Shown here in pieces: positions 1 through 64,000 of a stretch of 64,000 nt of DNA (its first letter is position 1; every line of letters begins with the position of its first letter). The position numbers were made by a program, and so were the translations under genes. The stretch is from Gammaproteobacteria bacterium (GTDB lineage Bacteria > Pseudomonadota > Gammaproteobacteria > UBA4575). The notes under the pieces are model-generated. The model was not told the origin of the DNA and searched no databases. It worked only from the letters and a program-made list of their open reading frames with translations. The DNA is taken from positions 576,001 through 640,000 of the forward strand of contig CBDCUI010000007.1 of assembly GCA_965222615.1 (NCBI GenBank), read 5' to 3'.

Positions 1-523
1 CCAAATAACGAACTTTGCCTTGGTCCACCGCATCAACTAAACACGCATAAGTATCTTCGATAGATGTTGAGCTGTCGTCTTCATCATGTTGATAACCAAG
101 TTTGCCAAAGTAGTTAGTGTTTCGTGCTGGCCAGTGCACTTGGTATAAATCGATGTAGTCTGTTTGCAATCGCCTGAGACTGGCCTCTAATGCAGCATTG
201 ATGTGCTCAGGTGTTAATTGTGGGCCATTGCGCAGATAGGGCATCATGCCAGGCCCAGCAACTTTGGTTGCCAAAATTACTTGTTTGCGTAAACCACTTT
301 TCGTTAGCCAACTACCTATATATTGTTCGGTAAGCCCCTGGGTGTTCTCTTTAGGCGGTACCGGATACATCTCAGCGGTATCGATAAAATTAACTCCTCT
401 TGAGACGGCATATTCAAGTTGCGCGTGTGCTTCTTGTTCGGTGTTTTGTTCACCAAACGTCATGGTACCTAAGCAAATTTTGCTGACTTTTACTCCTGTA
501 TCACCTAATTCACTAAATTGCAT
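1..523 (-). CDS. tas: NADP(H)-dependent aldo/keto reductase, Tas-like (runs off the left edge; missing from the ORF track)
   Basis: Manual translation from ATG at 523: MQFSELGDTGVKVSKICLGTMTFGEQNTEQEAHAQLEYA...NFIDTAEMYPVPP, the typical Tas N-terminus. Confidence 0.9.
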   Translation of the reverse strand, partial: MQFSELGDTGVKVSKICLGTMTFGEQNTEQEAHAQLEYAVSRGVNFIDTAEMYPVPPKENTQGLTEQYIGSWLTKSGLRKQVILATKVAGPGMMPYLRNGPQLTPEHINAALEASLRRLQTDYIDLYQVHWPARNTNYFGKLGYQHDEDDSSTSIEDTYACLVDAVDQGKVRYL

Positions 524-547
524 ATCAAAGAAGCTCTGATTTATTAG

Positions 548-1669
548 CTAGGTGAATAGTGTAAGTACACCTGTATATCCATATAGTCGGTTATGAAAAA
601 TTTCTCCGTTTGCAAAAAAACCAGCGAGAGGAAAGTCGCCTAATTCATCTTGTATCATTTTAAGTTCTTCTGAATTTTCACCAAATTGATAACGCCCACG
701 TCCTAAGCATGTGTAATAGACACCACCACGTGGAGGATTGCTCATACGAGACTTCATCGTACTTAGCATGCGTAACATATCTTGTCTGGCACTATTGCCA
801 TCACGCCGACAAAACATGAATTTACTACCTTCATACAGATAATCACCTATTGCGATAATTTTTTCACTTTCATCAAAGCCGACAATATTTCTTACTAAAT
901 AGTCGCCAGTATCTGAAAATTCAATCGGTAATCCAGCAAAAATATAACCCGTTATCTTATATAAATCTTTTGCCAACACTTCTCCAATGTCTTCTCGAAA
1001 CACATCGAGTGCAGGACGATGGTCTAGTTCAATAAGTAAGTTACGCTCTGCTCTGGTAATTACATGTTGTTGATCTAAAGGTGTACAGCCTTGTGTGTGT
1101 CCAACAATTGTGTGTACTTGTGGTGAGAAAAAAATCCCTGATACACTACCACTAACTACCTGCTCTGCGACTTGATAATTCTGAAAGTTCGAAGAAGTAA
1201 GACCACCGACTAAATATACGGCAGGTACCGTTTCTGAAATTTTTTCAATCAAGTTTGGTGTAGCGGGATTACTAGGATCACCGTGAATAATTCCGACGTG
1301 AGGTAATTCTTCCTTGCAATAACTCGATACTTGCTCTAGCAACTGCTCTTCGTTTGATTCATTTGTACCAATGATTGCAAAATCTTTCGCTGCAATATCC
1401 GCTAGCATCACTATTAATGCGGCATCATCATAATACTCTGTGCCTGTACTACATAAACCAATGCCCACTGTCCCCACCCAGTGTTCAACGCCGGTTTCTT
1501 GTTTAAGTCTACCTACTATGTGTTCTAAGTCACTGCTTAATGTATCGTTTGCATAGATAAAACCAAGCTGGAATCTGCCTCGCACCTCACCAAGTTGTCG
1601 CAGACAATCGTTTACAAGCTCGCGCATGGGTTGACTAAAGGCAGTAGCGAGTAGAAACGATTCGGCCAT
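548..1669 (-). CDS. FIST N/C-domain sensory protein (NosP-like family)
   Basis: 373 aa with GGLTS, TQGCTP, Y(T)CLGRG and LAGFFANGEI...LYGYTGVL motifs characteristic of FIST domains. Confidence 0.85.
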   Translation of the reverse strand: MAESFLLATAFSQPMRELVNDCLRQLGEVRGRFQLGFIYANDTLSSDLEHIVGRLKQETGVEHWVGTVGIGLCSTGTEYYDDAALIVMLADIAAKDFAIIGTNESNEEQLLEQVSSYCKEELPHVGIIHGDPSNPATPNLIEKISETVPAVYLVGGLTSSNFQNYQVAEQVVSGSVSGIFFSPQVHTIVGHTQGCTPLDQQHVITRAERNLLIELDHRPALDVFREDIGEVLAKDLYKITGYIFAGLPIEFSDTGDYLVRNIVGFDESEKIIAIGDYLYEGSKFMFCRRDGNSARQDMLRMLSTMKSRMSNPPRGGVYYTCLGRGRYQFGENSEELKMIQDELGDFPLAGFFANGEIFHNRLYGYTGVLTLFT

Positions 1670-1693
1670 ACTGTGTAGTATTCAGCTCTGTGG

Positions 1694-2587
1694 TTAGCCT
1701 GTCTGCTGCTTTAAGTCTGTACGTTTTTCTACCAACATTTTTATAACCGGTGTGAGGAGTAGGCCCATGGCAAACACCATCTTCTCGGCAGGTATCACCA
1801 GTTGATTGGGTTTGATGTTAAATGAGTTATCTATTTGTTCACGCAACTCATTTATGCTCAAAGTAAATTTTTCCGGGCGACGGATGTGTACAATGACCAA
1901 ACTTTCATGTAACGCCGGTATTTCTTGTACATCAAAGGGATTGGCTGTATCTATGATAGGGACACGTTGAAAATTTACATCTGTTCTCGAAAATTGTGGA
2001 GATATATAAGTCACATAGTCTGGCATGCGCCGCACTATGGTGCTGACAACCTCTGCATGTGAATAGCCTCGTTCTGCACTATCACGATGAATTTTTTGTA
2101 TCCACTCCAAGTTAGTGGTGGGGGCAACTCCAATTAAAAGATCAACATGTTGAGCAATATCGTAGTCCTCTGTAACCAAGCCACCATGTAGACCTTCATA
2201 AAATAATAAATCCGATCCAGGTGGAATTTTTTCCCATGGAGTAAATTCCCCCTGTTTCAATCCGGGATAAGCAGTCGCCTCTTCTTCACTGTGCAGGTAT
2301 AGACGTTTTAGGCCGGTACCATTTTGTCCATACTCATTAAATAGTTGATCTAATTCTTCCAGTAAATTGCCATTGGGAGCAAAATGCGTCATACGACGAC
2401 CAAATAAATCCGGTACTTTTATACGTTCGTACATCTCTGCACGCGTGTATTTATGAAAACTATCCCCCTCTACAACGATCGGGCTAATTCCACATTTGGA
2501 AAAGATGTATTCAAATGCTTCACGTACTGTTGAGGTACCCGCGCCTGAGGACCCTGTTACGGCAATAATAGGATATCGTGCGGACAT
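1694..2587 (-). CDS. prkB: phosphoribulokinase (proteobacterial PrkB/CbbP type)
   Basis: IIAVTGSSGAGTST P-loop, EGDSFH, DLLFYEGLHG, NLEWIQKIHRD and PQFSRTDVNFQRVP motifs. Confidence 0.9.
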   Translation of the reverse strand: MSARYPIIAVTGSSGAGTSTVREAFEYIFSKCGISPIVVEGDSFHKYTRAEMYERIKVPDLFGRRMTHFAPNGNLLEELDQLFNEYGQNGTGLKRLYLHSEEEATAYPGLKQGEFTPWEKIPPGSDLLFYEGLHGGLVTEDYDIAQHVDLLIGVAPTTNLEWIQKIHRDSAERGYSHAEVVSTIVRRMPDYVTYISPQFSRTDVNFQRVPIIDTANPFDVQEIPALHESLVIVHIRRPEKFTLSINELREQIDNSFNIKPNQLVIPAEKMVFAMGLLLTPVIKMLVEKRTDLKQQTG

Positions 2588-2915
2588 GATTTTATTCTAT
2601 CCCCTAATATGGCAAGTATTTTTATATAGCTCGTGGACACGCATAACCATACAATTACCGGGCATGAGTCTTACCTTTTTGGCAATCACTTTACCGTGTT
2701 CTAGCGACAAAACGAAATTCGAGATCAAGTTCATACAAATTTTTTTTATAACTCTATAGATTAACAACGATTAGGCCCATGGTTTAAGAAAGCATGTTAA
2801 GATAGTTGCTTAACTACATGTAACCTCTTTGTTACCACCTGCCGAGTAGTCTGGCCAAAAGGCAGGAAACCTTAATGAAAATCCCGCTACTCAACTGTGG
2901 TTGAGTTAAAGGACT

Positions 2916-4751
2916 ATGGAGCGTGATCAGGAGTGTCGGTTGATCTCAGCACAACAATATACACGTGAACTGTTTAGGCGATTCATCCCTTATATAAATT
3001 GGTTGGGTGAGTTAAAAGATCTTTCAATAGTATGGAAAGACTGTCTTGCGGGCTTGACCGTAGCTCTAGTGCTTATCCCTCAATCCATGGCCTATGCGCA
3101 ACTCGCTGGTTTACCTGCATATTACGGTTTATACGCCTCTTTTTTACCAGTGATTGTTTCTGCACTATTTGGCTCTTCGCGCCAATTGCAAACTGGTCCG
3201 GTCGCCGTCGTATCCTTAATGACGGCTGCGGCATTGGAGCCTTTGGCTGTTGCAAACCCAGAAGGGTATTTAGTCTATGCTGCCGTGATTGCAATCATAG
3301 TTGGGCTATTCCAGCTTTCACTTGGGTTATTACGTTTAGGAGTTTTAGTCGAATTTTTATCACATTCGGTAGTAATTGGTTTTACCAATGCTGCCGCAAT
3401 TATTATTGCGACCTCTCAATTATCCAAGTTATTCGGAGTAACCGCAGAAGCTGGACATCATTTTTATCTGACTATTTGGAATGTGCTGGTTGAAGCATCC
3501 AAGCATACTCACTTTCCAACGCTAGCCATGGGGATTACCGCTTTAGCAATTATCTTTGGCCTTAAACGTTATGCACCAAAAATCCCTGGAGTACTTACTG
3601 CCGTAGTTGTAACCAGTCTTATCTCTCTGTTTGTAGGTTACGAATCGCTAGGTGGAAAAGTAGTTGGCAATGTGCCGGCTGGTTTGCCGGCCATAAGTTT
3701 TCCCAATTTTGATATGTCGATCGCTTTTGATTTAGTAGGTAAAGCAATAGTTATTGCGGTAGTCGGATATATGGAAGCCATCTCAATTGCAAAAGCGATT
3801 GCGGTACAGACAAGACAACGCATTGATGCAAATCAGGGTTTGGTTGGGCAGGGTTTGGGCAACATCGTCTCGGGCCTTTCAGGTGCCTACCCGGTTGCAG
3901 GATCATTTTCACGTTCGGCGGTAAATATGTCTGCAGGGGCAAAGACCGGTTTTGCTGCAATTGTCACTGGTTTAATCGTTGCGGTATCACTAATACTTTT
4001 ATATTTCACACAATACTTATATTACTTGCCCCAAGCCACTCTAGCTGCCGTTATCATCTCTGCAGTAATCAATCTGGTACGAATAAAACAAATTAAATAT
4101 GCATTGCGCGTGCATAAACACGATGGCTTTATTGCCATACTTACCTTTGTACTAACCTTGATCCTAGCACCGCACTTAGAACAAAGTATTTTTGTCGGAG
4201 TCGTACTATCACTTGGGCTATTCATGTACAGAACCATGCATCCACACATCTCTGTACTATCCCGGTACACAGATGGATCTTTACGTGATGCAGAAGCCAA
4301 TATTCTCAAAACATGCCCACATATTTCAGTGCTGCGTTTCGAGGGGCCATTATTCTTTGCCAGTGCCATGTACTTTGAAGAAAAGGTCTTAGAACGTGTT
4401 GCTGCAAAGCCCGATCTTAAATTCATTATTATTGATGCTGAAGCGATTACAGAAATTGATGCTACCGGTGAGGACATGCTGCACCAACTTTCCTTGCGGC
4501 TAGTTGCATTAGGTATTGAATTGGTATTCGCCCGCACTAAACGTCAAGTGATGGATGTGTTTGTGCGTACCGGATTTGCAGGTGCCGACTGGATTGATCA
4601 CTTCTATCGCACGGATGAACGTGCCATCGAGTTTGCCTGGCAAAACATCGATCACTGTGATGAAGAGGTTTGTCCACTTGCAAAAGAACAGGAATGTCCT
4701 GCAAAACGCTTATCTCTACCTATAAATGAAAAAGAAACTTCCACCAGTTAG
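2916..4751 (+). CDS. SulP/SLC26 family anion transporter with STAS domain
   Basis: AGLTVALVLIPQSMAYAQLAGLP, GSSRQLQTGP, GSFSRSAVN motifs; C-terminal STAS (LRFEGPLFFA...IDATG). Confidence 0.93.
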   Translation: MERDQECRLISAQQYTRELFRRFIPYINWLGELKDLSIVWKDCLAGLTVALVLIPQSMAYAQLAGLPAYYGLYASFLPVIVSALFGSSRQLQTGPVAVVSLMTAAALEPLAVANPEGYLVYAAVIAIIVGLFQLSLGLLRLGVLVEFLSHSVVIGFTNAAAIIIATSQLSKLFGVTAEAGHHFYLTIWNVLVEASKHTHFPTLAMGITALAIIFGLKRYAPKIPGVLTAVVVTSLISLFVGYESLGGKVVGNVPAGLPAISFPNFDMSIAFDLVGKAIVIAVVGYMEAISIAKAIAVQTRQRIDANQGLVGQGLGNIVSGLSGAYPVAGSFSRSAVNMSAGAKTGFAAIVTGLIVAVSLILLYFTQYLYYLPQATLAAVIISAVINLVRIKQIKYALRVHKHDGFIAILTFVLTLILAPHLEQSIFVGVVLSLGLFMYRTMHPHISVLSRYTDGSLRDAEANILKTCPHISVLRFEGPLFFASAMYFEEKVLERVAAKPDLKFIIIDAEAITEIDATGEDMLHQLSLRLVALGIELVFARTKRQVMDVFVRTGFAGADWIDHFYRTDERAIEFAWQNIDHCDEEVCPLAKEQECPAKRLSLPINEKETSTS

Positions 4752-4754
4752 AAC

Positions 4755-5426
4755 CTACTTGAGCTTTTTATAAATTTGAGAAAATACCTGGTGTCCTAGT
4801 TTTTCCCCACGGCATTCAAATTTTGTTTTCGGCCGCTGAGTAATAAAGTTTGATGCATCTATTGCTGTAAACAAATTGCCTTGTTGTAAAACATGTTCGA
4901 TATGTTCCGCATAGGGTTGCCAATCCGTCGCGATATTAAGCTCTCCTTCATCTACTAGTTTGCTAGATGCAAGTTCTACAAAATCTGCTTGGATTAATCT
5001 TCTTTTATGATGACGTTTCTTGGGCCAAGGATCGGGAAACCAAATTAATATTGAAGTCAAACTTTTAGAAGCGACACACTCCTGCAACAAATCAACAGCA
5101 TCTATATTCGCCACACGCACATTGTTAATTTGGGCCTCAAATAGCTTTCTCAATAATGCACCTATACCTGGTCGATATACTTCAACGCCCAGAAAATTTA
5201 AATGTGAATGTTGTAAGGCAAGTGAACACAAGGCATCGCCATTACCAAATCCAATATCTAAAATAACTGGTTGTGAATTTCTAAATAGGTCTTGAAAATT
5301 AAGCTGTCGGTCTTTGGTATTAATACCATAAACAGGCCAATACTTTTTTAACGCGATTTGTTGGCCCTTGGTAAAACGACCTTCACGACGTACAAAACTA
5401 CGGACTGCGAATGGAGCTTTTGGCAA
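4755..5426 (-). CDS. trmB: tRNA (guanine-N7)-methyltransferase
   Basis: RSFVRREGR, LDIGFGNG, FPDPWPKKRHHKRRL, ATDW..YAE. Confidence 0.95.
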   Translation of the reverse strand: MPKAPFAVRSFVRREGRFTKGQQIALKKYWPVYGINTKDRQLNFQDLFRNSQPVILDIGFGNGDALCSLALQHSHLNFLGVEVYRPGIGALLRKLFEAQINNVRVANIDAVDLLQECVASKSLTSILIWFPDPWPKKRHHKRRLIQADFVELASSKLVDEGELNIATDWQPYAEHIEHVLQQGNLFTAIDASNFITQRPKTKFECRGEKLGHQVFSQIYKKLK

Positions 5427-5444
5427 GAGATAAGGTAAATTTAA

Positions 5445-6263
5445 CTAAAGTATAGAGTCGTCTATAGGCGAGGAAGCCGATGCAAAACGTCGCTTCGGCA
5501 TACGCCCGGCAAGAAATGCCTCACGACCCGCTACGATGGCGTGTTGCATGGCACTGGCCATCAACACTGGATTTTTTGCCTCGGCAATGGCCGTATTCAT
5601 CAACACACCATCACAACCAAGCTCCATGGCAATCGCGGCATCCGATGCAGTACCTACCCCGGCATCTACTAAGATGGGCACCGTAGCATTCTCGACAATA
5701 GTGAGAACATTATAAGGGTTGCGCACACCCAAACCCGAGCCTATGGGTGCCGCTAAAGGCATCACGGCAACACAGCCCATTTCTTCAAACTGCTTCGCAG
5801 CAATGGGATCATCATTGGTATAGACCATGACCTCAAAACCTTCTTTGATTAAGATCTTGCTAGCCTCTAAGGTCTCAACAATATTTGGGTACAAGGTTTT
5901 TTCATCGCCGAGCACTTCAAGTTTAACTAAGGTGTGACCATCCAATAATTCCCGTGCTAGTCGACAAGTGCGTATTGCATCTTTTGCAGAATAACAGCCA
6001 GCAGTATTTGGCAGGATGGTGAATTCACTTGGTGGAATCACATCAAGCAAATTGGGTTCATTTTTATCTTGCCCGATATTGGTTCTGCGAATGGCAACGG
6101 TAACCATCTCTGCGCCACTCGCTACAATTGCAGCACGTGTCTCCTGCAAATCTTTGTATTTGCCTGTGCCTACTAACAAGCGCGATCGATAAGGTTTTCC
6201 CGCAATGATTAAACCATCATCTTTATGCTCATCCTTAGGTATTGATATCTGGCTTACTGTCAT
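5445..6263 (-). CDS. thiG: thiazole synthase
   Basis: [43 protein letters not shown]. Confidence 0.97.
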
Positions 6264-6325
6264 GTCATTACAATTATGTTACATTTTTACTACAACCTAA
6301 CATCATTCATAAGGTCATTTTTGCA

Positions 6326-7018
6326 ATGGCAAACTCATGGACTGACAACGTTGTTAATCTGCTCATTTTAGCCTTACTACCTGTATACATATATATACAT
6401 ACTTATTTACTCCCACCTACTTTAAGCTATGGTGGTATCGAGGATGCCGGATTTGTTTCTATCATAACACTGACTTTTATAGGCAGTGTATTTTTTACCC
6501 TACTTACTATTACTTTTAATTCACGTTTTGCTGCCTCAAAACTAACTGCAGTTGCTGCCTCTTATGTGGTTTTAATCTATTTTATGCGTGAAGCCGATTT
6601 GCATCGCTTACTGACTGTTGAACATGTTACGCGTGGTAAATTTTACACCATGTCAGATGTGCCATTCTGGCAAAAGTTCTGTGCTGCTTTAGTATTTCTA
6701 CTTCTGGCAGTATGTCTTTTATATTTATTATTCAAATTTACGAAATTAATATGGAGAAAAGTATTCAGTCGCGAACCATGGGCAATTGCACTCTTGTTTT
6801 GGTTAGTGGTTCTCTTTGTCTCACAACTATGTGATAGGACCGGTTTTAATGACACTCATTTTGGAAGGGTAATAGAAGAATGTTCTGAATGTTGGGCGGC
6901 AATTTTTATGTTTTTGGCAGTCATCCAAATTATTCCCGCTCTTAAACTACGGTCATTGCAAAAACAAGAATCTACCGTCTTAAACACTACGCGCCAAACG
7001 GCGACACGAGATATTTAA
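6326..7018 (+). CDS. multi-pass membrane protein of unknown function (start taken at ATG 6326 to avoid overlap with thiG)
   Basis: About 6 hydrophobic segments with charged motifs READLH and EECSE; long ORF; no family recognised. Confidence 0.7.
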   Translation: MANSWTDNVVNLLILALLPVYIYIHTYLLPPTLSYGGIEDAGFVSIITLTFIGSVFFTLLTITFNSRFAASKLTAVAASYVVLIYFMREADLHRLLTVEHVTRGKFYTMSDVPFWQKFCAALVFLLLAVCLLYLLFKFTKLIWRKVFSREPWAIALLFWLVVLFVSQLCDRTGFNDTHFGRVIEECSECWAAIFMFLAVIQIIPALKLRSLQKQESTVLNTTRQTATRDI

Positions 7019-7215
7019 CCGCCACCTATCGCTTGAATGATTTCCACTCGATCACCTGGCTGAATCCTATGTGTAGCAAAGGCACTGCGAATCACTAGCT
7101 CTTGATTAATTTCCACTGCAATACGCCGATCCTGCAAGCCTAATTCTTCAATCAGCCGCTGTGTAGTAAGGTCTTCGGCAATTTCAGTTTCTGCGCCATT
7201 TAAAAAAATTTGCAT
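7015..7215 (-). CDS. thiS: sulfur carrier protein ThiS
   Basis: 66 aa ubiquitin-like protein, IAVEIN, ending VEIIQAIGGG. Confidence 0.95.
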   Translation of the reverse strand: MQIFLNGAETEIAEDLTTQRLIEELGLQDRRIAVEINQELVIRSAFATHRIQPGDRVEIIQAIGGG

Positions 7216-7260
7216 GGCATATTCTTAATTAAACAGTTTTTGTCGAAGTAGTTATAATCA

Positions 7261-8364
7261 GTGAACATTATGAATAATGCAACTCAAACTCAGCCTTATG
7301 ACGCTTTAATAGTAGGCGGCGGCTTGGTAGGCATGCTCACTGCACGTGATTTAAAACTTGCAGGACTGCATGTTGCACTAGTTGAAAAAAATAAACTTGG
7401 TGCTGAATCCAGTTGGGCAGCCGGCGGCATTTTGTCCAAGCTGTATCCGTGGCAGCAAGGCGAGGCCATGCAACAACTTATTACACAAGGACAAACCTCT
7501 TTTCCTACATTGGCGAGAGAACTGTTTGAAGAAACCGGTATCGATGCACAACTCTTGCATAGTGGCATGATCATTACCGATTTGGCTGAACAACAGAAAG
7601 CACTTGAGTGGTCACAAAAAAATAAAACTCAAATTCAAGTAATCGAGCGCAAACAGATCGATCAATTAGAACCGAATTTAAACCATAACATTCCTGCTGC
7701 GCTATATATGCCAAAAACCATGCAAGTGCGCCCACCAAAATTAATTAAAGCACTAAAACAATCTCTATTAAATCGTGGTGTAGATATATATGAAGGGATT
7801 GCGGCAAATAAATTAGTACTGCAAGCTAAAAAAGTAATTGGGATCGAAACTAAAGATAAAACCATGTTTGCTGATCAGATTGCCGTTTGTAATGGTGCAT
7901 GGGCACAGCAATTTTTAAGCCAAATCAGTCAAGATCTTACCGATATTGAACCCGTACGTGGACAGATGTTGCTATTTAAACCCCAACAAAATGTACTCTC
8001 CCATATTATTGTCAAAGACGGGTTTTATCTCATTCCACGAAAAGACCAATACGTGTTATGTGGGAGCACTGTAGAACAAGTGGGGTTCAACAAAAACACT
8101 ACACCAGAAGCTAGAGAATTGCTGAGTACACAAGCTTATGGTTTGTGCCCAACTTTGCGAGAAACAAAACTGGTACAGCATTGGTCAGCACTGCGTCCAG
8201 GTACGGCACAGGAATTACCGTATGTAGATGCACACCCAGAAATAGAAGGCTTATATATCAACGCTGGCCATTATCGTTACGGTATTGTAACCAGTATCCC
8301 TACTGCTAGAATGGTTTCCAAGCTAATTACTAATAAGCTGAATACATCACAAATTTTCGCTTAA
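7261..8364 (+). CDS. thiO: glycine oxidase ThiO
   Basis: GGGLVG FAD motif, SSWAAGGIL, PVRGQM, GHYRYG; next to thiS/thiG. Confidence 0.88.
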   Translation: MNIMNNATQTQPYDALIVGGGLVGMLTARDLKLAGLHVALVEKNKLGAESSWAAGGILSKLYPWQQGEAMQQLITQGQTSFPTLARELFEETGIDAQLLHSGMIITDLAEQQKALEWSQKNKTQIQVIERKQIDQLEPNLNHNIPAALYMPKTMQVRPPKLIKALKQSLLNRGVDIYEGIAANKLVLQAKKVIGIETKDKTMFADQIAVCNGAWAQQFLSQISQDLTDIEPVRGQMLLFKPQQNVLSHIIVKDGFYLIPRKDQYVLCGSTVEQVGFNKNTTPEARELLSTQAYGLCPTLRETKLVQHWSALRPGTAQELPYVDAHPEIEGLYINAGHYRYGIVTSIPTARMVSKLITNKLNTSQIFA

Positions 8365-8416
8365 ACATGGCGGAAAATAGTTTGCATATCCAACTAAACA
8401 AGTATTTAGGAACATA

Positions 8417-8446
8417 AATAGACTTTGTCTAAATTATGACTATAAT
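8417..8446 (+). promoter_or_regulatory. sigma70-like promoter (TAGACT-N16-TATAAT) overlapped by palindrome TAGAC-TTT-GTCTA
   Basis: TAGACT 8419-8424, TATAAT 8441-8446, ATG at 8453. Confidence 0.55.
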
Positions 8447-8452
8447 TTAACT

Positions 8453-8881
8453 ATGGATGTAAATGCAGAATTCCCAAAATCACGTGCTGAAGTGGTGTCG
8501 TTGTTACGCGAATACGGTATTACTCCCACGCATCAGCGCATTAAAATCGGCAAAGTGCTATTTGCTCGTCCACAACATTTATCTGCGGAACAAGTGTTAG
8601 TTGCCGTCAATCAAGATGACGATGAAGTTTCCAAGGCTACGGTATACAACACACTTGGCCTATTTGCAGAAAACGGTTTGATACGTCAAGTAATCGTCGA
8701 CCCGTCTAAAGTATTTTATGACTCCAATTTAAGTAAGCATCACCATCTATTTTATTCAGATACAGGCAAGCTGGAAGATATTGCAGACCAGGACATCGAA
8801 ATAGCCAAATTACCTGAACTGCCTGAAGACCTACAGATCGAAGACGTAGACGTCATCATCCGAGTGCACCGCAACAGCTGA
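8453..8881 (+). CDS. Fur-family regulator, Irr-like
   Basis: T.QR..I, HLSAE, SKATVYNTL, HHH motif, no CxxC, ends DVIIRV. Confidence 0.88.
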   Translation: MDVNAEFPKSRAEVVSLLREYGITPTHQRIKIGKVLFARPQHLSAEQVLVAVNQDDDEVSKATVYNTLGLFAENGLIRQVIVDPSKVFYDSNLSKHHHLFYSDTGKLEDIADQDIEIAKLPELPEDLQIEDVDVIIRVHRNS

Positions 8882-8935
8882 CCAAAAAGCTACAAACTTT
8901 TCACTAACGCGCTATTATTTCCTCTCGCACTACGT

Positions 8936-9011
8936 GCCGGAGTAGCTCAGCTGGTAGAGCAACTCATTCGTAATGAGTAGGTCGGGTGTTCGAATCACCT
9001 CTCCGGCACCA
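8936..9011 (+). tRNA. tRNA-Thr(CGU)
   Basis: 76-nt cloverleaf GCCGGAG...CTCCGGCACCA; anticodon arm ACTCA-TTCGTAA-TGAGT; T-loop GTTCGAATC; encoded CCA. Confidence 0.97.
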
Positions 9012-9014
9012 GAC

Positions 9015-9236
9015 TTGCGCGTGGCTATTACGCGCAAATCAATTTGTGGCGCAGCCACTCATATTCTATCTTTCATGCGACTAGGTATTATTCGCAAATT
9101 AAATCGTCGCGATAGCGACACATACTTTTCTTAAAAGCGTGTGGGACACGTGCGCATGGGTATTATGCGCAAGCAAATAGTGACGAAGTCACACAAACAG
9201 ATTAAAAAGTTGTAAATTAATTTGTCGCGAAGCGGC
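9015..9236. repeat. tandem array of three (plus one partial) degenerate two-hairpin units, REP-like
   Basis: Units start at 9015, 9076 and 9151: a TGCG.../...CGCA stem around G(C/G)TATT, an A-rich linker, then a 5-bp stem with GCA/GATA/GAA loop; partial unit 9214-9236. Confidence 0.75.
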
Positions 9237-9266
9237 TTCTTTTTAATTTCCATTATGAATCTTGTT

Positions 9267-9374
9267 CTATAACTTAGACCTGAACTTACCCCTTTTATTA
9301 ATTGCGCGACGAAACAATTCCTGAACGTATAGATCCCAATTCTTCCAGATCGAACCTCTTTTCAAATCAGTCAC
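9267..9374 (-). pseudogene. possible 5' remnant of a PHP-domain/AAA ATPase gene (TrlF/Ppl-like)
   Basis: 35-codon ORF MTDLKRGSIWKNWDLYVQ... after GAGGAG; resembles the RGSxWxxWDLHxHT N-terminus of that family, then diverges. Confidence 0.35.
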
Positions 9375-9427
9375 ATCTCCTCACTACTTTCACAAAAGAA
9401 TATTTGTTATAGCTTCTTTAATCATTG

Positions 9428-10579
9428 TCAATCTTGTTTACCAAAAATCGCCAAGTAGCTTTCAAACCAAAACATCTGGCTTCGTTGTCTTCCCGTAAAT
9501 TCTTTCAACACACCATATTTAACAAAATCTTTCACGAGTGCCGCGGCTGTATTAGTTTTTATATTCAGAAGTTCTGATACAGATTTAATGTTCACAACTG
9601 GAGCTTCATAGAGGTGTTTCATCAGCGTTTGGGCATTTTTTTGTCTCCGAGTACTAAAATGTGGTAACACTTTTTGCTCTAATCTTAATTTTAGTTCAAA
9701 TATATCTTTAAAGACTTGGATAGAGTTTTTTGCAGTCTCGACCACACCATACAAAAAGAAAATCACCCATTGCTTCATATGATTTGATTCACGAACTGCC
9801 ATTAAGCGATCAACGTATTGAGTTTTATTTCGTTCAAAATAATCAGAAAGGTAGAGAGCAGGTTTTTGTAGTAATCCAAAACTGGCAAAGTAAAGAGCAA
9901 TCATCAGCCTCCCAAGTCTTCCATTACCATCTAGGAATGGATGGATTGTTTCAAATTGATAATGGAGAATTGCAATTTTGATTAAGTGCGGTATTTGAAG
10001 TACATCATTGTGTATAAACAATTCCAGATCACTCATTAGCTCTACTACTTCATCTTGGTGAGGCGGTATAAATACAGCATTTTTTAAGCTAACCCCGATC
10101 CAGTTTTGACTAATTCGAAACTCTCCCGGTTGTTTACCCTCACCCCTGACACCTTGCATTAGTATTCTATGCGTATCCCTTAACAATCGATTGGACAGCG
10201 GTAGTTCCTCTAACTGTTCAATAGCGTAATTAATTGCTTCGACATAGTTTTGTACTTCTTGCCAATCGTCTCGTTTCTCAGGTTCAATATCTTGTTCATC
10301 TAACAAAGCCTCTTCCATATTAGTCCGTGTGCCCTCAATTCGGCTGGATTGAGTAGCTTCCTTAGTAATATGCATTTTGATAAAAAAATCGACATCGGGA
10401 ATTAACTGTGAAAACGCATTAAGTTCTCCCAATACGCGATCAGCTTCGCTTAGTAATTGTTGTATTTCAGGGTCAGATAATGACCAGGGGTGATTTATGA
10501 GTTCTGGTTTAAAACTCTTATATTGGTATTGCTGCTGATAACTGCCTGATTTATAATCGTTTATGTCCATTAATGTCAA
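9428..10579 (-). CDS. Fic family protein (Fic_N + Fic + probable C-terminal wHTH)
   Basis: Canonical HPFLDGNGRLGR motif and inhibitory-helix-like SSRIEG; start may be ATG at 10570. Confidence 0.93.
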   Translation of the reverse strand: MTLMDINDYKSGSYQQQYQYKSFKPELINHPWSLSDPEIQQLLSEADRVLGELNAFSQLIPDVDFFIKMHITKEATQSSRIEGTRTNMEEALLDEQDIEPEKRDDWQEVQNYVEAINYAIEQLEELPLSNRLLRDTHRILMQGVRGEGKQPGEFRISQNWIGVSLKNAVFIPPHQDEVVELMSDLELFIHNDVLQIPHLIKIAILHYQFETIHPFLDGNGRLGRLMIALYFASFGLLQKPALYLSDYFERNKTQYVDRLMAVRESNHMKQWVIFFLYGVVETAKNSIQVFKDIFELKLRLEQKVLPHFSTRRQKNAQTLMKHLYEAPVVNIKSVSELLNIKTNTAAALVKDFVKYGVLKEFTGRQRSQMFWFESYLAIFGKQD

Positions 10580-10692
10580 ATAAGTAGCTAGTTTTCGATA
10601 TAAAGGATTTATAATATCGAAATGTAAGGGCCAATCAAGCTAATGTCAAATTATAGGGTGGTTTTCGATATAAGCATTTTCTAATATCGAAA
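10571..10692 (-). promoter_or_regulatory. duplicated 52-bp unit, each with inverted repeat TTTCGATAT-N12-ATATCGAAA, flanking a TTGACA-N17-TACATT promoter for fic
   Basis: Repeats at 10571-10622 and 10641-10692 (70-bp period); minus-strand TTGACA at 10644-10649 and TACATT at 10621-10626. Confidence 0.65.
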
Positions 10693-10846
10693 AGTGCGAA
10701 AATCGGCTGCTCTGCTCTATTTACTGAATGATCTCTCTTGGTTGTGTAGACAGTTACCCCAAAAATACAGTTATTGACAGAGCCCCAAGGCTACTCACCC
10801 CTGAGGCTACAGGAAAAAAGCCAGAGCCCTTTTTTATATGCTGTAT

Positions 10847-11233
10847 CTACAGACATTCAATCACTTTTTTCAGCTTTTCTTGTACTTGATTCGCAACATC
10901 CCCTAATTCAGCATTTTCAATTGCTTGCATAGAGGCAATTGGATCCACGGCTGAAACTTCTATCTCACCATCATTCGTTTCTTGAACAACTACATTGCAT
11001 GGCAACATAATGCCTATTTTATCTTCTGCTTGCAGGGCTTGATATGCAAATGGCGGATTGCACGCGCCCAAAATTCGATAATTTTTATAATCGACGTCTA
11101 ATTTCTTTTTCAAAGTTGCTTTCACATCGATGTCTGTAAGTACACCAAATCCTTCTTTTTTTAACTCCTCTGTAACCTTTTCTACGGCTTCATCGAACGG
11201 AATTTTCATTGTGGTACTAAAGTAATAGCTCAT
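10847..11233 (-). CDS. DUF302 domain protein
   Basis: GFGVLTDID...YRILGACNP...IGIMLPCNVVV. Confidence 0.9.
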   Translation of the reverse strand: MSYYFSTTMKIPFDEAVEKVTEELKKEGFGVLTDIDVKATLKKKLDVDYKNYRILGACNPPFAYQALQAEDKIGIMLPCNVVVQETNDGEIEVSAVDPIASMQAIENAELGDVANQVQEKLKKVIECL

Positions 11234-11289
11234 AATTTTCCTTTATAAAAATAATTGTATGAAATAAAAGGGCCTGTCTATTTTAATTA

Positions 11290-11445
11290 TTAACGACCCT
11301 TTAAAAAGCGCACAAAGTTAATAAGCAAGTTCATCGCGGTGATTACAACCAGAGCAATTATTAACATTTTAACAACTGTGACACTATCATGAAGTCTTGT
11401 GACTTCTAATGATAGAGCTTCCATTTGATCAATCATCTCAAACAT
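11290..11445 (-). CDS. small single-pass membrane protein, 51 aa (below ORF-track cutoff)
   Basis: MFEMIDQMEALSLEVTRLHDSVTVVKMLIIALVVITAMNLLINFVRFLKGR; SD-like AAGGGAG upstream; co-oriented with DUF302 gene. Confidence 0.6.
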   Translation of the reverse strand: MFEMIDQMEALSLEVTRLHDSVTVVKMLIIALVVITAMNLLINFVRFLKGR

Positions 11446-11651
11446 ATTTTTAAGCTCCCTTTACTAATTCGATTCCATTTACAGTTATACGCCACTATAA
11501 ACGCTAAATTATTATTGACAATACCGGATTTATCTAGTCAATTTCCGCTTTTTGTAATCACCCCATATTCATAAACAAACCGGGCATGTGCGATAATTAA
11601 GTAAACCACGAATACATCTATGGCGTTAAATCTCTAGAAAGTTTAAGTAAG

Positions 11652-12047
11652 ATGGAAGAATTCTCGTCTAAAATTGACACCTGGTTACTTATTATTTTTA
11701 TTGTCACAATTTTAGTATGTGTTTGGGCAGCTTTTGTTAGTATTAGAAAAGGTGGAGTAACGGGTTATCTTTCCGCACTAATTGTTTTTTTAATCGGGAT
11801 CGTTTTACCATTTTGGGTACTGCTATCAACAAAATATATTATCGATCATGAAGAACTGGTTGTAAGATCTGGGCCTTTTTCATGGACAATTCCGATTGCT
11901 TCAATATCTTCCGTACAAGACACTAGAAATTCACGATCAAGTCCAGCGCTTTCCTTAGATCGCCTTCGAATAAACTACCATAACGGTAAGGCCATCATGG
12001 TTTCACCGAAAAATAAAGAAGAGTTTAGAAAAACAATTGGTCACTAA
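11652..12047 (+). CDS. bacterial PH-domain membrane protein (bPH_5-like)
   Basis: FSSKID.WL, two TM helices, L.VRSGPF, SSPALSLDRLRI, VSPKNKEEF. Confidence 0.8.
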   Translation: MEEFSSKIDTWLLIIFIVTILVCVWAAFVSIRKGGVTGYLSALIVFLIGIVLPFWVLLSTKYIIDHEELVVRSGPFSWTIPIASISSVQDTRNSRSSPALSLDRLRINYHNGKAIMVSPKNKEEFRKTIGH

Positions 12048-12115
12048 AAAATTCAGCTAGCGTTACTACTTGCTAAATTTAATAGGATAAAAAGCACCTA
12101 TAAATACTTCTATCG

Positions 12116-12907
12116 CTAAGTATCATTGTAAATATGATAGTGATCTCGTCCCACAAAACATAGTTTTGAAGACGGTAGCGATGAAGTATCTGGCACATAA
12201 TAAATCGATGCAGTGGTATGCTGTAATGCATCTAAGTGGGTTTGTATTTGTTTCGCATGACGAATTGGTAATGAGATGTAAATTTCATCGATATGGTTAT
12301 GTTTTACATATTCTGCCAGCTCAGACATTTGACCAAGCACCTTGCCTTGCTTAAGTGGCTCAATTTGTTCTATATTTTGATCATCAAAGTATCCAACAAA
12401 ATCTCTTGCTAAATTTTGATTTTGTGAGAATTGCTCAATTAATGTTTGACTCACTTCCGTTGCACCTGCAAACACAACTCTTCGTGCATCACTGGTACTT
12501 GGAAATAAAACACTCTTGAGACGATTTAGTGCTACCTGCATAAGCCGTAGAGGCAAAGGTGTAATAACAAACCACGTAAAAAGCACAAGGTAAGAATATG
12601 TCTGTGAGTATTTAATCAAATTTCCTATAAGCAAAAGTATCCCTATGATTATCATCCATACTACTAACAAATTGGCCTTGTTATCTTTAAAACTATCTGC
12701 GTCTTGCGACCATAAAGACTCTATTTCACGAATAATAAAAAAGGTTAGTAAAAATGAAACTACAACGAGAATCTTATAATGATCTTGCAAAGGCATTTCA
12801 TATAGCGCCATCGTTAACAACAGTGTTGTAACAACTACGCATGCGTGGCTTACCCAGCCCCAAATTTCGATAAATCTATAAACCATTATATGTGCAAAAA
12901 CTTCCAT
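12116..12907 (-). CDS. WcaJ-like N-terminal fragment (TM bundle + Rossmann-like domain) lacking the sugar-transferase catalytic domain
   Basis: 4 TMs then RRVVFAGA, FVGYFDD, IDEIYISLP, TTASIYYVPD; ORF stops about 23 aa later. Confidence 0.65.
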   Translation of the reverse strand: MEVFAHIMVYRFIEIWGWVSHACVVVTTLLLTMALYEMPLQDHYKILVVVSFLLTFFIIREIESLWSQDADSFKDNKANLLVVWMIIIGILLLIGNLIKYSQTYSYLVLFTWFVITPLPLRLMQVALNRLKSVLFPSTSDARRVVFAGATEVSQTLIEQFSQNQNLARDFVGYFDDQNIEQIEPLKQGKVLGQMSELAEYVKHNHIDEIYISLPIRHAKQIQTHLDALQHTTASIYYVPDTSSLPSSKLCFVGRDHYHIYNDT

Positions 12908-13705
12908 TTTTTTACACGCGGCTTGACTGTGTTTGTCAAACCTTAAGTCTCCTCAGCTCCTCTATTTGCTTTATCTTTTTATAAAAATTTAACTTTGTAA
13001 AGTGAAATTACAGTTTTACTTCCACATTCTATCGCTTGATTATTACCTTTTATTTTTTCAACTTAGTAAATTATTGAGTTGATGTTAATTTATTATTTTG
13101 TAAATAAAAGAAAACAAACCCTAGTATTAATTATTAATTAGTTGTCGTGCTAACAACGGTCATTCAATACATTTGAGTATTAATACACTGAATATTCTTA
13201 GTTTTAAAAATAACTATGTGTAATAGTCAAATACAGTTTAATATTATTTATTTCCTGGACCTTTGAACGTTCAGACTTATGGAATGGCCCACGTGCTGGG
13301 GTGCGTGTAGATAGCGATATGTATTTGAGTGCTGAATGTATTGGGATATGATGTTTGTATACTTAGGAATATTTTCTGATTGGCCCGCTAGGGTGGCTTA
13401 TTTATGCAAACTGTATGGGAACTCGATAAAACGGTGAGCGTTTAAAAGCATAACTTATTGTAATAGAAGATATTTTTTAAAGTGTCACTGGTTTGTTAAG
13501 GATGATTGATTAGTGACTGAAGATCCCAAAACCTACTCATACAAGTGCACAAAAATATCCAAACTACCCATACACAGATGAATTGATCTTCAACACTAGT
13601 ACACCATTCATCCGAATAAATCATCCGTTTAACTCTGAAGATATTAGTTACCCTATTATTTTTAATTTACGCTGTAACCTTGTAGAGGAGAACAGGGGTT
13701 TTTTT

Positions 13706-13909
13706 ATGTCGAGCAGCAAGGAGCGACGCTCAGGTATAGACCGTAGACAAGCGCCCAAAATTAGATATTTTCCAATTTTAGATTCTAAAGGTCGTTACAT
13801 TAAACGCGATCGTAGAAGTGGTCTCGAGCGACGTGTAAATTCACATGCTACACATCAATTCATGCCAGCCAATGAATATTTAGCTCCGTTAGCAGAGTTT
13901 CAAGACTAA
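13706..13909 (+). CDS. small basic protein with repeated (E/D)RRxxx(D/E)RR motifs (67 aa)
   Basis: MSSSKERRSGIDRRQ...RDRRSGLERR; GAGGAG upstream of ATG 13706. Confidence 0.6.
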   Translation: MSSSKERRSGIDRRQAPKIRYFPILDSKGRYIKRDRRSGLERRVNSHATHQFMPANEYLAPLAEFQD

Positions 13910-13928
13910 TCGTTTTATCTTGCAAAAA

Positions 13929-14591
13929 TCACAGGTGTCCGGTTTTAACAAAAATTACACAGCCTTCTCTAGTAAATGGCGTGTGACAACTGTTTGGTGG
14001 ATTTCTTAACCAAGTCCCGGTTGGGTAACTACCCATTTCATCTTCAAAAGTCCCTTCGAGAACAAATATTTCCTCACCACCAATATGTGTATGCGGTTGA
14101 AACACCGTATTGGCCTCCCACTTTACTAACGCAACATGTTCCCCATTGTATTCATGCAAAGGCATGACTTTTAAACCTTCTACTAAGCCAGGAAGCCAAG
14201 CTTGTTGTTGTGTTTGAATATTTAGTCGACGGTTATCGTTTGCCTGAAACTGCTGTAGCTTCACCAATATGGTACAACCCTGTTCACTATATGGCGCGTG
14301 ACTAGAGCCAGCTGGATTCCGCAAATAACAACCGGCATGATAATCTCCATGGTTATCGGAAAAAGTACCCTGTAATACGAATATTTCCTCGCCATTAACG
14401 TGTTTATGCGGTGGGAAAGAGCTACCCGGTAAATATCGCACTACAGTGGTCACAGGTTCAGAATCACCTTTTAATCTTTCCAGGCGCTTGCGTAACACCC
14501 CCTCTGCCTCGGAAGTCTCCCATTCCATATGCTCTGTCTGCAAAACTACACGCTGGCTGCGATCTGCATTAAGTTCTTGTATGGTTTCCAT
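13929..14591 (-). CDS. ChrR-like tandem cupin protein
   Basis: Two cupin repeats (HKH.NGEEIFVLQG...YLRNP...H; HTH.GGEEIFVLEG...WLRNP...H), ends VKTGHL. Confidence 0.88.
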   Translation of the reverse strand: METIQELNADRSQRVVLQTEHMEWETSEAEGVLRKRLERLKGDSEPVTTVVRYLPGSSFPPHKHVNGEEIFVLQGTFSDNHGDYHAGCYLRNPAGSSHAPYSEQGCTILVKLQQFQANDNRRLNIQTQQQAWLPGLVEGLKVMPLHEYNGEHVALVKWEANTVFQPHTHIGGEEIFVLEGTFEDEMGSYPTGTWLRNPPNSCHTPFTREGCVIFVKTGHL

Positions 14592-14623
14592 GCCTGAATA
14601 ATTTATTATCTAATCTAATAAAA

Positions 14624-15112
14624 ATGCGCTCGTCTTCTTACAAAATTTGGTTGTTACTATTAATTCTATTAGCAGCAATTTTGCTTGCTATAGGTTTAGT
14701 CGCGCCGATTATTACTTTTAAAAAATTTATCTTTATTCAAAATACATTTTCTATACTTAGTGGGACTTGGCAACTTTTACAAGACGGACAGTTGTTTTTA
14801 TTTGTAATCATTACATTATTTAGCATCATTTTACCAATATTTAAGCTCGGCTTACTTACCAAACTGACATTTAGCTCAGATGCTATTAGCGCAAGTAGTG
14901 AAAAAACTTTAGCGCTGATACATCGAATAGGCAAATGGTCGATGTTAGACGTATTTGTCGTAGCAATACTTGTGGTGGTAGTAAAGCTAGGTGCAATAGC
15001 AGATGTCGAAAAACATATCGGCCTATATGCCTATGCGTCGGCGGCAATTTTGATCATGTTAATTACTAACACCATAGTCAAAATGAAAGAAGCTAACATC
15101 GAGGAAAAATAA
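14624..15112 (+). CDS. paraquat-inducible protein A (PqiA) domain membrane protein
   Basis: FSIILP.FKL and GKWSMLDVFVVA signature; single domain, no pqiB adjacent. Confidence 0.85.
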   Translation: MRSSSYKIWLLLLILLAAILLAIGLVAPIITFKKFIFIQNTFSILSGTWQLLQDGQLFLFVIITLFSIILPIFKLGLLTKLTFSSDAISASSEKTLALIHRIGKWSMLDVFVVAILVVVVKLGAIADVEKHIGLYAYASAAILIMLITNTIVKMKEANIEEK

Positions 15113-15475
15113 TATGCTTAAACTAATAAAATATTCGCTACTGATTAGCATTTAGCAAAAATCAGGAACTTTGATTCGAAATCAAATTTGATTTAGAACT
15201 TGCTTGGAAATGGCATGAAAAATTAGAGGGGTGCCTTCCTTGGCTTTGGGGACTTCCTTACATTTATATGACAGTATTTCTTATTTTTAGTTCGCCGTAA
15301 TTCTCGAATAAGCTTTAACATCCGTGTTACATTTTCCTATTAAAATAAACTGCATGCCCACGTATAAAAGACCGTGGCATTAGTAATATTATTACTGATG
15401 ATTTTTAACCGCTATCCTGTATATGCCTGAATAAGGTACGAAAACTAAGGTTTTGTTAAGTTTACAATCTGTGTA

Positions 15476-15504
15476 GGAACTTATTCATTCACAGGCTTGT
15501 CATA
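15476..15504 (+). promoter_or_regulatory. possible sigmaE/ECF-type promoter for the downstream operon
   Basis: GGAACTT-N17-TCATA, about 115 bp upstream of ATG 15618. Confidence 0.35.
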
Positions 15505-15617
15505 GAGTTACAACTTTATTTGCCCTTCGTAATCCCAATTGCAGTATAGTGTGGACTTTAGCAAGTCTAAATGCCTGATAGGCTTGATTGTTTAAGCTAT
15601 AAGATGAATTTAGGAAT

Positions 15618-16355
15618 ATGGTGTATCGGCTAATATTTGTACTTGTTGTTGCGATAGGTATAGGAGCCTGCAGTAGCTCCTCGTCTGTCGGCCTGCCTAA
15701 AATCCCCAGTCCTTCATCCAGTGAACCACAAACTAGCTCTGAAGCAGCCGAAAAACAAGCCAAACAAACTGAACAAAGCAAGCCCTCTAAACAAGCAGAC
15801 AGTTCCAGCAGTAAAGAACAACAAGACGAGGCACCAGCAAGTGCTCAGACCGAAGAAGAAAAAGTAGCGGTACTCGACAAACAACTGGAAGAGGAATTGC
15901 GAAGTTACGATGAAGAATTACACAAAGAGCTAGAAAAAGCTGAAGCAGAAAAACAAGCTCAAGCTGCAGAACAAGAAGCCAAACAACAAGCCGAATTAGA
16001 ATCAGCAGAAGACGAAGCCATGGAAGAGGCTGGCGACACTGGTGAAGAACAGGAGTCTGGCCAACAAGGTGAACAAGTTGCTAAGGCGGGTTCACCCACC
16101 GCTGAACCTTCAGCCGATAGTGATGCAGGTGAGAACAGCCAATCAAGCACTGGAACACAAGACAAAGGCGCTACTGGTAGAACCCCAAAAGATATCCCAA
16201 GTGGTGACGATGATGATGTTGTCGCACGACAACTAAGAGAGGCAGCAGAAAAAGAACCTAACCCTGAACTTCGAGAAAAACTATGGGAAGAATATCGTAA
16301 ATATAAAAAACAACAAGCAAGTGTTAGTGCTCCAACCCCTAACGTAGAAAAATGA
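15618..16355 (+). CDS. acidic low-complexity lipoprotein of unknown function
   Basis: Lipobox IGAC; E/Q/A-rich coiled coil; C-terminal DDDVVARQLREAAEKE.NPELREKLWEEY. Confidence 0.75.
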   Translation: MVYRLIFVLVVAIGIGACSSSSSVGLPKIPSPSSSEPQTSSEAAEKQAKQTEQSKPSKQADSSSSKEQQDEAPASAQTEEEKVAVLDKQLEEELRSYDEELHKELEKAEAEKQAQAAEQEAKQQAELESAEDEAMEEAGDTGEEQESGQQGEQVAKAGSPTAEPSADSDAGENSQSSTGTQDKGATGRTPKDIPSGDDDDVVARQLREAAEKEPNPELREKLWEEYRKYKKQQASVSAPTPNVEK

Positions 16356-17536
16356 ACAAACAAGCAAGCCTTTTTCATCTTTTATTATTAATTCTCATTA
16401 GCAGCTTTCAGTTCAGCGGCTGTGCAACAAATACAGTAAAAGTTGATGGTGCAGAAAAAATAGAAACTGAAACTGTACAGTTACAAGAAGACAACTTGTT
16501 AGACGTGGGTATATTGTTGTTCGAAAAAGGTGAAATAACTGAAAAGCAAGAAGAAGATGAAGGCGTGCATGAAGACATACGTAAAGCCGAAGCACGTTAT
16601 ATGGCTTATCACCTTAAAGAAACGATGCAACGCGCCAATGGCTGGGGGGCCATTCGTGTGTTACCAACGGAATCGCAAATAGCCGATGTGATTGTACGCG
16701 GTACAATTATTTCCTCTAACGGTGAAGAATTAATAGTAAAAATGAACATCGTTGATAGCACAGGTCAGTTATGGTTTGAAAAAACCTATAAAACTGCTGC
16801 CGATGAAGAATCTTATCGTTATGCAAAACCTGGCAGAGATGTTTATCAACATGTTTATAACCGTATAGCAAATGACATACGCAAACATCGAAAAAAATTA
16901 ACCGAAAAAGAAACTATCACGATTAGAAATACTTCTGAATTGCGCTATGCAGCAGGCCTTTCACCCGATCCATTTGCAAACTATATTGATTCTGGTCCAA
17001 ATGGACAAAACACTATTGCACGATTGCCCGCTTCTAACGACCCAATGTTAAATCGCGTGCGTAAAGTTAGAGAACGTGAGTTTTTATTTGTTGACACTAT
17101 AAATGAGCATTACTCAAACTTTTACAATGAAATGTGGGACCCTTATGAGAATTGGCGAAAGTTTTATTTAATAGAAGCTGAACAACGACGTGAAGTAGAA
17201 CGACGCGCTAATCAAACAAAATTTATTGCTGCAGTGGTAATGATAGCAGGTATCTTTAGAGGGCCTGGTTTATTCACTACTGGAGCACTTTTATATAAAA
17301 ACGGAATGGATATAAGTAATGAAGCCGATATTCACGATGAGGCCATTCGTGAGCTCGGTGACTCTCTGCAGGCTGAAGTTAGCCCCTTGGTTGTAGAGAT
17401 ACAAGGACAAACTGTTGAGTTGACTGGTTCGATTGAAGAGCAATACCAGAAGTGGCGCAAGTTACTACGCGAAATTTATATTAATGAAACCGGTTTTGCC
17501 TTAGACGACAGCACAACAGAAAGCGCACAACTTTAG
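16352..17536 (+). CDS. lipoprotein of unknown function
   Basis: Lipobox FSGC; 394 aa; glycine-rich hydrophobic segment near residue 300; 4-bp overlap with upstream gene. Confidence 0.75.
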   Translation: MNKQASLFHLLLLILISSFQFSGCATNTVKVDGAEKIETETVQLQEDNLLDVGILLFEKGEITEKQEEDEGVHEDIRKAEARYMAYHLKETMQRANGWGAIRVLPTESQIADVIVRGTIISSNGEELIVKMNIVDSTGQLWFEKTYKTAADEESYRYAKPGRDVYQHVYNRIANDIRKHRKKLTEKETITIRNTSELRYAAGLSPDPFANYIDSGPNGQNTIARLPASNDPMLNRVRKVREREFLFVDTINEHYSNFYNEMWDPYENWRKFYLIEAEQRREVERRANQTKFIAAVVMIAGIFRGPGLFTTGALLYKNGMDISNEADIHDEAIRELGDSLQAEVSPLVVEIQGQTVELTGSIEEQYQKWRKLLREIYINETGFALDDSTTESAQL

Positions 17537-17592
17537 CTCGTGTGTTCTACGCGCGTAACCTAAGCGCACTAAACTGAATTTTAAAAACTTAA

Positions 17593-17803
17593 GGAAACAT
17601 TGATTTATTAGCGATAGCGACTGAGACTAGGCAAAAATGTCGAGACAAATTTGCCAGGAGCAAATTTGGGAGGCTCTGCTAGCCGCAGGCCGAGCACCAG
17701 GAAGGTGCGAGTCAAAGTAGAGTTTACACATTTGTTTGCGGCTTCGCCCGCCCCGCATTTTGAGACATTTTTTAACGATGGATCAGAATAAATTAGAGTT
17801 TGC
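17593..17803 (+). mobile_element. MITE-like palindromic element (IS5-like ends) carrying a nested insert of about 70 bp
   Basis: Ends GGAAACATTGATTTATT / AATAAATTAGAGTTTGC, flanked by TTAA/TTAG; shares GCGATAGCGAC, AGGCAAAAA, GCATTTTGAGA, TTTTTAACGA and ATCAGAATAAAT with 61816-61946. Confidence 0.7.
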
Positions 17804-17828
17804 TTAGTCTGGTTTGCACCTGGGTGCT

Positions 17829-19352
17829 ATGGAAAAACAAGATCCCACTCCTATTGAAGCGATTGACTTTACATCGCTAAACAAACATACAGAAAAAACT
17901 AAACCTGCTGAACAGATATCGGTAGGTAAAAACTCTAAATTGTGGTTGGCTTTTTTACTTCTCATCACCTGTGCTATTGGAGTATTTGTATTTCTGCCAA
18001 ACTTTGTACCAAAAAAGCAAGTTACGATTTCTCCTCCATCAAATACACCCATCGAAGCAGAACAAACACCAGAAATAACTGAACCTATAATAGAAGAATC
18101 TACAAAGTTATCAGCTGCAGAGCTAAGTAAACTCAAGGCTGAAACTGAGGAACTATTACTTCAAGTAATCAAGAAACAGGAATTACTACAGTCAAAAGGG
18201 ATTGAAAAATGGGCCAAGGAAGAATTCTCACAAGCTAGTTCTTATGCAACAACAGGTGATGAATATTTTCGTAAACAACAATATCCAGATGCAATAAATT
18301 CCTACCAACAAGCCATCGATGCCTTGCAACTCTTAGAAGATAATGTTGCACCCACCTTAGCCAAACACTTAGAGCAAGGTGAACACGCATTATTACAAGC
18401 CAATCGTGAAACAGCATTGTTTCATTTTGAGCTTGCTCAGGCGATTGACGCAGAAAACACACAGGCACTTAATGGTATAAAACGTGCTGAAACCATTGAA
18501 GAGCTATTTAAATTATTAGAACAGGGTGGAAATCTAGAAGCCGCAAATCGACTTGAAGATGCCAAACAAATTTATCAACAAGCCTTTGATTTAGATCCCT
18601 TATCCATTGAGGCAAAGACCGCAATTGCAAGAGTCTCAAAGCGTCTAGTTGAAATCAAATTCACTCAATTAATTGCGTCAGGCTATAGCTCTTTGGAAGC
18701 TAAGCAATTTAATGATGCACGCAAAGCATTCCTAGCCGCACAGAAACTAATGCCATCTTCCGAAAAAGCTAAGCAGGGTTTAAAAAAAGTAGCAACTGCA
18801 GTTCGCCGAGAGAAAATTTCCACTTTGACGGTTGAAGCTCAACATTTTGAAAACCTTGAAGAGTGGGAACATGCAATGCAAAGCTACCAACAGATTCTCA
18901 GCCTAGACTCGGCTTCCTCATTTGCGCAAAACGGTGTTGAACACAGTCAAAAACGAGCTGCTCTATTGCGAAATCTCGACGACTATCTCAAAAACCCTGA
19001 ACGATTATATTCTGAAGACGTTGCCAAAGAAGCAGGGAACTTATTAAATAAGGTTGCATCTTTACAAACACCTGGTGTGAAAATTTTGCAACGAGCTACC
19101 ACATTAAAAGAATTATTGGCTAGTGCCAGTCAGCCAGTCTCCATTATTTTACAGTCAGATAACCAAACCGATGTAGTAATATTTAAGGTTGGAAAGTTCG
19201 GTCGTTTTGAAAGTCATAAAGTAGAGCTTAAACCTGGTAAATATACTATCGTTGGATCGCGACCAGGATATCGAGATGTTAGAAAAGTGTTAACGATTAC
19301 TGCTGACATGACAAACAAAAATATTTTAGTTCGTTGCGAGGAACCAATATAA
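17829..19352 (+). CDS. membrane-anchored TPR-repeat protein with a C-terminal beta (PEGA-like) domain
   Basis: One TM near the N-terminus, repeated A...Y..A...DP TPR-like helices, C-terminal LKPGKYTIVGSRPGYRDVR; ATG 17829 preferred over TTG 17814. Confidence 0.75.
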   Translation: MEKQDPTPIEAIDFTSLNKHTEKTKPAEQISVGKNSKLWLAFLLLITCAIGVFVFLPNFVPKKQVTISPPSNTPIEAEQTPEITEPIIEESTKLSAAELSKLKAETEELLLQVIKKQELLQSKGIEKWAKEEFSQASSYATTGDEYFRKQQYPDAINSYQQAIDALQLLEDNVAPTLAKHLEQGEHALLQANRETALFHFELAQAIDAENTQALNGIKRAETIEELFKLLEQGGNLEAANRLEDAKQIYQQAFDLDPLSIEAKTAIARVSKRLVEIKFTQLIASGYSSLEAKQFNDARKAFLAAQKLMPSSEKAKQGLKKVATAVRREKISTLTVEAQHFENLEEWEHAMQSYQQILSLDSASSFAQNGVEHSQKRAALLRNLDDYLKNPERLYSEDVAKEAGNLLNKVASLQTPGVKILQRATTLKELLASASQPVSIILQSDNQTDVVIFKVGKFGRFESHKVELKPGKYTIVGSRPGYRDVRKVLTITADMTNKNILVRCEEPI

Positions 19353-19396
19353 ATTTTCAAGTTCTACTGCAAATAATTAACTACGTGTAATAGGAA

Positions 19397-21799
19397 ATGA
19401 TTAAACAAGTATGTGTAACGGATATTGGTGGGCCAAGATTTTATACTCATGCAGATTTTCCTCTTGCGATTGGGACGCACCCTGGGGCTGATATTCACAT
19501 CGAAAGCGACAATTCATCCTCACCTATTGCCTTTTTAATCATTATTGTCAATCGCACTTATATTGAAACGGAAAACAACTATGCCGATATATTAATTAAT
19601 AATGAGCGTGTAGTCGGCCAGCAAGAATTGCAGCATGACGATATCTTGCAAATTGAAAATACAACATTTCATTGTGAGCATATCGGCGACACTCTTTCTA
19701 TTTCTCTATATGATGATCAAGAGCATCTTGTTGCAACTGATCATGATGTTGCCTCTCACGGTGATTTAATTGAGCCAATTGAATTAAAAGAAGCATACCA
19801 AATACCAAAAAAGAACAAACTGGCTCGTTTATTATCAATTTTAGTTTTATTAGTTTTTGCGCTACTAGCTTTAGTCATTGGTTATATCTTTACAGCAAAA
19901 TCTCTATTAATCGAAATTGAACCGAAGCCAGACAGTGTTGCTTTAAGTGGAAAAATCTGGCCTTTAAAAATTAAGCACCGATACATCGTACAACCTGGAA
20001 AATATGCATTAGAAGTAAAAAAATCAGGTTATTACCCATTACAAGAGGAAATTAAAGTCACTCACCATCAAGCGCAAAGCCTATCCTTTGCGCTGAAAAA
20101 AAAGCCCGGTTACTTAAAAATAAATAGTCACCCCAGTGATGGTGTTCGTATTCTCATTGATGAAAAGGAATATGGAACCACGCCACTGGAAGAAATTGAG
20201 TTAGATGCTGGCTCTTATTCCGTACAAGCCTCTATTGATGATTATCAACTCTATACCACCCAGCTGGTCGTCGAAGGTAAAGAGCAACACCAAGAATTAA
20301 GCATAGAGCTGCTACCAAATTGGGCTGAAATATCGATTAACTCCAAACCTGGTAATGCTGAAGTTTGGATAAATGGAATGAACAAAGGCACCACGCCTTT
20401 GAAGCTAGATTTGCAAGCAGGTAGTTATACATTGGAACTACGTCATTCAGATTATTTACCCTATACATCTGATTTCTTAGTGGTTGCAAACGAACCTCAA
20501 GAATTGCCCTTAGCTGAGTTATTTAGCAACCCTAGTCATTTAGTCATCACTAGCGTCCCCTCTAAAGCCAAAGTATTACTGGCAGGTATTGAACAAGGCA
20601 TAACACCTTTAACTTTACGTTTAAACCCAAATACTGAACATTCTTTAACACTTAGCAGAGCCGGATTTAGGGATAATCAACAAACTGTTTTATTGAAACC
20701 AGGAGAACAGTCAACGCTTTCTGCTGAACTTGAAGCAATATTAGGGACAGTAGTATTCAATATACAACCGCAGGACTCTGAAGTATTTATTAATGGTAAA
20801 TTTACTGGTAGCGGTAACGTAAAACTTTCGCTCCCGAGTAGTCCACATAGAATAGAGGTTAGAAAGTCAGGTTATGAAGTTTTTGAAAAAATGATTACAC
20901 CTACAGCAGACTCGCCACAAATATTTGATGTGGTCTTAAATCGTATCACTAGTGCCACCAAGACCGATAAACCTAGTTTGATCCAAACTAGTCAGGGACA
21001 GGAATTAAAATTAATTTTTGGTGGCAAATTTTCTATGGGTGCTGCACGTCGTGAACAGGGTCGCCGTTCCAATGAAACTCTACACACCGTTGATCTACAG
21101 AGGCCTTTTTATATAAGTACAAATGAAGTTTCCAATGCACAATTTTTAGAGTTTAACCGCACACATAACTCTGGAATCTATAAAGGTAATGATTTATCTA
21201 GATCAAACCTACCGGTTGTGAATATAGAGTGGAATGATGCTGCAAAATATTGTAATTGGCTGAGTGAAAAAGAAGGTTTAGATAAGGTGTATAAACAAGA
21301 AGGTAATCAGTTAAAAGCCATCCATCCCATTCCTAACGGTTATAGGCTACCAACAGAAAGTGAATGGGAGTGGGTTGCACGCGTACAAGCTAGTGGCAAT
21401 ACACAAAGGTATATTTGGGGAGATACCTACCCGCCAAAGCAAGTTGTCGCGAACTTCGCCGATGTGTCAGCGGCAACGATATTAGATAGCGTAATCGAGG
21501 ACTACGATGATGGTTTCGCCATCAGTGCTCCGGTAAGAAGCTTCAAGTCTAATCACTTGGGAATTTTCAATCTAGGCGGTAACGTAGCAGAATGGTGTCA
21601 CGACTATCACAGTATTTACCCCAGCTTAAGTGACAAAGTATTTGTCGATCCCAGTGGTCCTTCGACAGGGGTAAATCACGTGATACGTGGTGCCTCTTGG
21701 ATGAGTGGAGATTTAAGTAGTACTCGCTTGAGTCACCGAGACAGAGCCAACAAAAAACGTGTTGATGTTGGCTTCCGTATCGCTAAATACATAGACTAA
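19397..21799 (+). CDS. FHA-like + TM + multiple PEGA + FGE-sulfatase (SUMF1/GldK-like) domain protein
   Basis: N-terminal INNERV...LQHDDILQI; repeated S.P..A.V.I.G...G.TP PEGA units; FSMG, EVSNAQF, PVVNIEWNDA, RLPTESEWE, GNVAEW, RGASW, GFR. Confidence 0.88.
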   Translation: MIKQVCVTDIGGPRFYTHADFPLAIGTHPGADIHIESDNSSSPIAFLIIIVNRTYIETENNYADILINNERVVGQQELQHDDILQIENTTFHCEHIGDTLSISLYDDQEHLVATDHDVASHGDLIEPIELKEAYQIPKKNKLARLLSILVLLVFALLALVIGYIFTAKSLLIEIEPKPDSVALSGKIWPLKIKHRYIVQPGKYALEVKKSGYYPLQEEIKVTHHQAQSLSFALKKKPGYLKINSHPSDGVRILIDEKEYGTTPLEEIELDAGSYSVQASIDDYQLYTTQLVVEGKEQHQELSIELLPNWAEISINSKPGNAEVWINGMNKGTTPLKLDLQAGSYTLELRHSDYLPYTSDFLVVANEPQELPLAELFSNPSHLVITSVPSKAKVLLAGIEQGITPLTLRLNPNTEHSLTLSRAGFRDNQQTVLLKPGEQSTLSAELEAILGTVVFNIQPQDSEVFINGKFTGSGNVKLSLPSSPHRIEVRKSGYEVFEKMITPTADSPQIFDVVLNRITSATKTDKPSLIQTSQGQELKLIFGGKFSMGAARREQGRRSNETLHTVDLQRPFYISTNEVSNAQFLEFNRTHNSGIYKGNDLSRSNLPVVNIEWNDAAKYCNWLSEKEGLDKVYKQEGNQLKAIHPIPNGYRLPTESEWEWVARVQASGNTQRYIWGDTYPPKQVVANFADVSAATILDSVIEDYDDGFAISAPVRSFKSNHLGIFNLGGNVAEWCHDYHSIYPSLSDKVFVDPSGPSTGVNHVIRGASWMSGDLSSTRLSHRDRANKKRVDVGFRIAKYID

Positions 21800-21803
21800 A
21801 GAT

Positions 21804-22046
21804 ATGAAAACTCAAAAAACCCTATTACTTATACTTATATCATTTGTATTTTATACAAGTAACCATTTTGCAATCGCAGAAGAAGCTACTACAGAAAAAA
21901 ACCAAGACACAGTTGAAGATGAAAGCACTACTGCTAGGCCAAAAATCAGTTCAAAGAAACGCAGCGAAGTTAAAAATTTGGAAGAATTTATTCCAAGTGA
22001 AGAAGTCTCCGCAGATAAACCAATTTCTTTCCCAATAGATATCTAG
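21804..22046 (+). CDS. small exported protein ending FPIDI
   Basis: Signal peptide, acidic linker, C-terminal EEFIPSEEVSADKPISFPIDI; 4-6 bp gaps to neighbours. Confidence 0.7.
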   Translation: MKTQKTLLLILISFVFYTSNHFAIAEEATTEKNQDTVEDESTTARPKISSKKRSEVKNLEEFIPSEEVSADKPISFPIDI

Positions 22047-22052
22047 TTAATA

Positions 22053-22850
22053 ATGAAAAAACATTATCCCTTTGAGTTTATATATCAAGTTTTTAGCTTA
22101 TTGATAATTGTAATCATTGTACATGCTGCATATGTCGCAGTAATTCGTCCTAATGCCGAAGCCGAACTGGAACAACAAGCTGCACAAATTAATATAGACA
22201 AAAACTATGTGCCAAAGCGTTCAATATATGTGTTGATACGCGACTATGAGCAAGAAGCATGTTTCATTCTAATGTTTTGGGCATTAGTAATTATGTCTTA
22301 TAAAGCAGCTAATTTATTTCGCGAACGCAGCTTACTTGAAAAAGACATATTACATGCCAAAGATGGCATGAAATTTTTACCACAAGACACACGCGAATTA
22401 TCCAGACAAATACAAAATCTACCTGAAGAAGAACATAATTATTTACTACCGCGTGCATTACAAGTTGCTCTACATAGATTTAGCTCCACGAAAAATATCC
22501 AAGACGTTTCATCAGCAACTAATATAGTTTGTGAATCAGAATCAGAACGTCTTGACTCTGAGTTATCAATTATCCGTTACATCACTTGGGCAATTCCCTC
22601 CATAGGATTTCTAGGAACCGTTCGTGGCATTGGTGATGCACTTGGACAAGCGCATAAAGCAGTAGAAGGAGATATAGCTGGTGTAACAGAAAGCTTAGGT
22701 GTGGCATTTAATTCAACACTTATTGCTTTGTGCATTAGTATATTCTTGATGTTTATTGTGCATCAGTTACAACTCCTACAAGAGAGGTTTATTTTAGATA
22801 CACAAAATTACTGCAACAACAATTTAATACGCCACCTACAAGTTCCATAG
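22053..22850 (+). CDS. MotA/TolQ/ExbB proton-channel family protein
   Basis: WAIPSIGFLGTVRGIG...SLGVAFNSTLIAL, the family's TM signature; about 4 TMs. Confidence 0.9.
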   Translation: MKKHYPFEFIYQVFSLLIIVIIVHAAYVAVIRPNAEAELEQQAAQINIDKNYVPKRSIYVLIRDYEQEACFILMFWALVIMSYKAANLFRERSLLEKDILHAKDGMKFLPQDTRELSRQIQNLPEEEHNYLLPRALQVALHRFSSTKNIQDVSSATNIVCESESERLDSELSIIRYITWAIPSIGFLGTVRGIGDALGQAHKAVEGDIAGVTESLGVAFNSTLIALCISIFLMFIVHQLQLLQERFILDTQNYCNNNLIRHLQVP

Positions 22851-22860
22851 CATCAGATAT

Positions 22861-24201
22861 ATGACGGCTGTAGTTGTTGATTTATATGATAGTGGTGTAC
22901 TAATTTGCGATGGAAATCGTATTCTTGCCAATAGTGCAAGCTTCGCTTTAATTGAATCTGATAACACCATCATTGTTGGTGAAACTGCTCAACAACAAGC
23001 ACACATTCGCCCACGGGAAATCAGTACACAATTTTGGCAACAACTGTCAAAAACTAGTAATACCAAGCACGTTGTAAGCAATGCTGAGATTGCATGTAGG
23101 CATTTGCAATACGTATGGGAACAGATTGAAGATCAAGCATATCAAGTCATTTTAGCCATTCCCAATGTATTAACTAAGCAAGATTTAGGGCTATTACTAG
23201 GTATTTGCGAAAAACTTTGCATAGCCGTTGCTGGCATTGTCAGTAAATCTGTACTTGCCCTGCATGGATATGCAGATGACTGTCGTGTTGTTTACCTAGA
23301 TATTTTACAACAACAAATCATCATTACAGAAATACTGCATAAAAAATCAAGCATATCAACATCAGATTCCAATTTATTTATAGACAACGGTATTCAACAT
23401 TTAACAAATAACCTAGCAAAACACATTGCCAAGAAATTTATTGCTGAAACGCGTTTTGACCCCTTACATGTTGCAGAAGATGAACAACTCTTTTATGACA
23501 AATTAGCCATGTGGTTATACCAGTTAGAATCAAGTGACAGTATACAATGCAGTTTAAGTTCAAGCTCTGGCGAATACCATGTTGAGATTCATAAAGACTA
23601 CTTATTGCTCTGCAATAAGAAAACATTTGATGCTATTGCTAATAGTTTAATGTCATTTGCGCAGGATCAAAAAAATGTCCTTATCATTTGTTCACCTACA
23701 TGTTTATCAATATTTGGATTACTCGATCATTTAATGTCACTTCCTGGCTGTGCGGTAAAAACCCTAAGCCACATCGATTTAGCTAAGCAAGCATTGCTTT
23801 ATGAAAATCAGATTAGCGCCAAAAGTGCTCAAATACATTACACAACATCACTTACTGACCAGGATTTGGCTTCGCTTGATTTAAACTTTAATTCTGGATC
23901 TTTATCAGATTTAAACAAAAAGCCTACACATCTACTAATAAACCATCATGCATATTCGCTTTCACAAACAAATTATCTGGCACAAGATAAACAAGGAGAG
24001 ATAACTATAGGCCTAGAATGCAGTCAAAGTAGTGTATGCAAAATCACGATGAATCAATTTTTAGTAAATGTTGAAAAAACGCAAAATGTGAAGCTTCATT
24101 TAAATGGAGTTGAAATTACGCAGCAACAATCTGTACAAATCGGTGACCGTCTGAGTATCAACAAAGATACTAATGAGCTATTTTTTATTAATGTGAATTA
24201 A
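22861..24201 (+). CDS. degenerate actin/Hsp70-like fold protein with C-terminal FHA-like region
   Basis: N-terminal VVVDLYDSG, IIVGETA, VILAIP, VYLDIL mirror ASKHA-fold strands; C-terminal LNGVEI...VQIGDRLSI; no signal peptide or TM. Confidence 0.55.
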   Translation: MTAVVVDLYDSGVLICDGNRILANSASFALIESDNTIIVGETAQQQAHIRPREISTQFWQQLSKTSNTKHVVSNAEIACRHLQYVWEQIEDQAYQVILAIPNVLTKQDLGLLLGICEKLCIAVAGIVSKSVLALHGYADDCRVVYLDILQQQIIITEILHKKSSISTSDSNLFIDNGIQHLTNNLAKHIAKKFIAETRFDPLHVAEDEQLFYDKLAMWLYQLESSDSIQCSLSSSSGEYHVEIHKDYLLLCNKKTFDAIANSLMSFAQDQKNVLIICSPTCLSIFGLLDHLMSLPGCAVKTLSHIDLAKQALLYENQISAKSAQIHYTTSLTDQDLASLDLNFNSGSLSDLNKKPTHLLINHHAYSLSQTNYLAQDKQGEITIGLECSQSSVCKITMNQFLVNVEKTQNVKLHLNGVEITQQQSVQIGDRLSINKDTNELFFINVN

Positions 24202-24202
24202 T

Positions 24203-25294
24203 ATGAAGCGAAGATCTGTCAATGCATTTAGTTTAGCTTTTTTGGATGTGATGTTTTGTGGATTTGGTGCGGTCATCCTATTTTTTATGATCATTAACGC
24301 TAATACTTATGAAAGAAGGGAAAAAATTAATGTTGTCGTTACTGGCGAGGCTGAAAAACTAGATGCTGAAGTTTTAGAAGGAAAAAAATTTCTTGTTGAG
24401 CTTAAAAACACACTGCAAAAAATAAATGAAGAGTTGGTGAAAACTCAAGGGCGCTCAAAAGAAGTCATTGAAAACATTACTGACAAAAAAGTTCAAATCG
24501 CACTACAACGCAAAGAAACCCTTGCTACGATCGAACAAATAAATAAGCTCAAGGCAGATTTAAAAGCACTTGAGGAGGCGAACCAGCGGCTAGAGGGCGG
24601 TGCTGCGAATGCACAATCACAAGGTGAACGGTTAAGATATTTTGCTGGGCAAGGGCAACGACAATATTTAACTGGCTTAAAAATGGGTGGCGAACGCATT
24701 TTGATTTTGGTTGATACATCCGCCAGTATGCTAGCAGATCGGATTATCAATATTTTACGTTTTCGCAATCTACCACAGACGGAAAGAATACGAGCAGCAA
24801 AATGGCAACAAGTATTGTACACCGTTGATTGGATCACTACGCGCATACCACCCTCTAGTAAATTTCAGATCTATACATTTAATGAGACCAGTTCGCCTGT
24901 TTATACAATAGAAGGTTCGCAGTGGTTAGACGGTGGCAATATTAAACATTTGAATACGGCTGTAGATAACTTCTTCGCAACTGCCCCAAATAAAGGGACA
25001 AGTCTATTAAATGCATTTCAGAGCATAAATAAACTTTCTCCACCACCCGATAACATTTATTTACTCACTGACGGGTTACCCACGCAAGGTGCGAACAAAT
25101 CAATTCGCTCAAAGATTAGCGCTAAGGATCGTAAAAAACTTTTTAATAAAGCCCTAAACAAACTGCCAACTGGCATACCCATTAATATAATTTTATTCCA
25201 TATGGAAGGAGATCCAGAGGCATCAAGCTTGTATTGGAAACTCGCGCAAAGATCCAATGGCGCATTTTTCAGTCCTTCCAAAGATTGGCCTTAG
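24203..25294 (+). CDS. TM + coiled-coil + von Willebrand A domain protein (ExbD/MotB-like N-terminus)
   Basis: FSLAFLDVMFCGFGAVILFF TM; heptad region; MIDAS DTSAS ... LLTDGLP. Confidence 0.85.
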   Translation: MKRRSVNAFSLAFLDVMFCGFGAVILFFMIINANTYERREKINVVVTGEAEKLDAEVLEGKKFLVELKNTLQKINEELVKTQGRSKEVIENITDKKVQIALQRKETLATIEQINKLKADLKALEEANQRLEGGAANAQSQGERLRYFAGQGQRQYLTGLKMGGERILILVDTSASMLADRIINILRFRNLPQTERIRAAKWQQVLYTVDWITTRIPPSSKFQIYTFNETSSPVYTIEGSQWLDGGNIKHLNTAVDNFFATAPNKGTSLLNAFQSINKLSPPPDNIYLLTDGLPTQGANKSIRSKISAKDRKKLFNKALNKLPTGIPINIILFHMEGDPEASSLYWKLAQRSNGAFFSPSKDWP

Positions 25295-25302
25295 TAAGAA
25301 AA

Positions 25303-26310
25303 ATGAAAAAACGTAGAAATATAGAAATATTTAACCTGTCTTTCTTAGACTGTGTTTGCTGCGGGTTCGGCGCACTTATACTGCTATTAGTACTATCAAA
25401 AACTGCAGAACCGATTATCTTCGAAGAGTACAGTAAGAATTTAGACAAGGTCGTAGCTAAACTTCATGAAGAACTCTATGAAATACGTGGTGAAACTCAT
25501 ATCCTGAACCGCGAATTGGTGAGCAAGAAAGAACAGCTTGCCCTTGAAGTTGAAAAGATCGCACGCCTGCAAGGTGATTTATCCTCTATTCTAGGACAAT
25601 TTTCGGCGTCAAAAGATGATGCAGTCATACAAAATAAAATTGAAGGACAACTTGCATCAGCTAAGCAGGATCTCACTGAAGAAATACGCCGTTTACAAGA
25701 ACAAGAGTTGCCACAACGCAGTGAGCCAGATGCCACTGTTGGAGGAATCCCTATTGATAGTGAATATATTATTTTTATTATCGATACATCTGGAAGTATG
25801 CAAAATCACGGTTGGGGCACTGTGCAACAAAAACTCCGTGAAGTATTAAATGTGTACCCAAAAGTAAAAGGTATGCAAGTGATGAATGACATGGGTGAAT
25901 ATATGTTTTCACAGTACACTGGTAAATGGATTCCAGATACGCCTGCGCGACGCAAAGTAGTGTTAAAACGTCTACGTAATTGGCAACCATTTAGTAACAG
26001 TAGTCCAGTTGAAGGAATCACGGCTGCAATACGAACTTTTTACTCTAAAAACAAAAAAATTAGTTTATACGTATTTGGCGATGAATTTACTGGCCCATCG
26101 ATACAATCTGTACTGCGCGAAGTAGACCTTATCAATAAAAAAGACAAATTTGGAAATCGTCGTGTTCGTATTCATGCAGTAGGCTTTCCTATTCAATTCA
26201 GTCGACCAGAAAGAGAACAAATTACTGGAATTCGGTTCGCCACGTTAATGCGTGCCCTGTGTGAACAAAACGGTGGAACATTTGTTGGATTGACTTCTCA
26301 TAGCCGTTAG
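25303..26310 (+). CDS. second TM + coiled-coil + vWA domain protein (paralog)
   Basis: FNLSFLDCVCCGFGALILLL TM; MIDAS DTSGS ... VFGDE, IHAVGF; ATG 25303 aligns with the paralog start. Confidence 0.85.
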   Translation: MKKRRNIEIFNLSFLDCVCCGFGALILLLVLSKTAEPIIFEEYSKNLDKVVAKLHEELYEIRGETHILNRELVSKKEQLALEVEKIARLQGDLSSILGQFSASKDDAVIQNKIEGQLASAKQDLTEEIRRLQEQELPQRSEPDATVGGIPIDSEYIIFIIDTSGSMQNHGWGTVQQKLREVLNVYPKVKGMQVMNDMGEYMFSQYTGKWIPDTPARRKVVLKRLRNWQPFSNSSPVEGITAAIRTFYSKNKKISLYVFGDEFTGPSIQSVLREVDLINKKDKFGNRRVRIHAVGFPIQFSRPEREQITGIRFATLMRALCEQNGGTFVGLTSHSR

Positions 26311-26329
26311 AGAGGTTATTCAAACTTAA

Positions 26330-26480
26330 GGGGTCTCTGATTAATTCAGAGGTTCTGCGATACAAGGACTTGCCACCAAAATCGATGATCACAGACCGTT
26401 GATTTTGAAAGCAACGTAGAAATCACATTTTTTTACATTGCATGCGCTGAGAATTCATGAATGAATTATGCAGAGCTTCC
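26330..26480. mobile_element. MITE-like element with IS5-like terminal inverted repeats
   Basis: GGGGTCTCTGATTAATTCA ... TGAATTATGCAGAGCTTCC (14/19 IR), TTAA on both flanks, no ORF. Confidence 0.65.
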
Positions 26481-26662
26481 TTAACAATTTAGCAGCGACT
26501 AGTTTACTGCTGCATATTGTGATTAACTGATTGAAGTAACATAGTTTTATATTAATTCTTACTTTTTCTAGCAAAATAAACACGAAACCCCTAATTCATT
26601 TTATCGTGAGAAATATACCATTCACATCTTCAAAACCGTCTTATCTATTCAAGGAGTACAAA

Positions 26663-27232
26663 ATGTCACCACTTAACGTTTATCAAATTTTGAATTTCAA
26701 ACGGTTGGGAAATTTTAAAAGTATTTGCGGCTTACTATGCCTAACATCGCTTATTTTAATTGCATGTGGTGGAAACAATAATGAAACACCTGCTACAACT
26801 GAAGAATCTACAACTTCTTCTGTTCAAGTAGAACAAGCTAGCGACAGTGATATTGTCGCAGAGGTACATGCCAATAAAGAAAAATGGTTATCAAATGAAA
26901 TTAAACAGTATGAAATTGAAATACAGAAAATATGTTTTTGTGAACCAGATGCTGTTCGTTTAATGATATTCCATGTAGAGAATAATGAAATACAAGATGT
27001 ACGTTATGCAGATTCTGGTGAACAGGTAGATCCTAGTCATTATAACGAATTAAACACAATAGAAGGAATGTTTACATTAGTGGAACAAGCATTAGATAAA
27101 AACCCTGCAGATATTAGCATTGCTTATGATACAGAGTATGGTTACATTAAAGAACTTACTGTTGATTACCATGAAAATATAGCGGACGACGAGTTCACAT
27201 TTATTGCTTCTAATATGAAACAGAAAAAATAA
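26663..27232 (+). CDS. lipoprotein, DUF6174-like
   Basis: AAGGAG before ATG 26663; lipobox LIAC; KW...Y....ICFC, TIEGMF, YDTEYGY, DDEF motifs. Confidence 0.7.
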   Translation: MSPLNVYQILNFKRLGNFKSICGLLCLTSLILIACGGNNNETPATTEESTTSSVQVEQASDSDIVAEVHANKEKWLSNEIKQYEIEIQKICFCEPDAVRLMIFHVENNEIQDVRYADSGEQVDPSHYNELNTIEGMFTLVEQALDKNPADISIAYDTEYGYIKELTVDYHENIADDEFTFIASNMKQKK

Positions 27233-27261
27233 TTAAAATAAATTTATGGGTTGAGCTTTGT

Positions 27262-29295
27262 ATGAAAAAAATTTTTTTAGCTATAGTATTTATTTCACTA
27301 TTTACCCTTTTAAGTACAGCCCATTCCAACCAAACTCTCCCTATAGAAATAAATGGTGAAAGTTATCAAATTAAGTATTGGCCTAGCTATTTCGCTAAAG
27401 AACTAGATATAAATTACGTAGGTACTGATAAAGCTGATGCAGATAAAATAGATATCAGTTTTTATCGTGGCGAAGTCGTTGGTCATCCGGATTCACTGGT
27501 CACTCTTTCTAAAGCCGGTGATGATTTAAATGGCTTAGTATTCTTTTATGGTGAATACCATGAGATTGCTGGCACCATGTCTAAGTTAAATAATCAGTCA
27601 AACACTTCTATGCGAAGTGCAAAAATCCAGATCGCAGATATGGCGAAAAATGTGACACAAGAAATGTGCCCGATTCATACCCATGAACACCAAGAAATGC
27701 AAGCGACTGCTATGGTAACCATGGATACGAACACGAATGGTTTGCCTCCCATTGCATTTGCAGTTGGTAATGTAAATTTGGTCGCCGATGTTGCTTTGGC
27801 TTTAGACCCACAATATGTTTCCGTACATGGTGGCGCGACGAATGCTGTAATTAGAGCATTAGGAACGCTTGATAGGGCTGATATGTTTTATCGTCAAAAC
27901 AAACCCGCTACGGGGGCAGGTGGCTTGGGCATCGCGCTTAATAATGTAAGTGTCAATGTATACGCCAATACATTACCGTTTAATGTTGCCGATATCATCG
28001 ACGCCAGTCCCGATCTCAGTAACGGCTCGCGTCCTGAAATAGACGCCACCGCATATTTAACTAGAATTCAAGCTAACGGTGCAGCATTGTTTGGAAACAC
28101 ACGTACCGTAGGGGCCATGTTTAGTGGTTATGACTTAGACGATACTACTGTAGGTGATGGCGTCGCAGGACTGGCTTTTATTGCAACCACTTGTAGCAAT
28201 CTAGGTGTGAGTGTTTCAGAGGGTTGGGGTACCGAGGCCGCATCTGCTGTAATCACCGCACATGAAATTGCCCATAATTTTGGATCTTGTCATGATGGAG
28301 ACGGTATCCTAAATGCAGGACTAAATCTCTGTCCGGTTACCTCTGTTACTTGCCCTGCGAATGGTGGTTTTATTATGGCGCCATTTGTTAATGCGGTTGC
28401 TACACAATTTTCGCAGTGCTCTATTGCTAATATCGATTCTCACGCAAATCTACAAACCTGTTACAAACAGCCTATCGATATGCAAATTAGCTTACAAAAT
28501 GTTACCCCTGCCGTTAACAATACATTAAATCAAGGTGGCACAAGTGTACGAACATTTAGTGTAAGTAATATGGCTGATGTAATCCTCAGCAATATTAATA
28601 TCTCTGGCACATTAGCAAATCTTAGTGATCCCAATAATCCCAATACACAATATAGTGCAGTCACCTTAGAAGGCAACGCCTGTAGCATTGCGGCAAATGC
28701 TCAGTCTTATATTTGTTCGATTCCAACCATTGGTGCCAACAATGCCGATGTTCAACAAATCGTCGAAACCGTCACAGCTATAGGTACTGGCCAATATAAA
28801 TCTACAACCGAATACCGAAATGTCGTTGCCAATCAGCAAGTAGACATCGAACCACAAAATAGTATTGTAGAGCTAACGCAAGTTATTAATGTAAATGCGG
28901 CGGCTGCACCTCCTGCAGCACCGAGTAATGTACAAGCCATCGCATTATCCACTGGAGACATTCAAGTAAGCTGGACCGATAACAGTAACAATGAGGCTGG
29001 TTTTATTATTGAACGTAGTGAAGATGCGGGCGTAATGTATACGGTTATTCAAAATAACATTGCGGCAAATACTACAAGCTATGTAGACACCAATCTTGTT
29101 GAAGGCACGACCTATACGTACCGCGTCTCGGCAAGTAATAACATGGGCGCAGTAGTCGCAGCTAGTACACCAAGTGCTACCTCTTCTACCAACGCTGTTA
29201 TTTCTTCTGGTGGTGGTGGCGGAGGAGGTGGTGGTGCTTTTTATATTTTGTCATTGTTTTTGTTACTAGCACGAACTTTAACAAGGTCTAAATAA
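27262..29295 (+). CDS. secreted M12B/reprolysin-like zinc metalloprotease with FN3 domain and GlyGly-CTERM anchor
   Basis: Signal peptide; HEIAHNFGSCHD zinc motif; Met-turn GFIMAP; FN3 (WTDNS.NE.GF.IERS...Y.YRV.A); poly-Gly + TM + basic tail. Confidence 0.88.
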   Translation: MKKIFLAIVFISLFTLLSTAHSNQTLPIEINGESYQIKYWPSYFAKELDINYVGTDKADADKIDISFYRGEVVGHPDSLVTLSKAGDDLNGLVFFYGEYHEIAGTMSKLNNQSNTSMRSAKIQIADMAKNVTQEMCPIHTHEHQEMQATAMVTMDTNTNGLPPIAFAVGNVNLVADVALALDPQYVSVHGGATNAVIRALGTLDRADMFYRQNKPATGAGGLGIALNNVSVNVYANTLPFNVADIIDASPDLSNGSRPEIDATAYLTRIQANGAALFGNTRTVGAMFSGYDLDDTTVGDGVAGLAFIATTCSNLGVSVSEGWGTEAASAVITAHEIAHNFGSCHDGDGILNAGLNLCPVTSVTCPANGGFIMAPFVNAVATQFSQCSIANIDSHANLQTCYKQPIDMQISLQNVTPAVNNTLNQGGTSVRTFSVSNMADVILSNINISGTLANLSDPNNPNTQYSAVTLEGNACSIAANAQSYICSIPTIGANNADVQQIVETVTAIGTGQYKSTTEYRNVVANQQVDIEPQNSIVELTQVINVNAAAAPPAAPSNVQAIALSTGDIQVSWTDNSNNEAGFIIERSEDAGVMYTVIQNNIAANTTSYVDTNLVEGTTYTYRVSASNNMGAVVAASTPSATSSTNAVISSGGGGGGGGGAFYILSLFLLLARTLTRSK

Positions 29296-29354
29296 CAAGC
29301 ACTTTATTAAGCTTAATTTCCACTTTCTAAATAACTACTTTTGATTAAAAGTAG

Positions 29355-29729
29355 TTATTTAATTTCAACAATATCTTCCTTTAAGCTAGTCACAAAAGCC
29401 GCAATTTCATCACATTCTTGCTTGGGAATATTTAAAGCCCCCATCGTATCTCCAGCATAACCCATAAAAATTGCCCAATCACTTTCACTAATTCTCATGC
29501 CTTCATGGGAAGCCTTCATATCTCGTCCCGTGTAATACATCGGCCCTTGGGCATTTGCACATAAATAATCGATAAGCAATTGTTTCTCTCGCGCTACTCC
29601 ATCATCCCCTCTATGTTGCCAAAAACGACCTAGTTGTGGATCCGCCTCTAAGCGCGGTAATAGGTCTTCAACAAAAGAAGTAATGCCTTCGTAACCACCT
29701 AATCGTTCATATAGTGTTTTTTTACTCAT
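29355..29729 (-). CDS. group I truncated hemoglobin (2/2 globin)
   Basis: TLYERLGG, GP..YTGRDM...H.GM.I motifs; SD AGGAGG. Confidence 0.9.
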   Translation of the reverse strand: MSKKTLYERLGGYEGITSFVEDLLPRLEADPQLGRFWQHRGDDGVAREKQLLIDYLCANAQGPMYYTGRDMKASHEGMRISESDWAIFMGYAGDTMGALNIPKQECDEIAAFVTSLKEDIVEIK

Positions 29730-29900
29730 GATTTCCTCCTGCTATATTATTTGCAAATAGCGGGTTCTATTAGGATCAAGAATTGCTCTTTATATAATAA
29801 CGGTAGCAAACTTCTATAGCATAAATTGACTGCCAAAGATAATGCCAATCTATGGTACTAATATACTGAGTTTTAACTATCGAATTTTTTCAGCTTTATA

Positions 29901-29931
29901 AAATAAAATCATGGCGATAAGTTGTCACCAT
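29901..29931 (-). terminator. putative intrinsic terminator in the riboswitch expression platform
   Basis: Minus strand ATGGTGA-CAACTTA-TCGCCAT followed by GATTTTATTT. Confidence 0.45.
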
Positions 29932-30044
29932 AACTTAGACACGTTGTAGTATCGAGATGTGAGGATCCTAGCTAAGGGAAGTGTGGAAGCAAGGTAGACG
30001 GGGATTAGAAATAGAGAATGAGAGTTGTTGGAGAAGAGAGGTTC

Positions 30045-30139
30045 ACTATCTGGCAATCCCGCTGTCTTAGAATCCTTGCTTCCGTAGACCGGTAATTTTG
30101 CGCCCCTATCTTTCAATAGGTTTGCCTTTTTTCAGTAGT
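30045..30139 (-). ncRNA. cyclic-di-GMP-I (GEMM-I) riboswitch aptamer
   Basis: Minus strand: ACTACTG-AAAAAA-GGCAAA-CCTATT-GAAA-GATAGG-GGCGCAAA-ATTACCGGTCTACGGAA...TTCTAAGACAGCGGGATTGC-CAGATAGT, matching the GEMM-I layout (GNRA-capped P2, GCAAA junction, GGTCTA/AGACAGCGGG P3, P1 CTG/CAG). Confidence 0.88.
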
Positions 30140-30379
30140 TTGGTTACTCCGTAATAAATTTATCAACGTGTTCAGTGTAGGTGGGTTTATGCATGAATAG
30201 CTTGAATTCAGTCACAATTTCTTGGCCCATGAATCTAACTGTGGCTTAGGCTCAAATTTATTTAATTCTCTTAAAATTCAATAAGTTATCGAGCCAAGGA
30301 CAACAAACGGTAGTAATTAGCCGATAGTTTACACAGAGCGCTTCCACTTCTATATCTGGTCTTTTCATTCTTTCATAAA

Positions 30380-30436
30380 ATGAATTATTACTATGAAAAC
30401 AATTCATTTTACTGAAATCAGCTTTTGCTTGATCAT
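30380..30436 (+). promoter_or_regulatory. OxyR-type binding site and promoter of katA
   Basis: ATGA-N7-CTAT-N7-ATTC (cf. ATAG-N7-CTAT-N7-ATAG) running into TTTACT-N17-GATCAT. Confidence 0.55.
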
Positions 30437-30516
30437 TATTCCTAAACGTAGTTTTCACGCCCTTAACTAACACAAGCTAAGAGCATATCGACACCTTCAA
30501 CTTTAGGAGAACAATT

Positions 30517-32001
30517 ATGGCAAACAATAAAATGACAACCTCAGCTGGCATTCCGATCGTGGATGATCAAAATGCCGTGACTGTAGGTAAACGCGGCCCC
30601 GTGTTAATGCAAGATGTTGCGTTAATGGAAAAGCTGGCACATTTCAATCGCGAAAGGATTCCAGAACGCGTAGTACATGCGAAAGGAACCGGGGCTTATG
30701 GAACTTTTACCCTGACACGCGATATGTCTGACTATACCATCGCAGATTTTTTAAATGGTAAAGATAAACAAACTGAAGTCTTTTTACGCTTTTCAACTGT
30801 TGGCGGTGAAATGGGTTCGGGAGATGCGGAACGCGATCCGCGTGGTTTTGCGGTGAAGTTTTATACTCGAGAAGGTAACCACGATATCGTTGGCAATAAT
30901 ACTCCGGTTTTCTTTATTCGAGACGGGCATAAATTTCCTGACTTTATTCATACCCAAAAACGTGACCCTAAAACCAATTTCAAGTCACCGGAAGCAGTGT
31001 GGGATTATTGGTCCTTGAATCCAGAAGCCATGCACCAAATTACCATTTTGATGTCTGATCGTGGCGTGCCCACTTCTTACCGACATATGAATGGTTACGG
31101 TTCGCATACCTTTGGCATGTGGAATAAAAACGCTGAACGCTTTTGGGTTAAGTTTCATTTTAAAACCAAACAAGGCATTCAATGTCTTAGCGAATCAAAA
31201 TCGCGTGAAATAATTGGACAAGACCCAGATAGTGCACAACGTGATTTAGTCGAGGCCATTGAGCATGGCGATTACCCGCAGTGGAGTGTTAACGTTCAGA
31301 TCATGCCAGAGAAGGAAGCCGAAACCTATAAAGTCAATCCATTTGATGTCACTAAGGTTTGGAATCATAGCGATTATCCATTGATTGAGATTGGCACTTT
31401 GGAACTCAATCGCAATGTGGAAAACTATTTTGCGGAAACTGAGCAATCTGCCTTTGCCCCTAGTAATATGGTTCCTGGTATTGGTGCATCCCCTGATAAA
31501 ATGTTGCAAGCTAGATTGTTTGCCTATCAAGATGCGCATCGTTATCGCATCGGCGCAAATTACAATCAGGTGTATGTGAATTGTCCACATGCCACACGTG
31601 CTCAAAATTATCAACGTGCTGGCGCGATGGCGGGAGTCATGCAACCGGGCTCTTACCAAAACAGTATTGACCATAGTGGAGCAAACTATTACCCGAACTC
31701 TAAGGGTGGACCGGTAGAGGGTACTCTAGTACCGGAACCAGCGTTGCGAATTTCCGGTGATGCCGATCGCTATGATCGAAACAAAGACAACGACGATTAC
31801 TCACAAGCTGGAGATTTGTTTCGCCTCATGTCTGAAGATCAACAACAACAATTAGCAAACAATATTGCAGGTGGTTTAAGTCAGTGTTCATCTGAAGTAC
31901 AAAAACGCATGTTGCCTCACTTTGATCAATGTGATCCAAAATATGGAAGCAAAGTGCGTGAAGCGATTGCTTCTATCATTGATATACGTAAGGCCAGCTA
32001 A
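30517..32001 (+). CDS. katA: monofunctional heme catalase (small subunit)
   Basis: FNRERIPERVVHAKG, RFSTV, RDPRGFAVKFYT, VGNNTPVFF, RLFAYQDAHRYR. Confidence 0.96.
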   Translation: MANNKMTTSAGIPIVDDQNAVTVGKRGPVLMQDVALMEKLAHFNRERIPERVVHAKGTGAYGTFTLTRDMSDYTIADFLNGKDKQTEVFLRFSTVGGEMGSGDAERDPRGFAVKFYTREGNHDIVGNNTPVFFIRDGHKFPDFIHTQKRDPKTNFKSPEAVWDYWSLNPEAMHQITILMSDRGVPTSYRHMNGYGSHTFGMWNKNAERFWVKFHFKTKQGIQCLSESKSREIIGQDPDSAQRDLVEAIEHGDYPQWSVNVQIMPEKEAETYKVNPFDVTKVWNHSDYPLIEIGTLELNRNVENYFAETEQSAFAPSNMVPGIGASPDKMLQARLFAYQDAHRYRIGANYNQVYVNCPHATRAQNYQRAGAMAGVMQPGSYQNSIDHSGANYYPNSKGGPVEGTLVPEPALRISGDADRYDRNKDNDDYSQAGDLFRLMSEDQQQQLANNIAGGLSQCSSEVQKRMLPHFDQCDPKYGSKVREAIASIIDIRKAS

Positions 32002-32009
32002 ACTTTAAA

Positions 32010-32037
32010 AAGCACCGAACTACTTTGTTCGGTGCTT
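32010..32037. terminator. hairpin terminator between convergent katA and oxyR
   Basis: AAGCACCGAAC-TACTTT-GTTCGGTGCTT 11-bp stem with an A-run on its left (U-tract on the minus strand). Confidence 0.7.
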
Positions 32038-32066
32038 GCTGTAGATATATCAATGATATAAAAGAT

Positions 32067-32963
32067 TTATACAATACAGTCACGAATTGCGTCAGCCAAT
32101 AATTTAAATTCGTGTTTCCTAACACTAGATTTTCGCCACGCCAATCCAATTTCGCGATAAGACTTGTCTTTCAAATCTTTGGTTTGTACACGTGTGTTTT
32201 TTAACAGTCCACTATCAATGGCCATTTGTGGAACAAAAGTTATACCTAAATCATTATCCACCATTTGGATTAAACTGTACAAACCACTAGCAGAAAACTT
32301 ACTTAATTTATCCTTACGGCTTATGCTGCATGCACTTAAGGCATGCTTACGTAAACAATGCCCATCTTCTAAAAGCAGGATAGATTCTTTATCTAGCTTA
32401 GTCGGAGAAAAATTTTCAGGATCAATTAGCTTAGTCCCCTTTTTATATGCAAGTTTAAACGGATCATTAAATATAGAAATGGTTTCCGTATTAACAAGTT
32501 CAAAAGGTAATGCCAATAATAAAATATCTAACTCGCCCTCAAGCAATAGTTGATGAATTTTCTTTGTCTGCTCTTCTTTTAGATACAGCTCCAGTTTTGG
32601 GAACCGCTTGCGAATCTTGGGTAAAACCTTCGGTAACAAGAACGGGGCAATGGTTGGAATAATTCCCATTTTTAATATACCGCTTAGTGGTTCTTGTGAG
32701 ACTTTGGCAATATCGACAATGCCTTCTAAATCAAATATAGCTAAGCGGGCCTGTTGTGCGACTAATTTACCTGTAGTTGTAAACACTACACTACGATTAG
32801 TGCGATCGACCAGGGAAGTATTGAGTAGAGACTCAAGCTCCTTAATGGCAACACTGAATGCTGATTGTGTAACAAAACATGCCTCTGCTGCCTTGCCAAA
32901 ATGCAGGTGTTTCTCTAAGGCGATTAAATATCTAAGCTGCTTTACCGTAGGCAGATTAATCAT
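32067..32963 (-). CDS. oxyR: hydrogen peroxide-inducible genes activator (LysR family)
   Basis: HFGKAAEACFVTQ HTH, GIIPTIAPFLLP, LLLEDGHCLRKHALSAC with both redox cysteines. Confidence 0.93.
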   Translation of the reverse strand: MINLPTVKQLRYLIALEKHLHFGKAAEACFVTQSAFSVAIKELESLLNTSLVDRTNRSVVFTTTGKLVAQQARLAIFDLEGIVDIAKVSQEPLSGILKMGIIPTIAPFLLPKVLPKIRKRFPKLELYLKEEQTKKIHQLLLEGELDILLLALPFELVNTETISIFNDPFKLAYKKGTKLIDPENFSPTKLDKESILLLEDGHCLRKHALSACSISRKDKLSKFSASGLYSLIQMVDNDLGITFVPQMAIDSGLLKNTRVQTKDLKDKSYREIGLAWRKSSVRKHEFKLLADAIRDCIV

Positions 32964-32970
32964 CTAAAAA

Positions 32971-33026
32971 ATCGATCACTATAATGATTTTAATGAAATT
33001 TACTTATAGCAGAAATCACCTATCAT
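32971..33026 (+). promoter_or_regulatory. OxyR-type site and promoter divergent from oxyR
   Basis: ATCG-N7-TAAT-N7-ATGA-N7-TTAT overlapping TTTACT-N16-TATCAT; same layout as the katA site. Confidence 0.55.
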
Positions 33027-33032
33027 GACCAT

Positions 33033-33110
33033 ATAGATTGAGTTTTTCATTGCCCCGATACTTTTCGAAGATACTCCTCCCCTCAAACTCCCTTCGGGGC
33101 AATGTTTTTT
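33033..33110 (+). ncRNA. candidate OxyR-activated small RNA with C-rich loop
   Basis: 11-bp stem CATTGCCCCGA/TCGGGGCAATG + T6; loop contains ACTCCTCCCCTC; no ORF; 5' end inferred from the -10 position. Confidence 0.45.
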
Positions 33111-33124
33111 AAACCGCTTTATTT

Positions 33125-33721
33125 TTAATGAATGATATCTAAAAACTCCAAAATCTCTTCGGCTGTGGCGCGCCCATGATGATCATCACTGACTTTTGCA
33201 TATTGAATATAACCCTTATGGTCAATGACAAATGCTGCAGGGTAAGCGGTCTCGTCTGGTGCTTTCCATCTAAGTCCTAGTTGGTTGGTGATTTTATAAT
33301 CCGAGTCGATTACGAAAATGAAGTTAGCGGGTAAATCCTGTTTTTCTTCAAGAGGTACAGTAAATTCTTTGGCTTTTTTATCTAAATTCTTAACTTCACC
33401 TGGGTAAATAAAAATCACAGGTGTATTTTTTTGTTTTTCAAACTCTTCTGCCTTAGCAATATAACCCGCCACTTGTGTAGAACAAACCGGGCATTGATAA
33501 CCAGGAAACCCACGCAACATGATTAAAACTACACTACCTTTTTCTATATGCTTGGAAAGTTGAAAGGGTGCGCCATTCATTGTAATTCCAGAGAAGTCCT
33601 CAATAACTGCCCCTTCTTTAGGTCCTTTTGCAATTTTTTCTGCTGAAGCCGAAGTGCAAAAAAGTGCTAGTAGAAAAATAAATGAAAGAATATATGTTGT
33701 CGTTTTCATGACTGTGCCCAA
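33125..33721 (-). CDS. exported redoxin (AhpC/TSA-like) protein
   Basis: Signal peptide, RGFPGYQCPVC, AYPAAFVID..G.I, GRATAEEIL. Confidence 0.8.
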   Translation of the reverse strand: MGTVMKTTTYILSFIFLLALFCTSASAEKIAKGPKEGAVIEDFSGITMNGAPFQLSKHIEKGSVVLIMLRGFPGYQCPVCSTQVAGYIAKAEEFEKQKNTPVIFIYPGEVKNLDKKAKEFTVPLEEKQDLPANFIFVIDSDYKITNQLGLRWKAPDETAYPAAFVIDHKGYIQYAKVSDDHHGRATAEEILEFLDIIH

Positions 33722-33761
33722 TATAGAATTTGAATATTAGAAGTAAAAAACACGGTGAAGT

Positions 33762-34145
33762 TCAGTCATTATTAGTCATTCTTATTTGATCGATATTTTC
33801 TTCCCAATTTTTACCGTCAAACTTCTGAATAGTAATAGATTTAATTTGAGACTCATCTAAACAACGAACATTTACACTATAGCCATCCGGATGTGATCTT
33901 GGTACATAAAACGATTTAATACCACAAGTTTTACAAAATAAATGTTTGGCTTCATGGGTATCAAAGGTGTAGGTTTCAAGATTTTCCTTGCCCGATAATA
34001 GTTTAAATTTATCTTTAGAAACGATTAAATGTAAATAACCCGATTTAGTACAGATTGAACAATTACACTCAATTACTTGAAGATCAGCAGGTGTCTCTAC
34101 TTCATAGGTAACTTTTCCACAATGGCAACTACCTTTATATTTCAT
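33762..34145 (-). CDS. GFA (CENP-V) family protein
   Basis: GSCHCG, CNCSIC, HLFCKTCG, NVRCLD. Confidence 0.92.
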   Translation of the reverse strand: MKYKGSCHCGKVTYEVETPADLQVIECNCSICTKSGYLHLIVSKDKFKLLSGKENLETYTFDTHEAKHLFCKTCGIKSFYVPRSHPDGYSVNVRCLDESQIKSITIQKFDGKNWEENIDQIRMTNND

Positions 34146-34157
34146 AATGGTTTATTT

Positions 34158-34742
34158 TTATGCGGTAGTCATTTTCTTCAGGGTTCGATCTTTTTTAACC
34201 AAATGATGATATAAAGCAGCCAATATATGCCCAAATATTAGCACTAATACCAACAACTCTCCGCCTAATTCTTTATGAATGTAATCAATTGGCTTTTCAA
34301 ATTCTTTAAAGGTCATATTTAAACCATTTGCAACCAGCGTAGTGAAGGCTTGAGTATCTTCAAATTTTATAATATCAAATAGAAAAAAATATTCCGTATT
34401 CACGCCGGTGCCGATATAGCCCGTTAAAGGCATGAGAATCATCATTGCATATAAGGCATAGTGACCAAGCTTTGCGGCCATGTGTGCGAATGCACTACCC
34501 AGTTCTGGATCCGGCACACGATTTAACAAGCGCCAAATAATTCTTAAGGATACTAAAACCGCTATTGTAATCCCCACTGAGAGATGTAGTTGCAGTGCAG
34601 TCCAATTTTCAGAGGTTTCTTCTTCAGTGAACCAGTGGCGATATTTTACCGCCGCATAAGAACAGAGAAACAAAAACGCTATTAACCAATGCAACCATTT
34701 TGCGATTGATCCATAGGCATGATTGGTGTTCTTAATTGACAC
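34158..34742 (-). CDS. cytochrome b561-family di-heme membrane protein (CybB/YceJ-like)
   Basis: KWLHW, LHLSVG, GHYALY...MPLTG, H...GHILAALYHH..KD.TL.KM. Confidence 0.88.
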   Translation of the reverse strand: MSIKNTNHAYGSIAKWLHWLIAFLFLCSYAAVKYRHWFTEEETSENWTALQLHLSVGITIAVLVSLRIIWRLLNRVPDPELGSAFAHMAAKLGHYALYAMMILMPLTGYIGTGVNTEYFFLFDIIKFEDTQAFTTLVANGLNMTFKEFEKPIDYIHKELGGELLVLVLIFGHILAALYHHLVKKDRTLKKMTTA

Positions 34743-34829
34743 AGTGGTTATTGCAAATTATCAAAAACAAAATTATTAAACTGAACCACTAAAAAATTAT
34801 ACTTTTTATCTTTTTATTATAAGCTCTTA

Positions 34830-36659
34830 TCATTCAACGGTAACTGACTTTGCCAGATTGCGTGGTTGGTCCACATCTGTCCCTTTTAAAATAGCAACAT
34901 GGTAAGCAAGAAGTTGTAATGGCACAGTAAATATAATCGGTGCTACCGCATTTTCAGGAGCATCCACTTCAATAACGATGGTATCGGGTTCTGAAATAAA
35001 GCCAGAGCTGGCGTCGGCAAACACATGCAACACACCTCCGCGTGCACGCACTTCTTCTAAGTTGGATTTTAATTTTTCCAACAATTCATCATTAGGCGCT
35101 ACTGCAATGACAGGAATTTTATCGTCTACCAAGGCAATAGGCCCATGTTTGAGTTCACCAGCAGGGTAAGCTTCGGCATGAATATATGAGATTTCTTTTA
35201 ATTTTAATGCCCCTTCCATGGCAACGGGGTGGTGAATACCTCGACCTAAAAACAAGGCATGCTGTTTATCGCCGTAGTGTTTTGCTAACTTTTTAATCTT
35301 CGCATCCAGCATTAAGACCTCATTGATTCGCGCCGGTAGATTGACGAGCTGTTCCACTATTATTTTTTCCAATTCGTTATGCATGCCGTGGCGACGACCT
35401 GCAGTGATCACCAACATTAACAATGCAACGAGTTGCGTGGTAAAAGCTTTAGTGGAGGCAACCCCGATTTCCGGTCCAGCATGGGTCATAAGTACAAGAT
35501 CCGATTCTCGAACTAAGGAACTTTCTGGAACATTACAAATTACCAATGAACCTATATAGGCTTCTTGTTGAGCTTGCTGTAACGCTGCCAAGGTGTCTGC
35601 GGTCTCACCCGATTGCGAAATGGTCACAAACAATGCACCGGGTTGCACCACATGTTTGCGATAACGAAACTCGCTAGCAACATCTACAAAGCAAGGAATT
35701 CCCGCTAATTCCTCAAACCAAAATTTGGCAATAAGTCCCGCATGAAAACTTGTGCCACAGGCAATAATTTGAATTACTTGAGTTTGATCTAATATTTGTT
35801 TGGCATTGGGACCAAGAATTTGTTCAGCAACATGTCCATTAAATAATCTGCCTTCCAGTGTATCTGCAATGGCCTGGGGTTGCTCATAGATCTCCTTGAG
35901 CATGTAGTGGGGATAACCGCCTTTTTCGGCTGCGTCAGCTGATAATTTGCTGGTTTTCGTTGCGCGCTCTACCACAGCACCAGTTTGGTCAACTATTTTA
36001 ATGCTATCGCGAGTAATTTCAGCGATATCACCATTATCTAAAAATATAAACTCTTGGGTTTCTTTCAACAAAGCCTGCACATCGGATGCGATAAAGTTTT
36101 CTTTTTTACCAATACCAATTACCAGCGGACTTCCATGCCTTGCTGCAATTAATGTATGTGGATCGTCTTTATCAATGACACCCAATGCATACGCACCTTT
36201 TAGGTCTTTTAGCGTTTTATTTACTGCCTCAAATAGAGAGTTCCCTTGATCGAGGTGAAATACAATTTGATGTGCAATGACTTCTGAATCAGTATCGGAA
36301 GTAAATTTAAATCCATGTTTAGTTTGCTGTGCCTTGAGTTCTTCAAAGTTTTCGATAATGCCATTATGTACGATGGCAACACGACCATTACAAATATGTG
36401 GATGAGCATTGTTATCAGCTGGAATGCCATGCGTTGCCCAACGCGTATGTGCGATGCCTAGCTCTCCTGTAAGAGCAGATTCATCTAAGGCTTTGCTTAA
36501 TTCATTTACCTTACCGGTTTTACGAATCCTTTCTAGTTCGCCATTAGCAAGTACTGCCATACCTGCAGAATCATAACCACGGTATTCTAAACGTCGCAGG
36601 CCTTCTAATAATACCGGCGATATATCTCTGTTTGCTATGGCACCTACAATTCCACACAT
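34830..36659 (-). CDS. glmS: glutamine--fructose-6-phosphate transaminase
   Basis: MCGIVG, LEYRGYDSAG, HTRWATHG, PRNLAKSVTVE. Confidence 0.98.
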   Translation of the reverse strand: MCGIVGAIANRDISPVLLEGLRRLEYRGYDSAGMAVLANGELERIRKTGKVNELSKALDESALTGELGIAHTRWATHGIPADNNAHPHICNGRVAIVHNGIIENFEELKAQQTKHGFKFTSDTDSEVIAHQIVFHLDQGNSLFEAVNKTLKDLKGAYALGVIDKDDPHTLIAARHGSPLVIGIGKKENFIASDVQALLKETQEFIFLDNGDIAEITRDSIKIVDQTGAVVERATKTSKLSADAAEKGGYPHYMLKEIYEQPQAIADTLEGRLFNGHVAEQILGPNAKQILDQTQVIQIIACGTSFHAGLIAKFWFEELAGIPCFVDVASEFRYRKHVVQPGALFVTISQSGETADTLAALQQAQQEAYIGSLVICNVPESSLVRESDLVLMTHAGPEIGVASTKAFTTQLVALLMLVITAGRRHGMHNELEKIIVEQLVNLPARINEVLMLDAKIKKLAKHYGDKQHALFLGRGIHHPVAMEGALKLKEISYIHAEAYPAGELKHGPIALVDDKIPVIAVAPNDELLEKLKSNLEEVRARGGVLHVFADASSGFISEPDTIVIEVDAPENAVAPIIFTVPLQLLAYHVAILKGTDVDQPRNLAKSVTVE

Positions 36660-36682
36660 GATATTTTCTTTTCTTTATTTAA

Positions 36683-38044
36683 TTACTCTTTTTTGGGGCG
36701 TTGCCAGTTGTCTACGGTAGTTTGTTTATTCCGCGCAAGAGTCAATTTATTTTCCGGAGCATCTTTGGTAATCGTTGAACCAGCGCCAATCGTGGCTCCA
36801 TCACCTATTTTTACTGGAGCTACAAATTGTGTATCTGATCCAACAAAAACATTATCACCAATTGAGGTGCGGTGTTTGTTAGCTCCATCATAATTACAGG
36901 TGATTGTCCCTGCCCCAATATTAACGTCCTTACCTAAATCGCTATCTCCAATATAACTCAGGTGATTAATTTTACTGCCAGTCTTTACATTCGATTTTTT
37001 AATTTCCACAAAGTTGCCTACTTTCACATTCTCATCTAAGAGTGTTTCAGGACGGATGCGCGCAAATGGACCGATTTCACAGTTTTCTCCTACTACAGTA
37101 TTTTCGATATGGCAATTCGGATAGATACATGTTCCCGATTTAATTTCGGAATTAATCACTACTGCATTGGCACCAATTTTGACTCGATCACCAAGTCGAT
37201 TACTTCCTATAAAGACGGTATTGATATCAATCTCGACATCTTTACCTACCTCTAGTTGACCTCTTACATCGATACGTAATGGATCAATTAACGTTACACC
37301 TTTTGTCATCAACTGTTCTGCATTGCGTTGTTGAAATAGTCGTTCTACGTATGCAAGTTGCTGTTTATCATTGATCCCTAATACTTCATTAGAATTATCA
37401 CAAATAATTGCCTCAACTTTATTTTTGTCACTTACTGCTAATTCAATACAATCTGTTAGATAATATTCTTGTTGTACATTGTTGTTATCAATTTTACTTA
37501 GCCACTTTTTTAAATTTGCACAACGCGTTGTAAGAATGCCGGTGTTTATTTCATTTATCGCCAGTGTGTTTGGATCTGCATCTTTTTGTTCAATAATGCG
37601 TTGAACTTTATTTTGTGTATCTCTAACTATTCGCCCATAGCCCGTGGGATTATTTAAATTGGCGGACAACAGCACTAAATCTTGGGTCGTAAGTGTTTGT
37701 AGAAGTTCTGCTAAGGTATCGGCTGTGAGTAATGGCACATCTCCGTACAAAATTAATACATCTTGTTCCCCCTCTATATTGGGAATTGCTTGTTGTACGG
37801 CATGGCCCGTACCCAGCTGTTCGTTTTGCAGACACCAATCAATTGCATTATTGTTGATTGCTTGTTTAACTTGCTCAGCACCATGACCGATCACTACATG
37901 AATCTTTTGTGGCGATAAACTTGTGGCGCAATCGATTACATACGCCAACATAGGTTTTCCAGCTACAGGATGCAGCACTTTTGGTAAGTCACTATGCATG
38001 CGCGTGCCCTGTCCGGCCGCAAGAATAATAATTTCTAGTCCCAT
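36683..38044 (-). CDS. glmU: bifunctional UDP-GlcNAc pyrophosphorylase/acetyltransferase
   Basis: LAAGQGTRM.S.LPKVLH, EYYLTD, hexapeptide repeats, NYDGANKH. Confidence 0.98.
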   Translation of the reverse strand: MGLEIIILAAGQGTRMHSDLPKVLHPVAGKPMLAYVIDCATSLSPQKIHVVIGHGAEQVKQAINNNAIDWCLQNEQLGTGHAVQQAIPNIEGEQDVLILYGDVPLLTADTLAELLQTLTTQDLVLLSANLNNPTGYGRIVRDTQNKVQRIIEQKDADPNTLAINEINTGILTTRCANLKKWLSKIDNNNVQQEYYLTDCIELAVSDKNKVEAIICDNSNEVLGINDKQQLAYVERLFQQRNAEQLMTKGVTLIDPLRIDVRGQLEVGKDVEIDINTVFIGSNRLGDRVKIGANAVVINSEIKSGTCIYPNCHIENTVVGENCEIGPFARIRPETLLDENVKVGNFVEIKKSNVKTGSKINHLSYIGDSDLGKDVNIGAGTITCNYDGANKHRTSIGDNVFVGSDTQFVAPVKIGDGATIGAGSTITKDAPENKLTLARNKQTTVDNWQRPKKE

Positions 38045-38207
38045 CGGATGTATTACTAGTTCACGAATTATTTAGGTGATTAAAATATAAAAGAGTAACT
38101 ATTTAGTACTAAATCATTGTGTACCAACTCGCAGGATCACGGTAGTTTTTTATGCCGGTAAGGCCACTAAGTGGCCATTGTAAAGGGACCAGGAGGGAAA
38201 AATGAGA

Positions 38208-38630
38208 CTACTTACGTGTCTTGCGCATTCTTTCTATCATGCGTAGTTGCTCGGCGGCCCTGACTAATTCGGCCTGTGCCTTAGCAGCATCGAAATCACC
38301 CTTTTGGTCTTTCAACGCATCTTCTGCACGTTGCTTGGCCTCCAATGCCTTGGCTTCATCGAGATCCTCAGCACGAATGGCGGTATCAGATAATACGGTT
38401 ACCACATGTGGCTGTACTTCCAAGATGCCACCGGAGACATAGAGATATTGGTCTTCTTGGCCTTCGATTTCGATCTTTAATTCGCCAGGACGCAGTGCGG
38501 TAACTAAAGGCGTGTGACGTGGATATATACCAACATCCCCCATTTGTGCGGGAGCAAACACTGCGGAGATAGTGCCCGAGAAAAGTTCTTTCTCGGCACT
38601 TACCACATCTAAATGCATGGTCATTGCCAT
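38208..38630 (-). CDS. atpC: ATP synthase epsilon subunit
   Basis: [26 protein letters not shown]. Confidence 0.97.
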
Positions 38631-38636
38631 AGTGCT

Positions 38637-40025
<1,389 letters not shown>

Positions 40026-40078
40026 TTACAAAATAAATAACAAACTTTAAAAACTCTTACATCAATTCAAATACGAGT

Positions 40079-40197
40079 GTGGTACATGGATGTACCACCA
40101 TTTTATGATTATCTTGGTAATCATAAAATGAGAGAAAAAAGAAAATCGCATTTTCTTTTTTCGTGCTCTGAGAAATCAAGGATGATTTATTCAGAGC
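40079..40197. repeat. four back-to-back hairpins in the atpG-atpD spacer
   Basis: GTGGTACA-TGGA-TGTACCAC; CATTTTATGATTA-N6-TAATCATAAAATG; GAAAAAAGAAAAT-CGC-ATTTTCTTTTTTC; GCTCTGA.AAATCA-AGGA-TGATTT..TCAGAGC. Confidence 0.75.
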
Positions 40198-40205
40198 CAT
40201 AAAAA

Positions 40206-41069
40206 TTATACCGCGGCGGCGCCGCCTACAATTTCTGAGATCTCCTGGGTAATCGCTGCCTGACGCGCCTTGTTATAAGCCAGCTGTAATTCTGAAATCA
40301 GCTCGCCGGCGTTATCGGAAGCACTTTTCATAGCGATCATTCTTGCTGCCATCTCACAAGCCACATTTTCAACAACACTTTGATAGACGATGGATTCTGC
40401 ATAACGGGTTAATAAACCATCTAATACGGTTTTAGCGTCTGGCTCATAGATATAATCCCAATGATGCTTGAGTTCCTCATTGTCTTCCGGCTCTAATGGC
40501 AACAAAGTAGAAACTTTTGGTTTCTGTGTCATGGTATTAACAAACTCATTCTCAACCAAAAACAAACGATCGATATTGCCATCGATATAGGCATCTAACA
40601 TGGTTTTAACTGTACCGATTAATTCACTTAAATGAATTTCATCACCTAAATGTGAGACCTGAGAAACAATATTTCCGGTGAATTTTTTAAAAAACTGTGT
40701 GCCCTTGGCACCGATTAGACATAAATCGATTTCAACATTCTTTTCTTGCCAGGATTGCATATCTTTTAAAGCAGTTTTAAAAGCATTTATATTCAAACCA
40801 CCACATAAGCCCCTATCCGTAGAGACGATGATATACCCGACTCGCTTCACATCAGGATGTTCAATCAAGAACGGATGATTGTATTCGGCATGAGCATTGG
40901 CAAGGTGACCGATTACATTCAGCATTTTTTGTGAATAAGGCCGTGTAGCTTGCATACGATCCTGGGCTTTACGCATTTTACTTGCCGCCACCATTTCCAT
41001 GGCCTTAGTGATCTTTTGCGTGTTTTTAATACTCGCAATCTGTGTGCGTATTTCTTTTTCGTTTGCCAT
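40206..41069 (-). CDS. atpG: ATP synthase gamma subunit
   Basis: [38 protein letters not shown]. Confidence 0.98.
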
Positions 41070-41101
41070 TTTTAGTTTAGCTAAGCGAGCTCATCTGTGT
41101 G

Positions 41102-42643
41102 TTACCAAGTTCCTTTGGCTTTAAAATCTTCTACGGCCTTTTGCAACCCGGCCTCAATCTCATCATCGTAATCACCACTACTATTGATCGTATCAAGCAA
41201 GTCTCCATATTGAGAGCGCATAAAGTCGTGCATGGCTTTTTCAAAATCGACAACCTTGTTCACCTCAACATCATCAACATAGCCCTTATCTACCGCAAAT
41301 AAAGACACCGCCATTTCGGCAATCGTCAACGGCGAATACTGTAGCTGCTTCATGAATTCCATTACACGTTCACCACGCTCTAATTGCTTACGAGTTTGCT
41401 CATCAAGATCGGAAGCAAATTGTGAGAAAGCGGCAAGTTCACGATATTGTGCAAGTGCTAAACGCACGCCACCACCCAACTTTTTAATAATCTTGGTCTG
41501 CGCCGCACCACCTACACGTGATACGGATAAACCCGCATTAATCGCTGGACGAAAACCAGAGTTGAACAAATCACTCTCTAAAAAGATTTGTCCATCGGTG
41601 ATGGAAATAACATTGGTGGGCACAAAGGCCGATACGTCACCTGCTTGAGTTTCAATAATCGGTAACGCAGTCAATGAACCCGTTTTACCTTTGACTTCGC
41701 CATTGGTAAATTTTTCAACATAGTCTGCGTTAACTCGAGAAGCACGTTCTAATAAGCGTGAATGTAGATAAAACACATCGCCGGGATAGGCTTCACGACC
41801 CGGTGGACGTCGTAATAACAAAGATACTTGACGATATGCCCAAGCTTGCTTAGTTAAATCATCGTAGATGATTAAGGCATCTTCACCACGATCACGAAAA
41901 TATTCGCCCATCGCACAACCTGAGTATGGTGCAATGTATTGCATCGCTGCGGATTCTGAAGCACTTGCCGAAACGATAATGGTATGTTCCATGGCACTGT
42001 GTTCTTCCAACTTACGCACTACATTAGCAACTGAAGAATTCTTTTGGCCGATGGCAACATAAATACATTTAACTCCGGTACCTTTCTGATTAATGATGGT
42101 ATCTATTGCCAATGCAGTTTTACCTGTTTGACGATCACCGATAATTAGCTCACGTTGCCCGCGGCCGATTGGCACCATAGAGTCGATAGATTTTAAGCCA
42201 GTTTGTACCGGCTGACTTACGGATTGGCGTTCAATAACACCTGGTGCAATTTTTTCGATAGGGGATGAATGCGAACAACTGATAGGTCCCTTACCATCAA
42301 TCGGCTCACCAAGAGAGTTTACCACTCGCCCTAATATTTCAGGACCGACGGGTACTTCTAGAATGCGGCCGGTGCAAGAAACCTTGTCACCTTCTACTAT
42401 ATGTTTGTAATCGCCTAACACCACTGCGCCAACTGAATCACGTTCAAGGTTCAAGGCCATACCAAAGGTATTTTGTGGAAATTCCAACATTTCTCCAGCC
42501 ATTACATCGGCCAAGCCATGTATGCGTACAATGCCATCGGTTACACCGACTACCGTGCCTTCAGTACGCGCTTCTGCAACCGCATCAAAATTTTCGATGC
42601 GTTTTTTTATCAGTTCGCTAATTTCAGTTGGGTTTAATTGCAT
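41102..42643 (-). CDS. atpA: ATP synthase alpha subunit
   Basis: [30 protein letters not shown]. Confidence 0.99.
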
Positions 42644-42677
42644 ATTTATTTCCTCTAATAACCCCGCGTTAAAATAA

Positions 42678-43214
42678 TTAATTAGTAAGGGCGGTAGAAA
42701 GCTTATTCAGCCGTCCGCGCACAGACCCATCAATCACCAAGTCGCCTGCTCGGATAATTGCCCCCCCGATAAGCGCCGGATCTATACGAGAACTAATACG
42801 TACTTCTTTGCCTAAACGTTGTTTCAGCGATGTCGCTATTTTGTTGAGTTGTGATTCTTGAATTTCATCTGCTGAAATAACTTCTGCATCAATCGTACCT
42901 TCTGCTTCTCCACGATAATGTTCGTATAGTGCTGCAATTTCAGGTAGCAATGTAATACGATCGTTTTCAGCTAGTAACTTAATAAAGTTTTTGCCACGTT
43001 GGTCTATTTGTTCTTCACAAACTGAAATGAAAAGATCCGCAGCTTGTTGTTGTGACAAAGTAGGGCTATCTAATACCGCACGCATGGTTGGGTCATGGGC
43101 CACTGTAGCCATAAAGGCCAACATATCAGTCCATTTCTGTTGCTCACTATGTGCATTTGCAATATCAAATGCCGCTCTTGCGTAAGGTCTTGCTGTGGTA
43201 GTAAGTTCTGACAT
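42678..43214 (-). CDS. atpH: ATP synthase delta subunit
   Basis: [26 protein letters not shown]. Confidence 0.97.
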
Positions 43215-43225
43215 TTTTCCGTTGA

Positions 43226-43354
43226 TGAACCTCTGATTTATTCTGATATGTCGTTAAAAGATTTCTCGCAATACTCTTGTATTAGCATATACACTCCGTT
43301 TGCTCGCCCTCTTTTGCCTAATATCAGACATTTCATTAATAAATCAGCGTCTCC
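43226..43354 (-). mobile_element. MITE-like palindromic element inside the atp operon (atpF-atpH spacer)
   Basis: Reverse complement has AGGCAAAA..CGGAGTGTATA..TTTTAACGAC.TATCAGAATAAATCAGAGGTTC as in 61816-61946; ends CTGATTTATT/AATAAATCAG. Confidence 0.7.
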
Positions 43355-43372
43355 TTAATAAAAAAATAAAAA

Positions 43373-43843
43373 TTAAATTTGTGTTGCCAAGTCATTTAAA
43401 ATATTTTGATGCGAGCTAGCATCGATTTCTTTTTTCAAAATTCGTTCGGCACCTGCTACGGCAATTGCCGAAACTTGTGTGCGCAACGTCTCCTTAGCAC
43501 GGTTCACTTCTTTCTCTACCTCGGCGTGTGCTGCTTCTTTAATGCGATTGCCTTCTTCAACCGCTACTGATTTTGCATCTTCAACGATTTCATTCGCACG
43601 TCTTTGTGCTTGGTTTAAAATATCAGACGCCTGTTGTTTGGCTTCAGTTAATTTTTTCTGCGCATTTTGTTCGGCCAGTTCTTGTTGTTTAAAGCCACGT
43701 TCAGCTTCAGCCAACCCATCGGCAATCTTCTTTTTGCGTTCATTAAGTGCTGCCATAATCGGTGGCCATACAAATTTCATGCAAAACCAAACAAATACAA
43801 TAAATGCGATGGTCTGCCCGAATAGAGTAAGATTAATATTCAT
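43373..43843 (-). CDS. atpF: ATP synthase subunit b
   Basis: MNINLTLFGQ..F..FVWFCMKFVWPP. Confidence 0.98.
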   Translation of the reverse strand: MNINLTLFGQTIAFIVFVWFCMKFVWPPIMAALNERKKKIADGLAEAERGFKQQELAEQNAQKKLTEAKQQASDILNQAQRRANEIVEDAKSVAVEEGNRIKEAAHAEVEKEVNRAKETLRTQVSAIAVAGAERILKKEIDASSHQNILNDLATQI

Positions 43844-43884
43844 ACGTTTACCTTAGTAATCCTGTTGTATAAAGCAGAAGTGCT

Positions 43885-44142
<258 letters not shown>

Positions 44143-44165
44143 TTACAAAATACTTTAAAAAACGA

Positions 44166-45038
<873 letters not shown>

Positions 45039-45437
45039 TCAGTGAGACTGTTTAATTATTGGGTTGCTAGACGTAATCAATGGAACGGCCCACATACACG
45101 ATTGTACGATGAGGTACGTTACCAATAATGTTACCGGATGGACTTCCTTATACTTTATAAATACTACTGCAAACAACGCAACGGTTACCACTATCTTGAT
45201 AATCTCCGCTGCATAAATAGACCCGACTAAACTATACGGCTCTGCATTGCGGCGCTTTGTAAAAACCTGTTGCGCAAAATATAAATTCGGTAGTACACAA
45301 ACTAGCCCGCCTATCAATGCAGACAATGCCAGCTCACGCTTTACTAAAAAAAGAATACTCGCTACACAAAGCGTGACTAGACACTGCGCAATGAGTATGC
45401 GATTTACATACGAAGGTATTGTTAACTTACGAACCAA
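45039..45437 (-). CDS. atpI: ATP synthase protein I
   Basis: SALIGG....PNLYFA, YAAE..K, 4 TMs, first large gene of the operon. Confidence 0.88.
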   Translation of the reverse strand: MVRKLTIPSYVNRILIAQCLVTLCVASILFLVKRELALSALIGGLVCVLPNLYFAQQVFTKRRNAEPYSLVGSIYAAEIIKIVVTVALFAVVFIKYKEVHPVTLLVTYLIVQSCMWAVPLITSSNPIIKQSH

Positions 45438-45447
45438 TTTTAATTTT

Positions 45448-45492
45448 TTATGCGGCTCGGGTCTTCAGCCAGATCTTCGCTGAAACGACCAT
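45448..45492 (-). CDS. candidate 14-aa leader peptide MVVSAKIWLKTRAA
   Basis: ATG at 45492 preceded by AAGGGAGAG; TAA ends 10 nt before the atpI start; lies downstream of the predicted promoter. Confidence 0.3.
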   Translation of the reverse strand: MVVSAKIWLKTRAA

Positions 45493-45553
45493 GAATACGC
45501 TCTCCCTTTCTTGCCCGCGCTTGGCTTAATCATCATCTATCGCTGACGCGCGC

Positions 45554-45582
45554 AGTATAGAATTTAGGTGCTGAAATCTCAA
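45554..45582 (-). promoter_or_regulatory. sigma70 promoter of the atp operon with GC-rich discriminator
   Basis: TTGAGA-N17-TATACT-GCGCGCG on the minus strand. Confidence 0.75.
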
Positions 45583-45626
45583 TAGAATTAAACGCTGATT
45601 TGCACTTGTGTAAAAGCAAATTCTAA

Positions 45627-46511
45627 TTATTTAGTACTACCTAATAATCTCTCCACGATACCCTCAAATTCATCGAGGTTGGCATAGCGGATTTGCAAGC
45701 GGCCACTGCCAGTTTGGCTATGCTGAATTGTAATGTTGGCACCAAGCTGATCCGATAATTTTTGTTGCATCCGCTCGATGTCTGGGTCTTGATGACGGCT
45801 GGATCGTTTAGGCTTCGTGCCTTTTTGTTGTGTTTGCTTTACTAAAGCCTCCGTAGCACGCACCGAAAGTTGTCTTCGCAAGATGGCCTGAGCACAAGTT
45901 ATTTGTTGTGTTACGGTTAAGCCAAGCAGGGCTCGTGCATGGCCCATTTCGATTTGTCCTTGATGTAACATCTCTTTAACGGGTTCAGCCAAAGACAATA
46001 AACGTAAACTGTTGCTGACCGCAGCTCGCGAGCGCCCGACGATTTCACCTACTTCTTGATGGGTTAAGGTGAAGTTGTCGACTAGATTTGCAAATGCCTG
46101 AGCTTCTTCTAGCGGATTGAGATCCTCACGTTGTAAATTTTCGATCAAGGCAATCGCTGCAGCTTCTTGATCATTGACAGACTTGATTACTGCAGGAATG
46201 TTCTGTAATCCTGCTTGCTGCGCAGCACGCCAACGGCGTTCGCCAGCGATAAGTTCATAGCCACTATTCACTTTGCGCACTACTATCGGTTGTACCACGC
46301 CCTGCTGGCGTATCGATTCTGCCAGCGCTTCTAGTGCACCAGGTTCCATGACCTGCCGTGGTTGATAAGGGCTTTGGCGAATTACTTCTATCGGTAGTTG
46401 CTGCAAAGACTTTTCCGTGGTGGTGGGACTAACAACCGTGTGCTCGTGATCGGCTGCACTAAGTAAAACATCAACTCCCAATGCTCCTAACCCACGTTTT
46501 TTCTTTGACAT
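45627..46511 (-). CDS. parB: chromosome partitioning protein ParB
   Basis: YQPR, GVVQPIVVR, IAGERRWRAA, ENLQREDL, HTH GRSRAAVSNSLRLL. Confidence 0.97.
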   Translation of the reverse strand: MSKKKRGLGALGVDVLLSAADHEHTVVSPTTTEKSLQQLPIEVIRQSPYQPRQVMEPGALEALAESIRQQGVVQPIVVRKVNSGYELIAGERRWRAAQQAGLQNIPAVIKSVNDQEAAAIALIENLQREDLNPLEEAQAFANLVDNFTLTHQEVGEIVGRSRAAVSNSLRLLSLAEPVKEMLHQGQIEMGHARALLGLTVTQQITCAQAILRRQLSVRATEALVKQTQQKGTKPKRSSRHQDPDIERMQQKLSDQLGANITIQHSQTGSGRLQIRYANLDEFEGIVERLLGSTK

Positions 46512-46531
46512 AGTAATAAATCTAGTTTGAA

Positions 46532-47335
46532 TTAATTTACATTTGCTTGCACAGGTTTTTGCCTCATCTGATTTTTATCACGTCTTAATATTTCTCCAGC
46601 TAAGGCTAGATAGGCCAACGCACCACGAGATCGTTTGTCATATAGTAACACCGGTAGTCCATGGCTGGGTGCTTCTGCCAAGGTTACATTGCGAGGAATA
46701 ATCGTACGGTACACTGCATCACCAAAATGCGTAGTAAGCTGTGCCGAGACATCGTTGGCAAGATTGTTACGCGGGTCAAACATCGTACGGAGTAGGCCAT
46801 CTATGGTTAATTCGGGATTCGCCGTCATACGTATACGTTCGATGGTTTGCGTTAATGCCGACAAACCCTCTAAGGCATAGTACTCACATTGTGTTGGAAT
46901 AATGACGCTACTAGCAGCTACCAGACCGTTAACCGTTAACATATTTAGCGAAGGTGGGCTGTCTATAAATATATAATCATAGTTTGCGCTGATCTCTTGT
47001 AAGGCCTTGCGTAATTTAAATTCGCGTCCGTTTATTTCAAGCAATTTCACTTCGGCAACCGTAAGATGCTCGTTGCCAGGCATTAAGTCATATCCAGCTT
47101 TCGTTGCATAGACAATGCATTCACTTGCCGGTAATTCATTTAACAACACATGTGCCGTCGTTTTTTCGGCCGTGCGTTTGTCTATACCCGAACCCATAGT
47201 GGCATTCCCTTGTGGGTCTAAATCTACCAACAGGACATTGCGCTTAGTCGCTGCCATAGAGGCGGCTAAATTAACGGTAGTGGTGGTTTTTCCTACCCCA
47301 CCTTTTTGGTTAGTAACGGAAATAGTCTTAGTCAT
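46532..47335 (-). CDS. parA: chromosome partitioning ATPase ParA/Soj
   Basis: NQKGGVGKTTT, DLDPQGNAT, QCEYYALEG, LAEAPSHG. Confidence 0.97.
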   Translation of the reverse strand: MTKTISVTNQKGGVGKTTTTVNLAASMAATKRNVLLVDLDPQGNATMGSGIDKRTAEKTTAHVLLNELPASECIVYATKAGYDLMPGNEHLTVAEVKLLEINGREFKLRKALQEISANYDYIFIDSPPSLNMLTVNGLVAASSVIIPTQCEYYALEGLSALTQTIERIRMTANPELTIDGLLRTMFDPRNNLANDVSAQLTTHFGDAVYRTIIPRNVTLAEAPSHGLPVLLYDKRSRGALAYLALAGEILRRDKNQMRQKPVQANVN

Positions 47336-47948
47336 TAACTTTTTTTACCACTGCAACATGTCGGCTAACTTGCAGCTGTGATAATTGTACTGGGTATACA
47401 TTGATCAACTCTACACTAGTAGGTAAATCAGTGAGTGTTGTTTGCTTACCAAGCATTAAAACAAATTGTCCATGCGTAGTTAGATGTTTTGTTGTTTCAA
47501 AAAATTTGCTGCTTGCTGCATAGGCTCTGCTAACTACCGTATCAAACTCATGCGATGGCGCATACTGTTCCACTCGTCGATGGAGTACTTGAACGTTTTT
47601 TAGCCCAATCTCAATGATACTTTGCTGAATAAAACGCGTCTTTTTAATGTTGGCATCAATCAATACGAATTGTTTATCTTGGCACATAATAGCCAAGGGG
47701 ATACCCGGTAAGCCTGCTCCACTGCCAACATCGATAATTCTACTGCCAGCTAGATACGGTACGACAGAAATACTGTCTAAAATGTGTTTATTTACAATTT
47801 CCTGCGTAGTTTCAATCGCCGTGAGGTTATAGGTTTTATTCCATTTTTGCAGTAATGTTACAAATTGCGCTAATGCGTCTATTTGCACTGGAGTAATATT
47901 TGCATCAAGTTGCCTCACTTTGCTTTGCAGCAATTGCGAGTCATTCAT
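47328..47948 (-). CDS. rsmG: 16S rRNA m7G527 methyltransferase
   Basis: KWNKTYNLTA, HILDS, DVGSGAGLPGIPLAI. Confidence 0.96.
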   Translation of the reverse strand: MNDSQLLQSKVRQLDANITPVQIDALAQFVTLLQKWNKTYNLTAIETTQEIVNKHILDSISVVPYLAGSRIIDVGSGAGLPGIPLAIMCQDKQFVLIDANIKKTRFIQQSIIEIGLKNVQVLHRRVEQYAPSHEFDTVVSRAYAASSKFFETTKHLTTHGQFVLMLGKQTTLTDLPTSVELINVYPVQLSQLQVSRHVAVVKKVND

Positions 47949-47982
47949 AAGCTTTACTACTAAGCCAATAGTTTTCTAGATG

Positions 47983-49875
47983 TTATGCACTTTGTTTAGA
48001 AAATTTATCTGCTTTCAAGTGCACAAGTAACAAAGAAATTGCCGAAGGCGTGATCCCCGATATTCTAGCGGCTTGTCCTAGCGTTATCGGTCTTATCTGT
48101 AATAGTTTTTGTTTGGCTTCATTGGATAAGCCCGTTACAGCTGAATAATCTAAATCCTGTGGCAAGAGCAAATTTTCTTGTTGTGCCAAACGTTGAATTT
48201 GAGCATTTTGGCGATCGATGTAACCAGCATACTTTGCCTGTATTTCAATTTGTTCTGCAACCATCATTGGTACCTCGTCCATTTTATGTGGTGCTAATTG
48301 TTGTAGATTTTTTATCGTCACTTCAGGCCGGCGTAGTAGTTCATATATACTACGCTCACGTTTAAGTTCCGTTCCCAAAATTTCTTTACAGGATTTAGCA
48401 TTAATATCTTCGGGTTGAATGTAGGTGCTTTGTAATTTCTTTGTGTATCGATCAACCGCTTCACGTTTTTTGACAAATGCTTGCCACTGTTTATCCGGCA
48501 AACAACCCAATTTATGTGCCGTTTCGCTTAAACGTAAATCTGCATTGTCCTGACGTAGTAGCAAACGATATTCTGCACGGCTGGTAAACATTCGATACGG
48601 TTCTAGGGTGCCACGCGTGACTAAATCATCGATCATTACACCTATGTAAGCATCGCTACGTTGCACAATCCATGGCGACTTTTGCTGTATCTGTCTGGCG
48701 GCATTAATCCCGGCAACCAATCCTTGTGCAGCAGCTTCTTCATAACCTGTCGTGCCGTTAATTTGGCCTGCAAAAAACAAACCACGAATGGCTTTGGTTT
48801 CCAAGCTCGGTTGTAAATCTCTGGGATCAAAATAATCATATTCGATGGCATAACCAGGACGGGTAATATGCGCGTTTGCAAAGCCTTTGATTGAACGCAC
48901 AAATTTACACTGGGTTGCATACGGTAAACTGGTAGAAATCCCATTTGGATACACTTCACGGGTTTGCAAACCTTCCGGTTCGATAAAGATTTGGTGTTGT
49001 TGACGTTCCGCAAAACGTGTGACTTTATCTTCTATCGAAGGGCAATAACGAGGGCCCGTGCTTTCGATATTGCCGTTATACATTGGTGATAAATACAGAT
49101 CATCTCGAATGATTTCGTGGGTTTGCGAATTCGTGTAAGTTATATGACAGTTCACTTGTCGCGGATGGTGATCAACACTTCCCATCAATGAAAACACTGG
49201 TGTGGGGATATCGCCAGGTTGTATCGCTGTTTGGCAATAGTCGATGCTGCGTCCGTCTATACGTGGTGGCGTCCCAGTTTTCAAGCGCCCTACACGAAAC
49301 GGCAAATCTCGCAATCGTAGTGCTAGTGTGTTTGCCGGCGGATCACCGGCACGCCCCGCGGCATAATTGATATCGCCGACATGAATCTTGCCGCCCAAGA
49401 AAGTTCCTGTGGTTAGTACTACTGTGGGTGCAAAAAACTTGAGCCCGCTGTGCGTAAGCACACCGCGAATATCTTGCTGCGTGATAATTAAATCATCAAC
49501 TGCTTGCTGAAAGACTTTAAGATTCGCTTGACTTTCCACTTGGGAACGAATTGCTGCTTTATATAAAGTACGATCGGCCTGCGCACGTGTGGCGCGCACT
49601 GCTGGACCTTTACGTGAATTTAAAATACGAAATTGAATCCCAGCGTGATCGGCTGCCAGAGCCATGGCTCCACCCATAGCATCGATTTCTTTGACCAAAT
49701 GACTCTTTCCAATGCCGCCTATGGCAGGGTTACAGCTCATTTGGCCGATGGTTTCGATGTTATGCGTAATCAATAGGGTGTCACAGCCCATACGTGCAGC
49801 CACCAATGCGGCTTCGGTTCCGGCATGACCGCCGCCGATTACGATTACATCAAATTGTTGTTCAGCCTTTTTCAT
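47983..49875 (-). CDS. mnmG: tRNA uridine-5-carboxymethylaminomethyl modification enzyme
   Basis: [46 protein letters not shown]. Confidence 0.98.
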
Positions 49876-49929
49876 AGGTAAATGTCATTGTACTCACTGA
49901 CTGACAATAGCTCGACTATTTTCCCTAGT

Positions 49930-51261
49930 CTATTTACCAATACAAAATTCACTAAAAATTTTACCCAGTAGCTCATCAGAGGTGAATTCACCTGTGACTT
50001 CCCCTAAACAATCTTGGGTAATACGCAAATCTTCTGCCACCAGTTCTAAATTAGAAGCTTGCTTGAATTGATTCAGCGCTTGTTGTGCATGCTTTTGAGC
50101 CCGCTGAAGTGCGATCAAATGACGCCGTCTAGCTAAAAAGGGCGTATCACCTAGCTCACTTTGGTTAAAACGCTTAGCGATGACATCGATTAAGTTTGTT
50201 AAACCTTGGCCGGTTTTTACTGAAATATATAGCTCATTCAAATTTGCGCTTACTTGCCTAGCAATTAAATCGATTTTGTTATGTACGTGAACAGTTTTAT
50301 GCTCATCGATATCTTGTGGGAGCTGTTGTTCTGGTTGAGATACATCAGTTACCCATAAAATTAGATCTGCCTGGGATAATGCTTGTTGCGCTCGTTCGAT
50401 TCCTAGTACTTCAATCGTATCTTTTGTTTCGCGCAACCCCGCAGTGTCGATTAAGCGAACCGGCAAACCTTTAATGTCAATGTCTACCATAAGTGGATCG
50501 CGAGTTGTGCCTGGAATCTCTGTGACAATGGCTATTTCACTTTGTGCCAAGGCATTCATTAAACTCGACTTACCTGCATTGGGTCTACCAGCGATAGCAA
50601 TGGTTGCGCCGGTTTGTAATTTTTCACCGTGTTGCGCTTGTTGCAGCAATTGAGTTAATTCCGCATGGAGATGAACAAGCTTAGCTTCCAGTTCTCTACC
50701 TTGTTGGGTATCGATCTCCTCATCTGGAAAGTCTAAATACGCTTCTATATTAGTTCGAATTTCGATAAGTGCTGCTAAAATTTTTTGCACACGTTTTGAA
50801 AACTCGCCTTGCAATGATCGTGTAGCAGTACGCACCCCACATTCGGTCGTACTACTGATTAGATCTGCGATGGCTTCAGCTTGAGCCAAATCAATTTTGT
50901 TATTTAAAAATGCACGTTGACTGAACTCGCCTGGTGTTGCCAACCGTGCACCATGTTTACATAGTGTGTCGAGTAATAATTCCGCGATCATCGGATTACC
51001 GTGACACTGAAATTCGACAACATCTTCGCCAGTGTAAGATGCCGGCTGCTGAAAATAGATGGCTACGCCCTCATCAATTACTTCATTGTCTTGATCAAAA
51101 AATTTTGTATACGTGGCCTGCCGTTTTTCTAGTTTTCTGTGTGTAACTTTATGCGCGATATCAGCCACCCCTAACCCAGATAGACGCACAATCGCTAAGG
51201 CGGCGCGCCCACTAGCCGTTGCCAGTGCACAAATTGGTTCTGCTTGTGGTTTTTCGGGCAT
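49930..51261 (-). CDS. mnmE: tRNA modification GTPase
   Basis: SYTGED, GRPNAGKSS, GTTRD, DTAG, FCIGK. Confidence 0.98.
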   Translation of the reverse strand: MPEKPQAEPICALATASGRAALAIVRLSGLGVADIAHKVTHRKLEKRQATYTKFFDQDNEVIDEGVAIYFQQPASYTGEDVVEFQCHGNPMIAELLLDTLCKHGARLATPGEFSQRAFLNNKIDLAQAEAIADLISSTTECGVRTATRSLQGEFSKRVQKILAALIEIRTNIEAYLDFPDEEIDTQQGRELEAKLVHLHAELTQLLQQAQHGEKLQTGATIAIAGRPNAGKSSLMNALAQSEIAIVTEIPGTTRDPLMVDIDIKGLPVRLIDTAGLRETKDTIEVLGIERAQQALSQADLILWVTDVSQPEQQLPQDIDEHKTVHVHNKIDLIARQVSANLNELYISVKTGQGLTNLIDVIAKRFNQSELGDTPFLARRRHLIALQRAQKHAQQALNQFKQASNLELVAEDLRITQDCLGEVTGEFTSDELLGKIFSEFCIGK

Positions 51262-51308
51262 GTAAACGCCCCTTTGTAAAATATTTACCGGGCAAAAATT
51301 ATCATGGT

Positions 51309-53009
51309 TTAGTAATCCGCTTTTTCAATGCGTTTCGTGATTACATATTGTTGCGCGATGGATAAAATATTATTCATTAACCAATACAGTACTAGCCCGG
51401 CGGGGAAAAACGCCATAAAGGCTGTCATCATAATCGGCATCATGGCAAATACTTTGGCTTGCATCGGATCTGGAGGAGTAGGGTTCAATTTAAATTGAAT
51501 GAACATGCTTATCCCCATCAATAAAGGCAATACAAAAATTGGATCACGAATAGACAAGTCTTGAATCCAAAATAAGAATGGAGCTTGGCGTAGTTCTACG
51601 CTTTCAACCAGCACCCAGTATAGCGCCAGAAATACTGGCATTTGTACCAGAATAGGCAAACATCCGCCTAGCGGGTTTATTTTCTCCTTCTTGTACATTT
51701 CCATCACGGCCTGATTTAACTTTGCCTTATCATCTGCGTAACGCTCGCGTAGCGCTTTAAATCTAGGCTGGATTTTGCGCATACGTGCCATAGACTTATA
51801 ACTTGCTTCGGATAGTTTATAAAACAGTAATTTGATTACCACCGTGACTAAGATAATAGCCACACCCCAATTACCAGCCAGTTTATGAAACCACTCTAAC
51901 AACCAAAATAGTGGTTTAGACAATATTGAAAACATACCGTAGTCAACGCTCAAGTCTAATCCTTTTGCAATTTGCTCCATTTCATGTTGCAGTTTTGGCC
52001 CTGCATAAAGACGGCGTTTAAATTCAGCACTACTGTTTGATTGTATGGTCTTGGCTTGCGATAACATACCGATTAAATATTGATACTCGCCCGGTGCTTT
52101 CACCTTTTTACTGTAAAATTTATTTTCTTCTTCGGCACTTGGAACCCATGCAGACACGAAATAATGCTGCAACATAGCGACCCAACCACCTGTCACATCT
52201 TGGCTAATTGGATCTTCTTCCACATCATCAAAAGAATGTTTGTGATAAGCGCCATCGAAATACGCTGTCCCCGTATAGGTTGGCAGGCGTAACCAACCAC
52301 GATCTTTAGAAATAGGACTATGTCTTAATTGTTGATATTGTCTTCCTATCCAAGGGGATGTACCACGGTTAAAAACTTTATGGGTGACATCAAATACAAA
52401 AGAATTGCGATAGAAAGTATATATTTTTTCAACACTAATATTATTATCACCCGACCATTTAAGCGTTACCTCCAAACGATCTTTACCATCTACTAATTTA
52501 TACTGTGTTTGTTCCGCTGTATAGATTTCATGGTGTGTTGGCGCAACATTGCCTGCTACCGCTACACCATCGATTTTGTCATGACGCAATCCAGATTGTG
52601 CGATATAAATTTGATTATCATTGTGCAATAAACGAAATGGTTGATCCTGTTGTTGTAGTGAAACAGGGTAAGTCGGCAAATCTAGCTGACGTATATCTCC
52701 ACCTCGGGTATCGATTGTCACATCCAATACATCTGTTTTAACACTTATTTGTTGGCTTCTAACTAATGGTTTTTCTTCTTCCGTTACATCAGCTGAGGAA
52801 GTGTCTTGGCTGTTATTCGTGCTATTCGATTCTTCCGGTAAATCTTCCATACTTTGAGCAAATTCTTCACCGTTTACATTGCTTTGTTCTGTATTTGGCT
52901 GAGCTACCGGTGGTGGAGCATGCTCTTGCTGCCAAGTAAGCCAAATCATATACAGCAAAAAAGCCAGCGCGATATACAAAAAATATCTTTGATTATCCAT
53001 GAAGGTCAC
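51309..53009 (-). CDS. yidC: membrane protein insertase (probable start MDNQR at 53000)
   Basis: DYG, NWGVAII, YKSMARM, NPLGGCLP, LRQAPF.FWI.DLS. Confidence 0.97.
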   Translation of the reverse strand: MTFMDNQRYFLYIALAFLLYMIWLTWQQEHAPPPVAQPNTEQSNVNGEEFAQSMEDLPEESNSTNNSQDTSSADVTEEEKPLVRSQQISVKTDVLDVTIDTRGGDIRQLDLPTYPVSLQQQDQPFRLLHNDNQIYIAQSGLRHDKIDGVAVAGNVAPTHHEIYTAEQTQYKLVDGKDRLEVTLKWSGDNNISVEKIYTFYRNSFVFDVTHKVFNRGTSPWIGRQYQQLRHSPISKDRGWLRLPTYTGTAYFDGAYHKHSFDDVEEDPISQDVTGGWVAMLQHYFVSAWVPSAEEENKFYSKKVKAPGEYQYLIGMLSQAKTIQSNSSAEFKRRLYAGPKLQHEMEQIAKGLDLSVDYGMFSILSKPLFWLLEWFHKLAGNWGVAIILVTVVIKLLFYKLSEASYKSMARMRKIQPRFKALRERYADDKAKLNQAVMEMYKKEKINPLGGCLPILVQMPVFLALYWVLVESVELRQAPFLFWIQDLSIRDPIFVLPLLMGISMFIQFKLNPTPPDPMQAKVFAMMPIMMTAFMAFFPAGLVLYWLMNNILSIAQQYVITKRIEKADY

Positions 53010-53235
53010 TTTTACCAGGTACAGGATCCATTCCTCCTTGATGCCAAGGGTGACAAGATGAAATTCGTTTGACTGCTAACCAACCACCTCGCACTGCACC
53101 ATGTTGTTGCAGAGCGTCAATAGCATAAGACGAACAAGTGGGATGAAAACGACAATGATTCCCAAGCCATGGGCTTACTACAAAGCGGTAGACTTTGATA
53201 AATGCGATAATTAACTTACAAATAAAGGCATTCAT
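52993..53235 (-). CDS. yidD: membrane protein insertion efficiency factor
   Basis: SPWLGNHCRFHPTCSSYA...CHPW..GG.DPVP. Confidence 0.95.
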   Translation of the reverse strand: MNAFICKLIIAFIKVYRFVVSPWLGNHCRFHPTCSSYAIDALQQHGAVRGGWLAVKRISSCHPWHQGGMDPVPGKSDLHG

Positions 53236-53585
53236 GATGCAACGTTTTCATTCCAGTATTTCATTAATTGCTGTCTCATTTTCTCACGCTGCACTTTCCC
53301 AATTGGCCGTTTTAAAATCACAATAAAATCACAGGCTGGTAATTGTGCTTTATTTAATCGAAAACTTTCCCGAATAATTCTTCTAATCAAATTTCGATCC
53401 ACTGAACGTTTCGCATTCCGTTTGGCAACAACAATTCCTAAACGTGGATAACCAATAGTATTTTCTCTAGATAAAACGATAAAGGAATCACTACTTGATT
53501 TTTTGGCCTGCTCAAAGACTCGTTGAAACTGGCTTGCTGTCCGCAGCCTTTCTAGATTAGTAAACGAAAAATCGCCTACAGACAA
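53232..53585 (-). CDS. rnpA: ribonuclease P protein component
   Basis: RL....F..VF, PRLGIVVAKR, RN.IRR.IRESFR; position after rpmH. Confidence 0.93.
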   Translation of the reverse strand: MSVGDFSFTNLERLRTASQFQRVFEQAKKSSSDSFIVLSRENTIGYPRLGIVVAKRNAKRSVDRNLIRRIIRESFRLNKAQLPACDFIVILKRPIGKVQREKMRQQLMKYWNENVAS

Positions 53586-53591
53586 TTGTTG

Positions 53592-53726
53592 TTACGGGCA
53601 TAAACGTGCACGACCTCGCGCACGTCGAGCATTGATTATTGCGCGGCCACTTTTTGTTTTCATCCTAGCTCTAAATCCATGAGTACGTGCGCGTTTTAGA
53701 TTACTAGGCTGGTATGTACGTTTCAT
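53592..53726 (-). CDS. rpmH: 50S ribosomal protein L34 (below ORF-track cutoff)
   Basis: [44 protein letters not shown]. Confidence 0.97.
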
Positions 53727-53929
53727 GTTATTCCAATTTTATAACTTTTTAATTATTACTAACTTTTAAAGGCTTAGGAAAAAGATTTAATAAGGTGCGC
53801 AAAAATAATCGCGCTACTTACATTTGTCAACGACTATTGTCGAATATTAAACAGTAGATAACAATCCCAATACTGGATAGACTGATCAACCCCCATATTA
53901 AACATTACAACTATACTGGAGTCTCACGC

Positions 53930-55270
53930 ATGACAAGCGTTCTTTGGAAATCATGTGTACATCAACTTGAATCTGAACTTACCGAACAACAGCTTAATAC
54001 ATGGATCCGTCCTTTACACGCCATTGAGCAAAATGGTGAAGTAACCTTATTAGCGCCAAATCGCTTTGTCTTAGATTGGGTACATGAGCATTTCCTTAAG
54101 CGCATTGATGAATTAATTCATAGCAACAATAAAACTAGTAAACACCATGTAGTGCTAGAAATCGGTAGTAACGAAAACACCATCTTAGCTTCTAACATAC
54201 AAGGCTCTTCAGTAAATAAGGAGCTAGCAGCGGCCAAGCTGCAACAATATACACATAACCTCAATCCAAACTTTACCTTTGATACATTCGTTGAAGGCAA
54301 ATCGAACCAGTTGCCTAAAGCCGCTGCTTTACAAGTTGCCAATCACCCTGGTGAGGCCTACAACCCTTTGCTCATCTACGGAGGCGTAGGGTTAGGTAAA
54401 ACACACTTATTACATGCCATTGGTAATCAAATGTTAGTCAATGATCCCTCTGTGAAAATTGTCTATTTACACTCTGAGCGATTTGTTGCAGATATGGTCA
54501 AGGCCTTACAACATAACGCCATTAGTGAATTTAAACGTTATTATCGTTCCGTAGATGCTTTACTTATCGACGACATTCAGTTCTTCGCAGGTAAAGAACG
54601 TTCTCAAGAGGAATTCTTCCACACTTTCAACACCTTATTGGAAGGTCAACGGCAAGTGATTCTAACCTGTGACCGTTATCCTAAAGAAGTAGAGGGTTTA
54701 GAGGAGCGACTTAAGTCTCGTTTTGGGTGGGGACTGACACAAGCGATTGAACCGCCTGAATTGGAAACTCGTGTCGCAATCATGCAACGTAAAGCTGAAT
54801 TATTACAGGTCACGCTTCCTAGTGAGGTGGCTTTTTTCATTGGCAAACGTATCCGATCTAACATCCGTGAACTCGAAGGTGCTTTGCGTAGAGTAATTGC
54901 TAATGCACAATTTACGGGATCCGAAATCACCCTCGATTTTGCTAAAGATGCTCTACATGATTTACTAGCATTACAAGACAAGCTCGTCACGATTGATAAT
55001 ATTCAAAAGACTGTCGCTGAATACTATAAAATACGTGTTTCTGATCTGCTTTCAGCACGACGTAGCCGCTCTATTACTCGACCTAGACAGATGGCGATGT
55101 CATTAGCTAAAGAATTAACCAACCATAGTCTACCTGAGATCGGCGATGCATTTGGTGGACGTGACCATACCACGGTGTTACATGCCTGCAGAAAAATGGC
55201 CAGCTTACGTGAAAGTGATACACGACTTAATGACGACTACATTAATCTATTACGTAGCTTAAGTAGTTAA
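53930..55270 (+). CDS. dnaA: chromosomal replication initiator
   Basis: [36 protein letters not shown]. Confidence 0.99.
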
Positions 55271-55468
55271 TTGCCTGTGAATAAAAGGTGATATAGTTTA
55301 CTAGGATGGTAACAATCCACAGTTATACCAAATCACAGTGATGTAGTAGGTCTAAAATACACTTGTTACTCTTTTAATTTTTTAGATTAACTTATTAATT
55401 ACAAAAGTATTATTAGTGTTATCCACAGAAAAAATCGCTCTTAATAACAACAACTAAATATAACTAAT
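55271..55468. other. probable oriC (dnaA-dnaN intergenic)
   Basis: DnaA boxes TGTGAATAA (55276-55284) and TTATCCACA (55419-55427), a weaker CAATCCACA, and an AT-rich tract at about 55370-55415. Confidence 0.65.
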
Positions 55469-56569
55469 ATGCAGTTATCTATAACACGCGAAGATCTACT
55501 TAAACCACTACAACAAATAATCGGTGCAGTTGAACGTCGTCAGACAATGCCTGCGCTCAGTAATTTATTACTACGTAGTAAAAATGATGGTTTATCTATT
55601 ACTGCAACAGACCTTGAAGTAGAGCTAATTGCCGCACTTGAAACTACGTTAGCTGAAAGTGGTGACACTACAATACCGGCGAGAAAATTATTAGAAATAT
55701 GTCGATCTCTCCCCGATCAGGCAACACTTGAAATTAGTTCTGGCAATGAAAAAGTTAAGGTTAGCTCAGGCCGTAGTCGGTTTACTTTGGCTACCTTACC
55801 TGCTGAAGATTTCCCGACTATCGATGATCTTGAATTAGATGCCGATGTAGTGATTACAGAGGACCTATTGCGTAGTTTGATAGAAAAGACTGCCTTTGCG
55901 ATGGCACAGCAAGATGTGCGTTATTATTTGAACGGGATGTTACTGGAAGTGGATGCTAAGCAGATCAAAACCGTTGCGACAGATGGTCATCGTCTTGCTT
56001 TGTCTAAAGTTGAACATAAATCAGATGTTGATGATATGCGTCAAGTGATTGTGCCTCGCAAGGGAGTACAAGAACTACAGCGCTTGCTTACCCATGAAGA
56101 TAATCAAACGACGGTTTCACTAGGTAAGAATCATCTTCGCGTGAATCTACCTAAGTTACAGTTTACCTCTAAGTTGATTGACGGTCGTTTTCCTGAGTAT
56201 CAGCGAGTGTTACCTGAGGAAGAAGGTAATCGAGCCAAGATGGATAAAAGTCTTTTAAAACAGGCGCTTATGCGTGCATCGATATTGTCTAATGAGAAAT
56301 ATAAGGGCATTCGTCTAATTTTTAATGATAATAAATTAACCATACAAGCACATAATCCCGAACATGAAGAGGCAGAGGACGAATTGGAAATTGACTATCA
56401 AGGCGAAGCAATGGAAGTTGGATTCAATGTAGTCTATTTACTAGATGTACTGAATGCCTTAGAAGACGATGAGGTTGAGCTCATTATCAAAGATGCAAAT
56501 AGCAGCGCCTTGATTATTTCACCTGGTAAGCAGGAAAGTCGTTATGTAGTCATGCCAATGCGTCTTTAA
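55469..56569 (+). CDS. dnaN: DNA polymerase III beta clamp
   Basis: ATDLEVE, AQQDVRYYLNG, ATDGHRL, YVVMPMRL. Confidence 0.99.
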   Translation: MQLSITREDLLKPLQQIIGAVERRQTMPALSNLLLRSKNDGLSITATDLEVELIAALETTLAESGDTTIPARKLLEICRSLPDQATLEISSGNEKVKVSSGRSRFTLATLPAEDFPTIDDLELDADVVITEDLLRSLIEKTAFAMAQQDVRYYLNGMLLEVDAKQIKTVATDGHRLALSKVEHKSDVDDMRQVIVPRKGVQELQRLLTHEDNQTTVSLGKNHLRVNLPKLQFTSKLIDGRFPEYQRVLPEEEGNRAKMDKSLLKQALMRASILSNEKYKGIRLIFNDNKLTIQAHNPEHEEAEDELEIDYQGEAMEVGFNVVYLLDVLNALEDDEVELIIKDANSSALIISPGKQESRYVVMPMRL

Positions 56570-56593
56570 TTCATTGTCTAACTACTATTTCAT

Positions 56594-60126
<3,533 letters not shown>

Positions 60127-60257
60127 TGTAATCGATTTATCTCATTAACTATTTATCTAATCCTATTTCTGCTTGCAATTAGGCTGCTTAGTCTTGATAT
60201 TTGAGTCAAATAACTACTTAAGGACAGAAATATGTCTTTGTCATTTTGGGGCTTCAT

Positions 60258-60830
60258 ATGGAAGTAGGTAGCATTATCATTCTCGCAATTTTAGTGCTTG
60301 TTGCTGGTTACGGGATTGTTATTTACAACGGTTTGGTCTCTTTGAAACATGCCGTGAGTAAAGCCTGGTCCAACATCGATGTATTGTTAAAGCAAAGGCA
60401 TGATGAATTACCGAAATTAATAGAAGTTTGTAAACAATACATGGGCTATGAACAAGAAACTTTGCAAAAAGTAATGGAGGCGAGAACCAAGGTTTCTAAT
60501 GCTCAGCAACAAGGTGATATGGGTGCGCTAGGTGCTGCCGAAGGCATGTTGCGAATGGGCCTGGGTAATTTATTTGCAGTTGCGGAGGATTATCCAGAGC
60601 TTAAAGCGAATGAAACCTTTCAACATTTGCAGCAGAGAATCTCAGGTCTAGAAAATTCCATTGCAGATCGACGTGAGTTTTATAACGAAAGTGTCAATCG
60701 TAACAATGTTCGTATTGAGCAATTCCCAGATGTAATTGTTGCAAAGCTATTTTCATTTAAAGCATTTGAATTACTTGAGTTTGATCAATCTGAAATTAAA
60801 GATGTTGACGTTAAGGCACTGTTTACCTAA
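60258..60830 (+). CDS. lemA: LemA family protein
   Basis: YNGLV.LK..V.KAWSNIDVLLKQR, AVAEDYPELKA, RREFYN, FP; ATG 60258 preferred. Confidence 0.92.
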   Translation: MEVGSIIILAILVLVAGYGIVIYNGLVSLKHAVSKAWSNIDVLLKQRHDELPKLIEVCKQYMGYEQETLQKVMEARTKVSNAQQQGDMGALGAAEGMLRMGLGNLFAVAEDYPELKANETFQHLQQRISGLENSIADRREFYNESVNRNNVRIEQFPDVIVAKLFSFKAFELLEFDQSEIKDVDVKALFT

Positions 60831-60888
60831 TAAGTATTGCCCTTACATCGAGTATTAAATACATAGTTGCTTTTCATCCGCTTCTTTT

Positions 60889-61815
60889 ATGTTGGGATTG
60901 GAACAATATAGCAATGGGGATTGGTTTTTATTGCTAGCTCTTGCTGTGGGAGCTGTAGCCTCTTTACTTGCTTCCATTAAAATGTTTCATCAAGCACGTC
61001 TAATAGAAAATATGCCTACTTCTAAAATTCGTTCTGCTATACAGGGCTATGTAGAATTATATGGTAATGCTGTATGGATGGATGGACCCGAGATCAATGC
61101 GCCATTAACGGGGCTACCTTGTGCTTGGTATTCTTTTTCAATAGAAGAACGTAACCAACATGGAAATAATAAATGGCGTCGTGTGGATTATGGAGTAAGT
61201 GAACATTTATTTTTACTAAAAGATAATACCGGTGAATGTGTCGTTGATCCCGAAGGTGCTGTTGTTACTCCTAGTGCTACAGATACTTGGTATGGGTCTA
61301 GGCCTAACCGCGCAATTAATACCACGAAAGTACATCCTGCAATTGATGTGTTGAGCAAGACTGTTGCAATATCAAGTGCGCCGTATCGCTATACTGAACG
61401 GCGCTTAAATCTTGATGAACCTCTTTATGCCATCGGTGAATTCATCTCAGTGGGGACAGATTATCGTGAAGAATTTGATCATTTGGTTCGAGACTTTTTA
61501 AATAGATTGAAGCGCGATAAAAAAAGGCTGGCACAATATGATGCGAACCATGATGGTGATATCGATCAACAAGAATGGGAGCATGCCCGAACCGATGCTA
61601 AACAAACCGCTGCACAAGAACAGTTGAACAACCCATTACCAAAATCGACGCATTTACTGAAGAAACCTAAACAATCTAAGCACCAACCGTTTTTACTTTC
61701 GGCTAAGGAAGAATCGCATATCTCGCGCAGTAACAAGATATCTTCCATTCTCTTGGCTATCGTGTTTGTAGTCCTATTGGTGGGGATTGTTTTTAAACTG
61801 CTTGGTAAAGTTTGA
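60889..61815 (+). CDS. GIDE-like membrane protein with an EF-hand-like loop
   Basis: IENMPTSKIRSA.QGYVEL.G, F.LKD.TG.C.VDP.GA, DANHDGDIDQQE; TMs at both ends; follows lemA. Confidence 0.7.
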   Translation: MLGLEQYSNGDWFLLLALAVGAVASLLASIKMFHQARLIENMPTSKIRSAIQGYVELYGNAVWMDGPEINAPLTGLPCAWYSFSIEERNQHGNNKWRRVDYGVSEHLFLLKDNTGECVVDPEGAVVTPSATDTWYGSRPNRAINTTKVHPAIDVLSKTVAISSAPYRYTERRLNLDEPLYAIGEFISVGTDYREEFDHLVRDFLNRLKRDKKRLAQYDANHDGDIDQQEWEHARTDAKQTAAQEQLNNPLPKSTHLLKKPKQSKHQPFLLSAKEESHISRSNKISSILLAIVFVVLLVGIVFKLLGKV

Positions 61816-61946
61816 AGAAGCTCTGATTTATCAGCGATAGCGACGGGAGACGAGGCAAAAAATATCGAAAAAGCGGAGTGTATACACAAGCACATGAGCA
61901 TTTTGAGATATTTTTTAACGACGTATCAGAATAAATCAGGGCTTCT
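61816..61946 (+). mobile_element. MITE-like palindromic element (least degenerate copy in the window)
   Basis: TIR AGAAGCTCTGATTTAT / ATAAATCAGGGCTTCT (15/16); internally quasi-palindromic; no ORF. Confidence 0.75.
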
Positions 61947-61999
61947 CTGAATTTAAAAAGTAATTTCACTGCGATTTAGTTAAGGCATAATGCCATTGT

Positions 62000-62644
62000 A
62001 TGAAAAGGCATTTAATGAAAATCGTGGTTTTGGTTATTACTGGGTTAAGTGGTGGAACACTATTAGCTGAACAAACTGCTTACATTACAGACTCCTTGCT
62101 TCTGCGAGTGTACTCTAGTGCAGATGAAACAAGTTCAGTGCTGGAGACCATTGATAGTGGGGATTCCATCGAGCTACTTGAAAAGCAGGGAGATTTTAGC
62201 AAAGTCCGCATTTACGATGGCACGGTAGGCTGGATCAAGTCCGCATTTATTGTTGAGGAGCCGCCTGCAAAGCTACTTTATTATTCTGTAAGTGAACAAA
62301 ACAAAGAACTTAAACAGCAGATAGAGACACTGCAAAATAACTCCAGTGGTAATGATGAAATACAACAAGTTGAGGAGCTAGAACAAGCTTTAGCGAAGCA
62401 AAGGCAGCTTAATCTACAGTTACAAGAGCAGTTAACTAATTTAGAACGAACTGTCGAACTTTCTCCAGAATCTACCGATGTTAAGCAAACCATCCGTACC
62501 AAGATAGCCACACACAACTATTCAAAACAAATCCCTTGGTTAATTGCTGTAGCAATAGCATTGGTAATACTAAGCTTTTTGTTTGGTTTAAAGGTGTCAT
62601 CTCTACGTATGCGTAAACGCCTACATGGGTTTCGCTTGGAATAA
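62000..62644 (+). CDS. SH3-domain membrane-anchored protein (YgiM-like)
   Basis: Signal peptide, YITD.L.L......G....LL.....SKVR..DGTVGWI, coiled coil, C-terminal TM. Confidence 0.8.
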   Translation: MKRHLMKIVVLVITGLSGGTLLAEQTAYITDSLLLRVYSSADETSSVLETIDSGDSIELLEKQGDFSKVRIYDGTVGWIKSAFIVEEPPAKLLYYSVSEQNKELKQQIETLQNNSSGNDEIQQVEELEQALAKQRQLNLQLQEQLTNLERTVELSPESTDVKQTIRTKIATHNYSKQIPWLIAVAIALVILSFLFGLKVSSLRMRKRLHGFRLE

Positions 62645-62679
62645 ACTGAATTGATGTTAGGTGTAGTAGTAGTAACAAA

Positions 62680-63447
62680 ATGAAAATAGCTTCATGGAAT
62701 GTTAATTCGCTACGCGTTCGATTGCCCCAAGTTTTAGAGTGGTTGCAAGATAATCCAGTAGAAGTACTCGCCTTACAAGAAACTAAACTTGTAGATGAAG
62801 ACTTTCCACAGTTAGAAATCAATCAGGCGGGTTATCAAGTTCAATTTTCGGGTCAGAAAACCTATAACGGTGTAGCTGTGTTGACCAAGCAAGAAAGTAC
62901 CGATGTAGTAAAAGACATCAAAGATCTGAATGATCCGCAACGACGAATTTTAGCGGTAACCGTGGAGGATGTACGTATCCTCAATCTATATGTCGTCAAC
63001 GGTAAAGAAGTGGGTTCGGATAAATATACCTATAAACTAGACTGGCTCAAAAAAGTTACTGCGTTTATCAAAACAGATCTCAAAAGATACCCAAGGTATA
63101 TCATATTGGGTGATTTTAATATTGCCCCACAAGATCAAGATGTACATGATCCAACAGCTTGGCAAGAAAAAATTCTGTGTAGTAGCAAAGAGCGCCAAGC
63201 CCTACAAAATATACTCGACTTAGGATTTGTCGATACCTTTCGGCTATTTGAGCAAGAAGAAAACAGCTTTAGCTGGTGGGATTATCGTGCTGCAGCATTT
63301 CGTCGTAACCTGGGTTTGCGTATCGACCTGATTCTTGCCAGTACTCCACTGGAAGCGATTTGTCGTTTCAGCAGTGTTGATAAAGCACCACGAAGTAATG
63401 AACGCCCTTCCGATCACGCCCCGGTCATTGCCGAGTTCTTGTGGTAA
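62680..63447 (+). CDS. xth: exodeoxyribonuclease III
   Basis: SWNVNS, LQETK, GQKTYNGVA, GDFNIAP, RID, SDHAPV. Confidence 0.96.
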   Translation: MKIASWNVNSLRVRLPQVLEWLQDNPVEVLALQETKLVDEDFPQLEINQAGYQVQFSGQKTYNGVAVLTKQESTDVVKDIKDLNDPQRRILAVTVEDVRILNLYVVNGKEVGSDKYTYKLDWLKKVTAFIKTDLKRYPRYIILGDFNIAPQDQDVHDPTAWQEKILCSSKERQALQNILDLGFVDTFRLFEQEENSFSWWDYRAAAFRRNLGLRIDLILASTPLEAICRFSSVDKAPRSNERPSDHAPVIAEFLW

Positions 63448-63790
63448 ATTCATCGATCATGCCTCTAAATATCGATAAAATCTACAAAATGGTATTTGTT
63501 TGAATTTTTTTATAATGCTTCATTAAGCAAAGTCATCGTCGGCACAAAATCATTCAACCTTGTAAAGAGTAGGGGTATTAAATTCATGTCTTGAATTACT
63601 CCATGCTTACTGCATGGGTAGTAGTGCCCTGGCGCGGACCATATGTCGCTCTTTAGTCAATAGGCATGCGTAGTTAACAACTCATGCTGCGTTATTATCT
63701 TGATTACAACACCTATACTATTTCGTACTTGGCATTGTGACATAGTTAAGCGAAACTTCGTTTCACCAAAACCTACTCGGGGGAGTGTCA

Positions 63791-64000
63791 ATGCGTAAAA
63801 TCATGGTGATAAATTCTAAAGGTGGTTCGGGGAAAACTACAGTTGCCACTAACCTAGCGTCCTATCTTGCTACCCAGAATAAAAAAGTCGTACTCATGGA
63901 TTACGATCCTCAAGGCAGCAGCATGGCATGGTTAACTGCACGTTCTGCGGCGAAGACTCCAATACAAGGAATTGCCGCATATAAACGAAGTGCAAAACGT
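63791..64000 (+). CDS. ParA-family ATPase (runs off the right edge)
   Basis: MRKIMVINSKGGSGKTTVATNLAS...DYDPQGSS..WL; GGGAG upstream. Confidence 0.85.
   Translation, partial: MRKIMVINSKGGSGKTTVATNLASYLATQNKKVVLMDYDPQGSSMAWLTARSAAKTPIQGIAAYKRSAKR

Follow-up and report, generated by a model that had tools for sequence, protein, structure and literature searches.

A conserved nine-gene cassette encoding a candidate PMF-driven trans-envelope machine with a TolQ-like motor core

Organization and conservation of the cassette

The window analysed here, a stretch of 64,000 nucleotides from a member of the Gammaproteobacteria, contains at positions 15618-26310 nine closely packed genes (g1 to g9) that all run in one direction on the + strand, and the ORF coordinates thus bear out the tightly spaced, co-oriented group that had been recognized from the sequence. 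The spacers between consecutive genes are, in order, -4, 277-292, 44, 4, 6, 10, 1, and 8 nt, assuming that g9 starts at ATG 25303. The g2 and g3 genes are separated by a MITE-like dispersed short repeat (17537-17813, no strand assigned), which makes this the sole long spacer in the cassette. The repeat matches 53 places in its own genome, the best match being 87% identical over 188 nt, and therefore the earlier remark that a MITE sits in the cassette stands; it is an insertion and lies outside the machine proper.

Conservation was counted in 42 loci with at least 9.5 kb of sequence upstream of g9. The g3, g4, g6, g8, and g9 genes are each present in 42 of 42 loci, g2 in 41, g5 in 40, g1 in 37, and g7 in 36, and the exact g1-g9 order is kept in 28 of the 42. 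The gene order is also found in other families and extends over at least four phyla, the carrier loci belonging to Gammaproteobacteria, Desulfobacterales, Acidobacteriota, and Myxococcales, and no family among the flanking genes recurs in more than 11 loci. There are a few rearrangements: g6 lies on a separate contig in one genome and downstream of g9 in one locus, and in the L050 locus the cassette is split into two halves, g1-g4 and g5-g9, placed on opposite strands. Since the order is shared across loci and phyla, the objection that the homologs might not be syntenic fails, and the nine genes are one conserved unit, beyond what chance would produce.

Lipoproteins, membrane proteins, and the modelled g7-g4 contact

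The g1 gene (15618-16355, + strand) encodes a lipoprotein of 245 amino acids, its lipobox cysteine having been read from the sequence. Its linker is long, acidic, and of low complexity, and its C-terminal motif (DDDVVARQLREAA...LREKLWEEYRKYK) is conserved in an alignment of 9 sequences; no Pfam family matched the protein. The g2 gene (16352-17536, + strand) encodes a second lipoprotein (394 amino acids), whose lipobox cysteine C24 is invariant (9/9). Behind its N-terminal alpha/beta domain, residues 231-342 form a long hairpin of helices whose hydrophobic turn is rich in Gly. When its model (pLDDT 76.7) was compared with the PDB by Foldseek, it matched an LPHT ring chain (3.5e-5), FlgT (2.9e-4), and PelC (7.7e-4), and after these LptE, GNA1162, the TolB N-domain, and CsgG; the N-terminal domain is thus modelled with a fold close to that of outer-membrane lipoproteins that assemble into rings, among them FlgT and PelC. 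The g5 gene (21804-22046, + strand) encodes a small exported protein of 80 amino acids. Its signal peptide is followed by a variable, acidic central part and then by a conserved C-terminus (F-x-P-S-E...F-P-x-D-I-COOH), in which P77, D79, and I80 are invariant and P64, E66, and F76 at least 90% conserved (n = 56 sequences). It remains with g6-g9 where the cassette splits.

The g3 gene (17829-19352, + strand) encodes a bitopic inner-membrane protein. Its short cytoplasmic tail, which bears the motif IEAIDF, leads through a single TM helix to TPR repeats in the periplasm, and a PEGA-like beta-sandwich forms the C-terminus. TPR_2 is matched by the window copy at 7e-11 and by 31 of 33 homologs, and PEGA at 0.012 and by 9 of 33. 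The ORF opens at TTG 17814, and ATG 17829 agrees with the starts of the homologs. In many other lineages, the N-terminus of g3 carries a Ser/Thr kinase (Pkinase in 15 of the 16 long homologs), a domain that the window copy does not have.

The g4 gene (19397-21799, + strand) encodes a protein of 800 amino acids that matches PEGA over five stretches (9.3e-55) and FGE-sulfatase (5.8e-42). It is composed of an FHA-like domain (about residues 1-115), a juxtamembrane cytoplasmic motif (residues 117-131, ...GDLIEPIELKEAY; 19745-19789, + strand), a TM segment from about residue 142, five PEGA domains, and an FGE fold (539-797). The N-terminal profile matches the FHA domains of EmbR (4e-4) and Ki-67 (2e-3) in the PDB, and this FHA-like domain is degenerate. 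The FGE domain is a predicted non-catalytic one, because both cysteine positions aligned to those of FGE 6muj are occupied by other residues in 10 of 10 sequences. It is in this respect like the structural FGE-fold proteins, PorK being among its PDB matches (2e-11), and g4 also matches the GldK model at 7.3e-30 with 104.6 bits (cut-off, 350) and reaches 43.7 bits with GldJ (cut-off, 458).

The g7 gene (22861-24201, + strand) encodes a cytoplasmic protein of 446 amino acids, with an Hsp70-NBD-like (actin-fold) domain followed by a C-terminal FHA-like domain. The best PDB matches of its model (pLDDT 87.6) are the nucleotide-binding domains of DnaK/Hsp70 (E 1e-17), and among ten homologs FHA is matched by two (best 5e-12) and HSP70 by two, so the label actin-like/FHA given to g7 in the original prediction was right at the superfamily level. 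The FHA-like domain is degenerate in the window copy. The nucleotide-binding motifs of g7 are degenerate, and the protein may therefore be a scaffold instead of an ATPase. The family comprises 1351 clusters at E<=1e-30. As g7 is missing from a sub-group of loci (g6 directly adjoins g8 in 15 of 80), it is an accessory part.

A contact between g7 and g4 was modelled with a score of 0.75 (runs, 0.74, 0.75, and 0.76; best control, 0.00), as a prediction from our own alignments in which the partner fold is uncertain (pLDDT 48-52). The mark used for this score is passed by 116 of 157 solved complexes and by 2 of 215 mismatched pairs, and the runs have at least 74% of their contacts in common. On the g4 side the interface covers residues 117-131, exactly the conserved motif, and on the g7 side residues 102-118 and 324-330, the most conserved surface of g7. 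The g4 motif is thus the predicted docking site for g7, and a similar motif in the g3 tail probably docks g7 as well. By our own regular expressions, which leave near-misses, 34 of the 45 scorable loci containing g7 have the g4 tail motif [IVLM]x[PA]xx[FYW], which none of the 12 loci without g7 has, and a canonical FHA signature in g7 occurs in 13 of 15 kinase loci and in none of the 22 loci with a short g3, co-occurrences that may each reflect one or a few evolutionary events because related loci are not independent. The window lineage is best explained as having lost the g3 kinase, its FHA domains being degenerate.

The putative g6, g8, and g9 motor core

The g6 gene (22053-22850, + strand) encodes a membrane protein of 265 amino acids of the TolQ/ExbB/MotA family, matching MotA_ExbB at 9.5e-15 with 54.9 bits (Pfam cut-off, 22.9) and the tolQ model with 29.5 bits (cut-off, 221). 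Its pore threonines T189 (GTV) and T222 (NST) are at least 97% conserved (n = 72 homologs), and g6 is presumed to form a pentameric ion-conducting wheel. There are seven MotA_ExbB genes above cut-off in this genome, and g6 is the only one with neither an adjoining ExbD-family match nor a stator-like position; the six ExbD-family genes are all on other contigs, where they adjoin other MotA_ExbB genes.

The g8 (24203-25294, + strand; 363 amino acids) and g9 (25303-26310, + strand; 335 amino acids) genes encode two putative axle subunits, each with a TM helix, a coiled coil, and a vWA head. The g9 ORF opens at TTG 25234, and ATG 25303 was taken as its start. The N-terminal helix of g8 contains Asp15 (24245-24247), invariant in 69 of 69 homologs, and that of g9 Asp16 (25348-25350), invariant in 66 of 66. 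Both helices are preceded by basic residues and therefore should have an N-in topology. In g8 the coiled coil spans about residues 40-150 (coiled-coil matches at profile positions of about 40-160) and the head carries a complete MIDAS (D171, S173, S175, T266, and D290, invariant columns in 69 sequences); the g9 head carries DxSxS (D161, S163, and S165) and D260 (invariant columns in 66). The window copies fall under the Pfam cut-off for VWA_2 (22.5 bits for g8 and 21.1 for g9 against 27); 13 of 17 members of the two families match it (best 5.9e-9), and the DxSxS motif is invariant in both families. The two proteins share only about 19-20% identity and are therefore distinct paralogs, always found as a pair (42/42 loci).

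The original prediction had treated the vWA proteins as extras and had seen no partner of the TolR/ExbD/MotB type. The two invariant aspartates and the lack of an ExbD-family gene beside g6 speak against that view, and, on sequence evidence, g8 and g9 are the putative partners that were supposedly missing. Homology of their helix to ExbD/TolR is not demonstrable by profile alignment, since hhalign places FLD on LID with a probability of 0.8%.

Proposed mechanism and relation to known systems

On the basis of gene content, synteny, conserved residues, folds, and one modelled contact, we give somewhat better than an even chance to a PMF-driven trans-envelope machine built around a 5:2 rotary motor of the MotAB/ExbBD/TolQR type, the 5:2 assembly leaning here on the AF3 models reported in PMC12204202. 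The nine proteins would be assembled physically as one complex, whose stoichiometry, rotation, vWA-head partners, and biological output we infer as follows. A g6 pentamer would act as the wheel and a g8/g9 heterodimer, in place of TolR, ExbD, or MotB, as the axle, each subunit inserting into the wheel one helix with an Asp of the essential type. The stalk would consist of a coiled coil of about 110 residues (about 15 nm) ending in a metal-ion (MIDAS) vWA head, and ion flow would rotate or pull it. By pure inference, the heads would act on partners from the same cassette located at a similar height or at the outer membrane; candidates would be the non-catalytic FGE-fold head of g4, carried on five PEGA domains, the TPR protein g3, the small g5 peptide with its conserved acidic C-terminus, and the lipoproteins g1 and g2, the latter with a fold of the ring-forming kind. 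In the cytoplasm, g7 would sit on the g4 tail motif and probably also on that of g3, and in many lineages the g3-fused Ser/Thr kinase and canonical FHA domains would add phospho-threonine control. As its output, the machine would most likely pull on the outer envelope in the manner of Tol-Pal, or remodel it.

A surface-motility or adhesion machine that moves an outer-envelope track or an adhesin, like GldLM/GldKN in T9SS gliding or like Agl-Glt, appears unlikely. The FGE fold of g4, shared with GldK, PorK, and GldJ, would agree with it, as would a periplasm-spanning stalk akin to GldM, a dimeric stalk across the periplasm, and the Glt system also includes TPR proteins and lipoproteins. However, the GldK and GldJ scores of g4 stay below their cut-offs, g6 falls in MotA_ExbB, a GldL- or GldM-like protein is absent, neither an outer-membrane barrel nor a secreted adhesin nor a T9SS signal is encoded in the cassette, and the carriers include taxa not known to glide. 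For the other vWA family, gliding has been the subject of speculation in PMC12204202.

Still less likely is a Zorya-like anti-phage or conflict system, whose motor would sense envelope perturbation and signal inward via the kinase, FHA, and Hsp70-like parts. The ZorA match of g6 (1.2e-4, 19.2 bits) is weak, it is the only match to the PADLOC models, and ZorB, ZorC, and ZorD are absent. The spread is patchy: of 300 genomes of the class, 11, from separate families, contain g7 homologs (one, G039, unpublished). The g9 protein is 56-82% identical across phyla, suggesting horizontal transfer, and vWA, FHA, kinase, and PEGA domains recur often in the conflict systems listed by PMC7159879. Against a defence role, the nine proteins include no nuclease, protease, pore-forming, or NADase effector, the bulk of their mass is periplasmic or lipoprotein and not cytoplasmic, gene content and order vary less, and the proteins are better conserved, than is usual for such systems, and the recurring flank families that were scanned show no recurrent defence genes.

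The assignment of a mainly signalling function, in which a receptor kinase/TPR sensor would work with FHA adaptors and the TolQ-like and vWA proteins would be a gated ion channel or sensor and not a force generator, is improbable, and we place it lower again. The window lineage and many others keep all the other parts without the kinase and with degenerate FHA domains, a transcription factor or other output domain is absent, and the Asp and Thr residues kept so strictly are the ones found in 5:2 motors that generate torque; these observations outweigh the frequent g3-fused kinase, the FHA domains in g7 and g4, and the analogy with the threonine-phosphorylation pathway of type VI secretion, with Fha1 and PpkA, a kinase with a periplasmic vWA domain. 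That g1-g4 and g5-g9 are two independent modules only travelling together, as the split in L050 and the g6 gene on another contig might indicate, is highly improbable, since both halves occur together in every one of the 42 loci with enough flank, the modelled g7-g4 contact links them, and loci without g7 lack the g4 motif.

As had been anticipated, the PMF-driven machine that we favour fits none of several named systems: the cassette does not correspond to the definitions of Tol-Pal, Ton, the flagellar stator, T9SS/gliding, or Zorya. Profile searches of the nine proteins matched no TonB, TolA, OmpA-like, or flagellar family, upholding the absence of such partners noticed at the outset, and the cassette encodes no outer-membrane barrel, peptidoglycan-binding OmpA domain, or surface protein. 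The parts are predicted to span the cytoplasm, the inner membrane, the periplasm, and probably the outer membrane, in line with the original prediction. The suggestion that the system could be undescribed has to be narrowed to the six genes outside the motor core, for which we found no published description. The in silico study PMC12204202 (2025) reports tolQ-like genes with paired 'TPH-vWA' genes and without tolR/exbD, and its AF3 models put the Asp pair within the Thr ring; the TolQ-like and paired TPH-vWA core is thus already known, and the motor of this cassette has the same architecture.

Organization and conservation of the gene cluster

The region 15618-26310 of the window contains nine ORFs (g1 to g9), all on the + strand, in which neighbours overlap or lie no more than 44 nt apart, the g2-g3 spacer excepted. 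They encode two lipoproteins (g1 and g2), a TPR protein (g3), an FHA-PEGA-FGE protein (g4), a small exported protein (g5), a TolQ/ExbB/MotA-family protein (g6), a protein that resembles Hsp70 nucleotide-binding domains (NBDs) and carries an FHA part (g7), and two proteins that join a TM helix, a coiled coil and a vWA domain (g8 and g9). The original prediction had placed a MITE in the g2-g3 spacer (17537-17813), and rightly so, since this sequence is a dispersed, MITE-like repeat, about 190-200 nt long, for which the 3.10-Mb genome to which the window belongs gave 53 matches, on all three of its large contigs. Many of these matches are half-copies that cover only the ends of the query (about 50-110 and 219-270), suggesting the presence of terminal repeats. 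A scan of the cassette gave 19 promoter-like sites against 33.2 expected from shuffled sequence, and 10 terminator-like sites against 9.0 expected, so that neither count stood out from the shuffled background or told anything about operon structure.

Directly downstream of g9, on the + strand (26606-29295), lie the gene for a DUF6174 protein (2.4e-30) and that for a reprolysin-like zinc metalloprotease (M12B), 677 aa long and with an fn3 domain. This pair recurs only in close relatives of the window (5 and 4 loci) and is a possible lineage-specific accessory of the cassette. Upstream (13929-15112) there are a ChrR-type cupin gene on the - strand (Cupin_7, 5.7e-67) and a short PqiA ORF. PqiA proteins usually have two PqiA domains; this ORF, of 162 aa, has a single one (3.4e-25), and the short form is kept in one other cassette locus (L013).

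Among 300 genomes sampled from the same class, 11, each of another genus, have a g7 homolog (the window's own genome and genome G039 included). Nine of these 11 loci were compared, leaving out locus L006 of G039. By single-sequence phmmer, five of the eight long loci have all nine genes in the same order, and the other three lack one gene each (g5 twice, g6 once), one of them having g6 after g9; the ninth locus is a 5.8-kb contig that runs from part of g4 to g9. A scan with the g9 alignment, using one genome per species, yielded at least 591 stretches. With at least 564 species-level genomes confirmed as matches, the cassette is common; it is also strongly conserved across phyla. The best 80 matches, with 56-82% identity, come from Gammaproteobacteria, Desulfobacterales, Myxococcales and Acidobacteriota, the latter represented by Vicinamibacteria, Holophagae and Thermoanaerobaculia. 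The g7 family comprises 1351 sequence clusters at 50% identity (E<=1e-30).

A second round of searches, with profiles built from the first-round loci, scored the 42 loci that have at least 9.5 kb upstream of g9. The genes g3, g4, g6, g8 and g9 are each present in all 42, g2 in 41, g5 in 40, g7 in 36 and g1 in 37, a count for which the 10-kb flank may itself have cut off g1 in some g1-less loci. The exact g1-g9 order is kept in 28 of the 42. Since g6 directly abuts g8 in 15 of 80 loci, with a gap of 5-88 nt, a g7-less variant of the cassette exists. Other rearrangements are seen in L050 (Myxococcales), where g5-g9 and g1-g4 are on opposite strands, in L019, where g6 has moved behind g9, and in L016 of genome G204, which is devoid of g6 while a 57%-identical copy of this gene lies on another contig. 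The original prediction had made a single system depend on the synteny of its homologs, and the gene order is clearly common to several phyla. Thus, the nine genes are one conserved cassette.

The flanks do not reveal a tenth general gene, with no flanking family in more than 11 loci. Two more co-oriented genes, of about 210-250 aa each and without a Pfam family, lie beside the cassette in about 10-11 loci (L016-L018, L020, L021, L048, L054, L068, L088, L090, L100 and L101) and are not found in the window. They are located just after g9 except in L021, where the second gene is on the far side of the cassette, and they could serve the cassette as a tenth and an eleventh gene of an accessory kind. 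In about 10 loci (L016, L017, L018, L021, L048, L051, L054, L083, L098 and L101), the cassette adjoins the gene of a TPR protein that ends in a TonB_C domain (1.1e-5 in L083); of 13 such ORFs, 10 are on the opposite strand. This neighbour, which the window does not have, is a possible tie to TonB-like force transduction. A sigma-54 activator and an M48 peptidase are each found in the flanks of 6 loci.

Proposed motor core and accessory proteins

The g6 product belongs to the MotA_ExbB family (Pfam, 9.5e-15, over the cut-off), and its nearest NCBIfam model is TolQ, with 29.5 bits against a cut-off of 221. Its residues T189 and T222 are at least 97% conserved among 72 homologs and, according to the GTV and NST motifs in which they lie, we take them to be the pore threonines of ExbB/TolQ. 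No ExbD, MotB or OmpA family was matched by Pfam or NCBIfam in the nine cassette proteins. The same genome encodes seven MotA_ExbB proteins over the cut-off, g6 included, and six ExbD-family proteins. All six ExbD-family genes are on other contigs, adjoining other MotA_ExbB genes, and therefore g6 has no conventional partner. The six MotA_ExbB genes other than g6 lie on contigs C8 and C9, many motors for a 3.1-Mb genome, and two of them (C8:611800 and C8:1092067) each precede a pair of ExbD-family genes.

The proteins g8 and g9, both encoded in 42/42 loci, share 19-20% identity and are, judging from their sequences, distant paralogs. Their N-termini consist of basic residues followed by a hydrophobic helix with an invariant Asp (D15 in 69/69 g8 homologs and D16 in 66/66 g9 homologs), near which Phe, Cys and Gly are also conserved. 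Both membrane helices are devoid of His, and neither an SHLS nor another His motif can be read in them. In their topology, and in where the Asp lies, g8 and g9 agree with MotB, ExbD and TolR. When 150 g8/g9 N-termini were aligned by hhalign with those of the six ExbD proteins of the genome, FLD fell on LID with a probability of only 0.8% (P 0.067), and thus the likeness to ExbD is functional, homology being unproven. Over the stretch that follows the helix, the g8/g9 profile finds coiled coils when searched against the PDB; the best 60 of 124 matches were all of this kind and did not include a vWA chain. The vWA domain comes after the coil; VWA_2 was detected in 13 of 17 g8/g9 members, the matches of the window copies being weak and below the cut-off. 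The MIDAS residues are invariant in both families (D171, S173, S175, T266 and D290 in g8; D161, S163, S165 and D260 in g9).

The window copies of g1, g2, g5 and g7 do not match any Pfam family. The g1 lipoprotein has a low-complexity linker and, as its alignment reveals, a conserved acidic C-terminal helix. In the structural model of g2 (pLDDT 76.7), an N-terminal domain followed by a long helical hairpin resembles FlgT of the Vibrio flagellar ring, PelC, LptE, GNA1162, the TolB N-domain and CsgG (E 3.5e-5 to 7e-3), a group of lipoproteins that form or join rings beneath the outer membrane. Pfam identifies TPR repeats in g3. The g5 protein has a signal peptide, and its only conserved part is the C-terminus, which ends in P-x-D-I, invariant in 56 sequences.

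The g4 protein contains PEGA domains in five stretches (9.3e-55) and an FGE-sulfatase domain (5.8e-42). The latter is closest in the PDB to true FGEs (2.6e-25), with PorK/GldK also among the matches. The catalytic residues of FGE are the two Cys of its C-terminal LCxxSYC segment. Compared with the FGE structure 6muj, g4 has Ser at both positions, and none of 10 homologs has a Cys at either of them, and thus the domain is a structural one, as in PorK/GldK, and not a catalytic FGE. In some lineages only, g4 has an N-terminal extension of about 115 residues. Single N-termini gave sub-threshold FHA matches in 4 of 24 cases (0.003-0.009), and a smaller Pfam set gave FHA in one of nine (0.025) and YscD_cpl in the window copy (0.078). 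We have taken the extension as FHA-like because these weak matches were settled by a profile search against the PDB, which retrieved the FHA domains of EmbR (4e-4), Ki-67 (2e-3), EssC, Rv1747 and GarA. By eye, the usual Arg and Ser of FHA domains are missing.

In the model of g7 (pLDDT 87.6), the first 330 residues, approximately, find their best Foldseek matches in Hsp70 NBDs (E 1e-17), with a TM score of about 0.7 against NBD-only chains. Pfam detects FHA at the C-terminus in two of 10 homologs (best 5e-12) and a weak HSP70 match in two of 10 (0.003). The phosphate-binding glycines (DxG/GG motifs) are mostly replaced, as seen by eye in the alignments, and the segment RFDPLH...EQ is invariant. 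With these degenerate motifs and an FHA-like C-terminus in place of a substrate-binding domain, g7 does not qualify as an Hsp70 chaperone, and it may serve as a scaffold, not as an ATPase.

The cytoplasmic layer and the proposed mechanism

An N-terminal Hanks-type kinase precedes the TM helix and the TPRs in 15 of 16 long g3 homologs; the g3 of the window has a tail of only about 40 residues and no kinase. ORFs outside set length ranges had been dropped before alignments A5-A10, and the long g3 forms, kept out of the g3 alignment (A8), were scanned separately, the 1108-aa g3 ORF of L054 not entering the kinase scan. A canonical FHA signature, defined by a regular expression of our own that some Desulfobacterales copies narrowly miss, is present in g7 in 13 of 15 kinase-bearing loci vs none of 22 loci with a short g3. 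A second association concerns the motif [IVLM]x[PA]xx[FYW], which lies just before the TM helix and is common to g4 tails and often found in g3 tails. In g4, it was found in 34 of 45 scorable loci that contain g7 and in none of 12 g7-less loci, 8 loci being unscorable. Both co-occurrences may reflect few independent events.

A complex of g7 with residues 96-141 of g4 was modelled with a score of 0.75 (0.74, 0.75 and 0.76 in individual runs) vs 0.00 for the best control. Of 157 solved complexes, 116 attain the mark used for this score, as do 2 of 215 mismatched pairs; this calibration is only rough here, since our own alignments were used. The runs share at least 74% of the contacts, and the partner has a pLDDT of at least 48, so that the fold of the g4 tail itself is uncertain in the model. 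The modelled interface places residues 117-131 of g4, i.e., exactly the motif, against residues 102-118 and 324-330 of g7, its most conserved surface. This model supports a predicted binding of g7 to the motif of the g4 tail.

In the best-supported picture, a g6 pentamer and a g8/g9 heterodimer would constitute a 5:2 ion-driven motor whose axle would extend over a coiled coil, about 15 nm long, and end in two vWA heads that bear the MIDAS. The five PEGA domains would lift the FGE-fold head of g4 to a height similar to that of the vWA heads, both being approximate estimates from the usual dimensions of such elements. The vWA heads would act on partners from the cassette; g5 and g1, whose C-termini are acidic and strictly conserved, would offer attractive candidates for MIDAS ligands. 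The g2 lipoprotein may form an outer ring. From the cytoplasm, g7 would clamp the tails of g4 and g3, and kinase/FHA signalling would add control in those lineages that have both. PEGA domains are described as peptidoglycan-associating in the passages on them in PMC7159879, and therefore g4 might also provide the wall anchor that is built into MotB and TolR. Of the possible outputs, we judge it most likely that the machine would pull on the outer envelope, or remodel it, in the manner of Tol-Pal.

The cassette offers a defined parts list and obvious targets for point mutations, namely the Asp of g8 and that of g9, the MIDAS sites and the motif in the g4 tail. The modelled cytoplasmic contact between g7 and g4 is open to a direct test, and nature provides on/off comparisons, one of lineages that have the kinase with those that lack it, the other of g7-containing with g7-less lineages. 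Its carriers include a cultured bacterium, Seongchinamella unica GH4-78 (L101), and, according to the text of PMC12204202, Idiomarina. Since cultured carriers exist, both function and mechanism are directly testable.

Comparison with described systems

The original prediction had raised the question of whether the system was undescribed. For the motor core it is not, as an in silico study (Williams-Jones et al., 2025; Mol Biol Evol msaf138; PMC12204202) has described the family; the nine-gene system around this core is not in the text of that paper. The second vWA family that it describes consists of TM-tethered vWA proteins, mostly in heterologous pairs, with a conserved Asp and without SHLS, encoded beside a tolQ-like gene with no tolR/exbD in Proteobacteria and beyond. 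In the AF3 models of the paper, the helices of the vWA proteins lie within a pentamer of the TolQ-like protein, in a 5:2 stoichiometry and with their two Asp at the Thr ring; according to its authors, the function of this motor (TPH-vWA) is not known. The window agrees with that text in every feature given there: a tolQ/exbB-like gene (g6) without a tolR/exbD/motB neighbour, two different TM-tethered vWA genes encoded together, an Asp in the membrane helix, no SHLS/His, and a conserved pore Thr. Equating by description, we infer that the core of the cassette is of the same family as the Idiomarina example of that paper. The text covers only the tolQ and vWA genes, the other six genes of the cassette being absent from it, although the supplement may show neighbours; in most cassette loci, g7 separates the tolQ-like gene from the vWA pair.

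Full-text searches for the whole cassette retrieved this paper as the only relevant one. Term searches found no mention of vWA in two later papers on MotAB and Ton/Tol motors (PMC12505986 and PMC12905483), and a survey of conflict systems (PMC7159879) does not describe the cassette in its passages on these domains. Within the searched literature, neither the nine-gene system around the core and its kinase/FHA and Hsp70-fold layer, nor the predicted g7 docking motif, the non-catalytic FGE domain and the ring-type lipoprotein, are in print.

Among the known machines, the Tol-Pal system likewise combines a channel of the TolQ family and its Asp-bearing partner with a TPR protein, lipoproteins of the outer membrane and a helical element that spans the periplasm, all in one operon and presumably PMF-driven. 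Neither TolA, nor the TolB beta-propeller, nor an OmpA-like Pal was matched in the nine proteins and, unlike in Tol-Pal, the stalk would be part of the axle itself and end in vWA heads. The own genome has other TolQ/ExbB-ExbD sets, and thus the cassette does not replace Tol-Pal.

Other outputs are kept as rivals to this envelope function. Motility or adhesion would recall GldLM (PorLM), a 5:2 motor with a periplasm-spanning dimeric subunit that meets an FGE-fold protein of the GldK/PorK-GldN ring near the outer membrane, and the FGE domain of g4 is non-catalytic as in GldK/PorK. On the other side, g6 is of the MotA_ExbB family and not GldL, the stalk is a coiled coil with vWA and not the GldM domains, and the FGE domain of g4 is tethered to the inner membrane via five PEGA domains, whereas GldK is a lipoprotein. 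The T9SS/gliding machinery itself was discarded, as g4 reached 104.6 bits against GldK, its nearest NCBIfam model (cut-off 350), and 43.7 against GldJ (cut-off 458.2), GldL, GldM and GldN were unmatched, and there is no T9SS translocon. Defence would recall Zorya, made up of ZorAB with ZorC/D or ZorE, which shares a non-flagellar MotAB-like motor, a long coiled coil and a patchy distribution. In Zorya, the long tail is cytoplasmic and belongs to the A subunit, ZorB has a peptidoglycan-binding domain, and the effectors are of nuclease type; the coil of the cassette, in contrast, is periplasmic and on the B-type subunits, and there is no effector. PADLOC, proposed in the original prediction as a check on whether a named system matches, returned none; its only match was ZorA, weak (1.2e-4, 19.2 bits) and over the channel part, with no other Zor model, and Zorya was rejected. 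Pure signalling would find a counterpart in the threonine-phosphorylation pathway PpkA-Fha1 of type VI secretion, where a membrane kinase and an FHA adaptor may be compared with g3 and g7 in the control of an envelope machine; unlike PpkA, the g3 kinase carries TPRs and not vWA, and it is absent from the lineage of the window. In PilM-PilN of the type IV pilus, a cytoplasmic protein with an actin fold holds a bitopic membrane protein by its short N-terminal tail, much as g7 holds g4 in the model, although g7 has no sequence relation to PilM and Foldseek puts Hsp70 NBDs first. These last two comparisons are analogies rather than tested memberships.

The remaining candidates are dismissed, as no TonB, TolA, OmpA-like, flagellar or AAA+ family was matched in the nine proteins. 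A Ton system lacks both TonB (TonB_C) and a TonB-dependent receptor in the cassette of the window, a flagellar stator (MotAB/PomAB) lacks OmpA and MotB_plug matches and flagellar genes in the cassette, and operons of the MoxR-vWA or Bat aerotolerance type lack an AAA+ protein (Pfam, NCBIfam).

To our knowledge, the jobs of MotAB-type 5:2 motors are few, namely flagellar rotation, Ton uptake, Tol-Pal envelope maintenance, gliding/T9SS and Zorya defence, and the cassette would add another one. Among the envelope systems driven by such motors, the chance that the cassette represents a class with a new function is substantial. The complete proposal is advanced tentatively, at somewhat short of even chances. 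It would be an unrecognised class of trans-envelope machine in which a 5:2 ion-driven motor has as its axle a vWA-headed coiled-coil heterodimer, whose heads would exert mechanical work on outer-envelope partners via metal-ion (MIDAS) contacts. Its scaffold would comprise the FHA-PEGA-FGE protein, the TPR (receptor-kinase) protein and the ring-type lipoproteins, and its cytoplasmic switch an Hsp70-fold clamp and, ancestrally or in many lineages, threonine phosphorylation. Such a machine would have spread horizontally through sediment and marine bacteria of several phyla, and its envelope function would have no counterpart in the Tol, Ton, flagellar, gliding or Zorya systems.
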